In this document: in pieces, positions 1-64,000 of the stretch
Layout of the letters: every line of letters starts with the position of its first letter
How positions within the stretch are numbered: position 1 is the first letter of the stretch
Origin: Escherichia coli
Lineage (GTDB): Bacteria; Pseudomonadota; Gammaproteobacteria; Enterobacterales; Enterobacteriaceae
Direction: 5' to 3' (one strand)
NCBI RefSeq assembly: GCF_030013595.1
Contig: NZ_CP122768.1
Length of the DNA: 64,000 nucleotides
The notes under the pieces: generated by a model
Databases searched by the model: none
What the model was told of the DNA's origin: nothing
What the model saw: only the letters and a program-made list of their open reading frames with translations
Position numbers and translations under genes: made by a program

Positions 1-115
1 TGTTCGGTTGCTGCAGTCATACACTCCTGCATTGTCCTGTGAACACTGTCTGCAATATCAACTGGCTCTCCGGAAACAAGAAAAACTGTCAGAACAAGCG
101 CAAATGCTGAATTCA
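1..115 (-). CDS. N-terminal part of a small secreted/membrane protein (YdfD-like by operon position); start at 115, continues beyond window start
   Basis: Reverse strand reads MNSAFALVLTVFLVSGEPVDIADSVHRTMQECMTAATE from an ATG overlapping the dicB stop (ATGA); identity inferred from remembered dicB-ydfD order. Confidence 0.45.
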
Positions 116-301
116 TTGTGTACATCCTTTTGGCATCAGACGTAAACGAGCCAGCATTGAAACAATGCATATTTTATTTAATAGCTCCCGTTCTTGTTTT
201 CTCTTGTTAATGGCATCTTCAGTAAATACAGGGTTACTGATAGTGACACCAATTTCAAAACAACCTTCAGACGTATTAACGTTTGGTAATAACGTTTTCA
301 T
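113..301 (-). CDS. dicB: Cell division inhibitor DicB (62 aa)
   Basis: Internal Met of the 113..406 ORF gives MKTLLPNVNTSEGCFEIGVTISNPVFTEDAINKRKQERELLNKICIVSMLARLRLMPKGCTQ, matching remembered DicB; lies downstream of DicF as expected. Confidence 0.8.
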   Translation of the reverse strand: MKTLLPNVNTSEGCFEIGVTISNPVFTEDAINKRKQERELLNKICIVSMLARLRLMPKGCTQ

Positions 302-470
302 TATCGCGTCCTCAACAATGAATTTTGTGATGCAGTGCCTGGTGCCTCCAGGTGACGTTAACCAGTTAACAATTAACGCCGGATACAGAGAATCCACCCA
401 TAACACTGTTTTTGGTTTTAACTGTTCCGCGTGCGCTTAGCCGCATTCACCGCATCACAAAATTCACTTT

Positions 471-528
471 AAAAACGGCGGCAGAGCAGTCACGGAGTAA
501 AACTGATACCGCCAAACGTCACCAGAAA
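471..528 (-). ncRNA. dicF: DicF small regulatory RNA
   Basis: Reverse complement of 471..528 is UUUCUGGUGACGUUUGGCGGUAUCAGUUUUACUCCGUGACUGCUCUGCCGCCGUUUUU, matching remembered DicF; GC stem plus U-run at 3' end; located between early ORFs and dicB. Confidence 0.75.
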
Positions 529-803
529 ATTGATAACAGAGGGCGTTGCAGCGGGGTTGTCACTTAAGCGTATGGTCAACCTGACAACTCGGTGTCCTCA
601 ACGGGGAAGGAATAACCCCGCCATACTTACCGCCGCGCCATTTCGCGGGTTGCCACAACCGGAAGCGCACGGTCGAATTAAATTTAACGACACCGTACAG
701 TGAGACGAACTTCGCCGTGCGCTTTCGTGTTGTGTGCCTGCTTTTAACCACGTCAGGCGAGGTGGTATCCTTCTTATCCCGAATAACCAAGAAGGAAATC
801 TAT

Positions 804-1004
804 ATGACTAAAGAAGAATTTGTCTCTTATATTTTTGATAAAAAGGTTGAAATGTATGCCGCTACTTACGGGTCCTGTAATCCTCTGAATAAACCAGAGG
901 GGAAAGATGATTTCGACAAAATTTACCGCTTCTTGGAGGACCGCTATATCAAAAGGTTAGAGGACGCAGGGATCAAATCCCCAGTGAAGTCACCATTGTC
1001 CTGA
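804..1004 (+). CDS. Hypothetical 66-aa protein, opposite orientation to the dicB operon
   Basis: ATG at 804 preceded by AAGGAA Shine-Dalgarno; product MTKEEFVSYIFDKKVEMYAATYGSCNPLNKPEGKDDFDKIYRFLEDRYIKRLEDAGIKSPVKSPLS; no homolog recognised. Confidence 0.3.
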   Translation: MTKEEFVSYIFDKKVEMYAATYGSCNPLNKPEGKDDFDKIYRFLEDRYIKRLEDAGIKSPVKSPLS

Positions 1005-1338
1005 GAACTTGCAGGACGTCATGATCGTAACTTCCATCCAAACCGCGACGGCAAATTGCTTCTCGTATTACCGGAAGCAGTTCGCTGGAAATCTCGGTGC
1101 ATATTTCACCTGATAATACGCCTGGCTCAAGTGAGAATATTGGTGAACTTACGGTCTTGGTCTCGACAGTTTCAGAGTCAGTGCCAACATTATAAAGCTC
1201 AACGAAAGCGGTCTTGATTTTCCGGGCCAGATCTTTTGCTGGCTCGCTTGCAATATCTTTCCCGATTTCTCGCAGCACAGAATGCAATGTATGAGCTGCT
1301 GTTTTCTGTACATCAGACGGTAAATCTTTAAATTCCAT
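973..1338 (-). CDS. Hypothetical prophage early-operon protein (YdfB/YdfC position)
   Basis: 125-aa ORF (MEFKDLPSDVQK... from second Met) in the leftward operon downstream of the ydfA-like ORF; start 1338 or 1350. Confidence 0.5.
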   Translation of the reverse strand: MEFKDLPSDVQKTAAHTLHSVLREIGKDIASEPAKDLARKIKTAFVELYNVGTDSETVETKTVSSPIFSLEPGVLSGEICTEISSELLPVIREAICRRGLDGSYDHDVLQVLRTMVTSLGI

Positions 1339-1349
1339 CGTCAGCCTCA

Positions 1350-1502
1350 TCAGTCAGTGTTTCTGGCTAACCAGCAACGCGCGCCAGATTCGGTTTTAAA
1401 CGTTTTGCTTTTGGTATACGTCATCGCGGTGAACGTGCCGTCCTGGTTGGGGAACACGCCACATACCAGAGATTCGCTGTTGCCAAGATCGATAGTATCC
1501 AT
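1350..1502 (-). CDS. Small protein YdfA-like (50 aa)
   Basis: Internal Met of ORF 1350..1556 gives MDTIDLGNSESLVCGVFPNQDGTFTAMTYTKSKTFKTESGARCWLARNTD; first gene of the operon leftward of dicA. Confidence 0.5.
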   Translation of the reverse strand: MDTIDLGNSESLVCGVFPNQDGTFTAMTYTKSKTFKTESGARCWLARNTD

Positions 1503-1582
1503 GCTGACCTCATTTCCCCTTAACGCCGGGGTAGCGGAACTGTTTGCTGAGAACACCGTGCGGTGTCTTGATGGAAAGTAAT

Positions 1583-1633
1583 TTAGAATAACCTAACATA
1601 AGAGGCAAGTGTTTTTTGTTAGATTAGTCTAAC
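1583..1633. promoter_or_regulatory. Two palindromic operator-like sites (TTAG-N6-CTAA; GTTAGA-N4-TCTAAC) in the dicB-operon promoter region
   Basis: TTAGAATAACCTAA at 1583..1596 and GTTAGATTAGTCTAAC at 1618..1633, between dicA stop and the leftward operon start. Confidence 0.5.
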
Positions 1634-1670
1634 AAAAAGAGTGGGCGCAACTAATCACTTGAAAAGAATG

Positions 1671-2078
1671 TTATTTTATTGATTTATTTTTACGCGCTTT
1701 AAGCATTTCTTCGAAGAGTTTGTTGAAGTTTTCTACTCTTGCGCGCATTTCAGACAGCAAGGCTTCCTGCTCGGAAGATGGAAGAGCATCGAATAATTCG
1801 ATCAATTCTTTGTGGTTGGGAGTTAGCTCTGTTTCCACATGAAGTTCTTGTGCCGGCACTGGTGCCTTGTCTTCGTCACCAAACATTAGCCATGTAGGTG
1901 AGCACTTCAGAGCATCCGCTAAAGCAAACAATCGTTTTCCGACTGGCTGGGTTTCGTCTCTTTCCCATTGTGAAATTGTGACGTGAGCAACCCCAGCGAG
2001 GCGCGCAGCTTCTCGTTGTGTTAAGCGTAATTCTTTTCGTCGCGCCAGAACTCGCTGGCCTAGGGTTCTTGTATCCAT
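1671..2078 (-). CDS. dicA: Repressor DicA (HTH, XRE family, 135 aa)
   Basis: Full-length similarity to remembered DicA (..TISQWERDETQPVGKRLFALADALKCSPTWLMFGDEDK.. ..MRARVENFNKLFEEMLKARKN..); divergent from a Cro-like gene. Confidence 0.85.
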   Translation of the reverse strand: MDTRTLGQRVLARRKELRLTQREAARLAGVAHVTISQWERDETQPVGKRLFALADALKCSPTWLMFGDEDKAPVPAQELHVETELTPNHKELIELFDALPSSEQEALLSEMRARVENFNKLFEEMLKARKNKSIK

Positions 2079-2080
2079 AG

Positions 2081-2144
2081 TTAGGTAATTCTAATTTTTC
2101 TTGACTTAGGTATCCCGCGCACAATAATGTTAGAAAAGTCTAAC
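2081..2144. promoter_or_regulatory. Divergent dicA/dicC promoter-operator region
   Basis: Palindromes TTAGGTAATTCTAA (2081..2094) and GTTAGAAAAGTCTAAC (2129..2144); candidate rightward promoter TTGACT (2101..2106), 17-bp spacer, ATAATG (2124..2129). Confidence 0.55.
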
Positions 2145-2158
2145 AATAGGAGGCTTTG

Positions 2159-2386
2159 ATGCTTAAAGCTGACGCAATTACTTTTTTTGGCAGCAAAACA
2201 AAGCTTGCCAATGCCGCAGGAGTGAGACTGGCAAGTGTTGCTGCTTGGGGGATACTGGTTCCTGAAGGTCGCGCGATGCGTCTACAGGAGGCATCTGGCG
2301 GGGAGCTTCAGTATGATCCCAAAGTTTATGACGAATATCGTAAGACGAAGCGGGCGGGGCGGTTGAACAATGAAAATCACTCCTGA
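2159..2386 (+). CDS. dicC: Cro-like regulator DicC
   Basis: ATG 6 nt after AGGAGG; 75 aa (MLKADAITFFGSKTKLANAAGVRLASVAAWG...); divergent from dicA. Confidence 0.7.
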   Translation: MLKADAITFFGSKTKLANAAGVRLASVAAWGILVPEGRAMRLQEASGGELQYDPKVYDEYRKTKRAGRLNNENHS

Positions 2387-2891
2387 ACAGGCTCGTGAGG
2401 CTCTGGATGCCTGGATATGTCGACCAGGAATGACACAGGAGCAGGCGACGATATTAATCACTGAAGCATTCTGGGCTTTGAAAGAGCGCCCGAACATCGA
2501 TGTTCAGCGTGTCACAGATGAAGGTGGCGCGGTTGATCAGCGAGCGCTTGGCGTTAATCGAGTGAAGATATTCGAACGCTGGAAGGCTATCGACACTAGG
2601 GATAAGCGTGAAAAGTTCACGGCGCTAGTGCCTGCAATTATGGAGGCTATCCGGATTAATGATTTCAGGTTGTATCGTGAAATTAGTGACGGAAAAAGCA
2701 TCACGTACATGATCGCCGGGTTAAACAAAGAATATGGCGATGTGGTGGAGTCCGGACTGCTTTTTGCTGATCCTGCCGTAGTGGATCGTGAAACTGACGA
2801 ACTTATAGAAAAAGCAATTGCTTTCAAACTTGCGTATCGACTGCAATACCAACAAAAAGCTGGATGGAATTATGAGCCTTCTTTTTGCTGA
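2370..2891 (+). CDS. YdaT-like prophage regulatory protein (CII-position protein)
   Basis: 173-aa ORF directly after the cro-like gene, overlapping its stop; resembles the YdaT family from memory. Confidence 0.55.
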   Translation: MKITPEQAREALDAWICRPGMTQEQATILITEAFWALKERPNIDVQRVTDEGGAVDQRALGVNRVKIFERWKAIDTRDKREKFTALVPAIMEAIRINDFRLYREISDGKSITYMIAGLNKEYGDVVESGLLFADPAVVDRETDELIEKAIAFKLAYRLQYQQKAGWNYEPSFC

Positions 2892-3837
2892 ACGCCCACT
2901 GGTTATAAACACACAGCTTGCGATGAAGATTGGCTTAAATGAAGCCATTGTGTTGCAGCAGTTGCATTACTGGTTGAGAGATACCAATTCCGGCATGGAA
3001 TGTGATGGTGTTCGCTGGATTTACAACACAACGGAACAATGGCTGGAACAGTTCCCATTCTGGCCAGAGTCAACGTTAAAGCGCGCGTTTGCAAGTCTGA
3101 AAACGCTGGGGCTTTTGCGTTGTGAAAAGCTCAATAAATCAAAGCGCGATATGACCAATTTCTACACGATCAACTATGGGAGCGAGCTTTTAGATGGTGG
3201 CAAATTGAACGAATCCATCGGTTCAAAATGCGCCGCTCCATCAGGTCAAAATGACACGATGGAAGAGGTCAAAATGAAACGCTCCATTGGTTCAAAACGA
3301 CCCAATGTCATCGGGTCAAAATGGCCTGATGATCTTACAGAGAATACAACAGAGATTACTACAGAGAATAAAAACACTTTTCGTCCGGAAGCTTCGCAAC
3401 CGGACCCGCAGACCGCTGAACAGGATTTTTTAACCCGGAACCCCGACGCGGTTGTGTTTAGTGCGAAAAAACGCCAGTGGGGTAGCAGGGAGGATTTGGC
3501 GTGTGCGCAGTGGATTTGGGGGCGGATCGTGAACCTTTACGAACAGGCTGCCAGCGACGATGGAGAGATCATGCGACCAAAAGAGCCTAACTGGACAGCC
3601 TGGGCCAATGACGTGCGCACAATGCGGATGCTGGATGGCAGAAGCCACAGACAAATTTGCGAAATGTTTGGTCGGGTACAGCGAGATCCATTCTGGGTAA
3701 AAAACATCATGAGCCCGTCAAAACTCCGCGAAAAATGGGACGAACTGGTCATCCGCTTGGGACGTTCACCTGTACAGCGTTGTGTGAATCATATTTCTGA
3801 ACCGGATACAGAAATTCCGCCTGGTTTCAGGGGATAA
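2872..3837 (+). CDS. Replication initiation protein, lambda O-like
   Basis: Position after cro/cII-like genes; contains iteron-like DNA repeats internally (translated as repeated IGSK motifs), as in lambda O/ori; start at MSLLFAERP. Confidence 0.65.
   Translation: MSLLFAERPLVINTQLAMKIGLNEAIVLQQLHYWLRDTNSGMECDGVRWIYNTTEQWLEQFPFWPESTLKRAFASLKTLGLLRCEKLNKSKRDMTNFYTINYGSELLDGGKLNESIGSKCAAPSGQNDTMEEVKMKRSIGSKRPNVIGSKWPDDLTENTTEITTENKNTFRPEASQPDPQTAEQDFLTRNPDAVVFSAKKRQWGSREDLACAQWIWGRIVNLYEQAASDDGEIMRPKEPNWTAWANDVRTMRMLDGRSHRQICEMFGRVQRDPFWVKNIMSPSKLREKWDELVIRLGRSPVQRCVNHISEPDTEIPPGFRG
3219..3324 (+). repeat. Putative replication origin iterons (about five copies of GGTCAAAATG-like repeat)
   Basis: cGGTTCAAAATG 3219..3230, GGTCAAAATG 3244..3253 and 3267..3276, GGTTCAAAACG 3289..3299, GGGTCAAAATGG 3314..3324, inside the O-like gene. 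Confidence 0.6.
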
Positions 3838-3877
3838 GTGTTGATTTCAGGTCATGAGGTAATTTTAAGGAGGACTT

Positions 3878-4273
3878 GTGGCAAAAGTTTTTACACAGGA
3901 AGAGCGGGAAAAAATTAAAGAGCAGGTGGTCGAACTTGTGCGCCAGAGCGGTCGCGAGACATTACGACAGTTGGAAGCTAAAACAGGTGCGACAAGATAT
4001 CTGATGAGCATTCTTGCCAGAGAGCTGGTTGCCAGTGGTTATGTATACAACTCCGGCTACGGGTTATTCCCGTCTGAACAGGCACGAAAGGACTGGCAAA
4101 ATGCCCGCAAAAAACTCTCTAGGGCGAAGGTGAAGAAACCCGCTGTGGTTGATCCGGACCTTATCTGGTCACTACCTGATGGAGAAATACGTCGCTACGA
4201 CAGTCGTCTAAACATAATCTGTCGCGAGTGCCGGAAGAGCGAAGTTATGCAGCGCATATTGTCGTTTTATTAG
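3878..4273 (+). CDS. Hypothetical 131-aa protein at the position where a helicase loader (P/DnaC) would be expected
   Basis: GTG start 4 nt after TAAGGAGG; no Walker motif seen; function unknown. Confidence 0.5.
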   Translation: MAKVFTQEEREKIKEQVVELVRQSGRETLRQLEAKTGATRYLMSILARELVASGYVYNSGYGLFPSEQARKDWQNARKKLSRAKVKKPAVVDPDLIWSLPDGEIRRYDSRLNIICRECRKSEVMQRILSFY

Positions 4274-4615
4274 GGAAATGTTCGGTATCTATTTAAGTGA
4301 CGAGATTAAAGTGCATTAGTTAAGATGTAAATTGACATTTTCATGGCATAGGGTAGAGGTAGCGTGGTTGTCTGCTTTGTGCCATGAACTGATGTCGCTT
4401 GTGTGCGTGGCAATTAGTGTATAACGGATATCATCAGACTCCAGCAGTAGCATTGCTTGAGCATACTAACATATGAAATCTTTAGTTAACGTAAGATAAA
4501 TTAGATTTAGTTTTTTTGAGTATGAGCTCATAAATAATCAAAAAAACTTGATACGCCATATGACTTTGATTTATTTTGGGAAAATATAAAGGTAATGTAA
4601 TGTAAAGAGGAAAAT

Positions 4616-6103
4616 GTGGACATTAGAGACTGGCTACCAGAATTTCAAGTTTCAGCAGAAACAGATCGGGACTTACAGACCTATTTTTTTAAGCTACCGG
4701 CGATAAAGGATATTATTGAAAGTAGGGCTTGGTTGGTTCTTGGAAGAAAAGGTACTGGTAAAACAGCCATTTATGAACACCTTAGAAGAGGAAAACCAGC
4801 CAATCTCAACGGGTTTTACTCAGTATGTCTAAATTTTAGTGACTATCCATGGCCAGCCCATCAACTTTACAAGGATGCAATGGCTGGAGAACTTTCCGCT
4901 TATCAAAAAAGTTGGATGTATCTTTTTTATATTAAGGCATTATCTAAACTTATTGAAATAAAAAATGATGCTGGAGAGACTTTAAACAAAGATCTAACGT
5001 GGGCACATAATTATATCAAAACTATCTTTGGTAGTCCCGACCCAACTCTTAGGGAGGTTTTGTTTTCAAAAATAACCAGATTAAAAACCATAAAAGGGCC
5101 CAGTGCTGGTCTTAATGAAGTATCATTGGACGCAGGTGAAATTTCGTTAGAGGAAGTTGCTGAGAATGCTCAGCTAAAGCAAAAGCTAAGAGCTAATGCT
5201 TTCACATTGCTTACGTATTTTGAAAAAATTTTTAAAGATAACATTGGTAATGAAAAAATAATTATCGCCCTTGACCAATTAGACGAAAACTGGCTAGAGG
5301 GGCAAATTGAAGAATATAGTAAGGTTTTAATAAATCTGCTAAATGTCTGTAGAAACATAGCATCTGATGAACGCCTCAATGATAAATTAAAAGTCATTCC
5401 CTTCCTACGAACGGATATTTATCATTCTTTGAAATTCAATGATAAAAACAAATTATTGCAAGATAGTGCTATCATAATCTCATGGAATGAAAATAATCTA
5501 AACGATATGTATTATGAGAGGATAAAGAAATACAAACCTAATGATCTCATATTAGATGACGAAAAGGACAGATCTGGGAAAGTATTTGAGGTTTCATTCG
5601 TTAGGCAGGGGACTCCTCCATTTAAATATATATGTCGCCGTTCTTTCTTTAGGCCTAGGGATATTATTGTCTACTTCAACAAAATTAGGGCATGTCATAA
5701 AAATAATGTCTCAGGTCTTTACACTTCCAATGAGCTTTATGAAGCTGACCGTGAAGCATCTATAAGTGTGTACAATGAGGTGATTGATGAATGGTCCAAC
5801 CAATTCCCTGAAATTGAGAACTTACTAACTGTTCTTCAAACTATCCAAGTAGAAACATTCGATTTTAATGATTTCTCCGAGAAGTGCCGTAATGAATTTG
5901 CAGGTATTTCTGATGGGGTGATACGTCAATATATCAACTTCCTGTTTGATAACTCACTTATCGGACAAAAAAAACAAGGTAGATGGGAATACGTAAGTAG
6001 TTTGCCTAACTTAAAAATTAATCTACAAAATGAGTTTAGGACACATCATGCTTTAAAATACAGGTTGCATTTAATAGAAAGCAGACCGAGCCAAAATATT
6101 TAG
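4616..6103 (+). CDS. AAA+/STAND-like P-loop NTPase (495 aa), AT-rich moron; candidate defence gene
   Basis: GTG start 6 nt after AAGAGG; Walker A GRKGTGKT (4742..4765); Walker B-like IIIALDQLDE (5258..5287); AT-rich codon usage unlike flanking phage genes. Confidence 0.8.
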   Translation: MDIRDWLPEFQVSAETDRDLQTYFFKLPAIKDIIESRAWLVLGRKGTGKTAIYEHLRRGKPANLNGFYSVCLNFSDYPWPAHQLYKDAMAGELSAYQKSWMYLFYIKALSKLIEIKNDAGETLNKDLTWAHNYIKTIFGSPDPTLREVLFSKITRLKTIKGPSAGLNEVSLDAGEISLEEVAENAQLKQKLRANAFTLLTYFEKIFKDNIGNEKIIIALDQLDENWLEGQIEEYSKVLINLLNVCRNIASDERLNDKLKVIPFLRTDIYHSLKFNDKNKLLQDSAIIISWNENNLNDMYYERIKKYKPNDLILDDEKDRSGKVFEVSFVRQGTPPFKYICRRSFFRPRDIIVYFNKIRACHKNNVSGLYTSNELYEADREASISVYNEVIDEWSNQFPEIENLLTVLQTIQVETFDFNDFSEKCRNEFAGISDGVIRQYINFLFDNSLIGQKKQGRWEYVSSLPNLKINLQNEFRTHHALKYRLHLIESRPSQNI

Positions 6104-6266
6104 CTTACATCCATCTCCATTAAGAAATCTTGCTATTGTTCTTATGGATCGTCTTTCTGACTGATTTCATATTGGCGAGGTAAAGGTAGTTAAGTAGAAT
6201 GGCTGCGGGTGCTTGAGGCTATCTGCCTCGGGCATGAACACCAAAGGCAGATAGAGAAAAGCCCCA

Positions 6267-8141
6267 GTTAACATTACGCGTCCTGCAAGACGCTTAACAT
6301 TAATCTGAGGCCAATTTCATGCTAGACACATGTAGGTTAGCCTCTTACGTGCCGAAAGGCAAGGAGAAGCAGGCTAGTGTTAACACCAAGCTGTAATGTC
6401 CCCTTTGAACCATTCTAAAATGTCCCCAGACAATTCTCTGGGGGATTTTTCATGATCAAAGAGACTGTTACGATGAGTCATAAGGAACTCCACCGACTTC
6501 AGATTATTCAGGAGTCAATTAATCGACATATTACTCAGGAACAAGCTGCGGCACGCATTGGCATTTCTATTCGGCAGGTTAAACGTCTGGTGCAACGGTA
6601 TAGAAATGAAGGGCCTTCTGGTCTGGTTTCCCACCGACGTGGAAAGCGTCCTAATAATTCCTTTTCTACTGAATTCAGAGCAACAGTAATTTCACTCCTC
6701 AAAGGCCGTTACGCTGATTTTGGACCTACGTTTGCGTGCGAAAAATTGCGCGAGATACACGGTTTATCTTTATCCGTTGAAACTCTCAGAAAGTGGATGA
6801 TAGAAGAGGGGTTATGGCGTGAACGCCGTCGTAAAATTGCCCGTATATATCAACGCCGCATGCGACGACCATCTTACGGTGAACTGATCCAGATTGATGG
6901 CTCACCTCATGACTGGTTTGAAAATCGAGGCCCCAGATGTACACTGATCGTTTTCATTGATGATGCCACCAGTGCGTTGATGGCGTTGCGTTTTGTGCCT
7001 GCTGAAACAACCCGGGCTTACATGGAAACCCTCCGGGGTTACCTTAATGATCATGGCGTACCGCTCGCTCTCTACTCTGATAGACACAGTATATTCAGGG
7101 TAAATAACCCAGAGCGGGAAGGTGAGCTGACCCAGTTCACTCGTGCGATAAAGACACTGGGCATCGAGCCAATCCATGCCAACAGCCCGCAGGCAAAAGG
7201 GCGGGTAGAGCGCGCCAATCAGACACTACAGGACAGGCTGGTCAAAGAAATGCGGCTTCAGAATATCAGTGATATTGAAACAGCAAATGCATGGTTGCCG
7301 ACCTTTATTGAAGCCTATAACAACCGGTTCGCTACGTCGCCTCGTACTACTGATAATGCTCATCTTGATGAGCACCATTCTGAAGAGGAACTGGGTTATA
7401 TCTTCAGCCTACAGGCGAAGCGCGTTCTGTCTAAAAATCTCACTTTCCAGTACAAAAGCAGTGCGTTTCAGGTACGCAGTGAGGGCCGGGGATATCGACT
7501 TAGGCATTCGGTTGTTACTGTATGCGAGAACTTTGACGGTGAAATTAACGTTCTGTATGACGGGAAAGCGCTGGGCTGGGAAAAGTATGTTGATGGCCCG
7601 GAGCCTATACCACTGGATGATGAAAAGAGTGTCCATGAACGAGTGGATAATGCCCGTATTGATTTACGCTCAAAATACTATGTTAAACCTAAAGCTGACC
7701 ATCCCTGGCTTACGCGCCGAACGCAAAGTCATCAGCAAGTTAAGCCCCCGAAGTTACCTAAAAAGAAGCCTGATCCCGATAAAAAAGATTGAAACCAAGA
7801 TCGATTCGGTTGAGTGCATATCCATTCATAGGGTAGATTCTTAAGTCGCGTTTCTGGTGTTCATTTTCGGGTGGTTTGTTACTTGTTTTACCGGGGATAT
7901 GCCAGAAACGCGCTGAGTCAGTCTGGGCGGTGCGCGTAATGAGGCGTTATGGTAAATAGCCTATGCTAATGTCCGCTAAGAGCAAGAAGCGGAAGTTGGC
8001 AGTTTTGTGGACTGTCCCCACAAAAGTGACTACAGAAATAGTTGCAATTCATAATTGATCATGGGTTGTCAGTTAAACTCGTGGCGATTTAAATAGACTA
8101 ATTGGGAGTGCGTCCATTACTTATATCTTGTAATGTTAACT
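6267..8141. mobile_element. Insertion sequence (single-ORF DDE/rve transposase; IS481 or ISNCY-like); boundaries approximate
   Basis: 446-aa transposase ORF; 12-bp inverted match AGTTAACATTAC at 6267..6278 and 8130..8141 proposed as termini; no clear target-site duplication. Confidence 0.45.
6452..7792 (+). CDS. Transposase with N-terminal HTH and integrase-core (DDE) domain
   Basis: 446 aa; HTH (AARIGISIRQVKRLV) and rve-like core (..IQIDGSPHDWF.. ..LYSDRHSIF..); basic lysine-rich C-terminus. Confidence 0.85.
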   Translation: MIKETVTMSHKELHRLQIIQESINRHITQEQAAARIGISIRQVKRLVQRYRNEGPSGLVSHRRGKRPNNSFSTEFRATVISLLKGRYADFGPTFACEKLREIHGLSLSVETLRKWMIEEGLWRERRRKIARIYQRRMRRPSYGELIQIDGSPHDWFENRGPRCTLIVFIDDATSALMALRFVPAETTRAYMETLRGYLNDHGVPLALYSDRHSIFRVNNPEREGELTQFTRAIKTLGIEPIHANSPQAKGRVERANQTLQDRLVKEMRLQNISDIETANAWLPTFIEAYNNRFATSPRTTDNAHLDEHHSEEELGYIFSLQAKRVLSKNLTFQYKSSAFQVRSEGRGYRLRHSVVTVCENFDGEINVLYDGKALGWEKYVDGPEPIPLDDEKSVHERVDNARIDLRSKYYVKPKADHPWLTRRTQSHQQVKPPKLPKKKPDPDKKD

Positions 8142-8228
8142 ATCAGAAATGATACAAAGATAATATGTCTTTAAAGAAAAGGCTGATGGCGAAAAGTGGC
8201 CCGATGAGGGCCACAATACGGCTGTCAC

Positions 8229-8561
8229 TTAGACGTAAATATCAATGGTGCCAGCGGTATTTGTATCGTCTTTTTTCTCTTCTTTTTTATCAGGCTGAAC
8301 TGTCGCGTCTTCATTCTTTTTCTCTGCCTGCTGCCTTAACAACTGCTCCAGTTGAGCCCAGAGGCTTTCAATTTGCTTCTGTACCAATGCAGCCATTTCT
8401 TTTTTCTGCTGTGTCGTCATCCCCTCTTCCGATGAGATTTTCCCAAGCTTTTCAGTCAGCACCTGAATTTGTCTTGTGATTTTGGCTATTTCTGATGTTC
8501 CTTCCGGGGCGGAGTTGTTTGAAATAACGGTTGAGGTATTTCCCTGAATTGTGACAGACAT
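8229..8561 (-). CDS. flxA: FlxA (sigma-28-dependent prophage protein)
   Basis: 110-aa product MSVTIQGNTSTVISNNSAPEGTSEIAKITRQIQVLTEKL... matches remembered FlxA. Confidence 0.8.
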   Translation of the reverse strand: MSVTIQGNTSTVISNNSAPEGTSEIAKITRQIQVLTEKLGKISSEEGMTTQQKKEMAALVQKQIESLWAQLEQLLRQQAEKKNEDATVQPDKKEEKKDDTNTAGTIDIYV

Positions 8562-8584
8562 AGATTTCTCCTTTTAAAAAAGCA

Positions 8585-8611
8585 CTATCGGCATGCACAA
8601 AAAAATCTTTA
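8585..8611 (-). promoter_or_regulatory. Sigma-28 (FliA) promoter of flxA
   Basis: Reverse strand TAAAGATT (8604..8611), 11-nt spacer, GCCGATAG (8585..8592), close to consensus TAAAGTTT-N11-GCCGATAA, just upstream of flxA. Confidence 0.6.
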
Positions 8612-8763
8612 ATCGTATTTCTTGTGTCATTAATTGTTTGATGTTCAGATTGTTTTCCTCGCGGGCTGGCGCGCCTCAGAAAGTAAAGCTTGTTGACAGG
8701 GGTAAACGTTCGGCAATAATTTTCTGCCGCATGCGGGTGTTGCATAAAACGTGTTACGTTCCT

Positions 8764-9069
8764 TTATCGACAGGTCAGGTCACCGCTCACCCGCCGACGA
8801 GAAAGCAACACTGACATGCTAAAGCAAAAAATAGATGAATAAGTTGAGTTGTGCATATGTAGCCTGACCGTCACAAAGTATATGGTGTCTGTACCAGTAA
8901 GATGATGGCCGGACTCTTTAAAAACGAGCTGACCTGCACAATACAGGATGGACTTAGCAATGGCTGCTCCTGGCAGAAAGCGGACAGTGATCACCGTTCT
9001 TACGACTACTTTCTGACTTCCTTCGTGACTTGCCCTAAGCATGTTGTAGTGCGATACTTGTAATGACAT
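8764..9069 (-). CDS. YdfV-like hypothetical ORF (101 aa), doubtful
   Basis: ORF of the length remembered for ydfV between flxA and relB; low-complexity product, overlaps relB operator. Confidence 0.25.
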   Translation of the reverse strand: MSLQVSHYNMLRASHEGSQKVVVRTVITVRFLPGAAIAKSILYCAGQLVFKESGHHLTGTDTIYFVTVRLHMHNSTYSSIFCFSMSVLLSRRRVSGDLTCR

Positions 9070-9082
9070 TTGTAATTACAAG
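9057..9082. promoter_or_regulatory. relBE operator/promoter palindrome (relO)
   Basis: CTTGTAATGACATTTGTAATTACAAG, inverted repeat just upstream of relB. Confidence 0.6.
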
Positions 9083-9093
9083 AGGTGTAAGAC

Positions 9094-9333
9094 ATGGGTA
9101 GCATTAACCTGCGTATTGACGATGAACTTAAAGCGCGTTCTTACGCCGCGCTTGAAAAAATGGGTGTAACTCCTTCTGAAGCGCTTCGTCTCATGCTCGA
9201 GTATATCGCTGACAATGAACGCTTGCCGTTCAAACAGACACTCCTGAGTGATGAAGATGCTGAACTTGTGGAGATAGTGAAAGAACGGCTTCGTAATCCT
9301 AAGCCAGTACGTGTGACGCTGGATGAACTCTGA
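9094..9333 (+). CDS. relB: Antitoxin RelB
   Basis: 79 aa MGSINLRIDDELKARSYAALEKMGVTPSEALRLMLEYIADNERLPF... matches RelB. Confidence 0.9.
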   Translation: MGSINLRIDDELKARSYAALEKMGVTPSEALRLMLEYIADNERLPFKQTLLSDEDAELVEIVKERLRNPKPVRVTLDEL

Positions 9334-9620
9334 TGGCGTATTTTCTGGATTTTGACGAGCGGGCACTAAAGGAATGGCGAAAGCTGGGCTCGACGGTACG
9401 TGAACAGTTGAAAAAGAAGCTGGTTGAAGTAATTGAGTCACCCCGGATTGAAGCAAACAAGCTCCGTGGTATGCCTGATTGTTACAAGATTAAGCTCCGG
9501 TCTTCAGGCTATCGCCTTGTATACCAGGTTATAGACGAGAAAGTTGTCGTTTTCGTGATTTCTGTTGGGAAAAGAGAACGCTCGGAAGTATATAGCGAGG
9601 CGGTCAAACGCATTCTCTGA
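9333..9620 (+). CDS. relE: mRNA interferase toxin RelE
   Basis: 95 aa MAYFLDFDERALKEWRKLGSTVREQLKKKL... matches RelE; start overlaps relB stop. Confidence 0.9.
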   Translation: MAYFLDFDERALKEWRKLGSTVREQLKKKLVEVIESPRIEANKLRGMPDCYKIKLRSSGYRLVYQVIDEKVVVFVISVGKRERSEVYSEAVKRIL

Positions 9621-9691
9621 ACCAAAGCATGACATCTCTGTTTCGCACCGAAGGTGACACTTCTGCTTTGCGTTGACAGGAGAAGCAGGCT

Positions 9692-9847
9692 ATGAAGCAG
9701 CAAAAGGCGATGTTAATCGCCCTGATCGTCATCTGTTTAACCGTCATAGTGACGGCACTGGTAACGAGGAAAGACCTCTGCGAGGTACGAATCCGAACCG
9801 GCCAGACGGAGGTCGCTGTCTTCACAGCTTACGAACCTGAGGAGTAA
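9692..9847 (+). CDS. hokD: Hok-family type I toxin HokD (RelF), 51 aa
   Basis: Translation MKQQKAMLIALIVICLTVIVTALVTRKDLCEVRIRTGQTEVAVFTAYEPEE; below ORF-track size cut-off, found by reading. Confidence 0.8.
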   Translation: MKQQKAMLIALIVICLTVIVTALVTRKDLCEVRIRTGQTEVAVFTAYEPEE

Positions 9848-9915
9848 GAGACCCGGCGAGGGAGAAATCCCTCGCCACCTCTGATGTGTCAGGCATCCTC
9901 AACGCACCCGCACTT

Positions 9916-9945
9916 AACCCGCTTCGGCGGGTTTTTGTTTTTATT
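9916..9945 (+). terminator. Rho-independent terminator after relBE-hokD
   Basis: AACCCGC-TTCG-GCGGGTT hairpin followed by a T-run. Confidence 0.6.
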
Positions 9946-10063
9946 TTCAACGCGTTTGAAGTTCTGGACGGTGCCGGAATAGAATCAAAAATACTTAAGT
10001 AGCGCGCAGGGATAAGAGGGATGGTCCCTTAAAGGGGAGAGCTAATTATCCGGAAGGATTCTG

Positions 10064-10315
10064 ATGATGAACATCGAAGAACTGCGTAAAATTTTTTGTG
10101 AAGATGGCCTCTATGCTGTGTGCGTTGAAAATGGAAATCTTGTTAGTCATTACCGCATTATGTGTTTGCGAAAGAATGGGGCTGCGTTAATTAATTTTGT
10201 GGATGGTCGAGTGACAGACAGATTTATCTTGCGCGAAGGTGAGTTTGTCACTTCATTACAGGCACTGAAAGAGATCGGAATAAAAGCAGGCTTTTCAGCT
10301 TTTGCAGAAGAATAA
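10064..10315 (+). CDS. rem: Rem-like small prophage protein (83 aa)
   Basis: 83-aa ORF MMNIEELRKIFCEDGLYAVCVENG... at the position of rem between hokD and ydfU. Confidence 0.55.
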   Translation: MMNIEELRKIFCEDGLYAVCVENGNLVSHYRIMCLRKNGAALINFVDGRVTDRFILREGEFVTSLQALKEIGIKAGFSAFAEE

Positions 10316-10381
10316 ACTCATCTACAATCTTGCGCGGGGCTGAACTCCCGCTGAGTAACACCGTGCCACCGGAGAAAACCG

Positions 10382-10660
10382 ATGGCACGCAACGTAAAAT
10401 ATTACAATTCTGATAATTCGCCCGTTCTTGCCTGCACGCACGAGCGGTATTCTCACGCATTCAAGTCTGAATGGTTCCAACACCCTCCATGCACTGAAGA
10501 GCAGGCTGAATGGATAATTCAGTGTTACCGCAGGCGCGGATACGAGGTTAAGAAAGCCCTTAGTCTCGACTACCGTCACTGGATAATCTCAGTCAGATTG
10601 CCTTACTCCGAACGCCCACCACGTGCGTCCCGCACTTTCCAGCAACGGATCTGGAGGTAA
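10382..10660 (+). CDS. Hypothetical 92-aa protein immediately upstream of ydfU
   Basis: ORF ends 1 nt before the proposed ydfU GTG start; Cys/His-rich N-terminus. Confidence 0.4.
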   Translation: MARNVKYYNSDNSPVLACTHERYSHAFKSEWFQHPPCTEEQAEWIIQCYRRRGYEVKKALSLDYRHWIISVRLPYSERPPRASRTFQQRIWR

Positions 10661-10661
10661 C

Positions 10662-11711
10662 GTGCGGGTATTACTTAGACCTGTTCTGGTGCCTGAGCTT
10701 GGGCTGGTGGTCCTTAAGCCGGGCCGTGAATCCATACAGATATTTCATAATCCTCGAGTGCTGGTGGAACCGGAACCAAAAAGCATGCGTAATCTGCCAT
10801 CCGGAGTCGTTCCTGCCGTTGGCCAGCCGCTGGCGGAAGACAAAACATTGCTGCCGTTTTTTAGTAACGAACGGGTGATTCGTGCTGCTGGCGGCGTTGG
10901 CTCATTGTCTGACTGGCTATTACGTCATGTTACATCCTGCCAGTGGCCTAATGGCGATTACCATCACACTGAAACAGTCATTCACCGTTATGGTACCGGC
11001 GCAATGGTGTTGTGTTGGCACTGCGACAACCAACTGCGTGACCAGACATCGGAATCACTGGAGCTGCTTGCTCAACAAAATCTGACAGCATGGGTGATTG
11101 ACGTCATCCGTCACGCAATAAGCGGTACGCAGGAGCGGGAATTATCTTTGGCTGAATTATCCTGGTGGGCGGTCTGCAATCAGGTGGTGGATGCACTACC
11201 TGAGGCTGTATCGCGTCGTTCGCTGGGATTACCAGCGGAAAAAATCTGCTCGGTGTACCGCGAAAGCGACATCGTACCGGGAGAGCAGACCGCCACCAGC
11301 ATATTGAAACAACGCACAAAAAATCTTGCACCGTTGCCTTACGCCCACCAGCAACAAAAACTACCACAGGAAAAGACGGTGGTAAGCATCACCGTTGATC
11401 CAGAGTCTCCGGAATCTTTCATGAAGCTGCCTAAACGTCGCCGCTGGGTTAAGGAGAAATACACACGTTGGGTTAAGACACAGCCGTGTGCTTGCTGCGG
11501 TATGCCAGCCGACGATCCGCATCATCTGATTGGTCACGGGCAGGGCGGAATGGGAACAAAAGCACATGATCTCTTTGTGTTGCCTTTGTGCAGAAAGCAT
11601 CACAACGAGCTGCATACGGATACAGTGGCATTTGAAGAGAAGTATGGCTCCCAACTGGAGCTGATATTTCGTTTTATCGATCGCGCGCTGGCAATTGGCG
11701 TACTGGCGTAA
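10662..11711 (+). CDS. ydfU: YdfU-like DUF968 protein with C-terminal HNH-like nuclease motif
   Basis: GTG after GGAGG gives 349 aa; motif CACCG..DDPHHLIGHGQGG..LCRKHHNELH at 11487..11615. Confidence 0.65.
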   Translation: MRVLLRPVLVPELGLVVLKPGRESIQIFHNPRVLVEPEPKSMRNLPSGVVPAVGQPLAEDKTLLPFFSNERVIRAAGGVGSLSDWLLRHVTSCQWPNGDYHHTETVIHRYGTGAMVLCWHCDNQLRDQTSESLELLAQQNLTAWVIDVIRHAISGTQERELSLAELSWWAVCNQVVDALPEAVSRRSLGLPAEKICSVYRESDIVPGEQTATSILKQRTKNLAPLPYAHQQQKLPQEKTVVSITVDPESPESFMKLPKRRRWVKEKYTRWVKTQPCACCGMPADDPHHLIGHGQGGMGTKAHDLFVLPLCRKHHNELHTDTVAFEEKYGSQLELIFRFIDRALAIGVLA

Positions 11712-11724
11712 GTGGAGAACGAGC

Positions 11725-12477
11725 ATGAACCTTGAAGCCTTACCAAAATATTACTCCCCAAAATCTCCAAAATTGAGCGATGACGCTCCAGCGACAGGCA
11801 CCGGTTGTTTAACAATTACGGATGTAATGGCAGCGCAGGGGATGGTGCAGTCGAAAGCACCACTTGGGTTGGCCTTATTTCTGGCAAAAGTTGGTGTTCA
11901 GGACCCTCAGTTTGCGATTGAAGGCCTGCTAAATTACGCGATGGCACTGGATAACCCGACATTGAACAAATTGAGTGAAGAAATCCGGTTACAGATTATT
12001 CCTTACCTCGTGAGTTTTGCCTTTGCTGATTACTCCAGGTCTGCGGCAAGTAAGGCTCGCTGTGAGCATTGTTCAGGTACGGGATTTTATAATGTATTGC
12101 GCGAAGTGGTGAAACACTACAGACGCGGGGAATCTGTAATCAAGGAAGAATGGGTGAAGGAACTATGTCAGCATTGCCATGGTAAGGGCGAAGCCAGCAC
12201 AGCGTGCAGAGGGTGTAAGGGTAAAGGGATTGTTCTGGATGAAAAAAGAACCCGGTTTCATGGCGTACCGGTATATAAGATTTGTGGGCGTTGTAATGGA
12301 AACCGGTTTAGTCGTTTACCGACCACGCTGGCACGACGTCATGTCCAGAAGCTGGTACCAGACCTGACCGATTATCAGTGGTATAAGGGGTATGCGGACG
12401 TCATTGGTAAACTGGTAACAAAGTGCTGGCAGGAAGAAGCATACGCGGAAGCGCAATTGAGGAAGGTGACGAGATAA
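11725..12477 (+). CDS. quuQ: Late-gene antiterminator Q
   Basis: 250 aa from MNLEALPKYY with GGAG upstream; Cys-rich zinc-binding region (CEHCSGTGF..CQHCHGKG..CRGCKGKG); followed by promoter and terminator. Confidence 0.75.
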   Translation: MNLEALPKYYSPKSPKLSDDAPATGTGCLTITDVMAAQGMVQSKAPLGLALFLAKVGVQDPQFAIEGLLNYAMALDNPTLNKLSEEIRLQIIPYLVSFAFADYSRSAASKARCEHCSGTGFYNVLREVVKHYRRGESVIKEEWVKELCQHCHGKGEASTACRGCKGKGIVLDEKRTRFHGVPVYKICGRCNGNRFSRLPTTLARRHVQKLVPDLTDYQWYKGYADVIGKLVTKCWQEEAYAEAQLRKVTR

Positions 12478-12508
12478 ATGATTTTTGCTGAAGATGGCGA
12501 CATGATGT

Positions 12509-12538
12509 TTGCATTTTTCAAAAAATATGGATAAAATT
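12509..12538 (+). promoter_or_regulatory. Candidate late promoter (PR'-like)
   Basis: TTGCAT (12509..12514), 17-bp spacer, TAAAAT (12532..12537), about 35 bp after the Q stop. Confidence 0.4.
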
Positions 12539-12582
12539 TTTTCAACGATGGGCTTTGTATACCCGACGTTAAGAAAAAGTAG

Positions 12583-12610
12583 AAAACCCGCTGATGAGCG
12601 GGTTTTGTGC
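12583..12610 (+). terminator. Rho-independent terminator (tR'-like) downstream of late promoter
   Basis: CCCGCT-GATG-AGCGGG hairpin followed by TTTTGTGCTTT. Confidence 0.6.
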
Positions 12611-12898
12611 TTTAAATGGGGCAATGGTAATGTTGAATCTCATCCCGGGACTCATGTCTGTTAACTTATTATTTAGCTGGTGACTTGGTTATTTGCCTGA
12701 TGTTTAAAATGTTTTCTTCCAGTACAATGTCCCTAAACACAATGAGTCTGCTTATTATATTATTAGCAGAGCTATTACGGCCAAAGTACAGCATAAGCTT
12801 TTAAAGCCAATCAACCAGTCATCAAGACAGACGGGGTTATTCATAAAAACTCTCCATGTGTGATCCGATGGGGCCTGAAATTAAAGCTTTAATATAGC

Positions 12899-13111
12899 TC
12901 ATGAAAGGTAAACATTGGCAGCTGAAGGGCCACGCAGACCATTTATCCGGCAAAATTCCACGCGTAATCCGGTGGTAATTTCTTCTGCATCGCGGAGATT
13001 GAGCGCTGAAACATGAAGCTGGACATCGATACGACCATCGGATGGGGTGATAAGACCCTTGCCGCTTTTGCCGTCAAAGGTTTTGACAATTCCTGTCATT
13101 TTACGGGACAA
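12899..13111 (-). CDS. cspF: Cold shock protein CspF
   Basis: 70 aa [45 protein letters not shown]..., CspA-family fold. Confidence 0.8.
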
Positions 13112-13411
13112 AAAAATTCCTTAATACTGATAACTTGGCGCACTATACACACGTTCCTGAAGAAAGCTATAGTTTTTTGATGGGGTTGAAGATGGCTGGA
13201 TGTCTAAAATAAACATTGCTTCATATGTTCAACTATGCGTTAATGATTGCGTCGGTTTGAAGAACAGACGATATACGAAGTAGTTTACTAAAGCAGTTCT
13301 CATTTCAGGTGTTATTCACTTATTCCTTCTTTGAGTCTCTCCAATTAAGTACGAAGTCGTTTCTGTTATGCAAACCATTTATGCCGAAAGGCTCAAGTTA
13401 AGGAATGTAGA

Positions 13412-13627
13412 ATGTCAAATAAAATGACTGGTTTAGTAAAATGGTTTAACGCTGATAAAGGTTTCGGCTTTATTTCTCCTGTTGATGGTAGTAAAGATGT
13501 GTTTGTGCATTTTTCTGCGATTCAGAATGATAATTATCGAACCTTATTTGAAGGTCAAAAGGTTACCTTCTCTATAGAGAGTGGTGCTAAAGGTCCTGCA
13601 GCAGCAAATGTCATCATTACTGATTAA
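13412..13627 (+). CDS. cspB: Cold shock protein CspB
   Basis: 71 aa [38 protein letters not shown]..., RNP motifs. Confidence 0.9.
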
Positions 13628-13917
13628 AATTCATCGCTCGTCTGTATACGATAACGAAGAAGGCTGATGCCTGAGTAGAGATACGGACAGAGTAGTGAAT
13701 ATTGGATTTCTTTAATAAAAATTAAGGAGGTCCAATACATGAAACAATGGTCAGCATATTTGGCAAAATCTTAATCAGGAAAAGTATGCTAACCATTGTG
13801 GTGAAGTGCAGGTTTGCTGCATGAATAGTTTTACAGCAGAAGCTAACTGCTGGCATGGCAAAACAAAGTGCGTAAGTGGATGACTCCCACAAAAAGCACC
13901 ACAATCTCAAACCCGCT

Positions 13918-13940
13918 CAGGCGGGTTTTTTATTATCTGC
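13918..13940 (+). terminator. Rho-independent terminator after cspB
   Basis: AAACCCGC-TCAG-GCGGGTTTTTT. Confidence 0.55.
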
Positions 13941-13990
13941 TTTAAATATATTATTAAAATATAAAAAATACTTGTTACTAATAAAATCAA

Positions 13991-14161
13991 TCAGGCTACA
14001 GCTTTAAGATTTGTCTGGAATACTTTGTTGCAATGAGGGCAGATCAAAAGGGCACCTTTTTGTACTCTTGAAAAACTGTGTTCTGACTCTTGGGTGCAGT
14101 TTGGGCAGGAACATTTAACGAGATAATTACGGCGTGATTTTGAGTCTTTACGTTCTGACAT
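13991..14161 (-). CDS. Small zinc-ribbon protein (56 aa), hypothetical
   Basis: MSERKDSKSRRNYLVKCSCPNCTQESEHSFSRVQKGALLICPHCNKV... with CxxC..CxxC; AGGAAAAG before ATG. Confidence 0.35.
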   Translation of the reverse strand: MSERKDSKSRRNYLVKCSCPNCTQESEHSFSRVQKGALLICPHCNKVFQTNLKAVA

Positions 14162-14380
14162 AGGCTTTTCCTGTATAAATGGCCGTATACAGTACACTAA
14201 ATATGAAAACATTTCTCGTATTATTATTTTATATATGACTTTCTTTCAAAATAATTACTCACATTTTTAATGTGTATGTTTCTTTAGCGCCGTTGAGAAC
14301 AGCGTGTGCTGTCAAAACTACCCCGTAGACTCCGATCTTTTCAAACATATTGCACCATCCGTGTACATCGGGGTGAGGAT

Positions 14381-14596
14381 ATGAAATCAATGGATAAGTT
14401 AACAACAGGTGTTGCCTATGGCACATCGGCGGGTAATGCTGGTTTCTGGGCATTGCAGTTACTCGATAAAGTAACTCCGTCACAGTGGGCTGCAATCGGT
14501 GTGCTGGGTAGCCTGGTTTTTGGCCTGCTGACGTATCTGACAAATCTTTATTTCAAGATTAAAGAAGACAGGCGTAAGGCTGCGAGAGGAGAATAA
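14381..14596 (+). CDS. essQ: Holin, phage 21 S-type (pinholin class), 71 aa
   Basis: [71 protein letters not shown]; GGGGTGAGG before ATG. Confidence 0.8.
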
Positions 14597-14907
14597 TCCA
14601 ATGACTCAAGGCTATGAACTGGTTGTGAAAGGAGTCCGTAATTTTGAGAATAAAGTTACGGTAACTGTAGCCTTACAGGACAAAGAACGCTTTGACGGTG
14701 AAATTTTTGGCCTGGATGTCGCCATGGACCGTGTTGAAGGAGCTACGCTGGAGTTTTATGAGGCAGCAGCCAGAATGAGCGTCCGGCAAGTCTTCCTGGA
14801 AGTAGCAGAAAAATTGTCAGAAAAGTTGAGTCTTATCTGCAGCATCAGTACTCCTTTAAGATTGAAAATCCTGCCAATAAGCACGAGCGTCCTCATCATA
14901 AATATCT

Positions 14908-15935
<1,028 letters not shown>

Positions 15936-16296
15936 GGTAATATTAAATCGGAACATTTACATCGCGGAATGTAAAATTTAAATAAAAAGGACTCTTCCAT
16001 GAGCCAAAATTCCTGAAATCTTAAGGGTAAGATAAAAGGTCTTAATCAGAATGACACGTTTTATTAATAAATAAAGCTATTCTTTCATTGCTGTGTTTTT
16101 CTTTACAAAAGTAATCCTTGCTATGGGTGGTTAATCATGCGTTAATGGTGTTCTGGTTTGTTACAAATTTATCTGAAGCAGTCATTGTTATAATTTTATT
16201 ATTTGTACCTCTTGAGATTTCCTTGTTGGTTTTTCTCTCTGATATTTTTTTCGGACCATTCTGCCCAAGGGCTAATTTCTTCAAAAGGTAATAATT

Positions 16297-16509
16297 ATGT
16301 CTAACAAAATGACTGGTTTAGTAAAATGGTTTAACCCTGAAAAAGGTTTTGGTTTCATCACGCCGAAAGATGGCAGCAAAGATGTGTTTGTCCATTTCTC
16401 AGCAATTCAGAGCAACGATTTCAAAACATTAACTGAGAATCAGGAAGTTGAATTTGGTATTGAGAACGGACCTAAAGGTCCTGCCGCTGTTCATGTAGTG
16501 GCGCTTTGA
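16297..16509 (+). CDS. cspI: Cold shock protein CspI
   Basis: 70 aa [43 protein letters not shown]... Confidence 0.9.
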
Positions 16510-16780
16510 GGTAGACAATATTACAAACCATATTCACTTTAGATGCCCGTGTTGTCATGGTTCCCAGTATAGAACATCATCTTTTGATGTTTCTGACATG
16601 AATCCTTTCGGGGCAAAATGTATCTTTTGTAAATCAATGATGATTACATTTGATAATATTTCACAATACTTAAATGCCAGCCGTCTGTCGTTGGATTTAA
16701 AAAAGTGAAAATGAAGGCTCCTTCGGGAGCTTTTTGGCTTGGTGTCTATTCGATGGATACTCACATACTACGGTAACATC

Positions 16781-17011
16781 ATGAAAAAAATCATAGTTTT
16801 TTTTAACTCTGAACCAGCAGTGGTAGTGCCAGCGATGACTGGAGTTAACACCATCATGCGTGAATATCCAAATGGCGAAAAAACACACCTTACTGTAATG
16901 GCCGCAGGGTTTCCATCTCTGACCGGAGATCATAAAGTCATTTATGTAGCCGCGGATCGACATGTTACTTCAGAAGAAATTCTGGAAGCAGCAATAAGGC
17001 TCTTGAGTTGA
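16781..17011 (+). CDS. Hypothetical 76-aa protein
   Basis: ATG at 16781 (MKKIIVFFNSEPAVVVPAMTGVN...); no recognised homolog. Confidence 0.3.
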   Translation: MKKIIVFFNSEPAVVVPAMTGVNTIMREYPNGEKTHLTVMAAGFPSLTGDHKVIYVAADRHVTSEEILEAAIRLLS

Positions 17012-17182
17012 TTTGATGCTATTGCATTGATAATTCAGGAAAATTCTCTTTGTCTGTTTGTGTAAAATTTAGACTATCGTATGTTGATTATTGCGATGTT
17101 TCATCTTATCTTTTACACGTTTGCACCATATAATCGACTTACTGTGTAACTGGAAAGTCATAACAGACTAAAAGAGGAAATG

Positions 17183-17356
17183 ATGAATATTGAAAACTTA
17201 AAAACAAAAGCAGAAGCAGATATTTCTGAATATATAACAAAAAAAATTATTGAACTTAAGAAAAAGACCGGGAAAGAAGTTACCAGTATTCAGTTTACCG
17301 CACGGGAAAAAATGACGGGTCTTGAAAGCTATGATGTCAAGATTAATTTAATCTGA
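17183..17356 (+). CDS. gnsB: GnsB-family small protein (57 aa)
   Basis: MNIENLKTKAEADISEYITKKIIELKKKTGKEVTSIQFTAREKMTGLESYDVKINLI after AAAGAGGAAA; below ORF-track cut-off. Confidence 0.7.
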   Translation: MNIENLKTKAEADISEYITKKIIELKKKTGKEVTSIQFTAREKMTGLESYDVKINLI

Positions 17357-17507
17357 TGTATTCAATAATAAAATTTATCCATAAACCTCGTTTTTACGGG
17401 GTTTTGTTATATTTGAATGGTTCCGAATATCTAAATCACAATTGTTGATGGTTTTTATTAAACCAATGCAGTCCGGCTCAGGAGTGAGAGAAGCCGGACG
17501 TTATGGT

Positions 17508-17918
17508 TTAGCGTGGTAAGATCTGTGTAGTTTTCTGGATGCTTTCAGTAAATAGTAATGAATTATCAAAGGTATAGTAATATCTTTTTTGTTCGTGGAT
17601 ATTTGTAACCCACCGAAAAACTCCTGCTTTAGCAAGGTTTCTTCTGTATTCCTGAAATGTGATCTCTCTGGATTTCAGCTTATTAGAGGTCGTTTCTATA
17701 AGATGCCTATCCTTTGAAAATTTGACAGACACAATGTTTTTTAGGCCCTTTAATAACACTGTATTATCATTTTTTAATACAATATGAACATTCTCTGTGG
17801 CTAAATAGTAAATGTAATGTGAGACATTGTGACGTTTTAGCTCAGAATAAAACCATTGATAGTTTAAATCGTTTCGAACTTTATCAAATATTTGTTTAAA
17901 AATGACTACCTGATCCAT
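17508..17918 (-). CDS. ydfO: YdfO-like DUF1398 protein
   Basis: 136 aa from [32 protein letters not shown]... Confidence 0.65.
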
Positions 17919-17975
17919 AGATAAACCTTCCATGTGATATGAGGGGGCGTAGTCTGCACGATTATCTAAATTGCT

Positions 17976-18209
17976 TCAATCTGGTCTGACCTGTTTTCTG
18001 AGCAATTCAGTAATGTCACTCTTTTCTTTGTTTGCTTCAGAAGAAACTCTTTTTTCTGAGCACAGTCTCCGGCGGCAGGCTTCAATGACCCAGGCTGAGA
18101 AATTCCCGGACCCTTTTTGCTCAAGAGCGATGTTAATTTGTTCAATCATTTGGTTAGGAAAGCGGATGTTGCGGGTTGTTGTTCTGCGGGTTCTGTTCTT
18201 CGTTGACAT
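17976..18209 (-). CDS. Small ribbon-helix-helix-like protein (YnfO-like), 77 aa
   Basis: MSTKNRTRRTTTRNIRFPNQMIEQINIALEQKGSGNFSAWVIEACRRRL...; basic N-terminus. Confidence 0.5.
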   Translation of the reverse strand: MSTKNRTRRTTTRNIRFPNQMIEQINIALEQKGSGNFSAWVIEACRRRLCSEKRVSSEANKEKSDITELLRKQVRPD

Positions 18210-18379
18210 GAGGTTGTCCCGTATTCAGTGTCGCTGATTTGTATTGTCTGAAGTTGTTTTTACGTTAAGTTGATGCAGATCAATTAATACGATATCTGCG
18301 TCATAATTGATTATTTGACGTGGTTTGATGGCGTAGATGCACGTTGTGACATGCAGATGATAATTATTATCATTTTGCG

Positions 18380-18597
18380 GGTCCTTTCCGGCGATCCGAC
18401 AGGTTACGGGGCGGCGACCTCGCGGGTTTTCGCTATTTATGAAAATTTTCCGGTTTAAGGCGTTTCCGTTCTTCTTCGTTGTAACTTAATGTTTTTATTT
18501 AAAATACCCCCTGAAAAGAAAGGAAACGACAGGTGCTGAAAACGAGCTTTTGGGCCTCTGTCGTTTCCTTTCTCTGTTTTTGGCCGTGGAATGAACA
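18380..18597 (+). other. Phage cos site (cosQ-cosN-cosB); 12-nt cohesive end GGGCGGCGACCT at 18409..18420
   Basis: Sequence GTTACGGGGCGGCGACCTCGCGGGTTTTCGCTATTTATGAAAATTTTCCGGTTTAAGGCG matches the lambda genome termini from memory; directly upstream of Nu1. Confidence 0.85.
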
Positions 18598-19117
18598 ATG
18601 GAAGTCAACAAAAAGCAGCTGGCTGACATTTTCGGTGCGAGTATCCGTACCATTCAGAACTGGCAGGAACAGGGAATGCCCGTTCTGCGAGGCGGTGGCA
18701 AGGGTAATGAGGTGCTTTATGACTCTGCCGCCGTCATAAAATGGTATGCCGAAAGGGATGCTGAAATTGAGAACGAAAAGCTGCGCCGGGAAGTTGAAGA
18801 ACTGCGGCTGGCCAGCGAGACAGATCTCCAGCCAGGGACTATTGAGTACGAACGCCATCGACTTACGCGTGCGCAGGCCGACGCACAGGAGCTGAAAAAT
18901 GCCAGAGACTCCGCTGAAGTGGTGGAAACCGCATTCTGTACTTTCGTGCTGTCGCGGATCGCAGGTGAAATTGCCAGTATTCTCGACGGGATCCCCCTGT
19001 CGGTGCAGCGGCGTTTTCCGGAACTGGAAAACCGACATGTTGATTTCCTGAAACGGGATATCATCAAAGCCATGAACAAAGCAGCCGCGCTGGATGAACT
19101 GATACCGGGGTTGCTGA

Positions 19118-19143
<26 letters not shown>
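18598..19143 (+). CDS. nu1: Terminase small subunit Nu1
   Basis: 181 aa MEVNKKQLADIFGASIRTIQNWQEQGMPVLRGGGKGNEVLYD..., near-identical to lambda Nu1. Confidence 0.9.
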
Positions 19144-22824
<3,681 letters not shown>

Positions 22825-22844
<20 letters not shown>

Positions 22845-24144
22845 TCTCCCGCATATTGCCAGCATGGCCTTTAATGAGCCGCTGATGCTTGAACCCGCCT
22901 ATGCGCGGGTTTTCTTTTGTGCGCTTGCAGGCCAGCTTGGGATCAGCCGCCTGACGGATGCGGTGTCCGGCGACAGCCTGACTGCCCAGGAGGCACCCGC
23001 GACGCTGGCATTATCCGGTGATGATGACGGACCACGACAGGCCCGCAGTTATCAGGTCATGAACGGCATCGCCGTGCTGCCGGTGTCCGGCACGCTGGTC
23101 AGCCGGACGCGGGCGCTGCAGCCGTACTCGGGGATGACCGGTTACAACGGCATTATCGCCCGTCTGCAACAGGCTGCCAGCGACCCGATGGTGGACGGCA
23201 TTCTGCTCGATATGGACACACCGGGCGGAATGGTGGCGGGAGCATTTGACTGCGCTGACATCATCGCCCGTGTGCGTGACATAAAGCCGGTATGGGCGCT
23301 GGCCAACGACATGAACTGCAGTGCAGGTCAGCTGCTTGCCAGTGCCGCCTCCCGGCGTCTGGTCACGCAGACCGCACGGACAGGCTCCATCGGCGTCATG
23401 ATGGCTCACAGTAATTACGGCGCTGCGCTGGAGAAACAGGGCGTGGAAATCACGCTGATTTACAGCGGCAGCCATAAGGTGGATGGCAACCCCTACAGCC
23501 ATCTTCCGGATGACGTCCGGGAGACACTGCAGTCCCGGATGGATGCAACCCGCCGGATGTTTGCGCAGAAGGTGTCGGCATATACCGGCCTGTCCGTGCA
23601 GGCTGTGCTGGATACCGAGGCTGCAGTGTACAGCGGTCAGGAGGCCATTGATGCCGGACTGGCTGATGAACTTGTCAACAGCACCGATGCGATCACCGTT
23701 ATGCGTGATGCACTGGATGCACGTAAATCCCGTCTCTCAGGAGGGCGAATGACCAAAGAGACTCAATCAACAACTGTTTCAGCCACTGCTTCGCAGGCTG
23801 ACGTTACTGACGTGGTGCCAGCGACGGAGGGCGAAAACGCCAGCGCGGCGCAGCCGGACGTGAACGCGCAGATCACCGCTGCGGTTGCGGCAGAAAACAG
23901 CCGCATTATGGGGATCCTCAACTGTGTGGAGGCTCACGGACGCGAAGAACAGGCCCGCGTGCTGGCAGAAACCCCCGGTATGACCGTGGAAACGGCCCGC
24001 CGCATTCTGGCCGCAGCACCACAGAGTGCACAGGCGCGCAGTGACACTGCGCTGGATCGTCTGATGCAGGGGGCACCGGCACCGCTGGCTGCAGGTAACC
24101 CGGCATCTGATGCCGTTAACGATTTGCTGAACACACCAGTGTAA
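22825..24144 (+). CDS. C: Capsid assembly protease C
   Basis: GTG after AGGAGGAG gives 439 aa MTAELRNLPHIASMAFNEPLMLEP..., lambda gpC. Confidence 0.9.
23749..24144 (+). CDS. nu3: Scaffold protein Nu3 (in-frame internal start within C)
   Basis: Internal ATG in the C frame giving MTKETQSTTVSATASQADVTDVV... as in lambda Nu3. Confidence 0.7.
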   Translation: MTKETQSTTVSATASQADVTDVVPATEGENASAAQPDVNAQITAAVAAENSRIMGILNCVEAHGREEQARVLAETPGMTVETARRILAAAPQSAQARSDTALDRLMQGAPAPLAAGNPASDAVNDLLNTPV

Positions 24145-24153
24145 GGGATGTTT

Positions 24154-24486
24154 ATGACGAGCAAAGAAACCTTTACCCATTACCAGCCGCTGGGCAACAG
24201 TGACCCGGCTCATACCGCAACCGCGCCCGGCGGATTGAGTGCGAAAGCGCCTGCAATGACCCCGCTGATGCTGGACACCTCCACCCGTAAGCTGGTTGCG
24301 TGGGATGGCACCACCGACGGTGCTGCCGTTGGCATTCTGGCGGTTGCTGCTGACCAGACCAGCACCACACTGATGTTCTACAAGTCCGGCACGTTCCGTT
24401 ATGAGGATGTGCTCTGGCCGGAGGCTGCCAGCGACGAGACGAAAAAACGGACCGCGTTTGCCGGAACGGCAATCAGCATCGTTTAA
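24154..24486 (+). CDS. D: Head decoration protein D
   Basis: [33 protein letters not shown]..., lambda gpD. Confidence 0.9.
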
Positions 24487-24541
24487 CCTTACCCTTCATC
24501 ACTAAAGGCCGCCTGTGCGGCTTTTTTTATGGGATTTTTTT

Positions 24542-25567
24542 ATGTCGATGTACACAACCGCCCAGCTGCTGGCGGCAAATGAGAAGAAATTTAAGTTTGA
24601 TCCGCTGTTTCTGCGTCTCTTTTTCCGTGAGAGCTATCCCTTCACCACGGAGAAAGTCTATCTCTCACAAATTCCGGGACTGGTAAACATGGCGCTGTAC
24701 GTTTCGCCGATTGTTTCCGGTGAGGTTATCCGCTCCCGTGGCGGCTCCACCTCTGAATTTACACCGGGATATGTCAAGCCGAAGCATGAGGTGAATCCGC
24801 AGATGACCCTGCGTCGCCTGCCGGATGAAGATCCGCAGAATCTGGCGGACCCGGCTTACCGCCGCCGTCGCATCATCATGCAGAACATGCGAGACGAAGA
24901 GCTGGCCATTGCTCAGGTCGAAGAGATGCAGGCAGTTTCTGCTGTGCTTAAGGGCAAATACACCATGACCGGTGAAGCCTTCGATCCGGTTGAGGTGGAT
25001 ATGGGCCGCAGTGCGGCGAACAACATCACACAGTCCGGTGGTACGGAGTGGAGCAAGCGTGACAAGTCCACGTATGACCCGACCGACGATATCGAAGCCT
25101 ATGCGCTGAACGCCAGCGGAGTGGTGAATATCATCGTGTTTGATCCGAAAGGCTGGGCGCTGTTCCGTTCCTTCAAAGCCGTCAGGGAGAAGCTGGATAC
25201 CCGTCGCGGCTCTCATTCCGAGCTGGAGACAGCGGTAAAAGACCTGGGCGAAGCGGTGTCCTATAAGGGGATGTATGGCGATACGGCGATCGTCGTGTAT
25301 TCCGGACAGTACGTGGAAAACGACGTCAAAAAGAACTTCCTTCCGGACAACACGATGGTGCTGGGGAACACTCAGGCACGCGGTCTGCGCACCTATGGCT
25401 GCATTCAGGATGCGGACGCACAGCGCGAAGGTATTAACGCCTCTGCCCGCTACCCGAAAAACTGGGTGACCACCGGCGATCCGGCGCGTGAGTTCACCAT
25501 GATTCAGTCAGCACCGCTGATGCTGCTGGCTGACCCTGATGCGTTCGTGTCCGTACAACTGGCGTAA
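24542..25567 (+). CDS. E: Major capsid protein E
   Basis: 341 aa MSMYTTAQLLAANEKKFKFDPLFLRLFFRESYPFTTEKVYL..., lambda gpE. Confidence 0.95.
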   Translation: MSMYTTAQLLAANEKKFKFDPLFLRLFFRESYPFTTEKVYLSQIPGLVNMALYVSPIVSGEVIRSRGGSTSEFTPGYVKPKHEVNPQMTLRRLPDEDPQNLADPAYRRRRIIMQNMRDEELAIAQVEEMQAVSAVLKGKYTMTGEAFDPVEVDMGRSAANNITQSGGTEWSKRDKSTYDPTDDIEAYALNASGVVNIIVFDPKGWALFRSFKAVREKLDTRRGSHSELETAVKDLGEAVSYKGMYGDTAIVVYSGQYVENDVKKNFLPDNTMVLGNTQARGLRTYGCIQDADAQREGINASARYPKNWVTTGDPAREFTMIQSAPLMLLADPDAFVSVQLA

Positions 25568-25608
25568 TCATGGCCCTTCGGGGCCATTTTCTCTCTGTGG
25601 AGGAGTCC

Positions 25609-26004
25609 ATGACGAAAGATGAACTGATTGCCCGTCTTCAGGTGCTGGGTGAGCAACTGAACCGTGATGTCAGCCTGACGGGGACGAAAGAAGAACTGGT
25701 GCTCCGTGTGGCAGAGCTGGAAGAGGAGCTTGATGACACGGATGACGCTGCCGGTCAGGACACATCTGTCAGCCCGGAAAATGCGCTGACCGGACATGAA
25801 AATGAGGTGGTATCAGCGCAGCCGGATACCGTGACTGATACGGCTGATCTGGTCACGGTTGTGGCACTGGTGACGCTGCATACTGATGCACTTCACGCCA
25901 CGCGGGATGAGGCTGTGGCATTTGTGCTGCCGGGAACGGCGTTCCGTGTCTCTGCCGGTGTGTCAGCTGAAATGACAGAGCGCGGCCTGGCCAGAATGCA
26001 ATAA
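25609..26004 (+). CDS. FI: DNA packaging protein FI
   Basis: MTKDELIARLQVLGEQLNRDVSLTGTKEELVLRVAELEEEL..., lambda gpFI. Confidence 0.85.
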   Translation: MTKDELIARLQVLGEQLNRDVSLTGTKEELVLRVAELEEELDDTDDAAGQDTSVSPENALTGHENEVVSAQPDTVTDTADLVTVVALVTLHTDALHATRDEAVAFVLPGTAFRVSAGVSAEMTERGLARMQ

Positions 26005-26015
26005 CGGGAGGCGCT

Positions 26016-26369
26016 GTGGCTGATTTCGATAACCTGTTCGATGCTGCCATTGCCCGCGCCGATGAAACGATACGCGGGTACATGGGAACGTCAGCCACCA
26101 TGACATCCGGTGAGCAGTCCGGTGCTGTGATACGTGGTGTTTTTGATGACCCTGAAAATATCAGCTATGCCGGACAGGGCGTGCGCGTTGAAGGCTCCAG
26201 CCCGTCCCTGTTTGTCCGGACTGATGATGTGCGGCAGCTGCGGCGCGGCGACACGCTGACCATCGGTGAGGAAAACTTCTGGATAGACCGGATTTCGCCG
26301 GATGATGGCGGAAGCTGTCATCTCTGGCTTGGGCGGGGCGTACCGCCTGCCGTTAACCGTCGCCGCTGA
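26016..26369 (+). CDS. FII: Head-tail connector FII
   Basis: 117 aa MADFDNLFDAAIARADETIRGYMGTSA..., lambda gpFII. Confidence 0.9.
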   Translation: MADFDNLFDAAIARADETIRGYMGTSATMTSGEQSGAVIRGVFDDPENISYAGQGVRVEGSSPSLFVRTDDVRQLRRGDTLTIGEENFWIDRISPDDGGSCHLWLGRGVPPAVNRRR

Positions 26370-26380
26370 AAGGGGGATGT

Positions 26381-26959
26381 ATGGCCATAAAAGGTCTTGA
26401 GCAGGCCGTTGAAAACCTCAGCCGTATCAGCAGAACGGCGGTGCCCGGTGCCGCCGCAATGGCCATTAACCGCGTTGCTTCATCCGCGATATCGCAGTCG
26501 GCGTCACAGGTTGCCCGTGAGACAAAGGTACGCCGGAAACTGGTAAAGGAAAGGGCCAGGCTGAAAAGGGCCACGGTCAAAAATCCGCAGGCCAGAATCA
26601 GGGTTAACCGGGGGGATTTGCCCGTAATAAAGCTGGGTAACGCGCGGATTGTCCTGTCCCGACGCAGGCGTCGTAAAAAGGGGCAGCGTTCAGCCCTGAA
26701 AGGTGGCGGCAGCGTGCTTGTGGTGGGAAACCGTCGTATTCCCGGCGCGTTTATTCAGCAACTGAAAAATGGCCGCTGGCATGTCATGCAGCGTGTGGCC
26801 GGGAAAAATCGTTACCCCATTGATGTGGTGAAAATCCCGATGGCGGTGCCGCTGACCACGGCGTTTAAACAGAATATTGAGCGGATACGGCGTGAGCGTC
26901 TTCCGAAAGAGCTGGGCTATGCGCTGCAGCATCAACTGAGGATGGTAATAAAGCGATGA
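26381..26959 (+). CDS. Z: Tail completion protein Z
   Basis: 192 aa, lambda gpZ-like. Confidence 0.9.
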   Translation: MAIKGLEQAVENLSRISRTAVPGAAAMAINRVASSAISQSASQVARETKVRRKLVKERARLKRATVKNPQARIRVNRGDLPVIKLGNARIVLSRRRRRKKGQRSALKGGGSVLVVGNRRIPGAFIQQLKNGRWHVMQRVAGKNRYPIDVVKIPMAVPLTTAFKQNIERIRRERLPKELGYALQHQLRMVIKR

Positions 26960-27351
26960 AACATACTGAACTCCGAGCAGCCGTACTGGATGCACTGGAG
27001 AAGCATGACACCGGGGCGACGCTTTTTGATGGTCGCCCCGCTGTTTTTGATGAGGAAGATTTTCCGGCAATTGCCGTTTATCTCACCGGCGCTGAATACA
27101 CGGGCGAAGAGCTGGACAGCGATACCTGGCAGGCGGAGCTGCATATTGAAGTTTTCCTGCCTGCTCAGGTGCCGGATTCAGAGCTGGATGCGTGGATGGA
27201 GTCCCGGATTTATCCGGTGATGAGTGATATCCCGGCACTGTCAGATTTGATCACCAGTATGGTGACCAGCGGCTATGACTATCGGCGCGACGATGATGCG
27301 GGCCTGTGGAGTTCAGCCGATCTGACTTATGTCATTACCTATGAAATGTGA
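26956..27351 (+). CDS. U: Tail terminator protein U
   Basis: 131 aa, lambda gpU-like. Confidence 0.9.
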
Positions 27352-27358
27352 GGACGCT

Positions 27359-28099
27359 ATGCCTGTACCAAATCCTGTAATGCCGGTGAAAGGGGCCGGG
27401 ACCACCCTGTGGGTTTATAAGGGGAGTGGTGACCCTTATGCGAATCCGCTTTCAGACGTTGACTGGTCGCGTCTGGCAAAAGTTAAAGACCTGACGCCCG
27501 GCGAACTGACCGCTGAGTCTTATGACGACAGCTATCTCGATGATGAAGATGCAGACTGGACTGCGACCGGGCAGGGGCAGAAATCTGCCGGAGATACCAG
27601 CTTCACGCTGGCGTGGATGCCCGGAGAGCAGGGGCAGCAGGCGCTGCTGGCGTGGTTTAATGAAGGCGATACCCGTGCCTATAAAATCCGCTTCCCGAAC
27701 GGCACGGTCGATGTGTTCCGTGGCTGGGTCAGCAGTATCGGTAAGGCGGTGACGGCGAAGGAAGTGATTACCCGCACGGTGAAGGTCACCAATGTGGGAC
27801 GTCCGTCGATGGCAGAAGATCGCAGCACGGTGACGGCGACAACCGGCATGACGGTGACACCCGCCAGTGCTTCCGTAGTGAAAGGGCAGAGCACCACGCT
27901 GACCGTGGCATTCCAGCCGGATGGCGCAACCGACAAGAGCTTCCGTGCGGTGTCTGCGGATAAAACAAAAGCCACCGTGTCGGTCAGTGGTATGACCATC
28001 ACCGTGAAAGGTGTTGCTGCAGGCAAGGTCAACATTCCGGTCGTATCCGGTAATGGTGAGTTTGCTGCGGTTGCAGAAATCAACGTCACCGCCAGTTAA
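27359..28099 (+). CDS. V: Major tail protein V
   Basis: [45 protein letters not shown]..., lambda gpV with C-terminal Ig-like domain. Confidence 0.9.
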
Positions 28100-28114
28100 T
28101 CCGGAGAGTCAGCG

Positions 28115-28537
28115 ATGTTCCTGAAAACCGAATCATTTGAACATAACGGTGTGACCGTCACGCTTTCTGAACTGTCAGCCCTGCAGCGTATTGAGCATCT
28201 CGCCCTGATGAAACGGCAGGCAGAACAGGCGGAGTCAGACAGCAACCGGAAGTTTACTGTGGAAGACGCCATCAGAACCGGTGCTTTTGTGGTGGCGATG
28301 TCCCTGTGGCATAACCATCCGCAGAAGACAAAGCTGCCTTCCATGAATGAAGCCGTTAAACAGATTGAGCAGGAAGTGCTTACCACCTGGCCCACAGAGG
28401 CAATTTCTCATGCTGAAAACGTGGTGTACCGGCTGTCCGGTATGTATGAGTTTGTGGTGAATGATGCTCCTGAACAGGCAGAGGACGCCGGGCCTGCAGA
28501 GCCTGTTTCTGCGGGAAAGTGTTCGACGGTGAGCTGA
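28115..28537 (+). CDS. G: Tail assembly chaperone G
   Basis: 140 aa MFLKTESFEHNGVTVTLSELSALQRIEHLALMKRQAEQ..., lambda gpG. Confidence 0.9.
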   Translation: MFLKTESFEHNGVTVTLSELSALQRIEHLALMKRQAEQAESDSNRKFTVEDAIRTGAFVVAMSLWHNHPQKTKLPSMNEAVKQIEQEVLTTWPTEAISHAENVVYRLSGMYEFVVNDAPEQAEDAGPAEPVSAGKCSTVS

Positions 28538-28953
28538 GTTTTGCCCTGAAACTGGCGCGTGAGATGGGGCGACCCGACTGGCGCGCCATGCTTGCCGGGA
28601 TGTCATCCACGGAGTATGCCGACTGGCACCGCTTTTACAGTACCCATTATTTTCATGATGTTCTGCTGGATATGCACTTTTCCGGGCTGACGTACACCGT
28701 GCTCAGCCTGTTTTTCAGCGATCCGGAGATGCATCCGCTGGATTTCAGTCTGCTGAACCGGCGCGAGGCTGACGAAGAGCCTGAAGATGATGTGCTGATG
28801 CAGAAAGCGGCAGGGCTTGCCGGAGGCGTTCGTTTTGGCCCGGACGGGAATGAAGTTATCCCCGCTTCCCCGGATGTGGCGGACATGACGGAGGATGACG
28901 TAATGCTGATGACAGTATCAGAAGGGATCGCAGGAGGAGTCCGGTATGGCTGA
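28115..28953 (+). CDS. T: Tail assembly protein G-T, made by programmed -1 frameshift at G GGA AAG (28513..28519)
   Basis: Slippery heptamer GGGAAAG near the end of G; the -1 frame continues as VFDGELSFALKLAREMGRPDW... to 28953. Confidence 0.75.
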
Positions 28954-31525
28954 ACCGGTAGGCGATCTGGTCGTTGATTTAAGTCTGGATGCGGCCAGAT
29001 TTGACGAGCAGATGGCCAGAGTCAGGCGTCATTTTTCCGGTACGGAAATTGATGCGAAAAAAACAGCGGCAGTCGTTGAACAGTCGCTGAGCCGACAGGC
29101 GCTGGCTGCACAGAAAGCGGGGATTTCCGTCGGGCAGTATAAAGCCGCCATGCGTATGCTGCCTGCACAGTTCACCGACGTGGCCACGCAGCTTGCAGGC
29201 GGGCAAAGCCCGTGGCTGATCCTGCTGCAACAGGGTGGTCAGGTTAAGGACTCCTTCGGCGGGATGATCCCCATGTTCAGGGGGCTTGCCGGTGCGATCA
29301 CCCTGCCGATGGTGGGGGCCACCTCGCTGGCGGTGGCGACCGGTGCGCTGGCGTATGCCTGGTATCAGGGCAACTCAACCCTGTCCGATTTCAACAAAAC
29401 GCTGGTCCTTTCCGGCAATCAGGCGGGACTGACGGCAGATCGTATGCTGGTCCTGTCCAGAGCCGGGCAGGCGGCAGGGCTGACGTTTAACCAGACCAGC
29501 GAGTCACTGACGGCGCTGGTGAATGCCGGTGTGCGTGGTGGTGAGCAGTTTGAGGCGATCAGCCAGAGTGTGGCGCGTTTCTCCTCTGCATCCGGCGTGG
29601 AGGTGGACAAGGTCGCTGAAGCCTTCGGGAAGCTGACCACAGACCCGACGTCGGGACTGACAGCGATGGCACGTCAGTTCCATAACGTGACGGCGGAGCA
29701 GATTGCGTATGTTGCTCAGTTGCAGCGTTCCGGAGATGAAGCCGGGGCATTGCAGGCGGCGAACGAGGCCGCAACGAAAGGGTTTGATGACCAGACCCGC
29801 CGCCTGAAAGAGAACATGGGCACGCTGGAGACCTGGGCAGACAGGACAGCACGGGCATTCAAATCCATGTGGGATTCGGTGCTGGATATTGGTCGCCCGG
29901 ACACTGCCCAGGGAATGCTGGAGAAAGCAGAAAAGGCTTTTGATGAGGCGGACAAAAAATGGCAGTGGTATCAGAGCCGGAGCCACCGGCGCGGTAAAAC
30001 CTCAGCATTTCTTGCCAATCTCCGGGGAGCATGGGAGGACAGAGCGAATGCGCAACTTGGGCTTTCAGCCGCCACGTTGCAGGCCGATCTTGAAAAGGCC
30101 AGAGAGATGGCAGCAAAGGACTGGGCCGAGTCTGAGGCATCACGGCTGAAATATACCGAAGAGGCGCAGAAGGCTTACGAACGCCTGCAGACGCCGCTGG
30201 AGAAATATACCGCCCGTCAGGAAGAACTGAACAAGGCACTGAAGGACGGGAAAATTCTGCAGGCAGATTACAACACGCTGATGGCGGCGGCGAAAAAGGA
30301 CTATGAAGCGACGCTGAAAAAGCCGAAACAGTCCGGCGTGAAGGTGTCTGCGGGCGATCGTCAGGAAGACAGTGCTCATGCTGCCCTGCTGACGCTTCAG
30401 GCAGAACTCCGGACGCTGGAGAAGCATGCCGGAGCAAATGAGAAAATCAGCCAGCAGCGCCGGGATTTGTGGAAGGCGGAGAGTCAGTTCGCGGTACTGG
30501 AGGAGGCGGCGCAACGTCGCCAGCTGTCTGCACAGGAGAAATCCCTGCTGGCGCATAAAGATGAGACGCTGGAGTACAAACGCCAGCTGGCTGCACTTGG
30601 CGACAAGGTTACGTATCAGGAGCGCCTGAACGCGCTGGCGCAGCAGGCGGATAAATTCGCACAGCAGCAACGGGCAAAACGGGCCGCTATTGATGCGAAA
30701 AGCCGGGGGCTGACTGACCGGCAGGCAGAACGGGAAGCCACGGAACAGCGCCTGAAGGAACAGTATGGCGATAATCCTCTGGCGCTGAATAACGTCATGT
30801 CAGAGCAGAAAAAGACCTGGGCGGCTGAAGACCTGCTTCGCGGGAACTGGATGGCAGGCCTCAGGTCCGGCTGGAGCGAGTGGAAAGAGAGTGCCACGGA
30901 CAGTATGTCGCAGGTTAAAAGTGCAGCCACGCAGACCTTTGATGGTATTGCGCAGAATATGGCGGCGATGCTGACCGGCAGTGAACAGAACTGGCGCAGC
31001 TTCACCCGCTCCGTGCTGTCCATGATGACAGAAATTCTGCTTAAGCAGGCAATGGTGGGGATTGTCGGGAGTATCGGCAGCGCTATTGGCGGGGCTGTTG
31101 GTGGCGGCGCATCCGCGTCAGGCGGTACAGCCATTCAGGCCGCTGCGGCGAAATTCCATTTTGCAACCGGAGGATTTACGGGAACCGGCGGCAAATATGA
31201 GCCAGCGGGGATTGTTCACCGTGGTGAATTTGTCTTCACAAAGGAGGCAACCAGCCGGATTGGCGTGGGGAATCTCTACCGGCTGATGCGCGGCTATGCC
31301 ACCGGTGGTTATGTCGGTACACCGGGCAGTCTGGCTGACAGCCGGTCGCAGGCGTCCGGGACGTTTGAGCAGAATAACCATGTGGTGATTAACAACGACG
31401 GCACGAACGGGCAGATAGGTCCGGCTGCTCTGAAGGCGGTGTATGACATGGCCCGCAAGGGTGCCCGTGATGAAATTCAGACACAGATGCGTGATGGTGG
31501 ACTGTTCTCCGGAGGTGGACGATGA
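28946..31525 (+). CDS. H: Tail tape measure protein H
   Basis: 859 aa, lambda gpH-like. Confidence 0.95.
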   Translation: MAEPVGDLVVDLSLDAARFDEQMARVRRHFSGTEIDAKKTAAVVEQSLSRQALAAQKAGISVGQYKAAMRMLPAQFTDVATQLAGGQSPWLILLQQGGQVKDSFGGMIPMFRGLAGAITLPMVGATSLAVATGALAYAWYQGNSTLSDFNKTLVLSGNQAGLTADRMLVLSRAGQAAGLTFNQTSESLTALVNAGVRGGEQFEAISQSVARFSSASGVEVDKVAEAFGKLTTDPTSGLTAMARQFHNVTAEQIAYVAQLQRSGDEAGALQAANEAATKGFDDQTRRLKENMGTLETWADRTARAFKSMWDSVLDIGRPDTAQGMLEKAEKAFDEADKKWQWYQSRSHRRGKTSAFLANLRGAWEDRANAQLGLSAATLQADLEKAREMAAKDWAESEASRLKYTEEAQKAYERLQTPLEKYTARQEELNKALKDGKILQADYNTLMAAAKKDYEATLKKPKQSGVKVSAGDRQEDSAHAALLTLQAELRTLEKHAGANEKISQQRRDLWKAESQFAVLEEAAQRRQLSAQEKSLLAHKDETLEYKRQLAALGDKVTYQERLNALAQQADKFAQQQRAKRAAIDAKSRGLTDRQAEREATEQRLKEQYGDNPLALNNVMSEQKKTWAAEDLLRGNWMAGLRSGWSEWKESATDSMSQVKSAATQTFDGIAQNMAAMLTGSEQNWRSFTRSVLSMMTEILLKQAMVGIVGSIGSAIGGAVGGGASASGGTAIQAAAAKFHFATGGFTGTGGKYEPAGIVHRGEFVFTKEATSRIGVGNLYRLMRGYATGGYVGTPGSLADSRSQASGTFEQNNHVVINNDGTNGQIGPAALKAVYDMARKGARDEIQTQMRDGGLFSGGGR

Positions 31526-31851
31526 AAACCTTCCGCTGGAAAGTGAAACCCGGTATGGATGTGGCTTCGGCCCCTTCTGTAAGAAAGGTGCGCTTTGGTG
31601 ATGGCTATTCCCAGCGAGCGCCTGCCGGGCTGAATGCCAACCTGAAAACGTACAGCGTGACGCTTTCTGTCCCCCGTGAGGAGGCCACGGTACTGGAGTC
31701 GTTTCTGGAAGAGCACGGGGGCTGGAAAGCCTTTCTGTGGACGCCGCCTTATGAGTGGCGGCAGATAAAGGTGACCTGCGCAAAATGGTCGTCGCGGGTC
31801 AGTATGCTGCGTGTTGAGTTCAGCGCAGAGTTTGAACAGGTGGTGAACTGA
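31522..31851 (+). CDS. M: Tail tip protein M
   Basis: 109 aa MKTFRWKVKPGMDVASAPSVRKVRFGDGYSQRAP..., lambda gpM. Confidence 0.9.
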   Translation: MKTFRWKVKPGMDVASAPSVRKVRFGDGYSQRAPAGLNANLKTYSVTLSVPREEATVLESFLEEHGGWKAFLWTPPYEWRQIKVTCAKWSSRVSMLRVEFSAEFEQVVN

Positions 31852-32549
31852 TGCAGGATATCCGGCAGGAAACACTGAATGAATGCACCCGTGCGGAGCA
31901 GTCGGCCAGCGTGGTGCTCTGGGAAATCGACCTGACAGAGGTCGGTGGAGAACGTTATTTTTTCTGTAATGAGCAGAACGAAAAAGGTGAGCCGGTCACC
32001 TGGCAGGGGCGACAGTATCAGCCGTATCCCATTCAGGGGAGTGGTTTTGAACTGAATGGCAAAGGCACCAGTACGCGCCCCACGCTGACGGTTTCTAACC
32101 TGTACGGTATGGTCACCGGGATGGCGGAAGATCTGCAGAGTCTGGTCGGCGGAACGGTGGTCCGGCGTAAGGTTTACGCCCGTTTTCTGGATGCGGTGAA
32201 CTTCGTCAACGGAAACAGTGACGCCGATCCGGAGCAGGAGGTGATCAGCCGCTGGCGCATCGAGCAGTGCAGCGAACTGAGCGTGGTGAGTGCCTCCTTT
32301 GTACTGTCCACGCCGACGGAAACGGATGGCGCTGTTTTTCCGGGACGTATCATGCTGGCCAACACCTGCACCTGGACCTATCGCGGTGACGAGTGCGGTT
32401 ATAGCGGTCCGGCTGTCGCGGATGAATATGACCAGCCAACGTCCGATATCACGAAGGATAAATGCAGCAAATGCCTGAGCGGTTGTAAGTTCCGCAATAA
32501 CGTCGGCAACTTTGGCGGCTTCCTTTCCATTAACAAACTTTCGCAGTAA
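31851..32549 (+). CDS. L: Tail tip protein L
   Basis: 232 aa, lambda gpL-like with C-terminal Cys cluster. Confidence 0.9.
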   Translation: MQDIRQETLNECTRAEQSASVVLWEIDLTEVGGERYFFCNEQNEKGEPVTWQGRQYQPYPIQGSGFELNGKGTSTRPTLTVSNLYGMVTGMAEDLQSLVGGTVVRRKVYARFLDAVNFVNGNSDADPEQEVISRWRIEQCSELSVVSASFVLSTPTETDGAVFPGRIMLANTCTWTYRGDECGYSGPAVADEYDQPTSDITKDKCSKCLSGCKFRNNVGNFGGFLSINKLSQ

Positions 32550-32554
32550 ATCCC

Positions 32555-33298
32555 ATGACACAGACAGAATCAGCGATTCTGGCGCACGCCCGGCGATGTG
32601 CGCCAGCGGAGTCGTGCGGCTTCGTGGTGAGAGCGCCGGAGGGGGAACGATATTTTCCCTGCGTGAATATTTCCGGTGAGCCGGAGGATTATTTCCGGAT
32701 GGCTCCGGAGGACTGGCTGCAGGCAGAGATGCAGGGTGAGATTATGGCACTGGTCCACAGTCATCCCGGTGGTCTGCCCTGGCTGAGTGAGGCTGACCGG
32801 CGGCTGCAGGTGCAGAGTGATTTGCCGTGGTGGCTGGTCTGCCGGGGGGCGATTCATAAGTTCCGCTGTGTGCCGCATCTCACCGGGCGGCGCTTTGAGC
32901 ACGGGGTGACGGACTGTTATACGCTGTTCCGCGATGCCTATCATCTTGCAGGTATCGATTTGCCGGATTTTTACCGACATGATGACTGGTGGAAATCAGG
33001 TCAGAATCTCTATCTGGATAATCTGGAGGCCACAGGGCTGTATCAGGTGCCGTTGTCAGCGGCGCAGCCGGGCGATGTGCTGCTGTGCTGTTTTGGTTCA
33101 TCGGTGCCGAATCATGCCGCCATTTACTGTGGTGACGGCAAGCTGCTGCACCATATTCCTGAACAACTGAGCAAACGAGAGAGGTATACCGACAAATGGC
33201 AGCGACGCACACACTCCCTCTGGCGTCACCAGGCATGGCACGCATCTGCCTTTACGGGGATTTACAACGATTTGTCCGCCGCATCGATCTGCGTGTGA
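32555..33298 (+). CDS. K: Tail assembly protein K
   Basis: 247 aa MTQTESAILAHARRCAPAESCGFVV... with JAB/MPN and NlpC/P60-like regions, lambda gpK. Confidence 0.9.
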   Translation: MTQTESAILAHARRCAPAESCGFVVRAPEGERYFPCVNISGEPEDYFRMAPEDWLQAEMQGEIMALVHSHPGGLPWLSEADRRLQVQSDLPWWLVCRGAIHKFRCVPHLTGRRFEHGVTDCYTLFRDAYHLAGIDLPDFYRHDDWWKSGQNLYLDNLEATGLYQVPLSAAQPGDVLLCCFGSSVPNHAAIYCGDGKLLHHIPEQLSKRERYTDKWQRRTHSLWRHQAWHASAFTGIYNDLSAASICV

Positions 33299-33837
33299 AA
33301 ACGGGGGCCGAAGCTATCCGGGCGCTGGCCATGCAGATCCCGGCGTTTCGTCAGAAGCTGAGCGACGGCTGGTATCAGGTACGCATTGCCGGGCGTGATA
33401 CAGGTGAAACGGAATTATCAGCCCGTCTTAATGAACCGCTGGCAAATGGTGCTGTGATCCATATCGTGCCGCGTCTGGCAGGAGCCAAAAGTGGCGGTGT
33501 GTTTCAGGCTGTGCTGGGGGCGGCTGTTATGGCGGTTGCTATATGGATGCCGGGGGTAGGAATTATGGCGAGTAATCTGCTGTTTTCTCTCGGTGCCAGT
33601 ATGACGCTTGGCGGTGTTGCACAGATGCTGGCCCCTAAACCCAAAACCCCCCGCACACAGACAACGGATAACGGCAAACAGAATACGTATTTCTCCTCAC
33701 TGGATAACATGGTTGCCCAGGGCAATGTTCTGCCCGTTCTGTACGGTGAAATGCGCGTGGGGTCGCGGGTGGTTTCTCAGGAGATCAGCACGGCAGACGA
33801 AGGGGATGGTGGTCAGGTTGTGGTGATTGGTCGCTGA
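33196..33837 (+). CDS. I: Tail assembly protein I
   Basis: MAATHTLPLASPGMARICLYGDLQRF..., lambda gpI; start overlaps the 3' end of K. Confidence 0.85.
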   Translation: MAATHTLPLASPGMARICLYGDLQRFVRRIDLRVKTGAEAIRALAMQIPAFRQKLSDGWYQVRIAGRDTGETELSARLNEPLANGAVIHIVPRLAGAKSGGVFQAVLGAAVMAVAIWMPGVGIMASNLLFSLGASMTLGGVAQMLAPKPKTPRTQTTDNGKQNTYFSSLDNMVAQGNVLPVLYGEMRVGSRVVSQEISTADEGDGGQVVVIGR

Positions 33838-33897
33838 TACAACATGTTTTATGTGAAACCGCCTGCGGGCGGTTTTATCGTTTATGGAGCATGACGA

Positions 33898-36800
33898 ATG
33901 GGTAAAGGCAGCAGTAAGGGGCATACCCCGCGCGAAGCGAAGGACAACCTGAAATCCACGCAGCTGCTGAGTGTGATTGATGCCATCAGCGAAGGGCCGG
34001 TTGAAGGTCCGGTGGATGGATTAAAAAGCGTGCTGCTGAACAGTACGCCAGTGCTGGACAGTGAGGGGAATACCAACATCTCCGGCGTCACGGTGGTGTT
34101 CCGGGCCGGTGAGCAGGAGCAGACACCGCCGGAGGGATTTGAATCCTCCGGCTCCGAGACGGTGCTGGGTACGGAAGTGAAATACGACACGCCGATCACC
34201 CGGACCATCACGTCGGCAAACATTGACCGACTGCGTTTTACCTTCGGCGTGCAGGCACTGGTGGAAACCACCTCAAAGGGGGACAGGAATCCGTCGGAAG
34301 TCCGCCTGCTGGTTCAGATACAGCGTAACGGTGGCTGGGTGACGGAAAAAGACATCACCATTAAGGGCAAAACCACCTCGCAGTATCTGGCCTCGGTGGT
34401 GGTGGGTAACCTGCCGCCGCGCCCGTTCACTATACGGATGCGCAGGATGACGCCGGACAGCACCACAGACCAGCTGCAGAACAAAACGCTCTGGTCGTCA
34501 TACACCGAAATCATCGATGTGAAACAGTGCTACCCGAACACGGCACTGGTCGGCGTGCAGGTGGACTCGGAGCAGTTCGGCAGCCAGCAGGTGAGCCGTA
34601 ATTATCATCTGCGCGGGCGTATTCTGCAGGTGCCGTCGAACTATAACCCGCAGACGCGGCAATACAGCGGTATCTGGGACGGAACGTTTAAGCCAGCATA
34701 CAGCAACAACATGGCCTGGTGTCTGTGGGATATGCTGACCCATCCACGCTACGGCATGGGGAAACGTCTTGGTGCGGCGGATGTGGACAAATGGGCGCTG
34801 TATGTCATCGGCCAGTACTGCGACCAGTCGGTGCCGGACGGCTTTGGCGGCACGGAGCCGCGCATCGCCTGTAATGCGTACCTGACCACACAGCGCAAGG
34901 CCTGGGATGTGCTCAGTGATTTCTGCTCGGCGATGCGCTGTATGCCGGTATGGAACGGGCAGACGCTGACGTTCGTGCAGGACCGACCGTCGGATAAGGT
35001 GTGGACCTATAACCGCAGTAATGTGGTGATGCCGGATGATGGCGCACCATTCCGCTACAGCTTCAGCGCCCTGAAAGACCGCCATAATGCCGTTGAGGTG
35101 AACTGGATTGACCCGGATAACGGCCAGGAGACGGCGACAGAGCTTGTGGAGGACTCGCAGGCCATTGCCCGTTACGGTCGTAACGTCACGAAGATGGATG
35201 CGTTTGGCTGTACCAGCCGGGGGCAGGCGCACCGCGCCGGGCTGTGGCTGATTAAAACAGAACTGCTGGAAACGCAGACCGTGGACTTCAGCGTGGGTGC
35301 CGAAGGGCTTCGCCATGTACCGGGCGATGTCATTGAAATCTGCGATGATGACTATGCCGGTATCAGCACCGGCGGGCGCGTGCTGGCGGTGAACAGCCAG
35401 ACCCGGACGCTGACGCTCGACCGTGAAATCACGCTGCCATCCTCCGGCACCACGCTGATAAGCCTGGTTGACGGAAGTGGCAATCCGGTCAGCGTGGAGG
35501 TCCAGTCCGTCACCGACGGCGTGAAGGTGAAAGTGAGCCGGGTTCCTGACGGCGTTGCCGAGTACAGCGTGTGGGGGCTGAAGCTGCCGACGCTGCGCCA
35601 GCGCCTGTTCCGCTGTGTGAGTATCCGTGAGAACGACGACGGTACGTATGCCATCACTGCAGTGCAGCATGTACCGGAGAAAGAAGCCATCGTGGATAAC
35701 GGGGCGCACTTTGACGGTAACCAGAGCGGCACGGTGAATGGTGTCACGCCGCCAGCAGTGCAGCATCTGACCGCAGAAGTCACCGCAGACAGCGGGGAAT
35801 ATCGGGTGCTGGCCCGCTGGGACACGCCGAAGGTGGTGAAGGGCGTGAGCTTCCTGCTTCGCCTGACCGTGGCAGCGGATGACGGCAGTGAGCGGCTGGT
35901 CAGCACGGCCCGGACGACGGAAACCACTTACCGCTTCACACAACTGGCTCTGGGGAACTACAGGCTGACAGTCCGGGCAGTAAATGCGTGGGGGCAGCAG
36001 GGCGATCCGGCGTCGGTATCGTTCCGGATTGCCGCACCGGCAGCGCCGTCGCGGATTGAGCTGACGCCGGGCTATTTTCAGATAACCGCCACGCCGCATC
36101 TTGCGGTTTATGATCCGACGGTACAGTTTGAGTTCTGGTTCTCGGAAAAGCGGATTGCGGATATCAGGCAGGTTGAAACCACAGCACGCTATCTTGGCAC
36201 GGCGCTGTACTGGATAGCCGCCAGTATCAATATCAAACCGGGCCATAATTATTATTTTTACGTTCGCAGTGTGAACACCGTTGGCAAATCGGCATTCGTG
36301 GAGGCTGTTGGTCAGCCGAGTGATGACGCATCCGGCTATCTGGATTTTTTCAAAGGCGAGATAGGGAAAACCCATCTGGCTCAGGAGCTGTGGACGCAGA
36401 TTGATAACGGTCAGCTTGCGCCTGACCTGGCTGAAATCAGGACGTCCATTACGGATGTCAGCAATGAAATCACACAGACCGTCAATAAGAAACTGGAAGA
36501 CCAGAGTGCAGCAATTCAGCAGATACAGCAGGTTCAGGTTGATACAAGTAATAACCTGAACAGCATGTGGGCTGTGAAGTTGCAGCAGATGCAGGACGGA
36601 CGCCTTTATATTGCGGGTATCGGTGCCGGTATTGAGAACACCCCCGACGGCATGCAGAGTCAGGTGCTGCTGGCGGCAGACAGGATTGCGATGATTAATC
36701 CTGCAAATGGCAACACAAAACCGATGTTTGTTGGTCAGGGTGATCAGATATTCATGAATGAAGTGTTCCTGAAATATCTGACGGCTCCCACCATTACCAG

Positions 36801-37377
36801 CGGCGGTAATCCTCCTGCATTTTCCCTGACACCGGACGGAAAGCTGACCGCTAAAAATGCAGATATCAGTGGCAGTGTGAATGCGAACGCCGGGACGCTC
36901 AACAACGTTACGATAAATGAAAACTGTCAGATTAAAGGGAAACTGTCAGCCAACCAGATTGAAGGCGATATTGTCAAAACAGTGGGTAAGGCTTTCCCGC
37001 GGGACTCCCGGGCACCGGAGCGGTGGCCATCAGGGACCATTACCGTCAGGATTTATGACGATCAGCCGTTTGACCGGCAGATTGTTATTCCGGCGGTGGC
37101 ATTCAGCGGTGCTAAACATGAGAGAGAGCATACTGATATTTACTCCTCATGCCGCCTGATAGTGAAGAAAAATGGTGCTGAAATTTATAACCGTACCGCG
37201 CTGGATAATACGCTGATTTACAGTGGTGTTATTGATATGCCAGCTGGTCACGGCCACATGACGCTGGAGTTTTCGGTGTCAGCATGGCTGGTAAATGACT
37301 GGTATCCCACAGCAAGTATCAGCGATTTGCTGGTTGTGGTGATGAAGAAAGCCACCGCAGGCATCAGTATCAGCTGA
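33898..37377 (+). CDS. J: Central tail fibre / host specificity protein J
   Basis: 1159 aa [54 protein letters not shown]..., lambda gpJ-like. Confidence 0.95.
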
Positions 37378-37396
37378 ATTTTATAACCCATATACG

Positions 37397-37420
37397 GGCG
37401 CCAGAAATGGCGCCTTTTTT
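37397..37420 (+). terminator. Rho-independent terminator between J and lom
   Basis: GGCGCC-AGAAAT-GGCGCC followed by TTTTTT. Confidence 0.6.
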
Positions 37421-37444
37421 ATTGCAGAAAAGCGAGAGGTAATT

Positions 37445-38044
37445 ATGCGTAAAGTTTGTGCAGCCATTTTGTCCACAGCCATCTGTCTGGCCGTATCCGG
37501 TGCGCCTGCATGGGCGTCTGAGCAGCAGGCCACACTGAGCGCAGGGTATCTTCATGCCCGTACGAACGCTCCCGGCAGCGATAATCTGAACGGGATTAAC
37601 GTGAAATACCGTTATGAGTTTACGGACACGCTGGGGCTGATTACGTCATTCAGTTATGCCAACGCTGAAGATGAGCAAAAAACGCATTACAGCGATACCC
37701 GCTGGCATGAAGATTCCGTGCGTAACCGCTGGTTCAGCGTAATGGCGGGGCCGTCTGTGCGCGTGAATGAATGGTTCAGCGTGTATGCGATGGCGGGTGT
37801 GGCTTACAGCCGTGTGTCGACTTTCTTCGGGGATTATCTCCGCGTAACTGACAACAAGGGGAAAACGCACGATGTGCTGACCGGAAGTGATGACGGTCGC
37901 CACAGCAACACGTCTCTGGCGTGGGGGGCTGGCGTGCAGTTTAACCCGACCGAATCCGTGGCCATTGATATTGCTTATGAAGGCTCCGGCAGTGGTGACT
38001 GGCGCACTGACGGTTTCATCGTGGGTGTCGGTTATAAATTCTGA
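37445..38044 (+). CDS. lom: Outer membrane protein Lom (Ail/Lom family)
   Basis: 199 aa [38 protein letters not shown]..., signal peptide plus beta-barrel. Confidence 0.9.
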
Positions 38045-38070
38045 TTAGCCAGGTAACACAGTGTTATGAC

Positions 38071-38097
38071 AGCCCGTCGGTTCAGGCGGGCTTTTTT
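38071..38097 (+). terminator. Rho-independent terminator after lom
   Basis: AGCCCG-TCGGTTCAG-GCGGGCT followed by TTTTTTG. Confidence 0.6.
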
Positions 38098-38102
38098 GTG
38101 GG

Positions 38103-41100
38103 GTGAATATGGCAGTAAAGATTTCAGGTGTACTGAAAGACGGCACAGGAAAACCGGTACAGAACTGCACAATCCAGCTGAAAGCAAAACGTAACAGCAC
38201 CACGGTGGTGGTGAACACGCTGGCCTCAGAAAATCCGGATGAAGCCGGGCGTTACAGCATGGACGTTGAGTACGGTCAGTACAGCGTTATTCTGTTGGTG
38301 GAAGGATTCCCGCCGTCACATGCCGGGACCATCACCGTGTATGAAGACTCCCGACCCGGTACGCTGAATGATTTTCTCGGTGCCATGACGGAGGATGATG
38401 CCCGGCCAGAGGCACTGCGCCGTTTTGAGCTGATGGTGGAAGAGGTGGCGCGTAACGCGTCCGCGGTGGCACAGAACACGGCAGCCGCGAAGAAGTCAGC
38501 CGGCGATGCCGGCACATCAGCCCGTGAGGCGGCAACCCATGCGACTGATGCTGCAGGCTCAGCACGCGCAGCCAGCACGTCAGCCGGACAGGCCGCGTCG
38601 TCGGCTCAGTCAGCGTCTTCCAGCGCAGGAACGGCATCAACAAAGGCCAGTGAAGCATCGAAAAGTGCTGCTGCTGCAGAGTCCTCAAAAAGCGCGGCAG
38701 CTACCAGTGCCAGTGCCGCGAAAACGTCAGAAACGAATGCCGCAGCGTCACAACAATCAGCAGCCACTTCTGCATCCACCGCGACCACGAAAGCGTCAGA
38801 AGCTGCCACCTCAGCCCGGGATGCGGCGGCCTCAAAAGAGGCAGCGAAATCATCAGAAACGAACGCATCCTCGAGCGCCAGTAGCGCAACTTCCTCGGCA
38901 ACGGCGGCAGGAAATTCCGCGAAGGCGGCAAAAACGTCCGAGACGAACGCTAAGTCTTCTGAGACGGCAGCGGGACAGAGCGCCTCAGCTGCGGCAGGCT
39001 CAAAAACAGCGGCTGCATCATCTGCCAGCGCCGCGTCAACAAGTGCCGGGCAGGCCTCAGCCAGTGCCACCGCCGCCGGAAAATCGGCAGAAAGCGCCGC
39101 ATCATCCGCTTCAACAGCCACAACGAAGGCTGGCGAAGCCACTGAACAGGCCAGCGCAGCAGCGAGTTCTGCTTCCGCAGCGAAGACATCCGAAACGAAC
39201 GCGAAAGCGTCGGAAACCAGCGCAGAATCCTCAAAAACGGCTGCCGCATCGTCAGCCAGTTCGGCGGCGTCATCGGCATCATCGGCGTCTGCTTCAAAAG
39301 ATGAGGCGACCAGACAGGCGTCAGCAGCGAAGGGCAGCGCCACGACAGCATCCACGAAGGCGACAGAGGCAGCTGGTAGTGCGACAGCGGCAGCTCAGAG
39401 CAAAAGTACGTCGGAATCTGCAGCAACGCGTGCCGAGACAGCAGCAAAACGGGCAGAGGATATTGCATCTGCCGTGGCGCTTGAGGATGCGAGCACGACG
39501 AAAAAGGGGATAGTACAGCTCAGCAGTGCGACCAACAGTACGTCTGAAACGCTGGCGGCAACGCCAAAGGCAGTAAAATCAGCCTATGACAATGCAGAGA
39601 AACGTCTGCAGAAAGACCAGAACGGCGCTGATATACCCGATAAGGGACGCTTCCTGAACAACATTAACGCGGTCAGTAAAACAGACTTTGCTGATAAGCG
39701 TGGTATGCGTTATGTGCGGGTTAACGCTCCTGCAGGTGCAACATCTGGAAAATATTACCCTGTTGTTGTTATGCGTTCTGCTGGCTCAGTAAGCGAACTG
39801 GCATCAAGGGTCATTATCACCACGGCAACGCGAACCGCAGGCGATCCGATGAATAACTGCGAGTTTAACGGATTTGTTATGCCTGGTGGCTGGACTGACA
39901 GGGGGCGTTATGCTTATGGAATGTTCTGGCAATATCAAAACAATGAACGAGCCATCCACTCAATAATGATGAGTAATAAGGGCGATGATTTGCGCTCTGT
40001 GTTCTATGTTGATGGCGCTGCTTTCCCTGTTTTTGCGTTTATCGAAGATGGCCTGTCAATATCCGCACCTGGTGCTGATCTCGTTGTTAATGATACGACC
40101 TATAAGTTTGGGGCAACAAATCCAGCGACTGAATGTATCGCGGCGGACGTTATCCTTGATTTTAAGAGTGGGCGTGGTTTTTATGAGTCTCATTCGTTAA
40201 TCGTTAACGATAATTTGTCGTGCAAAAAACTTTTTGCCACAGACGAAATTGTAGCGCGTGGTGGTAATCAGATTCGAATGATAGGTGGGGAGTATGGTGC
40301 ATTATGGCGTAATGATGGCGCTAAAACTTACCTGCTGCTTACCAATCAAGGTGATGTTTATGGTGGCTGGAATACATTAAGACCGTTTGCTATTGATAAC
40401 GCAACCGGCGAACTGGTTATTGGAACCAAACTGTCCGCAAGTCTGAACGGTAATGCATTAACAGCAACAAAGCTGCAAACGCCAAGACGGGTTTCTGGTG
40501 TTGAGTTTGATGGTTCCAGAGATATTACTTTAACCGCCGCGCATGTGGCTGCTTTTGCCAGAAGGGCAACGGATACATATGCCGATGCGGATGGTGGCGT
40601 TCCCTGGAATGCCGAATCAGGTGCTTACAATGTCACCCGCTCTGGCGACAGCTATATTCTGGTTAACTTCTATACCGGAGTCGGAAGTTGCCGGACCCTG
40701 CAGATGAAGGCGCATTACAGAAATGGTGGTCTGTTCTACCGTTCTTCAAGAGACGGTTATGGTTTTGAGGAAGACTGGGCAGAAGTTTATACCTCGAAAA
40801 ATCTTCCACCAGAAAGCTACCCAGTCGGCGCACCAATCCCGTGGCCATCAGATACCGTTCCGTCTGGTTATGCCCTGATGCAGGGGCAGACTTTTGACAA
40901 ATCTGCTTACCCGAAACTTGCAGCCGCTTATCCGTCAGGCGTGATCCCTGATATGCGTGGCTGGACGATTAAGGGCAAACCTGCCAGTGGTCGGGCCGTA
41001 TTGTCTCAGGAACAGGACGGCATTAAATCGCATACCCACAGCGCCAGCGCATCCAGTACGGATTTGGGGACGAAAACCACATCGTCGTTTGATTACGGCA

Positions 41101-41459
41101 CTAAATCCACGAATAACACCGGGGCGCATACCCATAGTGTTAGCGGTACGGCTGCTTCAGCCGGTGCACATACCCATTCGATGACATTTGTTTCAGGTGG
41201 TTCCAGTGGTGCTCCGGGAAGTGGAGCATCTGATTATTCTAAATACAGTGTTAACACTTCTTCTGCAGGCGCTCATACGCACTCTGTATCGGGTACTGCT
41301 GCAAGCGCAGGTGCACACGCACATACTGTGGGTATTGGTGCTCATACGCACTCCGTTGCGATTGGTTCACATGGACACACCATCACCGTTAACGCTGCTG
41401 GTAACGCGGAAAACACCGTCAAAAACATCGCATTTAACTATATTGTGAGGCTTGCATAA
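38103..41459 (+). CDS. stf: Side tail fibre protein Stf (long form, 1118 aa)
   Basis: Conserved N-terminus, long Ala/Ser-rich repeat region, C-terminal tip with repeated GAHTHS motifs; followed by tfa. Confidence 0.9.
38650..39450 (+). repeat. Degenerate tandem coding repeats inside stf (unit encodes A-K-T/S-S-E-T-N-A)
   Basis: Repeated gcgaaaacgtcagaaacgaatgc-like units; produces long spurious ORFs in other frames and on the opposite strand. Confidence 0.6.
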
Positions 41460-42034
41460 TGGCATTCAGAATGAGTGAACAACCACGGACCATAAAAATT
41501 TATAATCTGCTGGCCGGAACTAATGAATTTATTGGTGAAGGTGATGCATATATTCCGCCTCATACAGGTCTGCCAGCAAACAGTACCGATATTGCACCGC
41601 CAGATATTCCGGCTGGCTTCGTGGCTGTTTTCAACAGTGATGAGTCATCGTGGCATCTCGTTGAAGATCATCGGGGTAAAATGGTTTATGACGTGGCTTC
41701 CGGCGACGCGTTATTTATTTCTGAACTCGGTCCGTTACCGGAAAATGTTACCTGGTTATCGCCGGAAGGGGAGTTTCAGAAGTGGAACGGTACAGTCTGG
41801 GTGAAGGATACGGAAGCAGAAAAACTGTTCCGGATCCGGGAGGCGGAAGAAACAAAAAACAGCCTGATGCAGGTAGCCAGTGAGCATATAGCGCCACTTC
41901 AGGATGCTGTAGATCTGGAAATCGCAACGGAGGAAGAAACCTCATTGCTGGAAGCCTGGAAAAAGTATCGGGTGTTGCTGAACCGTGTTGATACATCAAC
42001 TGCACAGGATATTGAATGGCCAGCACTGCCGTAG
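41459..42034 (+). CDS. tfa: Tail fibre assembly protein Tfa
   Basis: 191 aa [42 protein letters not shown]...; start overlaps stf stop. Confidence 0.85.
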
Positions 42035-42131
42035 GGTAAAACATATAAATTCTATAATTAGATGTATCTTTCCATTTACGGCAAGGAAGGGGGCTTGGAA
42101 GACGTAAAGCATCTCACACCGAGATTATTTT

Positions 42132-42722
42132 TTATATGTCAGGTGTCTGAAGTTTTGCTTTGGCTCTTAAAATGGTTTGCCGCGAGGTTTTGAATTCCCG
42201 GGCAATGGCACTTATACTTACACCTGACTTAATTCGTTCGAATACCACCTGTTTCTGTTCTTCATTTAACACAGGTGGTCGACCAAAACGTTTCCCTGCG
42301 CCGCGGGCTCTTACTATCCCGGAATGAGTGCGTTCAAGTAAAAGGTCTCGTTCAAATTCAGCGACTGCTGAAATTACGTGCATCATCATTTTTCCTGTTG
42401 GACTGGTCAGGTCAATGCCCCCCAATGCTAAGCAATGCACTCTGATACCTGTTTCGGTCAGTTGTTCCACTGTTTTCCTGATATCCATTGCATTACAACC
42501 AAGGCGATCCAGTTTTGTCACAATCAATTGATCACCACATTTCAGGCGAGCAAGCAACCGGTTAAAACCAGGACGCTCACTGGTTGCTGCTGAGCCGCTA
42601 ATGTGTTCTTCGATTATTTGCTGAGGTTTGATTTTAAAACCTGCACTTTCGATTTCCCGGCGTTGATTTTCGGTGGTCTGATCCAGCGTTGATATCCGAC
42701 AGTAAGCAAAAATTCGAGACAT
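42132..42722 (-). CDS. pinQ: Serine recombinase / DNA invertase PinQ-like
   Basis: 196 aa [29 protein letters not shown]...; catalytic Ser region plus C-terminal HTH. Confidence 0.85.
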
Positions 42723-43038
42723 AGTGAGACTCTATACGAAATTGGTGTTCATATCATAATGCATCTCAGAAAATAATTTTGATTATTTTTGTGCATATTT
42801 GTATGTACACGTTCGAAAATAAACGAATGCGTATGCAACCCCGTAATTTTGGTGAGACCCAAAATCGATTTTGTGAAAAATGGCTTTAACTCGGTTTGTT
42901 TTTCGAGTTCCGGGCAGACTCAAGGAAGAAGAATAGTGTTGCGTGTTATTTTAACCAGATTTCAATTTGTTTGGTCGTGGAAAAGTGGAGCAAAATGTTG
43001 TTAAAGTGGAAAAATGATAAAAAAGTAAGTTTGTTATA

Positions 43039-43272
43039 TTACATTTTACCATTTAAATTTTGGTTGTCTTTAAGAACTGATATCGCTGTTTGTAATAATT
43101 CTTTGTTATCCAGCCATGATTTTTTCTTTATGTTTCCTTCAATGTAATCAAGCAATGTTCTGGTATTGATAGGTCTTCCCTGTTTTGCTACTTCCACTAC
43201 AGCATCCCCTAGGATAATTCTTACTTCAGGAAGCTGCGCAGGGAACCACTTTAGGGTGTCTTTTGATTTCAT
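43039..43272 (-). CDS. ydfK: YdfK-like small prophage protein (77 aa)
   Basis: MKSKDTLKWFPAQLPEVRIILGDAVVEVAKQGRPINTRTLLDYIEG...; AAGGAA before ATG. Confidence 0.7.
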   Translation of the reverse strand: MKSKDTLKWFPAQLPEVRIILGDAVVEVAKQGRPINTRTLLDYIEGNIKKKSWLDNKELLQTAISVLKDNQNLNGKM

Positions 43273-44056
43273 GAAGATATTCCTTAAAATATTATTGATT
43301 TTCATTGCGATATTGTATGTCTGATTCAGGATATGTTGACTTATACATCGGTTTTGTCTGGGTTATTGGATATGCCAATCCCTAATTTTATTAGGGCATG
43401 ACTAAAAATGCTGAATATGATAAGGAGAGAAGTGATTATCAGTATGCTGTTCATATAGCCTCGAATTAGTAATGTGTTATATATGATATAGTTGACAATT
43501 TTTATCTTGGGTGTTCTTAAAGTTCGTAGATAAACATTGTCGTTTCAGGTATACAGGAATGCTAACAGGTGGCGGCAAAAATCAGGCGGTTTATGGCGCA
43601 ATCTGAAGTGGCAACTGCAAACTATCTTATGCAGAGACTCTACACGGATTGGGTTTAAAAGTATACATAGATAACAATTTTTATCTGAAGAAGAAAAATA
43701 TCAAGGTGATATAGCCTATATGCCTTTGATGCGGAGGAATGAATGTGATGGGAGTGATGTATCTGAATAGTTGAAAAACCGCAGACACGCCTTATGCAAG
43801 AACGTGCTGCGGTTGGCTGGTAAATTTTTCGATAGTGCGAGTATTGAATGATTTCCAGCCGTTATTGATTTTACGCGTAAATCCATGAAAAAACTACTTA
43901 TCTGTTGGGGAGTTTTTTGGGGCATATATGGGACAGAAATAGGCCCCAGATAGACACTGAGATCGAACTTAGGATGCTTTTAAAAAAATGCAACTATCTG
44001 AAAAAACCTAGAAAACGCCAAGGAAACCACAGGATGGGAAAAAACACCTGTGAATT

Positions 44057-45340
44057 ATGGATTTCCAGTTATATTCGCTCGGCGCAGCGTTAGTGTTTCA
44101 TGAAATATTTTTTCCTGAATCATCAACGGCAATGGCGTTAATTCTGGCAATGGGAACCTACGGTGCAGGTTATGTGGCGCGTATTGTCGGAGCATTTATT
44201 TTCGGCAAAATGGGCGACAGAATCGGGCGTAAAAAAGTACTCTTTATTACCATCACCATGATGGGGATCTGTACCACCTTAATTGGTGTGTTACCGACCT
44301 ATGCACAGATTGGTGTTTTTGCACCCATCTTGCTGGTGACGCTGCGTATTATTCAGGGATTGGGTGCAGGTGCGGAAATTTCCGGTGCCGGTACGATGCT
44401 GGCGGAATATGCGCCAAAAGGTAAGCGCGGAATTATCTCCTCATTTGTGGCTATGGGGACTAACTGCGGAACCTTGAGCGCAACGGCAATCTGGGCCTTT
44501 ATGTTCTTCATTCTCAGTAAAGAGGAACTGCTTGCGTGGGGATGGCGTATACCGTTCCTGGCGAGCGTTGTCGTGATGGTCTTTGCTATCTGGTTGCGTA
44601 TGAATCTGAAAGAAAGCCCGGTCTTTGAGAAGGTTAACGACAGCAACCAACCGACAGCAAAACCTGCACCTGCTGGTAGCATGTTCCAGAGCAAATCCTT
44701 CTGGCTGGCAACAGGGCTGCGTTTTGGTCAGGCTGGTAACTCCGGTTTAATTCAGACTTTCCTTGCAGGCTATTTAGTGCAGACGTTATTGTTTAACAAA
44801 GCAATTCCAACAGATGCATTGATGATCAGTTCGATTCTCGGCTTTATGACCATTCCGTTCCTTGGTTGGTTATCCGATAAAATTGGTCGCCGGATCCCGT
44901 ATATTATTATGAATACCTCTGCGATTGTGCTGGCGTGGCCAATGCTTTCTATCATCGTAGATAAAAGCTATGCCCCGAGCACCATTATGGTTGCACTGAT
45001 TGTGATTCATAACTGTGCGGTGCTGGGATTATTTGCTCTGGAAAACATTACCATGGCAGAAATGTTCGGCTGTAAAAACCGCTTTACCCGGATGGCTATT
45101 TCTAAAGAAATTGGTGGTCTTATCGCTTCCGGTTTTGGTCCTATCCTAGCGGGTATTTTCTGCACCATGACGGAATCCTGGTATCCGATCGCCATTATGA
45201 TCATGGCATATTCAGTGATTGGTTTAATCTCTGCGCTGAAAATGCCAGAAGTGAAAGACCGTGATTTAAGTGCACTGGAAGATGCCGCGGAAGATCAACC
45301 GCGTGTTGTAACAGCTGCGCAACCTTCAAGAAGTCTGTAA
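44057..45340 (+). pseudogene. ydfJ: MFS transporter YdfJ, 5'-truncated by prophage integration
   Basis: ORF begins MDFQLYSLGAALVFHEIFFPESS, which corresponds to the middle of TM1 in related full-length MFS proteins (about 30 N-terminal residues missing); in-frame stop directly upstream. Confidence 0.65.
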
Positions 45341-45429
45341 ATCCTCCATCCCTTCTCTTACCGGAGAGGGGATTTTTTATTCATATAACAAAACATGCAG
45401 CTTGCCATATTTAAATTTAAGGAATTGTT

Positions 45430-46890
45430 ATGGGAAATAATTTGTTATCAGCAAAAGCGACACTCCCTGTTTATGATCGTAATAACCTGGCCCCAAGAAT
45501 TGTTCATTTAGGCTTTGGTGCATTTCACCGTGCGCATCAGGGCGTGTATGCCGATATTCTTGCTACAAAACATTTCAGTGATTGGGGATATTATGAGGTC
45601 AATTTAATCGGCGGCGAACAGCAAATTGCCGATTTACAACAGCAAGATAATCTTTATACCGTTGCGGAAATGTCGGCCGATGCGTGGACGGCTCGCGTCG
45701 TTGGCGTCGTTAAAAAAGCCTTGCACGTACAGATTGATGGCTTAGAAACCGTGTTGGCTGCGATGTGTGAACCGCAAATCGCGATTGTCTCTCTGACAAT
45801 CACCGAAAAAGGGTATTTCCACTCTCCGGCGACCGGACAGTTAATGCTCGATCACCCGATGGTCGTTGCCGACGTACAAAATCCCCACCAGCCGAAAACT
45901 GCAACAGGGGTGATTGTCGAGGCGCTGGCTCGCCGTAAAGCGGCAGGACTTCCCGCATTTACCGTCATGTCATGTGACAACATGCCAGAAAACGGTCATG
46001 TTATGCGCGACGTTGTCACTTCCTACGCGCAAGCTGTTGATGTAAAACTGGCACAATGGATCGAAGAAAACGTGACTTTCCCATCAACAATGGTGGACCG
46101 TATTGTGCCCGCAGTGACGGAGGATACGCTGGCGAAAATCGAACAACTTACCGGTGTGCGCGATCCTGCTGGCGTTGCCTGTGAACCTTTCCGCCAGTGG
46201 GTAATAGAAGATAACTTTGTTGCCGGACGTCCGGAATGGGAAAAAGCGGGAGCCGAACTGGTTAGTGATGTGCTGCCTTATGAAGAGATGAAGTTGCGCA
46301 TGCTCAACGGCAGTCATTCATTCCTGGCGTATCTGGGGTATCTTGCCGGATATCAGCACATTAATGACTGCATGGAAGATGAACATTATCGTCATGCAGC
46401 GTATGCCTTGATGTTGCAGGAACAAGCGCCGACGTTGAAAGTGCAGGGTGTTGATTTGCAAGATTACGCTAACCGATTAATTGAACGCTATAGCAACCCG
46501 GCGCTACGTCATCGAACCTGGCAGATTGCGATGGATGGCAGCCAGAAATTGCCACAGCGGATGTTGGATTCTGTTCGCTGGCTTCTGGCGCATGACAGCA
46601 AGTTCGATCTGCTGGCGCTGGGCGTCGCAGGTTGGATGCGTTATGTCGGTGGTGTTGATGAACAGGGAAATCCGATAGAAATCAGTGACCCACTGTTACC
46701 TGTTATTCAGAAGGCTGTACAAAGTAGTGCCGAAGGGAAAGCGCGCGTCCAGTCATTGCTGGCGATTAAGGCGATCTTTGGTGATGATTTGCCAGACAAT
46801 AGCTTGTTTACTGCAAAAGTGACGGAAGCGTACTTGTCTTTATTAGCGCATGGTGCGAAAGCGACCGTGGCGAAATATTCCGTGAAGTAA
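45430..46890 (+). CDS. ydfI: Mannitol-dehydrogenase-family oxidoreductase YdfI
   Basis: 486 aa with N-terminal Rossmann motif [12 protein letters not shown]. Confidence 0.85.
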
Positions 46891-46898
46891 AAAAAGCA

Positions 46899-46919
46899 AT
46901 GCCGCCATCGGCGGCATTC
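46899..46919. terminator. Bidirectional terminator hairpin between ydfI and ydfZ
   Basis: AATGCCGCC-ATC-GGCGGCATT. Confidence 0.5.
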
Positions 46920-46925
46920 ACACGC

Positions 46926-47129
46926 TTAGTTCATGCCGAGACGAATCAGGTCCAGAGGTGCCAGTTTCTCTTCACAACCTTCAACAACTACGGTTTTTCC
47001 GCGGCGGATTTGCTCAGCGGTCAGACCTTCAGTATCAATCGACAGGATCTTGCCAGTGTGACCGGTGCCGCTAACCATAACACGGCTGCCAGTGGTGATT
47101 GCGTTACGGTTACGATCGTAGGTCGTCAT
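46926..47129 (-). CDS. ydfZ: Small protein YdfZ (67 aa)
   Basis: [45 protein letters not shown]... Confidence 0.8.
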
Positions 47130-47305
47130 AGGTGTTTTCTCCTTTCTGATTTACAGTCGAAGCCCACGTAACGGGCGCAATATAAATACTCCTGTCGAGT
47201 GAAATATTTTTTGTTTTTGATCAAGCTCACATCTTTTTTGATGCATGCATGAGCCATAAGGCGGGGGGAGAGACTCTCACCCCGAATGGGATGAGAGGAA
47301 ATGAA

Positions 47306-47992
47306 TTACTCTTCGCTAAACCAGTCGCTGTTTTCCTGGCGGATCTGGCGCACGGATTCGCTGATTTCCTGCAAATGTTGCGTCATTGCACGTTCTACCG
47401 CATCGCCATCACGTTTTTGCAGGGCAGAGAAAATATCAAGATGCTGGCGTAACAGCATTTCTGGTGGAGAAACGTGGTCGAAACTCATATAGCGCACGCG
47501 ATCAACGGTCGCTTTCAGGTTCTCAATGGTATCCCACGCCAGTTGACAGTCGGCAATCTGCGTCAGGAGTTGATGGAAGTTGTCATCAAGTTCAAAAAAA
47601 TCATCCAGTTGCTTGCGCTCAATGGCAATGCGTTGCTGGTGAAGATTTTGTTCCAGTTGGTAGCACTGGCTTTCGGTAATCATGCTCGCCGCCCGACGCG
47701 CCACCGCGCACTCAATGGCCTGACGGATAAAACTGCCGTTGCGCACCTGGGCCATGGAAATTTTGTTGACGTAGCTGCCACGCTGCGGACGAATTTGAAT
47801 CAGGCCGTTTTCCGCCAGTTTAATAAAGGCTTCACGAACCGGCTGGCGTGACACATTGAAACGAACAGAAACTTCTTTTTCCGACAACGGTGTGCCTGGT
47901 GCAATCAGGCAATGGACAATGTCGCGACGAAGAATACGATAAATCTGCTGATTGACAGGCTGTGTGGGATTAAGTTGCGTTTCGACGGTCAT
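47306..47992 (-). CDS. ydfH: GntR/FadR-family transcriptional regulator YdfH
   Basis: 228 aa with N-terminal GntR HTH and FCD-like C-terminal domain. Confidence 0.8.
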
Positions 47993-48080
47993 TCGTTCTT
48001 GCTTGTGAGTGAGTTAACTGCATGAGTCTACCACTTTTTTGTGACAAGCAATAACCCGGCAGTTACGCCGGGTATAAAAA

Positions 48081-48827
48081 TTACTGACGGTGGACATTCA
48101 GTCCGGCATAGCTTTGGGTAACCGGCATCATTTCCAGGGTATTGATATTAACGTGAGCAGGCAGCGTTGATACCCACCAGACGGCTTCGCTGACATCTTC
48201 TGGCGTCAATGCAACGGTATTTTGATAGGTTTTTTCCGCTTTACCGTCATCGCCTTTAAAGCGGACATTGGAAAACTCGGTGCCACCCACCAGACCCGGT
48301 TCGATGTCGGTGACGCGCACCGCCGTACCATGCAGGTCCGTACGCAGATTCAGGCTAAACTGACGAACAAACGCTTTCGTCGCACCGTAAACGTTACCAC
48401 CGGCATACGGCCAGCTACCTGCCGTTGAGCCAATGTTAATAATATGACCATGATTACGTTCAACCATACCCGGTAAGACGGCGCGCGTCATATATACCAG
48501 GCCTTTATTGTTGGTATCAATCATCGTTTCCCAGTCTTCAACGCTGGCTTTATGCGCAGGCTCCATGCCCAACGCCAGGCCGGCATTATTTACCAGGATA
48601 TCAATATTGCTCCACTCGGCAGGAAGCGATGCCAGCATCTCTTCAATAGCGGCGCGGTTGCGAACGTCCAGTTGGGCGATATAAAGATTATCTCCCAGTT
48701 CGTCTTTTAACTCCTGCAACCGCTCCTGGCGACGGCCAGTGGCGATAACTTTATGCCCTTGTTGAATAAAACGACGAGTAATGCATTCACCAAAACCTGC
48801 CGTTGCTCCAGTTACTAAAACGATCAT
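48081..48827 (-). CDS. ydfG: Short-chain dehydrogenase (NADP-dependent 3-hydroxy acid dehydrogenase) YdfG
   Basis: MIVLVTGATAGFGECITRRF... with TGATAGFG Rossmann motif and YxxxK. Confidence 0.85.
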   Translation of the reverse strand: MIVLVTGATAGFGECITRRFIQQGHKVIATGRRQERLQELKDELGDNLYIAQLDVRNRAAIEEMLASLPAEWSNIDILVNNAGLALGMEPAHKASVEDWETMIDTNNKGLVYMTRAVLPGMVERNHGHIINIGSTAGSWPYAGGNVYGATKAFVRQFSLNLRTDLHGTAVRVTDIEPGLVGGTEFSNVRFKGDDGKAEKTYQNTVALTPEDVSEAVWWVSTLPAHVNINTLEMMPVTQSYAGLNVHRQ

Positions 48828-48963
48828 CTCACTGTTCCTCAACGCTTTTGTGTGTCAATAACATAGCACGTGATGCTTAAGAGCGGGTAATACTGGTTTG
48901 CAAGATTGCACTCCGTTATCAGTAAGCCTACGCTATGGAACACCTCGCGTTCAGGAGAAGAAA

Positions 48964-51009
48964 ATGACAACAATGAATCCTTTCCTTGTGCAAAGCACAC
49001 TGCCGTATCTGGCTCCCCATTTTGATCAAATTGCCAATCATCACTATCGCCCGGCATTCGATGAGGGAATGCAGCAAAAGCGGGCAGAAATTGCTGCCAT
49101 CGCGCTTAACCCGCAAACACCTGATTTCAACAATACTATTCTGGCACTGGAACAAAGCGGAGAATTACTTACCCGCGTTACCAGCGTCTTTTTTGCGATG
49201 ACTGCGGCGCATACTAATGATGAATTACAGCGTCTTGATGAACAGTTTTCCGCTGAACTGGCGGAACTGGCTAATGATATCTATCTGAACGGTGAATTAT
49301 TCGCGCGGGTAGATGCTGTCTGGCAACGCCGTGAATCCCTGGGACTTGATAGTGAATCCATCCGCCTGGTGGAGGTCATTCATCAACGTTTTGTCCTTGC
49401 CGGAGCCAAACTTGCACAAGCTGATAAAGCAAAATTAAAAGTCCTGAATACAGAAGCTGCGACCCTGACCAGCCAGTTTAACCAGCGGTTACTGGCAGCA
49501 AATAAATCCGGCGGTCTGGTTGTGAACGATTTCGCGCAGCTGGCAGGAATGAGTGAGCAAGAGATTGCGCTGGCGGCAGAGGCGGCTCGCGAGAAAGGTC
49601 TGGATAACAAATGGCTGATTCCGTTGCTGAATACCACCCAGCAACCAGCGCTTGCTGAACTGCGCGATCGCGCGACGCGTGAAAAACTGTTCACTGCGGG
49701 CTGGACGCGAGCGGAAAAAAATGATGCCAATGATACCCGCGCTATCATTCAACGTCTGGTGGAGATCCGCGCGCAGCAGGCGAAACTGCTTGGTTTCCCT
49801 CATTATGCCGCATGGAAAATCGCCGATCAGATGGCAAAAACGCCAGAAGCAGCACTCAACTTTATGCGGGAAATTGTTCCAGCGGCGCGTCAACGTGCGA
49901 GCGATGAATTAGCCTCCATACAGGCGGTTATCGATAAGCAGCAGGGCGGGTTTAGCGCGCAGCCGTGGGACTGGGCATTTTATGCCGAGCAGGTAAGACG
50001 TGAGAAATTCGATCTCGATGAATCGCAGCTCAAGCCATATTTTGAATTAAACACGGTGTTGAATGAAGGTGTATTCTGGACCGCGAATCAGCTCTTCGGT
50101 ATTAAGTTTGTCGAACGTTTTGATATTCCTGTCTACCATCCTGACGTTCGTGTATGGGAAATTTTTGATCATAATGGCGTGGGGCTGGCGTTATTTTACG
50201 GTGATTTCTTCGCCCGTGATTCAAAAAGCGGCGGTGCATGGATGGGCAATTTTGTTGAGCAATCAACGCTTAATGAAACGCATCCGGTAATTTATAACGT
50301 CTGCAATTATCAGAAACCCGCTGCCGGTGAGCCTGCGTTGTTACTCTGGGATGATGTCATAACCTTATTCCATGAATTTGGTCATACGTTGCACGGCCTC
50401 TTTGCCCGCCAGCGTTATGCCACACTTTCCGGCACCAACACGCCGCGTGATTTTGTCGAATTTCCGTCGCAAATCAACGAACACTGGGCAACGCATCCGC
50501 AGGTATTCGCTCGCTACGCCCGGCATTATCAGAGCGGGGCAGCAATGCCTGACGAACTGCAACAGAAAATGCGTAATGCCAGCCTGTTCAATAAAGGGTA
50601 TGAGATGAGCGAACTGCTTAGCGCCGCACTTCTCGATATGCGCTGGCATTGCCTGGAAGAAAACGAAGCAATGCAGGATGTCGATGATTTCGAATTGCGG
50701 GCGCTGGTGGCAGAAAATATGGATCTTCCCGCTATACCGCCACGCTATCGCAGCAGTTATTTCGCCCATATTTTTGGTGGCGGATATGCCGCAGGTTATT
50801 ACGCTTATCTGTGGACGCAAATGTTGGCCGATGATGGTTACCAGTGGTTTGTTGAGCAGGGCGGATTAACGCGTGAAAATGGGCGGCGTTTTCGCGAGGC
50901 GATTCTTTCCAGAGGTAACAGCGAAGATCTGGAACGCCTGTATCGACAATGGCGCGGTAAGGCACCTCAGATTATGCCGATGCTGCAACATCGTGGCTTG
51001 AACGTATAA
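48964..51009 (+). CDS. dcp: Peptidyl-dipeptidase Dcp (M3 metallopeptidase)
   Basis: 681 aa from MTTMNPFLVQS... after AGGAGAAG; HEFGH zinc motif. Confidence 0.9.
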   Translation: MTTMNPFLVQSTLPYLAPHFDQIANHHYRPAFDEGMQQKRAEIAAIALNPQTPDFNNTILALEQSGELLTRVTSVFFAMTAAHTNDELQRLDEQFSAELAELANDIYLNGELFARVDAVWQRRESLGLDSESIRLVEVIHQRFVLAGAKLAQADKAKLKVLNTEAATLTSQFNQRLLAANKSGGLVVNDFAQLAGMSEQEIALAAEAAREKGLDNKWLIPLLNTTQQPALAELRDRATREKLFTAGWTRAEKNDANDTRAIIQRLVEIRAQQAKLLGFPHYAAWKIADQMAKTPEAALNFMREIVPAARQRASDELASIQAVIDKQQGGFSAQPWDWAFYAEQVRREKFDLDESQLKPYFELNTVLNEGVFWTANQLFGIKFVERFDIPVYHPDVRVWEIFDHNGVGLALFYGDFFARDSKSGGAWMGNFVEQSTLNETHPVIYNVCNYQKPAAGEPALLLWDDVITLFHEFGHTLHGLFARQRYATLSGTNTPRDFVEFPSQINEHWATHPQVFARYARHYQSGAAMPDELQQKMRNASLFNKGYEMSELLSAALLDMRWHCLEENEAMQDVDDFELRALVAENMDLPAIPPRYRSSYFAHIFGGGYAAGYYAYLWTQMLADDGYQWFVEQGGLTRENGRRFREAILSRGNSEDLERLYRQWRGKAPQIMPMLQHRGLNV

Positions 51010-51373
51010 ACACCACCAATGGCTGGCCTGGATTTATCGCCAGACCAGCCTCGTTATAGCAGTAATTGCAGCAGCTGGGTGAGGGCAAACTTCACCGCTA
51101 ATGCGAATGCCGTTTCGCAGTCGCCAGCAAAATTACTTTTTTTGTATACCCTTCCGTTATAATAATTTTCAAATTTATAAATCTGATTGTTCTGAAATAT
51201 GTTTAAGACTCTTTAATCTTCTTCTTACTTTAGTGAGTTAAATTCTCTTAATATTTGACAGCTAGTTGCCTGATTTTAAATGCCTTATAACAATTGGCAG
51301 TATTCTTATTTGTCAATTATAAAAATAGCAACCAGACTTAATAAGTCAAACCAAACGCAATTAAGGAGTCAGT

Positions 51374-51766
51374 ATGAAATTTCAGGCCATTGTATTAGCA
51401 AGTTTTCTTGTCATGCCTTATGCGTTGGCAGATGACCAGGGCGGATTAAAACAGGATGCAGCGCCACCGCCGCCTCATGCAATAGAAGATGGCTATCGCG
51501 GAACCGATGATGCAAAAAAAATGACCGTTGATTTCGCAAAAACCATGCATGATGGCGCTTCGGTTTCACTACGCGGTAATTTGATTTCTCACAAAGGAGA
51601 GGACCGTTACGTTTTTCGCGATAAGAGCGGTGAAATTAATGTTGTTATTCCTGCGGCAGTCTTTGATGGACGAGAAGTTCAGCCGGACCAGATGATCAAC
51701 ATTAGCGGTAGTCTGGATAAGAAAAGCGCTCCGGCCGTCGTTCGGGTCACTCATTTGCAGAAATAA
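51374..51766 (+). CDS. ydeI: OB-fold periplasmic protein YdeI (YgiW/BOF family)
   Basis: 130 aa with signal peptide [19 protein letters not shown]. Confidence 0.8.
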
Positions 51767-51803
51767 AAATAAATTAGCCTGATGGCCTGAACTACTGGGC
51801 CAT

Positions 51804-51835
51804 TAGGTTATTGGGTTATTGGGTTATTGGGTTAT
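51804..51835 (+). repeat. Short tandem repeat (GGGTTATT, about 3.5 copies)
   Basis: aggttattgggttattgggttattgggttat downstream of ydeI. Confidence 0.5.
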
Positions 51836-52036
51836 GCTATTTGTCATCCTTTTAATTGCGATAATGCAGGCTTAATTTACAGAATTAAACACTTTTTTAT
51901 CTGCTGATTTTGTTTCAAATCACAATGTTATCTCAGAGGTGATTCATAACTTCGGATTTCTATGAAAATATTGACGTAATTTTGCTTTTCTCTCGTTAGA
52001 ATAGCGCGCACAAGGAACTGTGAAAAAGGAGTGGCA

Positions 52037-52927
52037 ATGATCAAGAAGACAACGGAAATTGATGCCATCTTGTTAAATCTCAATAAGGCTATCGATGCCC
52101 ACTACCAGTGGCTGGTAAGTATGTTTCGCAGCGTAGTCGCGAGAGATGCCAGTAAGCCAGAAATAACGGATAACCATTCTTATGGACTGTGCCAGTTTGG
52201 TCGGTGGATTGATCATCTGGGACCACTCGATAACGATGAATTACCTTATGTTCGGCTAATGGATTCTGCCCATCAACATATGCATAACTGTGGTCGGGAA
52301 TTAATGCTGGCTATTGTTGAAAATCACTGGCAGGACGCGCATTTCGACGCCTTTCAGGAAGGGTTGCTTTCTTTTACTGCGGCATTAACCGATTACAAAA
52401 TTTATTTGCTGACGATCCGTAGCAATATGGATGTTTTGACGGGATTGCCGGGTCGTCGGGTTCTTGATGAATCCTTTGATCATCAGTTACGCAACGCTGA
52501 GCCTCTGAATCTTTATTTAATGTTGTTGGATATTGACCGATTTAAATTGGTTAATGATACCTACGGGCATTTAATCGGCGATGTAGTATTACGCACCCTG
52601 GCAACTTACTTAGCCAGTTGGACGCGCGATTACGAAACGGTTTATCGCTACGGTGGCGAAGAATTTATCATTATTGTCAAAGCGGCTAATGATGAAGAAG
52701 CATGTCGTGCAGGTATCAGAATTTGCCAGTTAGTCGATAACCATGCCATCACACATTCTGAAGGGCATATCAACATTACTGTGACAGCAGGTGTGAGTCG
52801 CGCATTTCCTGAAGAGCCTCTGGATGTGGTCATTGGAAGAGCGGACCGGGCAATGTATGAGGGTAAGCAAACCGGAAGAAATCGCTGTATGTTTATTGAC
52901 GAACAAAACGTGATTAACCGAGTTTAA
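52037..52927 (+). CDS. dgcZ: Zinc-sensing diguanylate cyclase DgcZ (YdeH)
   Basis: 296 aa MIKKTTEIDAILLNLNKAIDAHYQWL... with GGEEF motif (RYGGEEFIII). Confidence 0.85.
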   Translation: MIKKTTEIDAILLNLNKAIDAHYQWLVSMFRSVVARDASKPEITDNHSYGLCQFGRWIDHLGPLDNDELPYVRLMDSAHQHMHNCGRELMLAIVENHWQDAHFDAFQEGLLSFTAALTDYKIYLLTIRSNMDVLTGLPGRRVLDESFDHQLRNAEPLNLYLMLLDIDRFKLVNDTYGHLIGDVVLRTLATYLASWTRDYETVYRYGGEEFIIIVKAANDEEACRAGIRICQLVDNHAITHSEGHINITVTAGVSRAFPEEPLDVVIGRADRAMYEGKQTGRNRCMFIDEQNVINRV

Positions 52928-53367
52928 GCTCCGTTTAACATTCATTGAGAAAACTGATGCTACTGTGTCAACGATCCGTTATCAGTGCAGGAAAATGCCT
53001 GTTAGCGTAAAAGCAAAACACAAATCTATCCATGCAAGCATTCACCGCCGGTTTACTGGCGGTTTTTTTTCGCCGTCATAAAAATCAGGCCCCTTGTACA
53101 CAGTTGTAACAAGGGGCCGGTTAGGTGAGGGATTATCTCCGTTCATTAGTCATCCCATTTGTGGCTGAAATACGCGGCCAGAAAACCAGAAAATAAAATT
53201 ATTCCCAGTACGGCCATAAAAACATTCATATTACCCAGCATTATTTGCCTCCGTTTATGGTGTGGTGTGTTTCCTCGCTTACCTTAATTTTCATCTCAAT
53301 GAGAAAGATATTAGCAGAGGTAACCTAAACGAAGGCTGAATTAAATTTTTATTGTGTTCGACTTAAA

Positions 53368-54555
53368 TCAACAAAGCGCGGGCTGCCCCCACGGTCTTGC
53401 ACGAATTCCTTTTAACATAAGCACCCACGCAGCAATGATCACCAACGCTAAGATGATAAACAGCGAGAAAGGCGGCAGACTGGTAAGCACTATGCCACTC
53501 ACTAATGGGTTAATCGCCGCACCAAGCCAGCCTAAAGACTGAGCGGAAAAATAGCTGGCTTTCATTCCTGGCGGTGCAATATGGTCAATCAACATATACT
53601 CGCCCGGCGCATAAATGATTTCACCGACAGTAAATACCGCAGCTGACATACCCCACAATAGCAGGCTGTTGCCGGAAAAAATAAAACCGACCAGCCCAAT
53701 GACGAAACAGAGGGTGCCTGCTGTCATCAGCGCGCGGATGTTAGCCGGGTTAAGGCGGCGGCCCACGGAATATTGCAACGTAACCACCATGGCAGCATTC
53801 ACCGGAAGAACAACCGCGACCACCTTTTCGGCAAAATCACCATCAGCAATCACCATCACATATTGTGAAATGCATGAAGCAAATGCGCCGCTAACAAAAG
53901 AAGCCAGAAAGCCAGAGCAGGTAAACCACAACAGTGCTTTATCTTGTAATAAAACTTTCGGCGACCAGACACTGCCTGTTTCCGTGGCGATGATTTTCTC
54001 GCTGCGCTTTACCCAAATTTGAATGAAAAGCATGGGAAACGCGGAACAGATAGCTGCCAGCCAAAAGGGCAGATTGATGCTCTGCATCACCAACAGCGTG
54101 CCGAGCGGCGGACCGATGGTCCAGCCAATGTTGAGCATGGTGTAGTTGATTGAGAAGATTTTCGTTTTGCTGGTGGAGGAAAGATTGTCGGCAAACCAGG
54201 CTTTCAACACGGTAGCAAAAACGGAATAGGCGCAGTTAATAAGGGCAAAAAAGAGCACCACCAGCGTCACGTTATTCACTAAAGGAATGGCAATAAAACC
54301 GCTGGCGAAGGCGGTAATTGCAAGTAACATATAGCGTTTCTTGTCGAACTTATCCGCCAGGATACCAAAACCGAGGCTAAAAACGACGCCAATAGTGAGC
54401 GCAATTGTCATCGCATAACCGATTAGATCGACACTCAGGCTGTACTGGCGACTCAAGTAAATGGTCATAAACGGCAGCGTAGCGCCGCGTCCGATGGTTA
54501 ATAACAACGACGAGGCAAGAAGGGCGCTGGTAGAGCGTCGTAGGGATAAGTTCAT
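53368..54555 (-). CDS. ydeE: MFS transporter YdeE
   Basis: 395 aa, 12-TM MFS-like. Confidence 0.8.
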   Translation of the reverse strand: MNLSLRRSTSALLASSLLLTIGRGATLPFMTIYLSRQYSLSVDLIGYAMTIALTIGVVFSLGFGILADKFDKKRYMLLAITAFASGFIAIPLVNNVTLVVLFFALINCAYSVFATVLKAWFADNLSSTSKTKIFSINYTMLNIGWTIGPPLGTLLVMQSINLPFWLAAICSAFPMLFIQIWVKRSEKIIATETGSVWSPKVLLQDKALLWFTCSGFLASFVSGAFASCISQYVMVIADGDFAEKVVAVVLPVNAAMVVTLQYSVGRRLNPANIRALMTAGTLCFVIGLVGFIFSGNSLLLWGMSAAVFTVGEIIYAPGEYMLIDHIAPPGMKASYFSAQSLGWLGAAINPLVSGIVLTSLPPFSLFIILALVIIAAWVLMLKGIRARPWGQPALC

Positions 54556-54749
54556 TTGTCTGTCCGGCAGTGCGTTTCGTTATGTTTTGTTTTAGAGATG
54601 TAAAGAAATAGCATGGCAAAAATCCGAAGTATAGCGACTTATTTGCGCATTAATGCCGTCGTAATCGGCGACTAACGAATCAACTGTTAAAGAAAAGTAA
54701 ATTCAGCTAAGTTGATTGCTTACAAAAGATGAAATTCAGAGGCGGTAGA

Positions 54750-55649
54750 ATGTCGCGAAAAGATGGGGTGTTGGCGCTACTGGTAGTGGTCGTATGGGGG
54801 CTAAATTTTGTGGTCATCAAAGTGGGGCTTCATAACATGCCACCGCTGATGCTGGCCGGTTTGCGCTTTATGCTGGTCGCTTTTCCGGCCATCTTTTTTG
54901 TCGCACGACCGAAAGTACCACTGAATTTGTTGCTGGGGTATGGATTAACCATCAGTTTTGCGCAGTTTGCTTTTCTTTTTTGTGCCATTAACTTCGGTAT
55001 GCCTGCTGGACTGGCTTCGCTGGTGTTACAGGCACAGGCGTTTTTTACTATCGTACTTGGCGCATTTACTTTCGGTGAGCGGCTGCATGGCAAACAATTG
55101 GCGGGGATTGCCTTAGCGATTTTTGGCGTACTGGTGTTAATCGAAGATAGTCTGAACGGTCAGCATGTGGCGATGCTCGGCTTTATGTTGACCCTGGCGG
55201 CAGCATTTAGTTGGGCGTGTGGCAACATCTTCAATAAAAAGATCATGTCGCACTCAACGCGCCCGGCGGTGATGTCGCTGGTAATCTGGAGCGCATTAAT
55301 CCCAATCATTCCCTTCTTTGTTGCCTCGCTGATTCTCGATGGTTCCGCAACCATGATTCACAGTCTGGTCACTATCGATATGACCACCATCTTGTCTCTG
55401 ATGTATCTGGCGTTTGTGGCGACAATTGTTGGTTATGGGATCTGGGGGACGTTACTGGGACGCTATGAAACCTGGCGGGTTGCACCGTTATCGTTACTGG
55501 TGCCCGTAGTAGGACTGGCAAGTGCGGCACTATTGTTGGATGAACGCTTAACGGGTCTACAATTTTTCGGTGCGGTGCTCATTATGACCGGGCTGTATAT
55601 CAATGTATTTGGCTTGCGGTGGCGTAAAGCGGTAAAGGTTAGAGGCTAA
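54750..55649 (+). CDS. eamA: Cysteine/O-acetylserine exporter EamA
   Basis: 299 aa MSRKDGVLALLVVVVWGLNFVVIKVGLHNMPPLMLAGLRF..., DMT superfamily. Confidence 0.85.
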   Translation: MSRKDGVLALLVVVVWGLNFVVIKVGLHNMPPLMLAGLRFMLVAFPAIFFVARPKVPLNLLLGYGLTISFAQFAFLFCAINFGMPAGLASLVLQAQAFFTIVLGAFTFGERLHGKQLAGIALAIFGVLVLIEDSLNGQHVAMLGFMLTLAAAFSWACGNIFNKKIMSHSTRPAVMSLVIWSALIPIIPFFVASLILDGSATMIHSLVTIDMTTILSLMYLAFVATIVGYGIWGTLLGRYETWRVAPLSLLVPVVGLASAALLLDERLTGLQFFGAVLIMTGLYINVFGLRWRKAVKVRG

Positions 55650-55693
55650 ACCATACGCACAGAATGTGATGCCAGCACTCTGTGCGTATGCTT

Positions 55694-56392
55694 TTATCGC
55701 GGGAAAAAGTACTTTACCTGGAACTCGAAAATATTGCTGTAAAGTAACGAATAATCCAGCGGAATAGAGTTACTGTCCACAGCCTGGGTCTGAATTTTAA
55801 GTATGGGATCCCGTGGGCTGATCCGTAAAATACTGGCGATTTCTGGGGTAGGAAAAGTAGGGGAGAAAGTTTCAAAGGTGCCAATGATTTTGATCCCGCA
55901 TTCGTTCTCAATATACGAAAATTTGGATTTTTGCATATGTGCTACGGTTAAATCAGGAAAACGTGCCACTGACATCCACGTTTCTTCTAATTGTGCTGCA
56001 TTATCCTCAATGAATCGCAGTCTCTTTATGTAATAAACCTGCTCACCAGTCACTAAATTCAGCTCAGTCGCAATAGGGGGAGAAGCATCCTGCACTTCAA
56101 ATTTCATAATCTGACTTCCTGCCTCCTTGCCGCTTTTATGCGCAATTTCACTGAAGCTGTTCATGTGATCAATGTGTGCAACAAAATTCTTTTTTTGAAT
56201 ATATGTTCCTGAACCATGCTTTCTATGAATAATTCCTTCGCCTTCCAGCAAGGATAATGCCTTACGCAGGGTATTACGCGAAACATTATAACGAACAGCG
56301 AGTTCAGCTTCTGACGGCAACAAATCACCAACATGCCATGAATAGCCATTGATCTCGGATTTAAGTAAGCGGGCAATCTTTTGAAAAATCAC
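55694..56392 (-). CDS. GntR-family regulator (HTH plus UTRA-like effector domain)
   Basis: 232 aa; GntR HTH (ELAVRYNVSRNTLRKALSLLEGEGII); divergent from a PTS operon. Confidence 0.8.
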   Translation of the reverse strand: MIFQKIARLLKSEINGYSWHVGDLLPSEAELAVRYNVSRNTLRKALSLLEGEGIIHRKHGSGTYIQKKNFVAHIDHMNSFSEIAHKSGKEAGSQIMKFEVQDASPPIATELNLVTGEQVYYIKRLRFIEDNAAQLEETWMSVARFPDLTVAHMQKSKFSYIENECGIKIIGTFETFSPTFPTPEIASILRISPRDPILKIQTQAVDSNSIPLDYSLLYSNIFEFQVKYFFPR

Positions 56393-56590
56393 TTTTGCAC
56401 CTTTTAAGAGCCATTGAAAACAAGGAGTTGAGTCCTGATTGGTTTATCGTATGGCCGAGTCGTTTAATTATTACCCTGATGTTGAACAACTTTATTGCTG
56501 TATTACTGTGATCAATGTACCAGGACGTATAGCTACTGCGGGATATGATATTTACACAATGTAATCTGTTATATACCAGTAAGGGAAAAT

Positions 56591-56902
56591 ATGAAAAAGA
56601 TATTGTTAGTTTGCGCTGCGGGCATGTCAACCAGTATGCTGGTTAAACGTATGATTGATCATGCTAACGCTATTTCACTTGAAGTTAATATTTCCGCATT
56701 GGCGATTGCAGAGGCTAAAGGGAAAATTAAAAATAACGAAGTTGACGTTGTTTTACTTGGCCCGCAAGTTCGCTTTCAGAAACCAGAGATTGAAGCTGTT
56801 GCACAGGGGAAAATGCCTGTAGCTGTTATCGAGATGAAAGACTATGGCACCATGAACGGACAGGCAGTTCTTGAATTTGCGATGAAACTACTGCAAGAGT
56901 AA
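56591..56902 (+). CDS. PTS enzyme IIB, lactose/cellobiose family
   Basis: 103 aa MKKILLVCAAGMSTSMLVKRM... with catalytic Cys in CAAGMSTS. Confidence 0.85.
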   Translation: MKKILLVCAAGMSTSMLVKRMIDHANAISLEVNISALAIAEAKGKIKNNEVDVVLLGPQVRFQKPEIEAVAQGKMPVAVIEMKDYGTMNGQAVLEFAMKLLQE

Positions 56903-57016
56903 GAATCTAATATTATTAAACTATTACCTGAACTAACTTTTCACACATCATAAAATGGATATGGCATACATGCTTTATTGGGATGTATAAATATCCAGAA
57001 CAACAGGTATAAAAAA

Positions 57017-58339
57017 ATGGGATTAATGACCTCATTCGAACGTGGAATGGAACGTTTTCTTGTTCCAGTTGCTATCAAGTTAAACTCACAAAAACATGTT
57101 GCAGCGGTGAGAGATGGATTCGTTTTTACGTTTCCAATTATCATGGCAAGCTCATTAATTATATTAATAAACTTTGCCATATTATCGCCAGACGGCTTTA
57201 TTGCCGGACTGCTGCATCTGAACAGCGTTTTTCCCAACCTTGAAAAAGCACAAGCTATTTTTACTCCGGTAATGAATGGCTCTGTAAATATCATGTCAAT
57301 TATGATTGCTTTCCTGGTCGCCAGAAATATGGCGATTAGCTATGAGCAAGATGATCTTTTATGCGGATTAACGGCAATAGGAGCATTTTTTATTGTTTAT
57401 ACGCCATATCAGATGATAGATGGGCAAGCATTCCTGACGACCAAATATCTCGGCGCACAGGGGTTGTTTGTTGCTGTTATCGTTGCATTAATCACCAGTG
57501 AAATATTTTGTCGCTTAGCTCGAAACCCAAAAATCACCATAACGATGCCGGCAGCTGTACCTCCTGCGGTAGCGCGTTCATTTAAAGTTTTATTGCCAAT
57601 ATTTTTTGTCATGGTGTTCTTTTCCGCACTTAATTATTGCCTGACACTGATATCCCCGGCAGGATTAAACGATCTCATTTACACATTAATCCAGACGCCG
57701 CTCAAACATATGGGAACGAATATCTTTGCGGTAATTATCCTGGGAGCTGTGGGTAATTTCCTGTGGGTGCTGGGTATCCACGGACCTAATACCACGTCGG
57801 CAATTCGAGAAACTGTTTTTTCTGAGGCTAATCTGGAGAATCTCTCCTGGGCCGCTCAACACGGCACTACCTGGGGCGCGCCATATCCGATTACCTGGAC
57901 TTCTATTAATGATGCATTCGCCAACTGCGGCGGTTCAGGTATGACGTTGGGATTATTGTTGGCTATTTTTATCGCGTCTAAGCGTGCGGAATACCGTGAT
58001 CTGGCAAAAATGTCGTTTATCCCCGGTATTTTCAATATCAATGAACCGATAATGTTCGGCCTTCCTATTGTACTTAACCCCATCATGATGGTGCCGTTTA
58101 TTCTGGTTCCCATTGTTAATTGTGCCATTGGTTACTTCTTTGTTTCGATGGAAATTATTCCACCGGTTGCTTATGCCGTGCCCTGGACTACGCCCGGACC
58201 TTTAATTGCTTTCCTCGGAACCGGGGGAAACTGGCTGGCGTTACTGGTGGGTTTTTTATGTTTAGGTGTGGCGACAATGATCTATTTACCTTTTGTTATT
58301 GCCGCCAACAAGGTCAATAACATGACAACTAACGGATAA
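57017..58339 (+). CDS. PTS enzyme IIC, lactose/cellobiose family permease
   Basis: about 440 aa polytopic membrane protein; operon context IIB-IIC-IIA. Confidence 0.85.
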   Translation: MGLMTSFERGMERFLVPVAIKLNSQKHVAAVRDGFVFTFPIIMASSLIILINFAILSPDGFIAGLLHLNSVFPNLEKAQAIFTPVMNGSVNIMSIMIAFLVARNMAISYEQDDLLCGLTAIGAFFIVYTPYQMIDGQAFLTTKYLGAQGLFVAVIVALITSEIFCRLARNPKITITMPAAVPPAVARSFKVLLPIFFVMVFFSALNYCLTLISPAGLNDLIYTLIQTPLKHMGTNIFAVIILGAVGNFLWVLGIHGPNTTSAIRETVFSEANLENLSWAAQHGTTWGAPYPITWTSINDAFANCGGSGMTLGLLLAIFIASKRAEYRDLAKMSFIPGIFNINEPIMFGLPIVLNPIMMVPFILVPIVNCAIGYFFVSMEIIPPVAYAVPWTTPGPLIAFLGTGGNWLALLVGFLCLGVATMIYLPFVIAANKVNNMTTNG

Positions 58340-58366
58340 TCCCATTTACACAGGAAGGAGATGTTG

Positions 58367-58678
58367 ATGTTTGCAGATGAAGAACTTGTTATGGAGTTAC
58401 TGATCAACGCGGGACAGGCACGTTCTGATGCGATGGAAGCCATACGTTGTGCCGGGCAAAAAGACTGGCAGGGCGCAACTCAGCTAATGGCCAGTTCGGA
58501 ATTAGCCTGTCTTCAGGCACATAAGATTCAGACCGCGTTAATTAGTCAGGATGAAGGTTGTGGCAAAATAGAAGTTAATTTAATTCTGGTTCATGCACAG
58601 GATCATTTGATGAATGCAATATTATGCCAGGATTTAGCCAGGGAAATTATTTCATTAAGAAAAGAGCTCCATCCCTGA
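58367..58678 (+). CDS. PTS enzyme IIA, lactose/cellobiose family
   Basis: about 103 aa MFADEELVMELLINAGQARSDAMEAIR...; ATG 6 nt after AGGAAGGAG. Confidence 0.8.
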   Translation: MFADEELVMELLINAGQARSDAMEAIRCAGQKDWQGATQLMASSELACLQAHKIQTALISQDEGCGKIEVNLILVHAQDHLMNAILCQDLAREIISLRKELHP

Positions 58679-58730
58679 TTTTTTCCTCCAGTGCGATAGC
58701 TGGAGGAAATTATTACACTCTTAAGGATAA

Positions 58731-61871
<3,141 letters not shown>

Positions 61872-61927
61872 GACTTCAGGAAGATATTACGGAGATGTCA
61901 GGCTCTGTGATCAGAGCCTGACAATAA

Positions 61928-62146
61928 CTACATAGCGTGTTGATTATAATAGGGCACGCCGAGCGCATCCGACTTATCACTGCCAGTATCCATGTGATTT
62001 AAATCAAACGGTGGCTGTTCCTGCGATGGGGGAACAACCACGACATTGGCACAGGAAGTAACAACCGGCTGCGTGGTTTGTTCCGCAATGCCCTGCGTGG
62101 AAAAGAGAATAAGCGCAGCTGCTATTGCGGATAAAAGTGGTTTCAT
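61928..62146 (-). CDS. marB: MarB periplasmic protein
   Basis: 72 aa with signal peptide MKPLLSAIAAALILFSTQGIA; downstream of marA. Confidence 0.8.
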   Translation of the reverse strand: MKPLLSAIAAALILFSTQGIAEQTTQPVVTSCANVVVVPPSQEQPPFDLNHMDTGSDKSDALGVPYYNQHAM

Positions 62147-62177
62147 GATTGCCTCAGTGACGTTGTCACGTTATCAA

Positions 62178-62561
62178 CTAGCTGTTGTAATGATTTAATG
62201 GATGTAAAAAGCGCGATTCGCCCTGCATATTGGTCATCCGGTATTTATGCGGCGGAACATCAAAGTAATTTTTGAAGGTTCGGGTCAGAGTTTGTTGCGA
62301 CTCGAAGCCATATCGTTCTGCCAGATAGAGTATCGGCTCGTTACTTTCCTTCAGCTTTTGCGCGATTTCCGTCATCTTACGGCTGCGGATGTATTGGCCT
62401 AATGAATGACCGGTTTCTTTTTTAAACATCCGTTGCAGGTGCCATTTGGAGTAACCCGAACGCTCTGACACTTTCTCCAGTGACAGTGGCGATTCCAGGT
62501 TGTCCTCGATCCAGTCCAAAATGCTATGAATGGTAATAGCGTCAGTATTGCGTCTGGACAT
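62178..62561 (-). CDS. marA: Transcriptional activator MarA (AraC/XylS family)
   Basis: 127 aa [62 protein letters not shown]... Confidence 0.9.
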
Positions 62562-62581
62562 CGTCATACCTCTTTTTTTGT

Positions 62582-63016
62582 TTACGGCAGGACTTTCTTA
62601 AGCAAATGCTCAAGTGTTGCCACTTCGTCCGCCGTCAGGTTTTTTGTTAATTCTTGATGCAGGTCCTGGCCAACTAATTGATGGCATTGTTCACATATTG
62701 CCGCGCCGCTGGTGGTAAGTTTTACCAGTACGCCGCGCTTGTCATTCGGGTTCGGCAACCTTTCCACCCAGCCTTTACAGACCAGGCGATCCAGCATACG
62801 GGTCAGCGCTCCCAGGTCGACCGACAACACTTTTTTCAGTTCAACCGGAGTAATACACGCCGCGCAGCGGATAGAGCAGAGCACCTTAAACTGTGCCGCG
62901 GTAATATCCAGCGGAGACAGATACTCATTAAGCAGGCGATCTTTCTTCTGATTAACCATATGGATTAAGCGACCCAATGGAATAATTTCATTGAACAGAT
63001 CGCTGGTACTTTTCAC
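62582..63016 (-). CDS. marR: Repressor MarR
   Basis: 144 aa [50 protein letters not shown]... Confidence 0.9.
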
Positions 63017-63227
63017 ATTAGTTGCCCTGGCAAGTAATTAGTTGCAGGGGATAATATTGCCCAGGCAAGTATAAGTCAAATGAATGAATTGACCGATGCC
63101 ACGTTTTGCTAAATCGGTTCAAGTTTTGGTCAGTGCGATGCAAGGCTAGCTAAAGAGTGACACTTTATCGTTGTTTACCCCTTATACTTTTCGCTGATAA
63201 CCCAGATACACAGGATAACAACCACCA
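63017..63227. promoter_or_regulatory. marO operator/promoter region between marR and marC
   Basis: Two TTGCC-N-GGCAA palindromes (TTGCCCTGGCAA near 63021; TTGCCCAGGCAA near 63056) consistent with MarR binding sites. Confidence 0.65.
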
Positions 63228-63893
63228 ATGTTAGATTTGTTTAAAGCAATAGGCCTGGGGCTGGTGGTGTTACTGCCGTTAGCTAACCCATTAACAACTG
63301 TCGCGTTATTTCTTGGCCTGGCAGGCAACATGAACAGTGCCGAACGTAATCGTCAGTCGTTGATGGCCTCGGTGTACGTATTTGCCATCATGATGGTGGC
63401 GTATTACGCCGGGCAACTGGTGATGGATACATTTGGCATTTCGATTCCCGGTCTGCGAATTGCAGGCGGCTTAATCGTCGCGTTTATCGGTTTTCGGATG
63501 CTCTTTCCGCAACAGAAAGCGATTGATTCACCGGAGGCGAAAAGCAAGTCGGAAGAGCTGGAAGATGAACCCAGCGCCAATATTGCTTTTGTACCACTGG
63601 CAATGCCAAGTACCGCCGGTCCGGGAACCATTGCAATGATTATTAGCTCGGCGTCCACAGTGCGTCAGAGTTCAACCTTCGCTGATTGGGTGCTGATGGT
63701 TGCGCCGCCGCTGATCTTTTTCCTGGTGGCGGTTATTTTGTGGGGAAGTCTACGCAGCTCTGGCGCAATTATGCGGCTGGTGGGTAAGGGGGGCATTGAA
63801 GCGATCTCCCGTCTGATGGGATTCCTGCTGGTATGTATGGGGGTGCAGTTTATTATTAACGGCATCCTGGAAATCATTAAAACGTACCACTAA
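63228..63893 (+). CDS. marC: Inner membrane protein MarC
   Basis: 221 aa [33 protein letters not shown]... Confidence 0.85.
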
Positions 63894-63896
63894 AAA

Positions 63897-63917
63897 AGGC
63901 CCAAATGGGCCTTTCAA
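63897..63917 (+). terminator. Terminator hairpin after marC
   Basis: AGGCCCAAATGGGCCT followed by TTC. Confidence 0.45.
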
Positions 63918-64000
63918 CTATTGTGTCTGTTCTTCGAGTGTCACTGGCCAGCGGCGGAAAATGATGATTGACCATATTAACGCGGCAAAGGCAGGCACCG

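Follow-up and report, generated by a model that had tools for sequence, protein, structure and literature searches.

The fun(Z) gene of phage P2 is a classic non-essential lysogenic-conversion gene, which blocks T5, the T-even phages and other phages and also makes its host sensitive to FUdR. A second single gene of validated activity, DS-41 ('AAA2', WP_033812887.1), encodes a protein of 502 amino acids and gives 1.4-5.3 logs of protection against T4, Bas1, Candy, Bas63 and other phages (DeWeirdt et al., DefensePredictor, PMC13092281). Among the publications searched, we found none that equates fun(Z), DS-41 and the RefSeq 'Sll1717 family', part of this equivalence being implied by the 'FunZ protein' labels of TrEMBL, and literature searches on the Sll1717 family, WP_000354584, FunZ and recent Fun/Z work returned nothing relevant.

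Here we describe a gene for a 495-aa ATPase in a window of 64,000 nucleotides of Escherichia coli (contig NZ_CP122768.1), the window being the whole stretch of DNA that was analysed. The reading that we favour, with moderate confidence, is that of a Fun(Z)-family ATPase, acquired horizontally in a cassette of a Qin-like prophage, which likely excludes phages as an ATP-dependent switch, by a mechanism that we infer. The initial annotation had proposed the gene as a candidate single-gene anti-phage moron; the gene and its cassette hold up in what follows, a new family does not.

The gene and its conserved motifs

The open reading frame (1488 nt, with a GTG start) is annotated as the same CDS in RefSeq, and its product is identical to WP_000354584.1, which bears the name 'P-loop ATPase, Sll1717 family' (Table 1). 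The GTG is aligned with the ATG of homologues, whose N-terminus reads MDIKDW. Full-length homologues number in the hundreds and dN is far below dS (omega ~0.07 where dS is unsaturated), so that this is not a chance reading frame. The initial annotation had delimited the same frame from the same GTG, and the list of open reading frames, the RefSeq CDS and the alignment to homologue starts all agree with it; the Walker A (residues 43-50) and Walker B (residues 215-224) motifs that it had read match the sequence exactly. The AAGAGG that it had placed 6 nt upstream of the start is present too, with 5 nt between.

The Walker B of the protein has the NACHT-like form hhhhDxhDE. Walker A, Walker B, an R.DI(Y/F)..NK signature and the RPRD motif are all intact in the 495-aa ATPase, are invariant or nearly so in the alignment of its clade (alignment A1) and are present in Fun(Z). 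R265 is likely the sensor-1 residue, R302 would be a candidate arginine finger and RPRD a candidate sensor-2 or GxP-like motif.

Table 1. Features of the cassette and of the ATPase gene, with positions in the window.
Feature	Position	Strand	Evidence
AT-rich cassette of cargo (moron), occupying the variable slot that separates the DUF977 gene from the hok/sok leader in a Qin-like prophage	4380..6127	+	Homology breakpoints, G+C
Sigma-70-like site TTGATA-18-TATTTT, candidate own promoter	4548..4577	+	Promoter scan
Shine-Dalgarno-like AAGAGG, 5 nt before the GTG	4605..4610	+	Direct reading
CDS, 495 aa, Fun(Z)/Sll1717-family P-loop ATPase	4616..6103	+	NF047389, phrog_13260, RefSeq identity
N-terminal segment, residues 1-38, motif (F/v)..AE.D..L..YF, F24 invariant	4616..4729	+	Alignment A1
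Walker A GRKGTGKT; G43, K45, G46, G48 and K49 invariant	4742..4765	+	Sequence, alignment A1
Helical insertion (residues 79-210, ~130 aa) that follows strand 2 in the ATPase core	4850..5245	+	AF2, entropy profile
Walker B IIIALDQLDE; D220 and D223 invariant	5258..5287	+	Sequence, alignment A1
Family signature FLRTDIYHSLKFNDKNK, residues 263-279; R265, D276 and K279 invariant	5402..5452	+	Alignment A1
R302 codon, invariant; candidate arginine finger	5519..5521	+	Alignment A1, DS-41 comparison
RPRD motif, residues 346-349, start of lid helix; P347 and R348 invariant	5651..5662	+	Alignment A1
C-terminal winged-helix-like domain, residues 397-495, H477 nearly invariant	5804..6100	+	AF2, alignment A1, ORC/Cdc6 three-domain matches

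A member of the Fun(Z) family

The initial annotation had left the family unassigned and possibly novel, which proved wrong: (i) the protein scores 250.4 bits on NF047389 ('P-loop ATPase, Sll1717 family'), for which 75 bits is the curated threshold, its residues 13-484 spanning positions 5-454 of the 454 in the profile (E 3.8e-74), (ii) it matches phrog_13260 with E 7.6e-34, residues 14-485 covering positions 14-490 of the 497 in that profile, and (iii) P2 fun(Z) copies carry the same RefSeq family name. For P2 Fun(Z) itself the scores are 706 bits (phrog_13260) and 209 bits (NF047389), and DS-41 reaches 97.6 bits on NF047389, above the cutoff. The best AFDB50 match is a TrEMBL 'FunZ protein' (63% identity, TM 0.86/0.94). 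As judged by sequence, the 495-aa ATPase belongs to a named family that includes P2 fun(Z) and DS-41, and these profile scores show P2 fun(Z), DS-41 and the RefSeq 'Sll1717 family' to be one protein family. To read the 'FunZ' product names on Bacillus plasmids as a 'function unknown' label was considered and rejected, P2 Fun(Z) being a family member.

The relation to Fun(Z) (Z/fun; AAD03288.1; 528 aa, 33 aa longer) is colinear over the full length in a comparison with alignment A1 (hhalign 99.6%, E 1e-24, 467 columns). The two proteins have in common Walker A GxKGTGKTA, Walker B hhhhDxhD, the (L/I)R.DI(Y/F)...NK signature, a motif that reads YRPRD in Fun(Z) and FRPRD in the 495-aa ATPase, and the C-terminal winged helix; the signature FLRTDIYHSLKFNDKNK appears in Fun(Z) as LIRPDIFESIGLQNQNAK. 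An equivalent of the N-terminal motif (F/v)..AE.D..L..YF is found in Fun(Z) and in DS-41. Both fun(Z) and the 495-aa ATPase gene stand alone in an accessory slot of a temperate phage, are rich in A+T and are non-essential, but fun(Z) lies between the P2 tail genes G and FI, whereas the gene studied here lies between lambdoid replication genes and hok. The latter is solitary and is present or absent across syntenic prophages.

The relation to DS-41 is one of remote homology only. DS-41 aligns colinearly with the clade (hhalign 98.7%, E 1.7e-16, 420 columns), each is a ~500-aa ATPase that is encoded by a single gene and lacks an effector domain, and they share an N-terminal AE..P/D motif, Walker A, Walker B, an invariant arginine (R302, aligned with the invariant R331 of DS-41) and an (R/S)PR(D/E) motif (RPRD, SPRE in DS-41). 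They differ in the sensor-1 region, which reads FLRxD in the 495-aa ATPase and FxW in DS-41, and the DS-41 equivalog NF053860 ('DS41_1_antiphage'; cutoff 370 bits, 414 for genuine DS-41) does not match the 495-aa ATPase at E <= 1. A direct hhalign comparison of DS-41 with Fun(Z) is weak (18% probability), so that what connects the two is the NCBIfam model that they share, together with the central clade. In BLASTP, identity is only 18% to Fun(Z) (E 4e-7) and 24% to DS-41 (E 0.003), and because of this any function is transferred over a large distance. The phage range was measured for Fun(Z); for the clade of the 495-aa ATPase, defence is a prediction.

Other searches with the protein returned little: nothing significant in Pfam-A, P-loop-level noise only in PDB sequence searches with protein and profile queries, and no significant named-system match in PADLOC-DB v2.0.0. 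The PADLOC search, which the initial annotation had suggested, gave only a weak and partial match to PDC-M28C (E 4e-5 over ~90 residues, 212-304). The PDC-M28C model, with a length of 480, describes an ATPase of about the same size, and weak matches to it around Walker B and sensor 1 occur in many Fun(Z)-family members, but PDC-M28 is a multi-gene candidate system, whereas the 495-aa ATPase is solitary. For Fun(Z) itself PADLOC v2 holds no model. In those parts of the supplements of the DefensePredictor and P2/P4 hotspot papers that were searched, we found neither the 495-aa protein nor its motifs.

Fold of the ATPase

In the AF2 model, an AAA+ core that resembles those of ORC/Cdc6 or STAND proteins, interrupted after strand 2 by a helical insert, is followed by a lid and, at the C-terminus, by a winged helix; with the N-terminal segment, these account for all 495 residues. 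Repeats, effector domains and transmembrane segments were sought and none was found (Pfam, AF2, charge/TM analysis), which bears out the initial annotation as regards the effector. The insert holds the invariant W100 and a low-confidence loop at residues 153-180 (AF2 pLDDT, entropy profile), and its position corresponds to that of the ORC/STAND HEH/ISM insert (for HEH, see 10.1101/2025.10.09.681413). Charge analysis by domain revealed no markedly basic domain and hence, by this measure, no sign of DNA binding. Orc1/Cdc6, DnaA and TnsC are among the best structural matches. At the sequence level the protein is not a member of the ORC/Cdc6- and STAND-type AAA+ groups (Orc1/Cdc6, archaeal SSO1545, BrxC, Avs), matches to Pfam AAA_16 and ORC-CDC6-like being faint. 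Avs/NLR proteins have a sensor arm and an N-terminal effector, whereas the 495-aa ATPase has neither an effector nor TPR, WD40 or LRR repeats; BrxC of BREX has partner proteins, and the 495-aa ATPase none; and it does not belong to a replication module. A survey restricted to STANDs whose sensor domains reach 400 aa or more gives no placement for it (10.64898/2026.01.04.697583).

Some relatives carry N-terminal cold-shock domains, the C-terminal extensions of two longer ones (P0189 and P0257) have no Pfam match, and one carries two EAD7 conflict-system adaptor domains. EAD7 domains couple NTPase conflict systems to separately encoded effectors, which raises the question of whether the 495-aa ATPase provides no more than the sensor or switch in a split system. 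In that case the effector would be a host factor or lie elsewhere in the genome, and the gene alone would be inactive in a naive host. The lack of a fused effector would fit such a scheme, as would the membership of PDC-M28C, the weak PADLOC relative, in a multi-gene candidate. We nevertheless judge it quite improbable: across 54 loci there is no conserved neighbouring gene, and Fun(Z) and DS-41 each protect E. coli K-12 as single cloned genes, though they may depend on a conserved host factor.

A cargo cassette between replication genes and hok

The gene lies in a cassette of 1.75 kb and ~35% G+C, carried by a Qin-like lambdoid prophage. Homology to the gene-less prophages of DL21, S65EC and IAI1 stops at ~4379-4384 and is back at 6128-6142, and between about 4200 and 6200 the G+C drops to 0.30-0.37 against 0.44-0.53 in the flanks. 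The gene itself has a G+C of 0.351 and a GC3 of 0.306, against 0.451 for its flanks. To the left lie an O-like gene (2818-3837) and a DUF977 gene (3878-4273); to the right, beyond the hok/sok leader, come a partial IS1202-like transposase (6452-7792) and Q (11695-12477). An AT-rich composition unlike that of the flanks and a location between the replication genes and Q, beside an IS element, had both been noted in the initial annotation, and the base counts and the gene map of the window agree.

With this neighbourhood, the gene could be taken for an ORC/Cdc6-like replication initiator or a helicase loader of the upstream module: it directly follows the O-like and DUF977 replication-region genes, Orc1/Cdc6, DnaA and TnsC are among its structural neighbours, and there is a faint match to TIGR02928 (orc1/cdc6, E 0.12). 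We find this very improbable. The same replication module occurs in DL21, IAI1 and S65EC without the gene or with unrelated cargo, a presence/absence pattern that largely refutes a role in replication. Moreover, (i) P2-like phages, which replicate with gpA, carry homologues in tail slots and in slots proximal to the integrase and to cos, (ii) others are on chromosomes with no phage nearby, (iii) the G+C of the gene is foreign to the replication module and (iv) no NCBIfam or Pfam match to the DnaC, IstB, lambda P or TnsC families was found, as the initial annotation had supposed for DnaC and P. The IS1202-like element likewise invites the idea that the gene encodes its transposition ATPase (TnsC/IstB/MuB-like), to which we give next to no credence: NRG 857C has the ATPase without the IS and IAI1 the IS without the ATPase, an independent distribution that refutes this assignment; in addition, the hok/sok leader separates the two, and none of the homologous loci compared pairs the ATPase with an IS1202-like transposase.

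In related prophages the slot between DUF977 and hok is vacant or holds a different cargo. In other strains this cargo includes QueH and methyltransferases, which have no part in defence, and the location alone is therefore not diagnostic.

Distribution and selection

Among 5426 complete E. coli genomes 42 carry the gene (~0.8%), the AIEC strain NRG 857C among them; 38 copies are intact, two are disrupted by IS3 and two are truncated. The gene is mobile and recurs in accessory slots of prophages. As solitary genes, its relatives occupy the P2 gpA-portal defence hotspot (as defined in PMC9122126) and three other P2 accessory slots; further solitary copies accompany lambdoid integrases, adjoin pifCA on an IncF plasmid, lie close to AbiTii or fill the lysin-attP slot of a lactococcal phage. 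Several homologues lie in small chromosomal islets without obvious defence neighbours. Occurrence in prophages and defence islands had been named in the initial annotation as a check on its proposal; the defence hotspot and the prophage slots speak for the proposal, the islets do not. The gene stays at 27-35% G+C in hosts with flanks of up to 56%.

A family member need not be immune in function. It could have a selected role of another kind, in lysogenic conversion or prophage maintenance through host DNA or nucleotide metabolism, or be a silent passenger of a cryptic Qin-like prophage. Fun(Z) does alter host physiology (FUdR sensitivity), some homologues reside in plain chromosomal islets, and the slot accepts QueH and methyltransferases; as for a silent passenger, the cassette is rich in A+T, and the promoter scan detects no more sites than chance would give (8, with 8.1 expected) and so lends no support to a promoter of its own. 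Such a role is in our view unlikely, since purifying selection is strong and the catalytic motifs are intact across phyla, both experimentally studied members of the family are anti-phage, and the genes recur in the P2 defence hotspot and in other slots for exclusion genes. The occasional disruption by IS elements or truncation is, moreover, typical of costly accessory defence genes.

A proposed phage-exclusion switch

We regard the 495-aa ATPase gene as a probable prophage-borne defence against phages that consists of this one gene, and its product as a probable ATP-dependent phage-exclusion switch. The data show membership of the family, intact catalytic motifs, purifying selection, mobility, repeated occurrence in the accessory slots of prophages and anti-phage activity of two other members. 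We also count in favour of this reading the EAD7 adaptor and cold-shock domains of some relatives and the excess of IMG/VR copies near contig ends. Defence by this clade, its trigger and its output are what we infer, and on the trigger and the output we offer a conjecture. The cassette would most likely shield the lysogen from other phages. The protein would be a nucleotide switch of the ORC/Cdc6 or STAND kind, with its AAA+ core, large helical insert, lid and winged helix and no fused effector. Lytic infection might activate a resting monomer through some cue, probably disturbed DNA replication or nucleotide metabolism, which we propose in view of the FUdR sensitivity that P2 Fun(Z) also confers. 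Once active, the protein would oligomerise in an ATP-dependent manner via R302 and the RPRD motif. The assembled ATPase might then itself halt the development of the phage, whether by abortive infection or by direct interference, its target being DNA, replication complexes or a host factor.

It is tempting to extend this scheme to the whole family, although we give the extension rather little credence. Fun(Z)-family proteins would then be effector-less immune ATPases, ORC/STAND-like switches that are sensor and executioner in one, triggered by a disturbance of replication or of the nucleotide pool and not by a phage protein, and stopping infection by their own ATP-driven assembly. Such a trigger would explain the FUdR phenotype of Fun(Z). 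If true, a sensor and executioner without an effector would be a defence logic undescribed for any characterised system, and this widely transferred clade, 63-72% conserved, would be a convenient model for it.

The gene itself is unsurprising to a specialist. With it, the Fun(Z) family gains a lambdoid-prophage clade, highly conserved and broadly transferred, that could aid comparative and structural work on the mechanism of the family. The RefSeq name 'Sll1717 family' does not convey the anti-phage evidence, and genes of the family may go uncounted in defence censuses because PADLOC v2 is without a model for it.

Flanking elements

The region upstream of the gene is conserved in the E. coli and Proteus cassettes only, and no terminator was found directly 3' of the gene. 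Inverted repeats have been reported to flank fun (PMC8987985); at the settings used, none was found around the cassette or P2 fun(Z), and one inverted-repeat pair flanks the Proteus copy. On IMG/VR contigs of at least 20 kb (n=37), 11 copies were found no further than 2 kb from a contig end, where ~4.5 would be expected.

A Fun(Z)-family ATPase carried by a Qin-like prophage

The best-supported reading of the 4616-6103 gene is that it encodes a phage-exclusion ATPase of the Fun(Z) family, carried as a moron by the Qin-like lambdoid prophage that is integrated beside rspB. The initial annotation had described an AT-rich ORF with a GTG start behind AAGAGG, with Walker A and B motifs, lying between the replication genes and Q next to an IS element, and all of this was borne out (see the table). 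Homologues of other genera begin MDIKDW, their ATG aligning to the window GTG, and the RefSeq annotation of other E. coli genomes gives the CDS the same extent (1488 nt). G+C drops to 0.30-0.37 over ~4200-6200 vs 0.44-0.53 on both sides, the gene itself having a G+C of 0.351 and a GC3 of 0.306.

Features of the ATPase gene, its surroundings and the predicted protein
Feature	Position	Strand	Basis
O-like ORF, replication region	2818-3837		
DUF977 gene, replication region	3878-4273		
AAGAGG upstream of GTG	4605-4610	+	sequence
ATPase CDS, 495 aa, GTG start	4616-6103	+	ORF reading
Walker A GRKGTGKT	4742-4765	+	sequence
Walker B IIIALDQLDE	5258-5287	+	sequence
Partial IS1202-like transposase ORF, after ATPase gene	6452-7792		
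hokD ORF	9692-9847		
Q	11695-12477		
N-terminal conserved segment	residues 1-38		AlphaFold2 model
P-loop core	residues 39-310		AlphaFold2 model
Helical insert of ~130 residues after strand 2 of core	residues 79-210		AlphaFold2 model
Helical lid	residues 311-396		AlphaFold2 model
Winged-helix-like C-terminal domain	residues 397-495		AlphaFold2 model

The family had been called unassigned and possibly novel, which does not hold: the protein matches NCBIfam NF047389 (P-loop ATPase, Sll1717 family) over its full length at 250.4 bits (cutoff 75 bits), its RefSeq name is already that of this family, and a second full-length match is to phrog_13260 (E 7.6e-34). Membership in the Fun(Z)/Sll1717 family is thus essentially certain. 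Searches of Pfam-A and PDB sequences gave nothing above P-loop noise. PADLOC v2, a check suggested by the initial annotation, returned no named system and at most a weak match to PDC-M28C; it has no model for the Fun(Z)/Sll1717 family.

Several relatives lie in P2-like prophages. The genome record of P2 itself describes its fun(Z) gene (15675-17261, 528 aa) as 'cloned gene blocks growth of T5; nonessential; lysogenic conversion; confers sensitivity to FUdR', and fun is listed alongside tin and old among the superinfection-exclusion genes of P2 (PMC8987985). Fun(Z) scores 209 bits on NF047389 over its full length and 706 bits on phrog_13260, and chromosomal P2 fun(Z) copies bear the RefSeq name 'P-loop ATPase, Sll1717 family'. 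It aligns to the alignment of the window protein's clade over 467 columns (99.6% probability, E 1e-24) and has Walker A (GEKGTGKTA), Walker B (ILFIDGID), the LIRPDIFES...NQNAK signature and the YRPRD motif in common with it, although pairwise identity to the window protein is 18% (E 4e-7). The DefensePredictor study validated DS-41 ('AAA2', WP_033812887.1; 502 aa, encoded by a single gene), which protects by 1.4-5.3 logs against T4, Bas1, Candy, Bas63, Bas3, Bas19, Bas69 and Bas25 (PMC13092281). On its own equivalog model, NF053860 ('DS41_1_antiphage'), full-length DS-41 reaches 414 bits, and on NF047389 97.6 bits; its close homologues carry the NCBI name 'Sll1717 family', and distant family members match NF053860 weakly. 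The profiles of the window and DS-41 clades align over 420 colinear columns (98.7% probability, E 1.7e-16), but the window protein gives no NF053860 match and is 24% identical to DS-41. The direct profile comparison of DS-41 with Fun(Z) is weak and pairwise identities are low, and we therefore distinguish three clades joined via a central Sll1717 profile, that of the window protein being a new clade within a known family. Readers may not expect fun(Z), DS-41 and the 'Sll1717 family' to be a single family. The proposal of an undescribed single-gene defence must therefore be amended: the family is already known, and a defensive role for this clade is probable, held at that level because its basis is homology at 18-24% identity together with genomic context. 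By itself, the window gene is an ordinary prophage exclusion candidate.

Distribution and evolution of the family

At E <=0.001 the family comprises 1373 representative clusters (50% identity), mostly solitary proteins of 470-520 aa. The close clade, 63-72% identical, spans Gammaproteobacteria, Nitrosomonas, Campylobacterota, Bacteroidota and Bdellovibrionota, and the gene stays at 27-35% G+C though host flanks reach 54-56%. Within this clade dN is 0.06-0.23 and dS is saturated, omega (~0.07) coming from the single pair with an estimable dS. These comparisons describe a horizontally moving protein under purifying selection.

Mobile elements carry the relatives as solitary genes. In P2-like prophages they occupy the gpA-portal locus (a Serratia copy, 81% identical, and 25-28% relatives), defined as a defence hotspot (PMC9122126), the att-proximal end after ogr (loci L023 and L024), the interval between tail gene U and the tail-fibre genes (a Klebsiella copy, 89% identity), the P2 orf30 slot between S and V (L059, L063 and L065) and, in P2 itself, the interval between G and FI. 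Elsewhere, copies adjoin the integrase of a lambdoid prophage in Proteus and a filamentous prophage in V. cholerae; an Arcobacter element carries one near AbiTii, a Klebsiella IncF plasmid one next to pifC-pifA, and in Lactococcus phage CAP a relative fills the lysin-attP slot. Some homologues are found in small islets of the chromosome, with no evident defence genes around them. In IMG/VR, 54 viral contigs hold a relative; of the 37 copies on contigs 20 kb or longer, 11 are found within 2 kb of an end (~4.5 expected). Inverted repeats are reported on both sides of P2 fun (PMC8987985). The Proteus copy (L010, gene 10001-11488) is bracketed by a 17-nt inverted repeat, 94% complementary (9703-9719 and 11589-11605), which recalls them; no equivalent pair was found around the E. 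coli cassette.

Clustering of all neighbours within 3.5 kb at 54 loci gave no conserved partner gene. A few relatives (P0249, P0253, P0170 and P0164) are fusions, with an N-terminal cold-shock domain resembling those of retron Se72 effectors, two EAD7 'effector-associated' adaptor domains inside the core, or a C-terminal GT4 glycosyltransferase; they may indicate a sensing or signalling mode of the solitary forms. The EAD7 fusion would fit a split system, in which the ATPase would need either a host factor or an effector encoded at an unlinked site, but Fun(Z) and DS-41 are active as single genes and we consider such a system improbable.

Predicted structure and proposed mechanism

The AlphaFold2 model, computed on an alignment of 45 sequences (mean pLDDT 85.9, pTM 0.84), is poor at residues 153-180 alone. 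Its top AFDB50 match is a TrEMBL 'FunZ protein' of Tenacibaculum (63% identity, TM 0.86/0.94), and several further matches are also labelled 'FunZ protein'. Invariant residues are F24, G43, K45, G46, G48, K49, W100, D220, D223, R265, D276, K279, R302, P347, R348, S382 and E392; R302 aligns to the invariant R331 of DS-41 and is a candidate arginine finger. Close-clade variation is highest at residues 61-75, 106-135 and 151-180 (both in the insert), 301-330 and 421-435, and lowest at 76-105, 226-240, 271-285 and 331-345. As first noted, no nuclease, TIR, SIR2, protease or transmembrane element was found in the protein, nor was a strongly basic domain. We propose that the ATPase would act as an ATP-dependent switch, oligomerising upon an infection cue, and that the output would be intrinsic to the assembled ATPase. 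This model draws on the ORC/STAND-like architecture, the complete catalytic motifs, the lack of an effector or partner and the FUdR phenotype of Fun(Z), a hint that replication or nucleotide stress may be what is sensed.

The cassette and its variable slot

Homology to prophages without the gene stops at ~4379-4384 and restarts at 6128-6142, delimiting a mobile unit of ~1.75 kb in which the ORF is preceded by 230 bp of AT-rich DNA and followed by ~25-40 bp. One promoter-like site lies within the cassette (4548-4577), in a scan that found 8 such sites vs 8.1 expected by chance; no terminator was found directly after the gene. A hairpin at 4340-4388 (18-nt arms, 78% complementary, 13-nt loop) spans the left junction at ~4380, and a second (4509-4548, 15-nt arms, 93% complementary) lies just ahead of the promoter-like site. 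The DUF977 ORF stops at a TAG (4271-4273) nine codons short of its RefSeq homologue WP_001151126.1, whose 423-nt gene has a stop equivalent to window 4300; either the stop is premature or the ORF is an allelic variant.

Qin-like prophages (L014, L015 and L016) differ in what they carry in the slot from DUF977 to the hok/sok leader: nothing in DL21, queH (epoxyqueuosine reductase) in S65EC, and methyltransferase and DUF7167 pseudogenes in IAI1. The slot takes morons in general and is no dedicated defence hotspot. A non-immune or silent role of the gene is an unlikely but real alternative to phage exclusion. These patterns of presence and absence contradict a prophage replication initiator or loader, which is very improbable. 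The ATPase and the IS each occur alone: strain NRG 857C carries the ATPase but no IS, IAI1 the IS but no ATPase. They are therefore unrelated, and an IS-associated ATPase is the least credible reading. Among 5426 complete E. coli genomes 42 carry the gene, always at least 99.5% identical (38 copies intact, 2 IS3-disrupted and 2 truncated).

The hok/sok leader (6207-6373; Rfam RF01794, 111 bits) is parted from hokD by 3316 bp comprising the partial IS1202-like transposase, ydfW, flxA, ydfV and relBE, and IAI1 has the same arrangement. DL21, whose hokD locus is uninterrupted, ceases to match at 6376, precisely on the A of the hokD start codon ATG. On either side of the inserted block stands AGGAGAAGCAGGCTA (6362-6376 and 9678-9692); the region has no other direct repeat of 14 nt or more. 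The IS1202 family makes long target duplications, and this repeat may be the 15-bp target duplication of such an element; if so, hokD now lies behind relBE because of an IS1202-type insertion. Intact relB and relE (9094-9620) and hokD lie ~3-3.7 kb downstream of the ATPase gene on the same prophage arm, and the accessory region thus stacks several addiction or defence-type modules.

Follow-up and report, generated by a model that had tools for sequence, protein, structure and literature searches.

The IS1202 family of insertion sequences is recognized by a transposase signature consisting of two additional conserved aspartates between the catalytic residues D1 and D2, and a glutamine at E+7 (bioRxiv 10.1101/2022.12.17.520857). 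One of its members, ISEsa1, is listed as an element of 1609 bp with terminal inverted repeats matching at 15/22 positions, no detected target duplication and a subgroup of its own (PMC10132070 Table 7). Another subgroup, ISAjo2/ISAba32, inserts 5-6 bp from XerCD dif/pdif sites. In E. coli K-12, the toxin-antitoxin genes relBE and the adjacent relF (hokD) were found experimentally to be co-transcribed (PMC3598666). An integration of relBE into hokD was described by Ramisetty and Santhosh 2016, as cited in PMC6379469; the statement as quoted there names no transposon, ends or duplication.

We analysed a 64,000-nucleotide stretch of E. coli DNA (contig NZ_CP122768.1; the window) that carries these genes in a prophage. 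With a probability of roughly 85%, window positions 6378-9678 make up one transposon of 3301 bp, an ISEsa1-type member of the IS1202 family that lies in a hok locus and whose insertion deleted nothing. It contains the transposase gene, flxA, ydfV, relB and relE, in the order left inverted repeat, DDE transposase, swappable cargo slot, relBE, right inverted repeat. The first-pass annotation had placed an IS of about 1.9 kb at 6267-8141. The left end is instead at 6378 and is paired across a target duplication with a right end at 9678, so that the unit is a 3.3-kb cargo-carrying transposon. Its ends, duplication, empty site, movement to other replicons and common insertion position are demonstrated here.

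The left terminal inverted repeat (IRL, TGTTAACACCAAGCTGTAATGTCCCCTT; 6378-6405, plus strand) matches the reverse complement of the right one (IRR, ending in ...GCGTTGACA; 9651-9678, plus strand, placed by the repeat match and the junctions of relatives) at 21 of 28 positions and at 16 of the first 22, as in the imperfect repeats of about 22-29 bp that are the norm of the family. This score was reached by 6 of 500 shuffles and is modest when taken alone. IRL is unique in the window, and the identical end is found at the junction of every other copy. A second, subterminal ...AAAATGTCCCC motif lies 24 bp further inward as a direct repeat.

The two ends are bordered by copies of a 15-bp target-site duplication that agree at 14 of 15 positions, GGAGAAGCAGGCTAG on the left (6363-6377, plus strand) and GGAGAAGCAGGCTAT on the right (9679-9693, plus strand). 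The last base of the left copy, G6377, is T in most relatives. The right copy supplies the hokD ribosome-binding site and the AT of its ATG. Shifted by one base, the flanks contain a perfect 15-mer direct repeat (6362-6376 and 9678-9692), and since A9678 fits either IRR or the duplication, lengths of 15 and 16 bp are indistinguishable in this window. The tips, TGTTAA...GTTGACA, are fixed by a 10.2-kb relative with an 81% identical transposase, which lies at a non-hok site within a perfect 15-bp duplication, CATTAAGCTGCAAAT. Perfect duplications of 15-16 bp also flank copies L006, L008, L009 and L069. Duplication length is specific to the subgroup within the family (5-6, 15-17 or 24-29 bp), and the 15 bp found here fit the 15-17-bp class. 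The empty site is provided by the IS-free phage mEp460, whose sequence aligns to window positions 6128-6376 and 9678-10200, the two alignments overlapping by 15 bp on the phage side; excision of 6378-9692 gives back the mEp460 sequence with a single copy of the 15-mer.

The transposase (6452-7792, plus strand; Pfam, NCBIfam, PGAP) has 446 amino acids, or 439 when read from Met8. The helix-turn-helix and rve domains reported at first pass are real (Pfam HTH_28, HTH_29 and HTH_32, and rve_3), and NCBIfam NF033594, transpos_ISNCY_2, matches residues 17-377 with 463.8 bits (cutoff 250 bits). PGAP names the protein 'IS1202-like element ISEsa1 family'. The family signature is present as D150, DD171-172, D211, E253 and Q260 (QID150GS, FID171D172AT, YSD211RHS, VE253RANQTLQ260), residues assigned by motif position rather than by structural alignment. 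The element has in common with the IS1202 family the DD and E+7 Q signature and imperfect terminal repeats of about 25 bp, and with ISEsa1 (PMC10132070) the 439-aa transposase from Met8 and its HTH plus DDE layout. The last 49 codons of the gene are ydfW of K-12. Directly 5' of the transposase start, a terminator-like hairpin and T-run (TCCCCAGACAATTCTCTGGGGG ATTTTTC; 6423-6450, plus strand) would block read-through from the hok promoter.

The hok locus itself is split. Its 5' half, consisting of the hok mRNA leader and the antisense sok region up to the hok ribosome-binding site (6128-6377, plus strand), is 98.4% identical to the hok leader of mEp460. The Rfam sok model RF01794 matches over its full length at 6207-6373 with 111.2 bits (gathering score 59 bits), and a promoter-like site, TTGGCG-17-TAGAAT, is found at 6172-6200. 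The 3' half is the hokD (relF) coding sequence (9692-9847, plus strand; annotated by PGAP in an identical strain), with 99.4% identity to the mEp460 hok region. A hok leader with sok and a Hok-family coding sequence are both present, contiguous in mEp460 and 3.3 kb apart here. The transposon entered a Qin/mEp460-type lambdoid prophage between the hok ribosome-binding site and start codon, with duplication of 15 bp. The promoter, leader and sok antisense gene of hokD stayed behind at 6128-6377, and hokD itself, separated from them, now stands behind the relBE promoter of the transposon.

This insertion creates the relB-relE-hokD arrangement known from K-12. The relB-relE-hokD region of the K-12 Qin prophage is 99.2% identical to window 7608-13000, and K-12 has a deletion corresponding to window 2650-7607, which leaves ydfW (the transposase tail), flxA, ydfV, relBE and hokD. 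In K-12 relBEF, the hok leader and the left end of the locus studied here are missing, as is most of the transposase. The vehicle of relBE is not visible in K-12 because this 5-kb deletion took its left half.

Two plasmids, an IncF one of Enterobacter and an IncI one of Salmonella, and a viral contig carry the 3.3-kb unit with 98.9-99.7% identity, in the contig at a non-hok site. Both plasmid copies lie in hok and are flanked by a duplication specific to their own locus; the copy in the viral contig (L015), which is complete, has merely a 6-7-bp junction repeat. At least nine different hok loci hold, at the identical position, a copy that is about 99% identical, in some cases with Ni/Cr or CDF-transporter cargo. 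The 43 distinct left flanks include 19 hok-leader classes, and about 40% of the site classes lie outside type I toxin loci. Relatives whose transposases are 86% and 80% identical are in hok loci too. An ldr/rdl locus is interrupted at its ribosome-binding site and ATG by a 76% relative, a simple IS of 1448 bp with a 15-17-bp duplication. Head-to-tail arrays were also seen, in which IRR is followed by 15 bp and then by IRL. Neither a Vibrio relative of 62% identity nor a metagenomic one of 61% showed a clear right end or duplication.

Directly 5' of the duplicated 15 bp lies GGCAA (6358-6362, plus strand), a candidate target-recognition motif. (G/T)GCAA is present at this position in all hok targets, and the ldr leader has TTGCA there. 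Of 18 independent non-hok sites, 8 have GCAA with its last base at -16 to -18 (binomial P ~1e-11). The information content of fixed columns in the non-hok flanks gave no signal because the motif shifts by 0-2 bp, and it was counting by offset that revealed it. These statistics suggest that the transposase would choose where to insert by a GGCAA motif at a distance of 15 bp from the joint, a motif that hok leaders, and one ldr leader in the form TTGCA, would carry in conserved form. On plasmids and prophages the hok locus may then offer a safe landing pad, at which the element's own toxin-antitoxin system would replace the disrupted one. Neither PMC10132070 nor bioRxiv 10.1101/2022.12.17.520857 reports targeting of hok or of type I toxins, and the limited collection of literature searched described neither this transposon nor hok targeting.

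The ISAjo2/ISAba32 subgroup behaves comparably, as both insert in a fixed orientation and position beside a short site common on plasmids, and both form tandem hits with one duplication copy between them. The target here is however GGCAA-N15 at hok/ldr starts and not a XerC/D site, the duplication is 15 bp and not 5-6 bp, and the transposases are about 41-47% identical.

It is improbable that there is no real target choice, that is, that one old hok insertion was spread by homologous recombination or was kept there by selection. Hok loci are homologous to each other, disruption of a toxin gene is harmless, and one copy (L049) combines a pnd-type left flank with a hokD-type right flank, so recombination between copies does occur. 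However, the elements are 98-99% identical while the hok leaders that flank them are merely about 70% alike, and every duplication fits its own locus on both sides. The joint falls at the identical nucleotide in at least nine hok loci as well as in the unrelated ldr locus, GGCAA stands at a constant distance in unrelated sites, and the tandem arrays make repeated hits evident.

The interior of the transposon has two conserved parts around a variable one. The left core closes with a conserved tail (7793-7997, plus strand) that holds a stem-loop, formed by an 11-bp inverted repeat, and a conserved GCTAATGTCCGCTAAGAGC motif. The repeat (7847-7857 and 7902-7912), already noticed at first pass, was confirmed, and in relatives of 94% and 86% identity the stem is retained via one-sided changes. 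Copies with a different cargo part from this sequence at 7987-7997. The variable segment (7998-8966, minus strand) holds flxA (8229-8561) and most of ydfV (8764-9069). It is replaced in other copies by about 10.5 kb with ncr/chr metal-resistance genes (L008), by a cytochrome b and a CDF transporter (L009) or by a different 2.4 kb (L051). The right core (8967-9650, plus strand; genes named by PGAP) includes the relBE promoter/operator palindrome (9057-9082), relB (9094-9333) and relE (9333-9620), and is at least 98% identical across all cargo variants. A 12,842-bp variant with ncr and chr genes and a 6,092-bp variant with the CDF transporter, the latter in IncHI2 plasmids, have both ends as here and a duplication. 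Copy L020, with 2260 bp between the ends, was considered as a minimal transposase plus relBE element and rejected, as it is an internal deletion of the transposase. PADLOC returned nothing for flxA, ydfV or the DUF977 gene of the prophage, and a weak match only for its ATPase.

At 3301 bp and with four passenger genes, the element differs from a simple IS (1.3-2 kb, one ORF), and it is a transporter IS or a unit transposon on an IS1202-family core. Like the transporter IS (tIS) ISKpn21, ISKpn65 and ISRel10, it places an IS-type transposase and ends around passenger genes. In those elements the passenger is a single ORF of unknown function, whereas here it is a toxin-antitoxin operon plus a swappable slot, filled across copies and relatives with flxA/ydfV, Ni/Cr, As or CDF genes. 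In contrast to the published ISEsa1, the duplication here encloses passenger genes and a total length of 3.3 kb, which rises to as much as 12.8 kb in relatives.

Also improbable is the view that a simple 1.6-kb ISEsa1, from 6378 to about 7986-7997, is the sole mobile unit and that flxA-ydfV-relBE are neighbouring DNA. The published 1609 bp (PMC10132070) are the exact length of the left core 6378-7986, every cargo variant diverges at 7987-7997, a conserved motif marks this boundary and one relative is a simple IS. However, there is no inverted IRL-like sequence near 7900-8060, a search of the region near 7900-8200 for a sequence that could pair with the left end as an inverted repeat gave trivial matches only, and no duplication adjoins 7997. 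The empty site lacks flxA-ydfV-relBE as well. A locus-matched 15-bp duplication surrounds the whole unit in five loci and with three cargos, always with the same relE-proximal end, while none is reported for the 1609-bp definition (PMC10132070). Since ISEsa1 is listed at 1609 bp without a duplication, a shorter unit may also be mobile, or the database entry for ISEsa1 may be incomplete.

The replication module of the prophage (2872-4273) is intact and lies outside the transposon. It encodes an O-like initiator (2872-3837, or 2818-3837 from TTG; plus strand), which matches phrog_391 'replication initiation O-like' over its full length (E 4.4e-92), and a DUF977/Ren-like protein (3878-4273, plus strand). 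The module is collinear with mEp460 and PhiR42_1. The first-pass annotation had noted the absence of a P-like or DnaC-like gene from the interval between the O-like gene and Q, which the PGAP annotation of an identical strain bears out. Searches of the three large ORFs in this part of the prophage (O-like, DUF977 and ATPase) with Pfam, PHROGs and NCBIfam found no P, DnaC or DnaB homologue, and neither DUF977 nor the Sll1717 ATPase, the two candidates for a phage-encoded helicase loader, gave a P/DnaC-like match. The NTPase cannot be a conserved loader because its slot is variable and is filled by different genes in mEp460 and PhiR42_1.

The proposal that the transposon or a moron insertion deleted a P/DnaC-type helicase loader is very unlikely. 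It draws on this missing homologue, but the transposon inserted cleanly, as its duplication and the exact empty site show, and the same loader-less module occurs in other phages. In mEp460_ev081, a functional temperate phage (bioRxiv 10.1101/2023.04.14.536235), the segment corresponding to window 2255-4395 is 96.5% identical and encodes a cII/YdaT-like protein, the O-like protein and DUF977 with no P/DnaC. The phage record PhiR42_1 has both this replication module and the transposon. Furthermore, the O-like protein matches DnaD-like loader PHROGs on its N- and C-terminal parts, and its C-terminus is a copy of the C-terminal 21 residues of DnaT, which together suggest that it may recruit host factors directly. 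A limited look at the literature found no published role for the extreme C-terminus of DnaT. The O-like plus DUF977 module without P/DnaC is a native, self-sufficient type in this phage group and not a damaged lambda module.

The IS of about 1.9 kb was proposed on the basis of a 12-bp inverted match, AGTTAACATTAC, on either side of the transposase. The match exists and its right arm is at 8130-8141 as given, while the left arm is at 6266-6277 rather than 6267-6278. The 12-mer is found once in the window, as is its reverse complement, and the estimated chance of below 0.01 agrees with our shuffling, in which 9 of 2000 permutations of the transposase's non-coding flanks yielded an inverted match of at least 12 bp. 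There is next to no chance that this perfect and infrequent match bounds an IS, as the left arm belongs to the hok/sok leader (inside the full-length sok match) and is present in IS-free mEp460, the right arm belongs to the cargo and accompanies flxA without the left arm in copies L005, L006 and L015, plasmid copies included, both arms are missing from L008 and L009, which have transposase and ends as here but ncr or CDF cargo, no target duplication is found at 6266-6277/8130-8141, and the sequence common to independent copies begins at 6378.

On balance we lean, by a small margin, towards a joint reading of the ISEsa1 clade as homing transposons for type I toxin genes. Such elements would read GGCAA-N15 and insert exactly at the translation start of the toxin, which would uncouple it from antisense control. 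They would bring their own type II toxin-antitoxin system (relBE, tacAT, a parDE-like pair or vapBC) and swappable resistance cargo. The relBE locus of E. coli, and much of the spread of relBE through plasmids and prophages of enterobacteria, would then be the work of this transposon, and the 'no target duplication' of ISEsa1 would reflect a truncated database definition.

Tn3-family transposons reportedly carry type II toxin-antitoxin pairs, in work attributed to Lima-Mendez and colleagues in 2020. In both cases the module is a recurrent conserved part and not random cargo. The transposase and mechanism are unrelated, and here the module lies at the outward-reading right end, where it would replace the disrupted type I toxin system.

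Annotation pipelines name this element merely 'ISEsa1 family transposase', often in the form of a fragment with 'ydfW' beside it. The present results correct its anatomy and remove the suspicion of a damaged replication module in the prophage. For relBE, which ranks among the best-studied chromosomal toxin-antitoxin systems, they provide a concrete vehicle and a mechanism of insertion, and they account for the relB-relE-hokD operon as well as for the 'rearranged' state of hokD in K-12. One chassis moves nickel, chromate, arsenic and cation-efflux genes among plasmids of Enterobacter, Klebsiella, Salmonella, Phytobacter and E. coli. For the IS1202 family a new target specificity is indicated, in which hok/ldr starts would join XerCD sites as landing pads on plasmids and phages.

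This stretch of E. coli DNA is a lambdoid prophage of the Qin/mEp460 type. At 6100-8300 it is 100% identical to strain HCP5S3_I2, in which PGAP annotates dicB, a DicA-like repressor, dicC, a YdaT-family gene, a hypothetical 321-aa protein, DUF977, an Sll1717-family P-loop ATPase, an 'IS1202-like element ISEsa1 family transposase', ydfW, flxA, ydfV, relB, relE, hokD, rem, ydfU and Q (ydfT), in that order. The 446-aa transposase ORF reported in the first-pass annotation is present at 6452-7792 and encodes HTH and rve domains (Pfam HTH_28/29/32 and rve_3; NCBIfam transpos_ISNCY_2, 463.8 bits against a cutoff of 250). The mobile element proposed there is real, but its boundaries lie elsewhere and it has no link to the replication module.

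The proposed ends were the arms of a 12-bp inverted match. The 12-mer AGTTAACATTAC exists, at 6266-6277, one base to the left of its reported position, with its reverse complement at 8130-8141. Its low chance probability was fairly judged (9 of 2000 shuffles of the non-coding flanks of the transposase yield a perfect inverted 12-mer), and an 11-bp repeat at 7847-7857/7902-7912 was also correctly described. The arms are not IS ends. Phages without the transposase (mEp460, HannyBb, Evi, Tritos, 933W and others) match window 6128-6376, where their counterpart is annotated as a mok/hok/sok locus, and the Rfam sok model matches 6207-6373 over its full length (111 bits); the left arm lies inside this match and is kept in IS-free mEp460. 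The right arm belongs to cargo: it is missing from copies with other cargo, and plasmid copies have it without the left arm. When the window, mEp460 and two plasmid copies are aligned, the sequence common to transposase-bearing copies starts at TGTTAACACC (6378), directly 3' of the hok ribosome-binding site.

In the mEp460 genome the counterparts of window 6128-6376 and 9678-10200 overlap by 15 bp; the window insert is therefore flanked by a duplication. A repeat search of the window found the perfect 15-mer AGGAGAAGCAGGCTA at 6362-6376 and 9678-9692. The tips and the duplication length of 15 bp are fixed by a relative whose transposase is 81% identical and which, inserted at an unrelated site, is flanked by a perfectly duplicated 15-mer (CATTAAGCTGCAAAT). 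Given those tips, the window duplication reads GGAGAAGCAGGCTAG (6363-6377) and GGAGAAGCAGGCTAT (9679-9693), its last base being T on both sides in most related prophage copies. The element, which occurs once in the window, spans 6378-9678 (3301 bp), with tips TGTTAAC... at 6378 and ...GCGTTGACA at 9678. Its terminal 28 bp match at 21 of 28 positions in inverted orientation, and each end has two subterminal (A/G)TGTC(C/A)CC-type motifs spaced 24 bp. Inside it the transposase is followed by a conserved 205-bp tail; flxA and ydfV lie on the opposite strand, and relB-relE read outward across the right end. On these several independent sequence comparisons, we put the probability of this structure (element, ends and duplication) at roughly 0.85-0.9. 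Copies of the left-end subterminal motif, GCTAATGTCCGC and GGACTGTCCCCAC, direct rather than inverted, also occur at 7965-8022, at the boundary between the left core and the cargo; the GCTAATGTCCGC copy is kept in the 94% and 86% relatives. This conserved copy may mark an internal binding site for the transposase, or it may be what is left of an earlier end.

Transposase residues D150, DD171-172, D211, E253 and Q260 fit the IS1202-family signature, a DD between D1 and D2 and a Q at E+7 (Siguier et al., 10.1101/2022.12.17.520857). Within this family ISEsa1 forms its own subgroup and is described as 1609 bp long, with TIR 15/22, a 439-aa transposase and no duplication (Harmer and Hall, PMC10132070). 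The window protein counted from Met8 is also 439 aa and window 6378-7986 is also exactly 1609 bp; an inverted repeat looked for near 7986, the end of that segment, was not found. We suspect that the database entry for ISEsa1 covers just the left core; this would account for its missing duplication. The element is an intact, probably active IS1202-family transposon carrying relBE. In one record (L001, 9374-10693, corresponding to window 6473-7792) PGAP reports the intact 446-aa ORF as two features, a pseudogene labelled 'partial, missing C-terminus' and ydfW, which looks like an annotation artefact from the K-12 gene name; plasmid records annotate the ORF as one whole. Phage PhiR42_1 (L068, PV340562, 8266-9579) has the whole transposon with the transposase annotated as two shorter ORFs, and there the gene is probably disrupted. 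A length of 3273 bp, some 27 bp less than that of the present copy, is shared by many IMG/VR copies.

The 3.3-kb unit was found in three other places at 98.9-99.7% identity: an IncF Enterobacter plasmid, with duplication (A)GGAGAAGAAGGCCA; a pnd-type hok of an IncI Salmonella plasmid, with duplication (A)TGGAGGGGCTATGAT; and, at a non-hok site, viral contig L015 (IMG/VR 2912051188_000002, 1345-4645), whose complete 3301-bp copy has a junction repeat of just 6-7 bp (ACGCCTT), compared with 15 bp elsewhere. Variants have the left core (up to 7987-7997) and the right core (8966-8967 onward) in common and differ in the middle. A Phytobacter IncF plasmid variant of 12,842 bp carries ncrYCBA, a methyltransferase, chrBA and hupE (duplication GGAGAAGTCAGCTAT), an IncHI2 plasmid variant of 6,092 bp carries cytochrome b and a CDF transporter (duplication GGAGAAGAAGGCCAT; transposase 94% identical to that of the window), and a further variant has a middle of 2.4 kb. 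The constant passenger is relBE, beside the right end. More distant relatives have tacAT adjoining the right end, a ParE-family pair that lies next to the transposase and is accompanied by an ars operon, or vapBC. The ydfV ORF (8764-9069) has its first 34 codons in the conserved segment upstream of relBE and the remainder in swappable cargo; because it spans the 8966/8967 boundary, its status as a real gene is doubtful. A copy of the IS3-family ISKpn8 lies in the hok leader, about 100 bp left of the left end, in three plasmid lineages (L005, L009 and L065).

Loss of part of the replication module through the IS or moron insertion had been suggested from the lack of a helicase loader. The O-like gene (2872-3837) is indeed followed by no P/DnaC-type gene, only by DUF977 (PHROG 'Ren-like exclusion protein') and the ATPase gene. 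Damage to the module is contradicted by its intact counterparts: window 2255-4395 is collinear with and 96.5% identical to mEp460_ev081, described as a functional temperate phage (10.1101/2023.04.14.536235), and PhiR42_1 has the same O and LygF pair alongside the transposon. Nor is the NTPase the loader. The 495-aa Sll1717-family ATPase (NCBIfam, 250 bits; weak PADLOC PDC-M28C match) occupies a slot between DUF977 and the hok leader (4396-6127) that is taken in mEp460 by another gene, of 449 aa, and in PhiR42_1 by a methyltransferase with small ORFs; as the slot is variable, the ATPase is a moron, possibly a defence gene. The O-like protein has a full-length match to phrog_391, and each half of it also matches DnaD-like helicase-loader PHROGs. 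Its last 21 residues, VQRCVNHISEPDTEIPPGFRG (3775-3837), agree with the very C-terminal end of E. coli DnaT at 15 of 21 positions (PDB 2ru8, 6aep and 9zbt; E 0.004-0.01). The initiator may thus mimic the DnaT tail and recruit host primosome or DnaB-DnaC factors directly.

At the insertion site, the hok promoter-like site, leader and sok stay at 6128-6377 and now lead into the left end, where a hairpin with a T-run (6423-6450), ahead of the transposase start, would block read-through from the hok promoter. The hokD coding sequence, now 71 bp after relE, still has a ribosome-binding site, which comes from the duplication. In K-12, relBE and relF/hokD are on one transcript from the relBE promoter (PMC3598666). 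K-12 MG1655 (L056) aligns with window 2066-2649 and 7608-13000. Between these segments it lacks 4958 bp (window 2650-7607; L056 7358/7359), a deletion that took out the replication genes along with the hok leader and the left end and joined ydfX, a truncated YdaT/cII-like gene, to ydfW, which consists of the final 49 transposase codons. The transposon is invisible in the reference strain because of this deletion. Among 5426 complete E. coli genomes, the left junction occurs in 690 and the relE-right end-hokD junction in 1164. Integration of relBE into hokD was noted by Ramisetty and Santhosh (2016), in a statement that, as quoted in a review (PMC6379469), names no transposon, ends or duplication. 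Both IS1202-family papers lack any mention of hok, and the literature searched yielded no published description of a hok-inserting relBE transposon.

All hok-associated copies have their joint at one and the same nucleotide, after the hok ribosome-binding site and before the ATG, with the transposase in the orientation of hok, even though the leaders are only ~70% alike. Left flanks from IMG/VR, GTDB genomes and plasmids, pooled with those that a degenerate left-end pattern picked out of metagenome data, fall into 43 distinct classes: 19 are hok leaders, 18 unrelated sites and one an ldr locus, and about five are hok-derived or tandem (right end, 15 bp, left end), the latter arrangement meaning that the site was hit repeatedly. 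Relatives with 86% and 80% transposase identity are also in hok loci, and the preference for hok is clear. On metagenome contigs L109 and L117, pairs of head-to-tail elements are separated by a single 15-bp GGAGAA(G/A)AAGGCTAT, one hok site having been hit repeatedly; in the class of L085, L081, L128 and L132 a different sequence, ...GTGTGAACTTACACA, abuts the 15-mer. In Salmonella enterica CP019410 (L061, 7927-9374) a simple 1448-bp IS with a 76%-identical transposase and a 15-17-bp duplication (CACAAGGCGGCTATATG) parts the rdlD antisense gene (Rfam, 75 bits) from the Ldr toxin coding sequence, again at the ribosome-binding site and ATG. This ldr leader resembles hok leaders, with a sub-threshold sok match that stops exactly at the joint.

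All hok targets have (G/T)GCAA at a fixed distance from the joint (GGCAA at 6358-6362 in the window), and 8 of the 18 unrelated sites have a GCAA whose end lies 16-18 bp from the joint, at exactly 16 in five of them (binomial P ~1e-11). We infer that the transpososome would read GGCAA, probably with further context, and would cut with a 15-bp stagger just 3' of it. Recognition through GGCAA-N15 is a plausible and somewhat favoured reading, and so is substitution of the element's own addiction module for the toxin system it disrupts. The clade to which this transposon belongs appears to home to the starts of type I toxin genes.

Follow-up and report, generated by a model that had tools for sequence, protein, structure and literature searches.

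A FliA (sigma-28) promoter upstream of the prophage gene flxA in Escherichia coli and its conservation among FlxA-like genes

The window, by which we mean the whole stretch of Escherichia coli DNA that was analyzed (64 kb), contains a Qin-type lambdoid prophage at positions 1-46700, in which lysis, terminase, portal, capsid, tail, tail-fibre, and pinQ genes were found and the end of which adjoins a truncated ydfJ gene. The flxA gene, the focus of this study, is carried by this prophage. In E. coli K-12 MG1655, the flxA region is located in Qin, where it is flanked by relBE-hokD-rem-ydfU-ydfT(Q) and, on the opposite side, by ydfW-dicC-dicA-dicB. Between the cro-like dicC gene and the Q antiterminator gene ydfT, flxA and ydfV were the only genes on the minus strand, all others being on the plus strand. 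The prophage showed 98.5% identity over 22 kb to Escherichia phage PhiR42_1 (from ECOR13), in which flxA carries the annotation "FliA regulated". Positions 1-23771 of the window were 99.56% identical (BLAST) to strain HCP5S3_I2, a close relative and the closest RefSeq strain; the head protease gene of this strain is interrupted by an IS66 insertion that was absent in the window. Since the prophage is close to full length, in contrast to the remnant of roughly 20 kb in K-12, and its head protease gene is free of the IS66 insertion, it may, judging from its gene content, still be inducible, unlike K-12 Qin.

The product of flxA was assigned to the FlxA-like family (PF14282) with a score of 53.8 bits (cutoff: 26.3) over residues 7-101, and to PHROG 11044, which is labelled as function unknown. 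FlxA was still among the uncharacterised K-12 genes in 2024 (PMC11551758), and in the literature on the function of FlxA, or on its link with phage morons or sigma-28, only regulon lists were found. The putative ydfV gene (8764-9069, minus strand; 101 amino acids) immediately precedes flxA; no match to YdfV was found in Pfam, PHROG, or PADLOC, and no defence-system model of PADLOC fitted FlxA or YdfV. On the 3' side of flxA, a hairpin with a 7-bp GC-rich stem (-15.6 kcal/mol; z = -2.57) was found as a likely intrinsic terminator; it is followed by only four T residues and was not called by a simple terminator scan. The G+C content of the flxA cassette was 42.5% versus 49.9% for the prophage. 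The elements of this transcription unit are summarized in Table 1.

Table 1. Positions of the flxA gene and its putative expression signals in the window
Feature	Position	Strand	Remarks
-35 element TAAAGATT	8604..8611	-	7/8 against the consensus TAAAGTTT
Spacer TTTTTGTGCAT, 11 nt	8593..8603	-	Length matters, not sequence
-10 element GCCGATAG	8585..8592	-	7/8 against the consensus GCCGATAA; GCCGATA core complete
Predicted transcription start region	8575..8579	-	Approximately 6-10 nt past the -10 element; usual sigma-28 geometry
Shine-Dalgarno sequence AAGGAG	8568..8573	-	6 nt 5' of the flxA ATG
flxA coding sequence, 110 amino acids	8229..8561	-	PF14282; PHROG 11044; RefSeq annotation
Likely intrinsic terminator GTGGCCC-TCATC-GGGCCAC, then TTTT	8192..8214	-	15 nt past the flxA stop codon

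An earlier note, made without database searches, had read a FliA-like motif on the reverse strand at 8585-8611, immediately upstream of flxA, and the coordinates and sequence that it gave were exact. Along the minus strand from 8611 to 8585, 14 of the 16 consensus positions were matched with the correct spacer of 11 nt, and the two mismatches were the last base of the -10 element (G, not A) and position 6 of the -35 element (A, not T). The distance from the end of the -10 element to the flxA ATG (8561) was 23 nt on the same strand, with the AAGGAG sequence between them, and the identity of the open reading frame as FlxA was supported by both PF14282 and RefSeq. The placement of a flagellar-regulon promoter within prophage DNA also held, since flxA is inside the Qin-type prophage and the identical K-12 sequence is bound by FliA (see below). 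A sequence-only reading had thus placed an alternative-sigma promoter to the base, and the flxA promoter may serve as a positive control in genome scans of this type.

The flxA promoter was the sole match in the 64-kb window to the consensus (TAAAGTTT-N11-GCCGATAA) at up to two, or up to three, mismatches, and a match at up to two mismatches was found in 4 of 100 shuffled windows. Weight matrices were constructed from 52 FliA ChIP-seq motifs (PMC4183435, Table 2), with flxA left out. In the matrix scan, which had been proposed as a check on the motif, the flxA site scored 19.4 bits (matrix from all sites) and 21.4 bits (strong sites only), ranking 11th and 9th, respectively, among the 52 published FliA sites. 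The runner-up in the window scored 13-14 bits, 5-8 bits lower than the flxA site. Of 200 random 64-kb sequences (first-order Markov; mean maximum, 14.5 bits), two reached the score of the flxA site. Other matrix matches in the window, including those at 61359-61386, 45531-45558, and 19955-19982 (13-14 bits), were at the random level and were rejected as background. The flxA promoter shares its boxes, 11-nt spacing, and sigma factor with the class 3 flagellar promoters of E. coli and Salmonella (fliC, tar, motA, flgM, and tsr), and its score is within their range (19-21 bits; rank 9-11 of 52). It differs from them in driving a prophage gene that is unneeded for motility: in studies on E. coli K-12, FlxA was dispensable for this function.

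The first description of the flxA promoter is reportedly that of Ide and Kutsukake in 1997 (Gene 199:19-23). The 581 bp at 8180-8760, which comprise the promoter, gene, and likely terminator, showed 100% identity to the K-12 MG1655 sequence, and 1201 bp around flxA were 99.9% identical. Among 5426 complete E. coli genomes, matches to the 1.2 kb around flxA, annotated as flxA, ydfV, and relB, were found in 1282, and the region was present at an identity of at least 99% in about 1200. Not only the 28-mer of the promoter and the 581-bp region, but also the gene product and the flanking ydfV, relBE, hokD, and ydfW were identical between K-12 Qin and the window, which differed from K-12 Qin in having an IS1202/ISEsa1-like transposase ORF downstream of flxA.

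Because of this identity, the experiments published on K-12 apply to the same sequence. By ChIP-seq, the FliA-binding motif of flxA in MG1655 was the same 28-mer (TAAAGATTTTTTTGTGCATGCCGATAGT), with a score of 16 (Fitzgerald et al. 2014, PMC4183435, Table 2). Expression in a fliA mutant had been set beforehand as the test on which the reading of the earlier note could fail, and FliA dependence was upheld: normalised flxA RNA was 280 in motile MG1655 and 2 in the fliA deletion (PMC4183435). Furthermore, flxA changed by -28.4-fold in a fliA deletion and by +8.2-fold five minutes after the induction of sigma-F (Zhao et al. 2007, PMC1935009), a SELEX peak of 23.2 with the sigma-28 holoenzyme was found in the ydfV-flxA spacer (Shimada et al. 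2017, PMC5493296), and flxA was up 35-fold alongside flagellar genes in flhDC-activating mutants (PMC11237407). FliA binding and the dependence of more than 99% of flxA RNA on fliA are, therefore, established by published work on the identical K-12 sequence. The FliA promoter of flxA is real, functional, and ordinary, a textbook FliA target outside the flagellar genes; it has been known since 1997 and was re-confirmed by ChIP-seq, RNA-seq, and SELEX. The retention of the promoter in viral contigs, its conservation throughout the family, and the chromosomal gene between gltX and yfeR, all described below, are a small addition to this.

Among viral contigs with a relative of FlxA (IMG/VR), the promoter was present in 40 of 40, and 22 nt separated the end of the 28-mer from the ATG. 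It was identical to that of the window in 33 contigs and variant in the other seven. Five of the variants were confined to the spacer (three with a single-base change and two with an Enterobacter-type spacer), while in two the G1 or C2 position of the -10 element was changed (ACCGATA and GTCGATA); both of these forms are present among the validated FliA sites (PMC4183435). In diverged flxA homologues, with amino acid identities of 85%, 65%, 64%, and 45%, the boxes were kept while the spacers were unrelated in sequence and constant in length: TAAAG or TAAAT as the -35 element and GCCGATA or GACGATA as the -10 element, 22-25 nt before the ATG, with scores of 18.7-21.6 bits. Among the diverged homologues, the TAAAG of the -35 element was kept in L005-L009 and L012; it was also kept in all 40 viral contigs. 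In one Enterobacter species, a flxA gene of 85% identity, preceded by the same promoter, was found in a small island beside icd (L005, 2885-6339; also L006-L008); this island contains a phage integrase gene, a DUF3800 gene, and an IS fragment, and its integration site differs from that of Qin.

A survey of chromosomes, in which one genome per species was searched with a four-sequence FlxA alignment as a query, revealed FlxA-like loci in 60 species of about 20 genera of Enterobacteriaceae and relatives (L016-L075), including Citrobacter, Kluyvera, Enterobacter, Buttiauxella, Kosakonia, Leclercia, and Lelliottia, and also Cedecea, Atlantibacter, Pluralibacter, Pseudocitrobacter, Phytobacter, and Dickeya. 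The synteny of gltX, tRNAs, flxA-like, yfeR (LysR), yfeH, ypeB, and ligA was conserved in 55-58 of the 60 loci. These proteins belong to the same Pfam family as Qin FlxA, with a similar size (107-117 amino acids) and the C-terminal motif IDIY[VI]; however, the amino acid identity to Qin FlxA was only 35-41%, and no donor of the Qin gene can, therefore, be named. The chromosomal copies have a fixed position in the core genome and usually a -35 element of the TCAAG type, whereas the Qin copy is in a phage and has one of the TAAAG type.

The 300 nt upstream of each chromosomal gene, placed relative to the tblastn match, were scanned with the matrix, with windows from the same loci as controls. 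Predicted sigma-28 sites of at least 10, 13, and 15 bits were detected in 59, 52, and 44 of the 60 loci versus 3.6, 0.6, and 0.1% of control windows, respectively, the 60 loci being orthologues and, hence, non-independent samples. Their distance to the ATG was mostly 25-30 nt. GCCGATA was invariant (2.0 bits per position) across the 59 distinct promoters, while the spacer and flanks showed 0.15-0.33 bits; taking the best matrix match per locus biases such a logo toward GCCGATA, a bias for which the null windows control. The -35 element was (T)CAAG- or TAAAG-like, with TCAAG in most copies. In the aligned promoters, the constancy of GCCGATA against a free spacer and flanks appears as a clear phylogenetic footprint, and the FliA dependence of the chromosomal flxA-like copies is predicted on this basis.

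The chromosomal gene was also found in E. coli itself, in 667 of 5426 genomes. In strain PCN033 (L076, 5845-6241; WP_000201404.1), it lies in the same gltX-flxA-like-yfeR-yfeH-ligA synteny, and its predicted promoter (TCAAGTTC-N11-GCCGATAT; L076, about 5845-5872), 27 nt before the ATG, scored 18.1 bits versus at most 9.9 bits elsewhere in 12 kb. At the gltX-yfeR position, xapRBA-yfeN is located in K-12 instead of the flxA-like gene.

These distributions bear on the origin of the Qin promoter. If the promoter had arisen or been recruited inside the prophage after integration, flxA would be a phage gene domesticated into the flagellar regulon. The sigma-28 promoter is a short element, and new FliA sites form easily, even within genes (28 of 35 novel sites were intragenic; PMC4183435); the difference in the -35 element, TAAAG in Qin flxA and TCAAG in most chromosomal copies, is also in keeping with such an event. 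We nevertheless consider it unlikely, because every FlxA-family gene examined, whether phage-borne or chromosomal and down to approximately 35% protein identity, had a sigma-28 promoter in the corresponding position upstream of the ATG, and inheritance of the promoter together with the gene is a far more parsimonious account than its separate emergence in each lineage. Moreover, the TAAAG-type -35 element is found in non-Qin copies as well (L012 and L061).

It is still less probable that the promoter, although intact, is a silent relic in the strain of the window, in which the flagellar regulon would be off or fliA defective. The 64-kb window is without flagellar genes, and many E. coli isolates show poor flhDC expression (background in PMC11237407); on the other hand, the promoter does not differ in sequence from the active one of K-12, is conserved at an identity of at least 99% in about 1200 genomes, and is kept in the 40 viral contigs. 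Lastly, a chance resemblance to the consensus, with flxA transcribed from a sigma-70 promoter or by read-through from ydfV, can practically be set aside and is ruled out by the effect of deleting fliA that was published for this same sequence in K-12: although 0.57 matches per 64-kb window are expected by chance at up to three mismatches and ydfV lies upstream on the same strand, only 0.04 are expected at the two mismatches observed, the matrix score stands clear of the rest of the window, the identical K-12 site is bound by FliA both in living cells and in vitro, both boxes have been kept despite the divergence of the spacer, and no sigma-70-like site was found by a consensus scan of the flxA strand at 7800-9400.

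We are, therefore, almost certain of the joint reading that 8585-8611 is the sigma-28 promoter of flxA with published FliA dependence, that it is a family trait, and that it likely belongs to a phage-captured cassette. No finding spoke against the assignment of the promoter itself. It is regarded as a family trait because chromosomal and phage-borne FlxA-like genes carry the same kind of promoter. RNA polymerase bearing FliA recognises TAAAGATT (-35) and GCCGATAG (-10), 11 nt apart. At sigma-28 promoters, transcription usually starts approximately 6-10 nt past the -10 element, and a start a few bases downstream would give flxA a leader of approximately 14-18 nt with a strong ribosome-binding site. 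The mRNA would be monocistronic and most likely end at the hairpin (8214-8192). In the FlhDC-FliA-FlgM cascade, completion of the hook-basal body releases FliA from FlgM; flxA would be activated as part of the late, class 3 set of flagellar genes, only once fliA has been induced by FlhDC and the anti-sigma factor FlgM has been exported. Its expression would be independent of the regulatory circuit of the phage itself. The gene is oriented antisense to the early-right operon of the phage.

With regard to origin, control by sigma-28 would be ancestral to the FlxA-like family rather than an invention of the prophage, and the phage most likely acquired flxA and its promoter together as a self-contained cassette ("moron"). 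A comparison of the phage-borne and chromosomal copies indicates that the gene and promoter were probably captured as a unit. The architecture of flxA is that of a phage moron: the promoter is independent of phage circuits, the orientation and G+C content are unlike those of its neighbours, and homologues are found outside phages. Similar to the bor and lom genes of phage lambda, flxA forms a one-gene unit that has its own promoter and a likely terminator, runs antisense to a phage operon, is lower in G+C content, and is expressed from within the prophage under the control of the host. It differs in that its promoter uses sigma-28, an alternative sigma factor of the host, in place of sigma-70, and it illustrates neatly how phage cargo can come under such a factor.

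On balance, we slightly favor a broader interpretation, in which FlxA-like genes at the fixed site between gltX and yfeR may be an old, vertically inherited, and so far unremarked member of the enterobacterial sigma-28 regulon, and Qin-type lambdoid phages may carry a captured, fast-diverging paralogue with its promoter intact. The prophage gene would then be expressed strictly in step with flagellar assembly in the host, and its product would possibly act on the flagellum or on processes linked to motility for the benefit of the phage. The presence of a sigma-28 promoter with FlxA genes on the chromosome, in prophage remnants, and in viral contigs points to a conserved role linked to the flagellum, and the family-wide promoter and the chromosomal paralogue could guide work on the function of FlxA.

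Several other features were noted around flxA. In the ydfV-flxA spacer, a sigma-70-like site (TTGACA-16 nt-AATAAT; 11 of 12 positions) was found on the plus strand at 8693-8720 as a consensus match only; it runs antisense through ydfV toward relB, which begins approximately 370 nt downstream of the site. A P-loop ATPase of 495 amino acids is encoded at 4616-6103 (plus strand), in the interval that separates the phage replication genes from the IS; it was annotated in RefSeq as "Sll1717 family" and assigned to PHROG 13260 (labelled as function unknown); a weak match to the candidate defence model PDC-M28C (E = 4e-5) makes it a possible prophage-borne defence gene. After an ISEsa1-like transposase pseudogene, an uninterrupted ORF of 446 amino acids with HTH and rve_3 transposase domains (6452-7792, plus strand) runs in frame into the 49-amino acid "protein YdfW" of RefSeq (7643-7792). 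Since the sequence around ydfW is shared between K-12 and the window only from 7608 onward, ydfW of K-12 looks like a 3' remnant of this transposase ORF.

What the first reader, a model, noticed from the sequence alone, without database searches (positions are those of the whole stretch)
9057..9945. Stacked type II (relBE) and type I (hokD) toxin-antitoxin loci with operator and terminator
The relO palindrome, relB, relE and a 51-aa Hok-family toxin are contiguous and end in a strong terminator. hokD is below the ORF-track cut-off and was found by reading. The antisense sok-like RNA and mok frame were not mapped.
Basis: partly seen in the sequence, partly recalled or inferred. Interest (0 to 1): 0.3.

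Follow-up and report, generated by a model that had tools for sequence, protein, structure and literature searches.

The report
relBE transposon inserted into hokD locus
This is the well-known E. coli relB-relE-hokD operon, but hokD has no antisense antidote beside it because relBE sits on a 3.3-kb mobile element that landed exactly on the hok ribosome-binding site and pushed the sok/mok control region 3.3 kb upstream.

Summary
The relO operator, intact relB (79 aa), relE (95 aa) and hokD (51 aa), and a terminator are all present, about 99.8% identical to the K-12 Qin-prophage relBEF operon.

relBE is a complete type II module. hokD is an orphan toxin gene: no sok, mok, tac or ucb lies between relE and hokD.

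The missing hok promoter, leader, mok and sok are in the same window at 6172-6377. They abut the left end of an IS1202-family (ISEsa1-like) element spanning 6378-9677. It has 21/28 terminal inverted repeats and an intact 446-aa transposase, and carries flxA, ydfV and relBE as cargo. It is flanked by a 16-bp target duplication, AGGAGAAGCAGGCTAT, which holds the hokD Shine-Dalgarno and the AT of its ATG.

Removing the element plus one repeat copy rebuilds an intact hok/sok locus seen in another E. coli (gapless, 99.4%).

The same right end abuts the same position of at least 11 different Hok genes in plasmids and metagenomes (37 of 45 sampled junctions abut a Hok start directly; 6 more keep the RBS). 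The element therefore appears site- and orientation-specific, repeatedly creating relB-relE-hok operons.

The locus is long known. I did not find the vehicle or its hok targeting in the literature I could search.

The parts
6172..6200 (+). hok promoter of the orphaned leader (TTGGCG-17-TAGAAT)
   Evidence: Promoter scan, 9/12 match. Same position as in the intact ERP001 locus.
6205..6377 (+). Orphaned hok mRNA leader: tac (6205-6218), ucb/sokT, mok SD and ATG (6304-6321). The mok' frame now runs into the IS and stops at a TAA in the IRL.
   Evidence: Rfam sok RF01794, 111 bits, at 6207-6373. One base differs from the intact ERP001 leader over the aligned leader columns. Motif coordinates and mok' translation.
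6250..6362 (-). sok antitoxin RNA gene (about 6327 down to about 6250) and its promoter (-10 as complement of 6334-6339, -35 as complement of 6357-6362), now separated from any hok ORF
   Evidence: Positional homology to the annotated sokC of K-12 and to the R1-type locus in alignment A3. The RNA ends are inferred, not measured.
6362..6377 (.). Left copy of the 16-bp target-site duplication (AGGAGAAGCAGGCTAG, 15/16 identical to the right copy)
   Evidence: Most other genomes have T at the last position.
6378..6403 (+). Left terminal inverted repeat (IRL) TGTTAACACCAAGCTGTAATGTCCCC
   Evidence: An ungapped 27-nt alignment to the reverse complement of 9651-9677 gives 19/27 matches; with the ambiguous terminal T/A it is 21/28 by my manual count. 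BLAST hits to other copies start at 6378.
6452..7792 (+). Transposase, 446 aa, intact ORF. K-12 'ydfW' is its last 49 codons.
   Evidence: NCBIfam transpos_ISNCY_2, 464 bits against a cut-off of 250. RefSeq labels it an IS1202-like ISEsa1 family transposase.
8229..8561 (-). flxA, a cargo gene
   Evidence: Pfam FlxA E=2e-14. It travels with tnp and relBE next to an R1-like hok in L083 and L080.
8764..9069 (-). ydfV ORF. Its start codon lies inside relO, and the ORF spans the left boundary (about 8958-8967) of the conserved relBE module, so it is probably not a real gene.
   Evidence: Module boundary.
9030..9081 (+). relBE promoter (-35 TTGCCC 9030-9035, -10 GATACT 9053-9058, inferred) and relO operator (9058-9081)
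   Evidence: Operator half-sites as in PMC2812701. The hexamers match only 8/12, below the scan threshold.
9094..9333 (+). relB antitoxin/repressor, 79 aa
9333..9620 (+). relE toxin, 95 aa (L34I relative to K-12). K52, K54, R61, R81 and Y87 are present.
   Evidence: The residues were read from the translation.
9650..9677 (+). Right terminal inverted repeat (IRR) ...GGTGACACTTCTGCTTTGCGTTGAC. relE stops 57 nt before the element end.
   Evidence: Unique in the window.
9678..9693 (.). Right copy of the target-site duplication AGGAGAAGCAGGCTAT. It contains the hokD SD (AGGAG, 9678-9682) and the AT of its start codon.
9692..9847 (+). hokD (relF), 51-aa Hok-family membrane toxin. A TACG motif lies at Tyr47 (9830-9833).
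   Evidence: Editing of hokD mRNA is reported in PMC12214031.
9897..9911 (+). fbi (fold-back inhibition) element CCTCAACGCACCCGC. Its tac partner is now at 6205-6218, on a different transcript.
   Evidence: It is the reverse complement of tac with one mismatch.
9916..9945 (+). Terminal hairpin of the hok mRNA, acting as the intrinsic terminator that now ends the relBEF operon

Best explanation
The region is the relB-relE-hokD (relBEF) operon of a Qin-type lambdoid prophage.

**How the operon works**
- relBE works as in K-12 (established knowledge). RelB dimers, with RelE as co-repressor, bind the four hexads of relO over the promoter. [quoted passage not shown]
- hokD is not a free-standing type I module. 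It is the toxin half of a phage-borne hok/sok locus.

**How hokD lost its leader**
- That locus was split by a 3.3-kb IS1202-family (ISEsa1-like) transporter IS at 6378-9677. The element consists of IRL, transposase, flxA, ydfV, relBE and IRR.
- It inserted in the hok translation-initiation region and duplicated 16 bp, AGGAGAAGCAGGCTAT.
- The hok promoter, tac/ucb, mok and the sok gene stayed on the left side (6172-6377). From there they now read into the IS.
- The right copy of the duplication gives hokD its own SD and start codon directly after the IRR.
- relBE has no terminator of its own. Transcription from the relBE promoter therefore runs out through the IRR into hokD and stops at the old hok terminator.
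- Inferred consequence: hokD is no longer controlled by Sok, Mok or tac-fbi refolding. It is controlled by RelB/RelE autorepression and by whatever structure forms around its SD.

**Target choice**
- The element is site- and orientation-specific for this conserved hok sequence. It has produced relB-relE-hok operons repeatedly in different hok genes on plasmids and prophages.

**K-12**
- K-12 carries the same insertion. A later 4958-bp deletion (window 2650-7607) removed the IRL, most of the transposase and the orphaned sok leader.
For: **Shown by sequence**
1. No sok/mok leader is present at 8000-11000, with positive controls.
2. A full leader scoring 111 bits lies at 6207-6373. It ends ...AGGAGAAGCAGGCTAG and is followed by TGTTAAC....
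3. The terminal inverted repeats match 19/27 ungapped (21/28 by manual count with the terminal T/A). They are anchored at the right terminus and 3 nt inside the left query start. Only 5 of 1000 shuffles scored as well.
4. The 16-bp direct repeat flanks the element in the window. Identical or 17-bp repeats flank complete copies in L020, L045, L049, L052, L053, L060, L067, L068, L072 and L082.
5. Empty site: window 5900-6377 joined to 9694-10300 aligns as a single gapless 857-nt HSP, 99.4% identical, with the intact hok/sok locus of E. coli ERP001.
6. The transposase matches NCBIfam ISNCY_2 at 464 bits. The IS1202 family is reported to have TGT ends and a subgroup with 15-17 bp duplications.
7. 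An unbiased scan for the IRR alone in metagenomes gave 45 loci.
   - 37 have a Hok start directly after the IRR, with 11 distinct Hok peptides of at least 40 aa, behind six different SD-to-ATG sequences.
   - In 6 more, another IS-like sequence follows the AGGAG.
   - Two are tandem arrays.
   - RelE always ends 60 nt before the IRR end.
8. IncHI2 and IncHI1B plasmids carry RelB and RelE with the same protein accessions as K-12. These are fused at the same nucleotide to two other hok genes.
9. The IRL abuts the start codon of five different hok leaders: window, L013, L014, L021 and L027.
10. Tandem IRR-16 bp-IRL arrays occur in L069 and L076.
11. The same flxA-containing 3.3-kb version lies next to an R1-like hok in L083 and L080.
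12. A 2.57-kb copy sits at a non-hok site with a 14/16 duplication in L033.

**From the literature**
- relBEF is one transcript.
- HokD is toxic when expressed.
Against: - No transposition was observed. The element is essentially single-copy in E. coli genomes (median 1, maximum 3 places).
- ISfinder's ISEsa1 is listed as 1609 bp with no duplication. Transposase-only plasmid copies end near window 7998 with a different, shorter right end. The 3.3-kb unit may therefore be a derivative whose internal structure arose by later insertion. In the window, the internal short-type end at about 7998 lacks its last 6 or so bases.
- One copy (L087) sits at a non-hok site with only a 7-bp repeat. L121 has non-matching flanks.
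- Target specificity could be exaggerated by selection: insertions elsewhere in hok/sok may be lethal.
- Whether HokD is actually translated from the relBEF mRNA, and whether Sok is still made from 6.3 kb, was not tested.
Confidence: 0.85

Rival explanations
1. Two complete toxin-antitoxin loci lie side by side, with a diverged sok gene, sok promoter and mok frame hidden in the 71 nt between relE and hokD or in the 3' end of relE.
For: There is an in-frame ATG at 9629, and weak resemblance of 9615-9633 to a mok SD/ATG region (my reading).
Against: The Rfam sok model finds nothing at E<=10 although it detects every control locus. No antisense promoter is found. The 9629 frame stops at a TGA at 9674-9676. 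Bases 9621-9677 are part of the mobile element: they are shared with relBE copies next to other hok genes, and with an Acinetobacter relBE that has no hok.
Confidence: 0.03
2. Generic rearrangement. relBE, as a bare promoter-plus-ORFs module, integrated into or recombined with the mok/hok region by illegitimate recombination. The nearby IS is an unrelated neighbour.
For: The literature describes hokD as inactivated by 'genomic rearrangement' and says relBE 'integrated' into hokD. The K-12 sequence alone shows no IS left end.
Against: The model does not explain the 16-17 bp direct repeats at both ends or the inverted repeats at exactly those ends. It does not explain the gapless empty-site match, the tandem IRR-16 bp-IRL arrays, or the identical junction nucleotide in 11 Hok variants.
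Confidence: 0.07
3. One ancient relBE-hok fusion spread among hok loci by homologous recombination, rather than by repeated site-specific transposition.
For: Hok leaders and the SD region share conserved stretches. Some loci have mismatched flanks (L121).
Against: The hok coding regions to the right of the junction are only 31-43% identical in protein to HokD and differ from the first codons on. This leaves only about 16 bp of homology on that side. Complete copies in different hok loci each carry their own matching duplication (L053 compared with the window). The junction register varies between AT| and ATG|.
Confidence: 0.08

Closest known systems
relBEF (relB-relE-hokD/relF) operon of the E. 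coli K-12 Qin cryptic prophage
   Same: The relO, relB, relE, hokD and terminator sequence is the same, with 2 differences in about 1 kb. The downstream neighbours rem, ydfU and ydfT are also the same.
   Different: This window still has the left 1.2 kb of the transposon, the orphaned hok/sok leader and 3.7 kb of prophage DNA that K-12 has deleted (window 2650-7607). RelE carries L34I.
[quoted passage not shown]
   Same: The Hok ORF, SD, 3' fbi element and terminal hairpin are retained with hokD. The promoter, tac, mok and sok are retained 3.3 kb upstream.
   Different: The two halves are on different transcripts, so Sok/Mok/tac-fbi control cannot act on hokD. In K-12, hokA, hokC and hokE are reported to have IS elements nearby. 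Here the IS sits on the hok RBS itself.
IS1202 family insertion sequences (ISEsa1; the ISTde1 subgroup with 15-17 bp duplications; transporter IS such as ISKpn21)
   Same: It shares an ISNCY/IS1202-type DDE transposase, a TGT terminus, imperfect inverted repeats of about 25 bp, a long duplication and the possibility of passenger genes.
   Different: ISEsa1 is catalogued as 1609 bp with no duplication and no target preference. The only specific target described for the family is XerC/D (dif-like) sites, used by the 5-bp subgroup. Here the duplication is 16-17 bp, the cargo is a toxin-antitoxin operon, and the target is the hok ribosome-binding site.
Tn7-like and other site-specific transposons that use a conserved 'safe' site
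   Same: Insertion is orientation-specific, at one conserved sequence found on many replicons.
   Different: No TnsD-like or guide-RNA targeting component is evident. The target lies inside a toxin gene's translation-initiation region on mobile DNA, not next to an essential chromosomal gene.

Membership tests
RelBE type II toxin-antitoxin | Antitoxin gene first, overlapping the toxin gene, with both ORFs intact and matching the family profiles | tested here: met
   relB is 9094-9333 and relE is 9333-9620, with a 1-base overlap. Pfam RelB E=1e-32 and ParE_toxin E=2e-13.
RelBE type II toxin-antitoxin | Autoregulatory operator with four [A/T]TGT[A/C]A hexads in two abutting 12-bp half-sites over the promoter | tested here: met
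   TTGTAATGACAT and TTGTAATTACAA lie at 9058-9081, identical to the mapped relO (PMC2812701).
RelBE type II toxin-antitoxin | Ribosome-dependent mRNA cleavage by RelE and its neutralisation by RelB | not testable with these tools
   K52, K54, R61, R81 and Y87 are present in the translation. Their role as catalytic residues is from my own knowledge. The only change from K-12 is the conservative L34I.
[quoted passage not shown] | Hok/Gef-family toxin ORF with its own SD | tested here: met
   HOK_GEF E=1e-23. AGGAG lies 9 nt before the ATG.
[quoted passage not shown] | Antisense Sok RNA gene and promoter overlapping the leader of the same hok mRNA | tested here: not met
   There is no RF01794 hit at E<=10 in 8000-11000 and no minus-strand promoter. 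A sok copy exists at about 6250-6362, but on a leader no longer joined to hokD.
[quoted passage not shown] | A mok reading frame that overlaps hok and is translationally coupled to it | tested here: not met
   The frame upstream of hokD is closed by a TGA at 9674-9676. The true mok ATG is at 6319, and that frame now ends in the IRL.
[quoted passage not shown] | A 5' tac element paired with a 3' fbi element within one mRNA | tested here: not met
   fbi is at 9897-9911, but the only tac in the 64 kb is at 6205-6218, upstream of the IS.
IS1202 family (long-duplication type) transporter IS | IS1202/ISNCY-type DDE transposase | tested here: met
   NCBIfam NF033594 scores 464 bits against a cut-off of 250. 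The protein is 94% identical to plasmid copies annotated as ISNCY.
IS1202 family (long-duplication type) transporter IS | Imperfect terminal inverted repeats beginning 5'-TGT | tested here: met
   The IRL is TGTTAAC.... The right end reads ...GTTGAC(A). The ungapped match is 19/27, or 21/28 with the ambiguous terminal T/A. The terminal A could belong to either the IS or the duplication.
IS1202 family (long-duplication type) transporter IS | Target-site duplication of 15-17 bp | tested here: met
   Duplications of 16 bp (17 bp in L045 and L053) flank 12 complete copies, and tandem arrays have a 16-bp spacer.
IS1202 family (long-duplication type) transporter IS | Ability to transpose | not testable with these tools
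   Inferred only, from the same unit lying at different hok genes and at a non-hok site.

The most novel reading that the evidence does not exclude
An ISEsa1-like IS1202-family transposon recognises the conserved hok Shine-Dalgarno-to-start sequence (AGGAGAAG-N-AGGCYAT) in one orientation and carries relBE next to its right end. Each insertion disconnects a hok toxin from its Sok/Mok control and rewires it as the third gene of a relBE operon. On this reading, the classical K-12 relBEF operon, and the long-noted 'rearrangement' of hokD, are products of this element. relBE of K-12 would be transposon cargo rather than a prophage or chromosomal gene.
Probability: 0.75. Interest if true: 0.6.

Novelty: new variant of a known kind. 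Interest (0 to 1): 0.5.

Why it matters
relBE of E. coli K-12 is one of the most studied toxin-antitoxin systems, and hokD/relF is routinely listed as a fifth 'hok/sok system' of K-12.

- **Annotation.** Showing that hokD has no cis antitoxin, and why, corrects how the locus should be annotated. It also affects how relBE deletions with polar effects on hokD should be interpreted.
- **Origin of the operon.** The evidence gives a concrete and testable origin: a transposon that carries one addiction module and inserts precisely into another. This disables the RNA-based control and captures the toxin.
- **IS biology.** A 16-bp, orientation-specific target found on many plasmids and prophages would be a second kind of site-specific targeting in the IS1202 family. 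It would also be a possible tool for directed insertion.
- **Hok/Sok evolution.** It adds a fourth case in which IS elements inactivate chromosomal hok loci.

Tried and rejected
1. **Search for sok/mok between relE and hokD.** Rfam and the promoter scan were both negative. The weak isrK, rsmX and CRISPR-DR hits on the 3' UTR are far below gathering scores and reflect the terminator hairpins only.
2. **The ATG at 9629 as a mok remnant.** I first read this ATG and its 15-codon frame as a mok remnant, and 9634-9677 as a diverged mok region. I rejected this because that stretch is the transposon's right end. It is found next to many other hok genes and partly in an Acinetobacter relBE without hok.
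3. **O157:H7 TR01 as the ancestral form.** This arrangement (full leader, 44 nt of 9634-9677, then hokD) looked like a possible ancestor. I rejected it because it is a singleton among 20,395 records. It is best explained as a deletion derivative that kept the last 44 nt of the element.
4. **Alternative right ends.** I considered about 7998 (where transposase-only plasmid copies end) and 8117-8145. The first is truncated in the window. Neither is followed by the duplication. The whole 3.3-kb unit is found at another hok gene.
5. **The BLAST break at 9678.** It initially suggested the fusion point was 14 nt before the ATG. It is in fact the element/duplication boundary.
6. **Unavailable papers.** Pedersen & Gerdes 1999 and Ramisetty & Santhosh 2016 could not be read because they are not held. 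I know their content only through papers that cite them.
Full report
**1. The observation**

- relB is at 9094-9333 (79 aa), relE at 9333-9620 (95 aa, one-base overlap with relB) and hokD at 9692-9847 (51 aa).
- Pfam assigns them to RelB (1e-32), ParE_toxin/RelE (2e-13) and HOK_GEF (1e-23).
- The operator is a 12-nt direct repeat plus the perfect palindrome TTGTAATTACAA (9070-9081), preceded by TTGTAATGACAT (9058-9069). These are exactly the two relO half-sites mapped by mutagenesis and footprinting (PMC2812701).
- A 7-bp G+C-rich hairpin at 9916-9933 with a T run is the only terminator-like site in 8800-10100. The 3' UTR is strongly structured, with z = -4.2.
- Over 8873-9870 the window differs from K-12 MG1655 at two bases, one of which gives RelE L34I.
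- RefSeq annotates relB, relE, hokD and rem over the same DNA in 1161 of 5426 complete E. coli genomes. In K-12 the locus lies in the Qin cryptic prophage.

**2. Is hokD a type I toxin-antitoxin locus here?**

A hok/sok locus is defined by more than the toxin ORF. It also has a leader of about 150 nt carrying tac, ucb, the mok start and the Sok target. It has an antisense sok gene with its promoter inside the mok region, and a 3' fbi element that pairs with tac (summarised in PMC9841398).
- Rfam's sok model (RF01794) covers that leader. As positive controls it scores 118, 110 and 84 bits on K-12 hokC, hokB and hokE. It scores 104-120 bits on hokD-type loci of other E. coli.
- In window 8000-11000 it gives no hit even at E<=10.
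- No promoter-like site lies on the minus strand.
- The frame upstream of hokD is closed by a TGA at 9674-9676.
- hokD does keep its SD (AGGAG, 9678-9682), its ORF, an fbi element (CCTCAACGCACCCGC, 9897-9911) and the terminal hairpin. The fbi element is the reverse complement of the tac of intact loci apart from one base.

hokD is therefore an orphan toxin gene. It is the third cistron of relBEF, which is a single transcript in K-12 (PMC3598666). This agrees with reports that K-12 hokD lost canonical components by 'genomic rearrangement'.

**3. Where the missing half is**

A gathering-threshold Rfam scan of the whole window found a full sok/hok leader at 6207-6373, scoring 111 bits.
- It comes with a hok promoter (6172-6200), tac (6205-6218), the mok SD and ATG (6304-6321) and the antisense sok promoter (complement of 6334-6362).
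- It matches the leader of an intact hokD-type locus in E. coli ERP001 except for one base.
- It runs to ...AGGAGAAGCAGGCTAG at 6377. It then switches abruptly to TGTTAACACCAAGCTGTAATGTCCCC.
- Next comes a 446-aa ORF (6452-7792) that matches NCBI's ISNCY transposase model at 464 bits. RefSeq calls it an IS1202-like ISEsa1 family transposase.
- The K-12 gene 'ydfW' is the last 49 codons of this ORF.

**4. A bounded mobile element**

- The reverse complement of the sequence just before hokD (...GGTGACACTTCTGCTTTGCGTTGAC, ending at 9677) aligns without gaps to the IS left end. The match is 19/27, or 21/28 if the ambiguous terminal T/A is counted. It is anchored at the right terminus, and 5 of 1000 shuffles score as well.
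- Immediately outside the two ends lies the same 16-mer: AGGAGAAGCAGGCTAG at 6362-6377 and AGGAGAAGCAGGCTAT at 9678-9693.
- Joining window 5900-6377 to 9694-10300 removes the element and one repeat copy. The result aligns with the intact ERP001 hok/sok locus as a single gapless 857-nt match at 99.4% identity. That is a precise empty site.
- The IS1202 family is described as having TGT termini, imperfect inverted repeats of about 25 bp, and a subgroup that makes 15-17 bp duplications. Some members carry passenger genes (PMC10132070; bioRxiv 2022.12.17.520857).

The element at 6378-9677 fits that description. Its cargo is flxA, the doubtful ORF ydfV, and relBE.

**5. Is relBE really cargo, and is the hok site a target?**

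*Plasmids.* IncHI2 and IncHI1B plasmids of Klebsiella and Enterobacter carry relBE 98.5% identical to window 8966-9696. The RelB and RelE protein accessions are the same as in K-12. These copies are fused at the same nucleotide (GTTGAC|AGGAGAA...) to two other hok genes.

*Species genomes.* A scan of one genome per species with the transposase gave the following.
- The IRL abuts the start codon of further, different hok leaders: Kluyvera, Pseudocitrobacter and two plasmid leaders.
- A 2.57-kb copy (IRL, transposase remnants, relBE, IRR) sits at a non-hok site with a 14/16 duplication (L033).
- An Acinetobacter plasmid has 94 nt of IRL 61 nt upstream of the relBE module.

*Metagenomes.* An unbiased metagenome scan for the 25-nt IRR alone returned 45 loci.
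- In 37 loci a Hok start follows directly after the IRR. Together they give 11 distinct Hok peptides of at least 40 aa: HokD, several R1-like types, MKLPPSN..., MKLPRNALV..., MKLPNQP... and MKLPWNAL.... These sit behind six different SD-to-ATG sequences.
- In 6 more loci another IS-like sequence follows the AGGAG; three of these have a hok 1.1-2.4 kb further on.
- Two loci are tandem arrays with exactly 16 bp between an IRR and the next IRL.
- Two loci are unrelated sites.
- Wherever upstream sequence is available and relBE is present, relE ends 60 nt before the IRR end.
- Complete copies with both junctions carry matching 16-17 bp repeats. One is a 4.6-kb copy in an R1-like hok locus (L053).
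- The same flxA-containing 3.3-kb version as in the window lies next to an R1-like hok (L083, L080).

*Viral contigs.* IRL flanks there are almost all the hokD-type leader.

I conclude that the unit moves as a whole, and that it strongly prefers this conserved hok sequence in one orientation. Homologous recombination alone cannot account for this. To the right of the junction the different hok genes share little more than the 16-mer.

**6. Mechanism (shown and inferred)**

*Shown.* The anatomy, the duplication, the empty site and the recurrence of the junction.

*Established for K-12.*
- RelB/RelE autoregulation at relO by conditional cooperativity.
- Co-transcription of relB, relE and hokD.
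- Toxicity of HokD on expression.

*Inferred.*
- (a) Insertion separates the hok ORF from its promoter, Mok-coupled translation, Sok and the tac partner of fbi.
- (b) The right copy of the duplication supplies the SD and start codon, so hokD can be translated from read-through relBE transcripts.
- (c) The old hok hairpin now terminates the operon.
- (d) The leftover leader and sok at 6.2-6.4 kb are probably still transcribed but have no toxin to control. The mok' frame ends at a TAA in the IRL. A hairpin with a T run sits just before the transposase start (6423-6444).

*Speculative.*
- Folding 9621-9940 predicts pairing of the IRR end plus SD (9669-9681) with the first half of fbi (about 9895-9905). 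That could mask the SD in the full-length mRNA.
- A 15-codon ORF (9629-9676) bridges the relE stop and the hokD SD.

**7. K-12 and population picture**

- K-12 equals this window with 2650-7607 deleted. It keeps only the right 2.07 kb of the element and has no sok copy for hokD. This explains why the IS could not be recognised from K-12 alone.
- About 1160 of 5426 complete E. coli genomes have the relE-hokD junction. Of these, 785 retain the IS left part.
- 5424 of 5426 genomes match the hokD region, and about 4270 of them lack the relE-hokD junction. The four such loci I examined are hok/sok loci with full leaders at the same prophage position. Variable cargo lies upstream: paa, a RelA/SpoT-domain gene, queH, and here a Sll1717-type ATPase.

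**8. Comparison with what is known, and novelty**

- The operon itself is textbook.
- That relBE 'integrated' into hokD has been stated (Ramisetty & Santhosh 2016, as cited in PMC6379469).
- I did not find the vehicle, its 16-17 bp duplication or its hok targeting in the literature I could search. The two IS1202-family surveys never mention hok, toxin or relE, and report specific targeting only for the 5-bp subgroup at Xer sites. One of them (PMC10132070) lists ISEsa1 as having no duplication.
- I could not read the two primary papers or query ISfinder, so prior description cannot be excluded.
- I therefore rate the flagged locus as known. What it turns out to be is a new variant of a known kind: an IS1202-family transporter IS with toxin-antitoxin cargo and a new specific target.

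Noticed in passing
window 9432 (relE codon 34): RelE has Ile34 where K-12 has Leu. Nearly all metagenomic copies are 99% identical to the window protein, that is, one residue apart, so this looks like a rare conservative variant.
   Followed up: partly
window 8764-9069 (-): The ydfV ORF starts inside relO and crosses the left boundary (about 8958-8967) of the conserved relBE module. It has no Pfam or NCBIfam match. It is probably a chimeric, non-genic ORF.
   Followed up: partly
L012 (E. coli O157:H7 TR01) 2385-2560: This locus has a full hok leader up to the mok SD, then only the last 44 nt of the transposon right end, then the duplication and hokD. It is unique among 20,395 records. It looks like a deletion derivative that removed mok, the sok promoter and the whole element body.
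   Followed up: yes
L042, L051, L054, L073, L085, L086 (metagenome loci), right flank of the IRR: After AGGAG(A/T) a different sequence follows, TGTATGGGTCCACCACATATTGC.... In three of the six loci a hok ORF lies 1.1-2.4 kb further on. This appears to be a second, different IS inserted at almost the same hok RBS position.
   Followed up: no
L063, L074, L083 right flanks: Some relBE-hok junctions have altered SD sequences (AGGGAG, AGAGA). These might weaken Hok translation.
   Followed up: no
L087 and L121 (viral contigs): L087 has the 3.3-kb element at a non-hok site with only a 7-bp repeat (ACGCCTT). L121 has a left flank from a different hok leader than its right flank. Both are exceptions to the simple model.
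   Followed up: no
window 9828-9834: hokD Tyr47 is encoded by TAC within CTTACGAA. That matches the TACG context reported for A-to-I editing of hok mRNAs (hokD about 6% edited in K-12, PMC12214031).
   Followed up: partly
window 9669-9681 with about 9895-9905: Predicted long-range pairing of the transposon end plus the hokD SD (GCGUUGAcaGGA) with the fbi element (UCCUCAACGC), seen in both the MFE and centroid folds of 9621-9940.
   Followed up: partly
window 4616-6103 (+): A 495-aa Sll1717-family P-loop ATPase lies just upstream of the orphaned hok leader. Other prophages carry paa, a RelA/SpoT-domain gene or queH at this position, so it looks like a variable cargo slot.
   Followed up: partly
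window 476-527 (-), 13251-13643 (+), 16152-16536 (+), 41802-42000 (+), 52939-53152 (+): Other Rfam gathering-level hits: DicF sRNA, two cspA-type thermoregulator leaders, IS009 and STnc560.
   Followed up: no
L028 (Leclercia adecarboxylata chromosome) 5286-7094: A relBE-IRR module (with relE frameshifted) abuts codon 114 of another copy of the same transposase, so this is a nested insertion or a recombinant.
   Followed up: no

Follow-up and report, generated by a model that had tools for sequence, protein, structure and literature searches.

The closest described counterpart of the locus analyzed here is ynfU (b4776), a small gene in the Qin prophage of Escherichia coli K-12. It was found by Ribo-RET, which profiles start sites through stalled initiation complexes, and its product was confirmed by western blot using a chromosomal SPA tag (Weaver et al., bioRxiv 10.1101/511675). 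The level of YnfU was the highest among the newly identified small proteins, and it was detected in normally growing cells at 37 °C in which the prophage had not been induced (bioRxiv 10.1101/511675). The gene was recovered again by PIRT-seq (PMC12350097), and in a Ribo-seq benchmark it showed full read coverage as well as a start-site peak. No function is assigned to ynfU in the relevant papers found that name the gene.

We analyzed a stretch of 64 kb of E. coli DNA, in the following referred to as the window, in which a short ORF is located between a cold-shock gene and a phage holin gene (Table 1). A sequence-only reading of the same DNA had picked out this ORF on the minus strand between the cspB terminator and the holin, had described its 56-aa product as a zinc-ribbon type with a CxxC..CxxC arrangement and a reasonable Shine-Dalgarno sequence, and had called its coding status uncertain; it had also suggested that the product could be a small regulator. 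Location, strand, product type and ribosome-binding site all agree with our annotation. The doubt about coding is out of date: the ORF is annotated as ynfU and translation of this gene has been published (Ribo-RET, SPA-tag western blot, PIRT-seq, Ribo-seq). The case shows a real small gene correctly picked from raw sequence alone.

Table 1. Features of the ynfU locus, in window coordinates.
Feature	Coordinates	Strand	Remarks
Q antiterminator	11695-12477		
cspF	12899..13111	-	Pfam CSD 77.8 bits; divergent from cspB, third gene of the module
Rfam cspA thermoregulator at cspB	13251-13643	+	158.8 bits, full-length match
cspB	13412..13627	+	Pfam CSD 109.1 bits; convergent partner of ynfU
cspB/ynfU terminator hairpin	13909..13928	.	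AAACCCGC-TCAG-GCGGGTTT; GC-rich, A's on one side, T's on the other; terminator scan of the + strand
ynfU CDS	13991..14161	-	56 codons + stop, C4 zinc-ribbon small protein; translation, RefSeq, Pfam, NCBIfam
ynfU Shine-Dalgarno AGGA	14169..14172	-	7 nt 5' of ATG, read from the sequence
ynfU upstream block, ~70 nt	14162..14232	-	Non-coding; homologous wherever the gene sits (14-context alignment)
Candidate sigma-70 promoter of ynfU	14220..14249	-	TTGAAA, 18-nt spacer, AATAAT; 10/12 consensus matches
P21-type class II holin (essD/essQ)	14381..14596	+	Pfam Phage_holin_2_1 116.7 bits; divergent neighbor of ynfU

Identity, coding evidence and predicted fold

Translation of the ORF yields MSERKDSKSRRNYLVKCSCPNCTQESEHSFSRVQKGALLICPHCNKVFQTNLKAVA, 56 aa without an internal stop. 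The two knuckles are C19-P-N-C22 and C41-P-H-C44, and an extra cysteine is located at position 17. On the minus strand the start codon is preceded by ACAGGAAAAGCCT-ATG, and a CAGGA-type motif is found at the same place upstream of the start in most of 14 aligned homologues. Using megablast, the region 13850-14420 was found in 1660 of 5426 complete E. coli genomes, where the matching feature is annotated as "ynfU: putative zinc-binding protein YnfU". The identical DNA (100%) in RefSeq is ynfU with the product WP_001405948.1, to which the window protein is likewise 100% identical. Genes in this record are arranged in the order hokD, ydfU, ydfT (Q antiterminator), cspF, cspB, ynfU, essD, which is the layout of the Qin prophage, and the same order is found in the E. 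coli laboratory strain g94. Both family models match the window protein well above their cut-offs: the Pfam model PF23499 "YnfU" with 107.7 bits (cut-off 27; profile positions 1-49 of 49) and the NCBIfam model NF038384 with 79.8 bits (cut-off 36; positions 1-51 of 52). The protein also shows the layout of the family, i.e. a stand-alone product of ~50-60 aa in which two CPxC knuckles are spaced by 18 residues, with SEHS in the intervening segment. The window ORF is ynfU, a real gene that is already known by name, by Pfam and NCBIfam models and by published translation. It is the same gene as K-12 ynfU, with which length, motifs and the position between cspB and holin agree (96-98% protein identity to K-12-type sequences). 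The prophage around the window copy has retained genes for lysozyme, Rz, terminase, tape measure and J. No second copy of ynfU was found within the 64-kb window.

The length of the ORF alone is not significant, since as many as 56 ORFs of 25 aa or longer overlap the 3.5-kb region in which it lies. Homologues of ynfU were gathered from phages, plasmids, IMG/VR contigs and genomes, and selection was assessed on 11 sequences with 57-100% protein identity. In these sequences the 45-codon core contains no indels. Differences at codon positions 3, 1 and 2 amounted to 1268, 610 and 255, respectively. The proportion of differences was 0.39-1.04 at synonymous and 0.03-0.26 at non-synonymous sites, and dN/dS was 0.04-0.18 wherever a finite dS could be computed, the synonymous sites being near saturation. 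The sequence-only reading had proposed conservation as a check and had named a frame not conserved in related sequences as evidence against the gene. Since the core is free of indels, position 3 carries an excess of differences and dN/dS is this low, the frame is conserved in related sequences and under strong purifying selection. The window copy itself is probably made as a protein: production has been shown for its K-12 orthologue (96-98% identical), and dN/dS supports it indirectly for the window.

A longer frame of 73 aa starting from ATG 14212, as annotated in phage HannyBb, was considered and rejected. The upstream likeness is at the nucleotide level. The gaps that separate the ATG from the conserved block have lengths not divisible by three, and in-frame stops occur upstream in Klebsiella (TAG, 6 codons upstream; locus L090) and Salmonella (TAA, 2 codons upstream; locus L094), so we regard the extension as non-coding. 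Published start-site profiling likewise backs the 56-aa gene. Phage annotations disagree at this point (locus L002, 3450-3671; records OV696610.1, LR595862.1 and NC_049950.1): HannyBb calls the 73-aa frame, and Tritos and 2H10 have no ynfU call. Overall there is an annotation gap, as several deposited phage genomes omit ynfU or start it 17 codons early, and PHROGs v4 has no family for it (no match below E 0.0026).

In order to describe the protein we compared 26 YnfU members. K5, L14, P20, C22, S26, E27, H28, S29, K35, P42 and C44 are invariant, and M1, R4, R11, N12, V15, K16, C17, C19, F30, R32, Q34, G36, L39, C41 and F48 are near-invariant. The most conserved surface is the inter-knuckle segment SEHSF(S/T)RVQKG. 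All 26 members are basic, with a pI of 8.7-10.0 (at least 9.4 in 25 of them) and 8-12 Lys and Arg residues versus 2-5 Asp and Glu residues. The AlphaFold2 model of YnfU has a core pLDDT of ~80 and consists of four short strands and one helix in a zinc-ribbon topology; fold searches returned generic zinc ribbons only. Judged from its motif, on which its published designation as a zinc-binding protein is also based, YnfU very probably holds one zinc ion between the two CPxC knuckles of a zinc-ribbon fold.

Evidence for ynfU as a self-contained expression unit

Conserved sequence of ~70 nt upstream, a Shine-Dalgarno sequence and a terminator hairpin shared with the convergent cspB indicate that ynfU is a self-contained expression unit. 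For the upstream part the 90 nt located 5' of the start codon were aligned from 14 contexts. Mean pairwise identity was 0.59 and 0.47 in the proximal blocks compared to 0.25 further upstream, and homology stops ~70 nt from the ATG. The consensus of the block reads AATAAn .. ACGAGCTAT .. N10 .. CGTGTATGGTnGCnGnCCATTnATCAGGAAA .. ATG. Positions kept in at least 11 of the 14 sequences include GTAT.GT, CC.TT and A.CA..G.A, the latter in the ribosome-binding region. Presumably the block holds the promoter and the 5' leader of ynfU. An A/T-rich hexamer aligns at the position of the putative sigma-70 site in the homologues. As a consensus scan found just as many sigma-70-like sites in the ynfU region as expected from shuffled sequence, we treat this promoter only as a candidate.

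Two further types of leader element were looked for and rejected. A conserved RNA structure or thermosensor was not detected: RNAalifold found zero consensus pairs in the leader alignment, and no Rfam family matched in 13944-14380 at E up to 1. A cold box as it is common to csp leaders was not detected either, because the 71 nt upstream of ynfU align with the leaders of cspB and cspI no better than shuffled sequences do; 167 of 500 shuffles reached the observed score for cspB and 343 of 500 for cspI. Genomic SELEX located peaks of the RpoH and RpoE holoenzymes in the essQ-cspB spacer of K-12, in a study that predates the annotation of ynfU (PMC5493296). By coordinate arithmetic these peaks (K-12 positions 1639072 and 1638930) correspond to window positions ~13918, which is the shared terminator, and ~14060, which is inside ynfU. 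Inspection by eye of the sequence upstream of ynfU revealed nothing convincing as a sigma-E or sigma-32 consensus, so that we take a promoter of either type as a lead only.

An A-tract, a CCCGC/GCGGG stem and a T-tract are located 60-85 nt past the ynfU stop codon in the E. coli window, in a diverged IMG/VR locus (L075), in Klebsiella electrica and in Superficieibacter. The hairpin serves both convergent genes and is thus a two-way terminator shared by cspB and ynfU. On the ynfU strand its tail is only TTTGAGATT, and the efficiency of termination in this direction is a prediction. On the cspB side, the stop codon lies ~280 nt before the hairpin (13628-13930, plus strand), which leaves an unusually long untranslated stretch. 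It contains a weak terminator-like site (13806-13822) and an 11-codon ORF encoding MKQWSAYLAKS (13740-13775, plus strand). This ORF is preceded at a distance of 7 nt by the near-perfect Shine-Dalgarno sequence TAAGGAGGT and is unannotated in the two RefSeq records inspected.

Genomic settings of ynfU and its linkage to cold-shock genes

A word-indexed search for YnfU yielded 49 clusters. An exhaustive HMMER profile search of 1.84 billion representatives yielded 44 matches at E <=0.001, including 24 at <=1e-10. The named members of this small family came from Enterobacterales only, namely from Escherichia, Klebsiella, Enterobacter, Salmonella, Citrobacter, Kosakonia, Kluyvera, Lelliottia, Franconibacter, Superficieibacter, Cronobacter, Scandinavium, Mangrovibacter, Jejubacter, Hafnia, Erwinia and Yersinia. 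The long matches inspected (P0050, P0058) contained no informative domain fusion and look like miscalled read-through ORFs. A distant member of 53 aa is found in the Yersinia pseudotuberculosis complex at the fixed chromosomal site fadR-nhaB-dsbB-ynfU (loci L111-L113, 4001-4162). This protein occurs on 752 contigs, and Y. pestis has annotations of partial forms. In Yersinia, ynfU looks like a core gene rather than phage cargo.

To survey the neighborhood we searched all fetched loci with CspB by tblastn and inspected the gene tables, which resulted in 18 genomic settings that are not phylogenetically independent. A gene with a cold-shock domain (CSD) was present within 450 nt of ynfU in 10 of the 18, and such a gene is the commonest neighbor of ynfU, not a lysis gene. 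In eight settings the neighbor is a CspB-like gene convergent to ynfU and 135-424 nt downstream. These comprise E. coli Qin and related phages, phage PHB10 (near its integrase and umuDC), Lelliottia, Superficieibacter, Klebsiella electrica, Kluyvera (between thrS and a yniD-like gene), Kosakonia cowanii and the IncF plasmid NZ_CP058188.1 of Enterobacter hormaechei. For five of these eight (E. coli, phage PHB10, Superficieibacter, K. electrica and Kluyvera) a CspF-like gene follows beyond and divergent from the CspB-like gene, 720-920 nt from ynfU. Among near-identical IMG/VR loci with a ynfU match (L005-L073), all 69 of 69 carry a CSD gene within 600 nt. The CSD gene adjoins ynfU in another orientation in two settings, Klebsiella sp. 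and Salmonella, and in Cronobacter it is located 1.9 kb away.

By tblastn with CspB as query and from the gene tables, no CSD gene was found near ynfU in 7 of the 18 settings: the Enterobacter chromosome (where ynfU has a fixed place with a tautomerase gene on one side and an ArsR-type gene on the other), Franconibacter, Kosakonia sp., a K. aerogenes plasmid, Yersinia (directly after dsbB), which is the deepest branch examined, and two Klebsiella phage elements in which ynfU and a holin-lysozyme pair diverge as they do in Qin. The flanking genes differ in every setting, which indicates that the ynfU unit is mobile or has been relocated repeatedly, either alone or together with its csp partners.

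Several further observations concern the company of these genes. Plasmid NZ_CP058188.1 carries ynfU, the convergent CSD gene and iraM, which encodes an anti-adaptor protecting RpoS, between two copies of IS1B (locus L107, 626-5193); this arrangement resembles a stress cassette of the composite-transposon type, carried by a conjugative plasmid. Small-protein families recur near ynfU and csp genes, namely YmcF-like (PF23641) and YniD-like (PF28032) proteins in Kluyvera (L104, 3676-5595) and Cronobacter (L114, 1669-2083), and a YnaE-family gene (PF27475) is found upstream in Lelliottia (L091). Such recurrence hints that csp genes travel with a broader group of small genes. In the window a second full-length match to the Rfam cspA thermoregulator (16152-16536, plus strand, 116.3 bits) corresponds to cspI by comparison with aligned records. 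Given the two thermoregulator matches at cspB and cspI, the prophage carries at least three CSD genes, cspF, cspB and cspI.

The prophage in the window is lambdoid and of the Qin type; its csp-ynfU cassette is flanked by the Q antiterminator on one side and by the lysis genes on the other, with ynfU antisense to the late operon. Across the 18 settings ynfU is divergent from a holin gene in three, at ~190-220 nt from the holin start: in Qin-type prophages and phages, in the Klebsiella phage ST13-OXA48phi12.4, whose holin is a different one of 103 aa, and on a 53.8-kb plasmid of K. pneumoniae with phage lysis genes. Most members of the family occupy chromosomal loci whose examined flanks are free of phage genes, including those of Enterobacter, Franconibacter and Yersinia. 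Downstream of the window holin a homologue of DUF1327/ydfR (14601-14990, plus strand) encodes 129 aa. Its Pfam match covers the model only up to position 80 of 93, and 83 nt of the ORF overlap with the lysozyme gene, which starts at 14908; together these features suggest that the 3' end is frameshifted. Strain ECONIH5 carries an identical region with the annotation "frameshifted", and ydfR of strain g94 has 103 aa.

The linkage of ynfU to csp genes and the conserved upstream block were not found in the literature searched and are small, testable additions to it.

Possible roles of YnfU and comparison with known systems

As an overall explanation we consider it highly probable that the ORF is the known gene ynfU with a basic zinc-ribbon product, and that this self-contained unit is a cargo gene for host physiology or stress. 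Together with cspB and cspF, ynfU occupies the cargo ("moron") slot of the Qin-type prophage, where it would serve host physiology or stress and would not be a dedicated lysis regulator. Like other stand-alone zinc-ribbon small proteins, YnfU may act by binding a larger partner, and its contact surface would be formed by the invariant SEHSF(S/T)RVQKG loop-helix and the conserved basic residues R4, K5, R11, K16, R32 and K35. Because all members are positively charged and ynfU is repeatedly linked to genes of CSD chaperones of RNA and ssDNA, a nucleic acid, probably RNA or a ribonucleoprotein, would be the likeliest partner. This specific mechanism, a small adaptor that binds a larger and probably nucleic-acid partner, is put forward tentatively, and a direct partnership with CspB or CspF seems doubtful to us. 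Several points stand against this explanation. Yersinia and several Enterobacteriaceae have no CSD gene linked to ynfU, and the linkage could reflect co-transfer of cargo instead of a shared function; the positive charge would fit protein partners equally well; and detection of YnfU has been published at 37 °C, with a leader unlike the cold-box leaders of csp genes.

The divergent position next to a holin in three settings, together with promoter-like sites that overlap on both strands of the 220-nt ynfU-holin spacer, would fit a regulator of phage lysis or late genes, in which either the protein or antisense transcription tunes holin expression or the timing of lysis. As the Q-to-S interval of lambdoid phages is the classical slot for cargo genes, however, adjacency to the holin is expected for any gene in this place. 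Most family members have no lysis genes nearby, and with a holin adjacent in only 3 of 18 settings and no match to a PHROG family below E 0.001 we do not count ynfU as part of the lysis cassette. Expression in uninduced K-12 at 37 °C, the many chromosomal homes outside phages and the lack of a phage-family match argue against a dedicated role in lysis. YnfU is abundant in K-12 cells without induction, and the Qin prophage of this strain is cryptic (bioRxiv 10.1101/511675). A lysis-specific role is therefore unlikely; the link to the holin implied by the sequence-only reading is weak, and we give the lysis or late-gene regulator a very low probability. We regard an anti-phage defense or superinfection-exclusion factor carried as prophage cargo as highly improbable. 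Many small prophage cargo genes have turned out to be related to defense, and ynfU sits in the cargo slot of a prophage. It is also expressed from the lysogen (bioRxiv 10.1101/511675). However, a search of PADLOC-DB (E up to 1) yielded no defense model for YnfU, many members behave as core-like genes of the chromosome, such as the Yersinia form at its fixed site after dsbB, and no defense-island neighbors were seen around ynfU in the settings examined. The reading of the ORF as a chance frame, or as the footprint of a non-coding antisense RNA, has next to no probability and is already refuted. The region is AT-rich with frequent short ORFs, and most phage records lack ynfU or give it another start. 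Against this, differences concentrate at codon position 3 with dN/dS <=0.18, the Cys, Pro and SEHS residues are kept in the protein while DNA identity falls to 61-77%, no Rfam family matches and translation has been published (bioRxiv 10.1101/511675, PMC12350097).

A further possibility is that YnfU is a dedicated partner of the adjacent CspB and CspF, as a cofactor or antagonist acting on them or on their RNA targets within a functional module of three genes. The arrangement of ynfU convergent with a cspB-like gene and followed by a cspF-like gene recurs between unrelated flanks in E. coli, PHB10, Superficieibacter, K. electrica and Kluyvera, and the pair of ynfU and the CspB-like gene alone recurs in Lelliottia, Kosakonia cowanii and the IncF plasmid. 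By a rough estimate, with ~9 csp genes among ~4500 genes, a random gene would have a csp neighbor less than 1% of the time. On the other hand, no such linkage is seen in Yersinia, Enterobacter, Franconibacter or the Klebsiella phage elements, and the similar cspH/cspG pair of E. coli is not known to have a ynfU beside it. Being convergent, ynfU and cspB are not co-transcribed, and their leaders share no similarity that would point to co-regulation. Furthermore, shared ancestry of a single mobile cassette could account for every case. We consider a dedicated Csp partner unlikely. Unlikely, too, is a portable cold-shock module of ynfU, cspB-like and cspF-like genes that moves among chromosomes, plasmids and phages of Enterobacteriaceae, with YnfU as an RNA-binding cofactor or antagonist of the Csp chaperones; if true, both YnfU and the CspF/CspH class, which is poorly understood, would have a first function. 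Returning to the cargo gene for host physiology or stress, its repeated travel with cspB- and cspF-type genes and its fixed chromosomal homes in Yersinia and Enterobacter point to the biology of stress or RNA rather than to phage lysis. The neighborhood data are a concrete and testable lead toward the function of YnfU.

Among known zinc ribbons the N-terminal domain of PhnA/YjdM (PF08274; PA0128 structure 2akl) is likewise of the C4 type with two knuckles, a likeness already pointed out by the discoverers of YnfU (bioRxiv 10.1101/511675). PF08274 is the best Pfam match outside the family itself (E 1.3e-4), although its 22.4 bits stay below the gathering threshold of 30.8, and the PDB profile match to 2akl has an E of 0.1. 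In comparison with PhnA/YjdM, the inter-knuckle loop of YnfU is longer and carries SEHSFSRVQKG, and the C-terminal PhnA domain is absent. With the DNL zinc finger of the Hsp70 escort protein Tim15/Zim17/Hep1 (PF05180) YnfU has the pattern C-x2-C .. S-x-H .. KG-x-x-LI-x-CPHC in common. The DNL-type structure 2e2z is the best sequence match among solved structures (E 0.009), in an alignment that needs two indels, and Pfam zf-DNL reaches 13.4 bits where its cut-off is 27. Members of the YnfU family have no conserved D-N-L motif following the second knuckle, and their C-terminal tail varies among the 26 sequences; the DNL family is eukaryotic and organellar, unlike YnfU. We therefore take this sequence likeness as a lead only. 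The models of the FmdB-type CxxC_CxxC_SSSS regulatory zinc ribbon likewise score below their cut-offs (TIGR02605, 12.3 versus 31.3 bits; PF09723, 13.2 versus 34.4 bits).

With respect to its genomic organization the ynfU unit can be compared with the morons in the Q-to-S interval of lambdoid phages. Like these it would be a transcription unit of its own, with a candidate promoter and a terminator, and it lies between Q and the holin and is expressed in the lysogen. Of these features, the candidate promoter, the shared terminator and the boundary ~70 nt upstream were observed here, and expression in the lysogen is taken from the published work. In contrast to lambdoid morons, the ynfU unit occurs also outside phages, on chromosomes and plasmids.

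Follow-up and report, generated by a model that had tools for sequence, protein, structure and literature searches.

The 64,000-nt stretch of Escherichia coli DNA analysed here (the window, to which all positions refer) carries at 28513-28519 a G GGA AAG heptamer that is almost certainly a programmed −1 ribosomal frameshift signal of the lambda G/GT type, located in a lambdoid prophage and yielding gpG together with a 279-aa gpGT. The site is the already known lambda G/GT frameshift, present in a lambda/434-like prophage. In this analysis the assignment is based on the anatomy of the sequence, on homology, on synteny and on the conservation of a shift-prone site at this place in relatives; the slip, how often it occurs and what the proteins do would be as experiments on lambda indicate. 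No feature of the sequence speaks against the assignment. The features of the region are the following:

27359-28099, + strand: gene V, major tail tube protein (Pfam Phage_TTP_12 at 1.4e-70, and Big_2; synteny with lambda).
28103-28106, + strand: GGAG Shine-Dalgarno sequence for G; the homologous bases are the annotated ribosome binding site in phage 434.
28115-28537, + strand: gene G, tail assembly chaperone gpG, the 140-aa 0-frame product (ORF with ATG start).
28471-28473, + strand: last −1 (T) frame stop before the heptamer, which bounds the shift window on its 5′ side; from 28474 on this frame is open.
28513-28519, + strand: slippery heptamer G GGA AAG, putative −1 shift site (phase, identity with lambda and 434, conservation).
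28519-28953, + strand: T reading frame, 144 codons plus stop (GTG ORF; Pfam Phage_tail_T).
28527-28597, + strand: candidate RNA fold, with an outer stem (28527-28534/28590-28597) and a GC-rich inner hairpin (28554-28568/28573-28587).
28535-28537, + strand: G stop codon TGA, which bounds the shift window on its 3′ side (26 diverse sequences all have GAGCTGA).
28946-31525, + strand: gene H, tape measure protein (Pfam TMP_2 at 1e-70; Tape_meas_lam_C at 3.2e-21).

The major tail gene V and the tape-measure gene H flank two overlapping open reading frames, of which the downstream one is read in the −1 frame relative to the upstream one. The gene order is V-G-T-H, as in lambda, and the ATG of H overlaps the end of T by 8 nt. 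The + strand around the site reads ...GCC TGT TTC TGC GGG AAA GTG TTC GAC GGT GAG CTG AGT..., and base 28513 is the third codon position of the ORF 28115..28537, giving the phase GC[G GGA AAG]. An earlier note on this DNA had placed the heptamer at this position and in this phase, and both are seen on the + strand. It had also counted six codons to the G stop. This is a loose match: AAG is followed by the five sense codons TGT TCG ACG GTG AGC (CSTVS), and the TGA at 28535-28537 is itself the sixth codon. The −1 frame starting from 28519 (GTG TTC GAC ...) is open for 144 codons to the TGA at 28951-28953, in line with the end at 28953 given by the note. Since a −1 frame stop is present at 28471-28473, the frame change must fall within 28474-28537; in relatives of the PhiR12_4 and Stx types the −1 frame opens just 5-6 codons before the heptamer. 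The predicted gpGT, join(28115..28519,28519..28953), consists of G residues 1-135 ending in ...SAGK followed by VFDGELSF..., 279 aa in total.

The frequency of the heptamer in the window was considered as evidence and dropped. GGGAAAG is present in 13 copies, whereas dinucleotide shuffling gives 7.9 ± 3.0 and yields at least 13 in 9 of 100 cases; a count of 13 against about 8 expected is uninformative alone, and a test of ORF architecture was used instead. Each X XXY YYZ heptamer on either strand of the 64-kb window was checked for three properties: an in-phase upstream stretch of 100 or more open codons, 0-frame termination within 30 codons, and a −1 frame open for 100 codons or more. The heptamer at 28513 was the only one in the window that passed.

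Both reading frames belong to the lambda families. G matches Pfam Phage_TAC_2 (PF06894) at 5.6e-59 and the NCBIfam equivalog TIGR01674 phage_lambda_G with 214 bits against a cutoff of 74, and the T frame matches Pfam Phage_tail_T (PF06223) at 2e-14 and the equivalog TIGR01715 phage_lam_T with 189 bits against a cutoff of 77; G and T both pass the NCBIfam equivalog and Pfam gathering thresholds. A single profile of 290 positions, PHROG 32165, is matched by G over positions 1-142 and by T over positions 140-285. As one profile spans G and then T, the proteins behind this family must have been GT fusions. In the PDB, searched by sequence with the 279-aa GT, no relative of solved structure was found.

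Comparison of the 839-nt G-T region with lambda (J02459, 9711-10549) revealed 97.7% identity, and between 28497 and 28583, the 87 nt around the site, there are no differences from lambda, phage 434 or phage Turner. The heptamer, its phase, the five codons to the G stop, the lengths of G (140 codons) and T (144 codons), the order V-G-T-H and the overlap of T with the start of H are all the same as in lambda. The lambda G/GT arrangement described in the earlier note is therefore reproduced in heptamer, phase, stop distance and T length, as well as in the equivalog assignments and the placement between V and H. The differences from lambda amount to 19 nt in G-T, 14 of them in G, and to six amino acid changes (L59V, Q73K, M74L, N117D and T122A in G, D70E in T); H has 853 aa in lambda and 859 aa here, and lambda is a free phage, whereas the element in the window is a chromosomal prophage at the Qin locus. 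The closest deposited phage is 434 (OL657226). Its G-T is 99.5% identical, the 4 differences in 839 nt are all in G, and its record already annotates a joined GT CDS (tape measure chaperone).

The chromosomal setting is the Qin prophage locus (window 1-42700), with flanking sequence at 44000-64000. The left part of the window contains dicB, the DicF RNA, relBE, hokD, cspF, cspB, cspI, lysis genes and nohA; in mid-window, between nohA and tfaQ, comes a lambda/434-type module that is complete for head and tail and reaches from terminase to J. After J there are lom, a tail fibre gene, tfaQ and pinQ, and the right part of the window covers ydfJ to the mar operon. The Qin of K-12 is a defective prophage and presumably has no lambda/434-type head-tail module.

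This location raises the question of whether the site is a relic, i.e. whether the sequence is intact in a defective prophage whose tail genes are never expressed, so that the site is no longer under selection here. The identity of the locus (dicB/DicF, relBE, hokD, cspB/F/I, nohA) with that of the defective K-12 prophage favors such a view, as do an ORF of IS-type transposase in the early region and the pseudogenes present there in a 99.7%-identical genome. However, the head and tail ORFs, terminase through J, have all kept their full length, as has the tail fibre gene; G-T departs from that of infectious phage 434 at just 4 of its 839 bases, and at least 80% of the window interval 20000-40000 is present in 2,979 of 5,426 complete E. 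coli genomes. We consider a relic unlikely; moreover, the question bears on the current use of the element and not on what the element is.

Conservation of the site was analysed in two sets of relatives. A sample from IMG/VR comprised 80 loci encoding T relatives with 71-100% aa identity, of which 78 were evaluable; these are the closest relatives of a lambda-type query and not independent samples. A slippery X XXY YYZ heptamer was found at the homologous position in all 78, as GGGAAAG in 77 and as AAAAAAG in the remaining one, with five codons to the G stop in every case. The next codon varies among these relatives (TGT, TCT, CAT, TAT, CGT, CCT), and several upstream contexts occur. In one of the IMG/VR loci (IMGVR_UViG_2695420576_000005, ~1440-1520) the G frame is open for just 26 codons upstream of the slip site, which suggests a nonsense or frameshift lesion in G with the heptamer and T intact.

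The second set consisted of 16 phage loci, and a shift-prone heptamer is kept at the homologous position in every one of them, with a Lys codon as the A-site codon in 16 out of 16. G GGA AAG, five codons before the G stop, is found in lambda, 434, Turner and PhiR12_4, and A AAA AAG at the same distance in Stx1 phage, CP-1639 and VT1-Sakai. N15, HK225, phi80, mEp213 and LLS have G GAA AAG, also with five codons to the G stop, and in Klebsiella Kp4865-4, Fels-1 and Ayreon the same heptamer lies one codon from the stop; Vibrio phage HY01 has C CCA AAA, one codon from the stop as well. Strictly taken, the G GAA AAG of distant relatives is not of the X XXY YYZ form; it carries the label of a −1 slip site in the N15 and LLS records. 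In the N15/phi80/HK225/mEp213/LLS group the genes are homologous to those in the window and the slip site has the same position relative to the G stop, whereas the heptamer differs and T has ~115 codons with 56-63% aa identity to the window T. The earlier note had proposed checking whether the slippery site is mutated in an alignment, and had called the site conserved. In both sets the site is kept (78/78 and 16/16). Judged from the sequences compared, position and slipperiness are what is conserved in the more distant relatives, and to this extent the description holds; it does not extend to the exact heptamer.

The locus of Vibrio phage HY01 (MT366580, locus positions 210-1048) deserves a separate comment. 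It encodes a distant T homologue with 31% aa identity, and in the record "major tail protein V" is followed by two CDS named "hypothetical protein" and then by an adjoining CDS of the same name. The C CCA AAA heptamer is one codon before the stop of the first of the two, and the pair is probably an unannotated frameshift of the G-T type.

The comparison with relatives also bears on whether T could be an ordinary separate gene, translated from the GTG at 28519 or from an internal ATG, with the heptamer being incidental. An ORF caller, as the earlier note anticipated, reports T as a separate 144-aa ORF: the ORF lister gives 28519..28953 with a GTG start, PGAP calls the same 144-aa CDS from GTG, and several phage records contain a stand-alone T CDS from various starts. 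However, there is no Shine-Dalgarno sequence at a usable distance before 28519, and the first T-frame codon across relatives is GTG, GTC, GTA, GCA, GCC or GCG, a non-start codon in most clades. At T codon 16 the N15/phi80 clade has TTC in place of ATG, and the T "starts" given in the records vary from one to another and truncate the most conserved T motif. The flanks of the heptamer vary and the heptamer itself does not, the PHROG family covers G and T as one protein, and in lambda T is made only as gpGT according to published work (PMC5009743). With neither a usable Shine-Dalgarno sequence nor a conserved start codon, independent initiation of T is rejected, and we give a separate T gene almost no credence.

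A change of frame during transcription, in which RNA polymerase slips on the G3/A3 runs and leaves some mRNAs one base short, would give an equal outcome, the G-T fusion, and can be dismissed as highly improbable: the A AAA AAG variants do have a six-A run, but runs of three bases are much too short for appreciable slippage by E. coli RNA polymerase, and what is conserved is the X XXY YYZ pattern in its phase and not the length of a run. Other systems do make use of transcriptional slippage (PMC5009743), but the same review treats lambda GT as ribosomal frameshifting, distinct from it, and the lambda shift rate responds to modification of tRNA-Lys (PMC3296357).

The lambda G/GT −1 frameshift is attributed in PMC5009743 to work by Levin, Hendrix and Casjens (1993) and by Xu, Hendrix and Duda (2004, 2013, 2014). 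G_GGA_AAG is the lambda G/GT slip site (PMC3296357, Table 1; PMC7618472) and has an intrinsic tendency to shift in E. coli (PMC5009743). In lambda, reading stays in the 0 frame in ~96% of cases (PMC3296357), so that the shift occurs in ~4%, and the gpG:gpGT ratio of ~30:1 is critical (PMC5009743). The lambda fusion protein, made at this low and fixed ratio to gpG, is needed for the assembly of tails (PMC5009743; PMC3296357). The mnm5s2U modification of tRNA-Lys tunes the lambda shift rate (PMC3296357), and hypomodified tRNA-Lys results in a higher shift rate and a lower phage yield (PMC3296357; PMC7618472).

By analogy, most ribosomes translating the window gene would pass G GGA AAG without a change of frame and terminate at 28535-28537, producing the 140-aa gpG. 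A small fraction would slip back by one base on the heptamer, the P-site tRNA-Gly re-pairing from GGA to GGG and the A-site tRNA-Lys(UUU) from AAG to AAA, and would continue in the −1 frame to 28953 to give the 279-aa fusion gpGT; the T frame would be translated solely as the C-terminal part of this fusion. In lambda the tape measure protein is the binding partner of the G parts, and the tail tube protein that of the T domain (PMC5009743). From homology with lambda, the G parts would be expected to coat the tape measure protein H, and the T domain of the rare gpGT would recruit V, the tail tube protein, for polymerisation of the tube around H; gpG and gpGT would then depart and be absent from the virion. 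Mature lambda virions contain neither gpG nor gpGT (PMC5009743). Mass spectrometry of virions, which had been suggested as a check, would consequently be negative even if the interpretation is right, and an induced or infected lysate is needed.

The E. coli dnaX signal resembles the window site in being a tandem −1 slip in which the A-site codon AAG is read by tRNA-Lys(UUU), and its heptamer, A AAA AAG, is that of the Stx-phage relatives of the window G-T. In dnaX the shift occurs at ~50%, is assisted by two strong stimulators (an upstream SD-like element and a downstream stem-loop) and gives a truncated product. At the window site, in contrast, a rate of a few percent would be expected, and the product is an extended one. 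The sequence 10-14 nt upstream of the heptamer contains no SD-like stimulator of the dnaX kind, and the upstream context is not conserved.

Stimulated −1 signals pair the slippery site with a 3′ stem-loop or pseudoknot at a spacing of 5-9 nt. Analysis of the sequence downstream of the heptamer revealed a candidate RNA fold. For the 81 nt after the heptamer (28520-28600) the calculated MFE is −38.3 kcal/mol (z = −3.8); the predicted outer stem begins 7 nt after the heptamer and encloses the GC-rich hairpin. A like architecture was predicted independently for N15 (z −4.3), phi80 (−3.8), PhiR12_4 (−3.3) and Klebsiella Kp4865-4 (−4.6). In Stx1 the predicted architecture is weak (z −2.0), and the fold was looked for in Fels-1 and Ayreon and is absent from both. 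Among 26 distinct sequences 91.7% of cells are paired, against 27-44% with slid partners, a comparison in which the fold was derived from the same sequences that were used to assess it. Most stem pairs are invariant among the sequences compared; there is one compensatory pair in the outer stem, G-C to A-U, in the N15/phi80 clade, and the same clade lengthens the stem via synonymous GCC to GCT and GGG to GGC changes.

Synonymous diversity, computed for 47 representative sequences, has its minimum for the whole of G-T at ~28505-28600 (observed/expected 0.36-0.75), and this minimum coincides with the predicted fold. The same region encodes the most conserved T peptide, with the motif LAREMGRPDWRAMLAGM, and its first 18 nt are dual-coding. 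In a control with synonymous recoding, z was −1.5 to −2.4, and the native sequences were more stable than only 92-99% of the recodings, a modest excess. A scan of 27-30 kb of the window gave the lowest MFE for the windows containing the fold (z −3.8 and −4.0), and z values that are similar or lower elsewhere (−4.9 at 28656, −4.1 at 27996). The RNAalifold covariation term was just −1.43 kcal/mol; this program picked another 5′ helix and recovered the inner hairpin. An Rfam scan of the whole window found no families at the slip site.

The small covariation and the equally low z elsewhere in 27-30 kb mean that a structure is not claimed. It is possible, and we offer it tentatively as the less probable outcome, that the predicted ~70-nt fold is a conserved element tuning the frameshift and common to G-T genes of the lambda, N15, phi80 and Klebsiella types. 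If so, it would help to set the gpG:gpGT ratio of ~30:1, and a structural stimulator of the lambda G-T shift would be a small point on how a fixed chaperone ratio is encoded. Levin and co-workers reportedly observed in 1993 an effect of the downstream sequence, with no clear structure proposed; in the literature examined, mainly reviews, we found no description of a downstream stimulator or fold for lambda G-T.

The biology of the site contains nothing new, as it is a further copy of a very well-studied recoding signal; the prophage module carrying this signal is in over half of complete E. coli genomes. The value of the assignment is in annotation. In a 98.4%-identical RefSeq chromosome PGAP gives G and T as two separate CDS, and the correct description is G plus a joined gpGT CDS, as opposed to the two genes reported by ORF callers and PGAP.

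Several minor observations were made elsewhere in the window. In the early/accessory region of the prophage, a typical site for an anti-phage gene, an ORF at 4616-6103 (+) encodes a 495-aa P-loop ATPase with the RefSeq name "Sll1717 family"; PADLOC gave a weak match only for this ORF (PDC-M28C, 4e-5). A match to the Rfam sok antitoxin RNA is located at 6207-6373 (+), with 111 bits against a gathering score of 59, and is flanked by this ATPase ORF and by an IS1202-like transposase ORF (6452-7792). No hok-sized ORF (at least 40 aa) was found beside the match, which is separate from hokD near 9691-9846. It may be an orphan, or what is left of a hok/sok locus that the IS has interrupted. Rfam cspA-thermoregulator matches precede the prophage cspB and cspI at 13251-13643 (159 bits) and 16152-16536 (116 bits), both on the + strand. 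Matches above the Rfam gathering score were also obtained for the DicF antisense RNA at 476-527 (−), for IS009 at 41802-42000 (+) and for the Hfq-binding RNA STnc560 at 52939-53152 (+).
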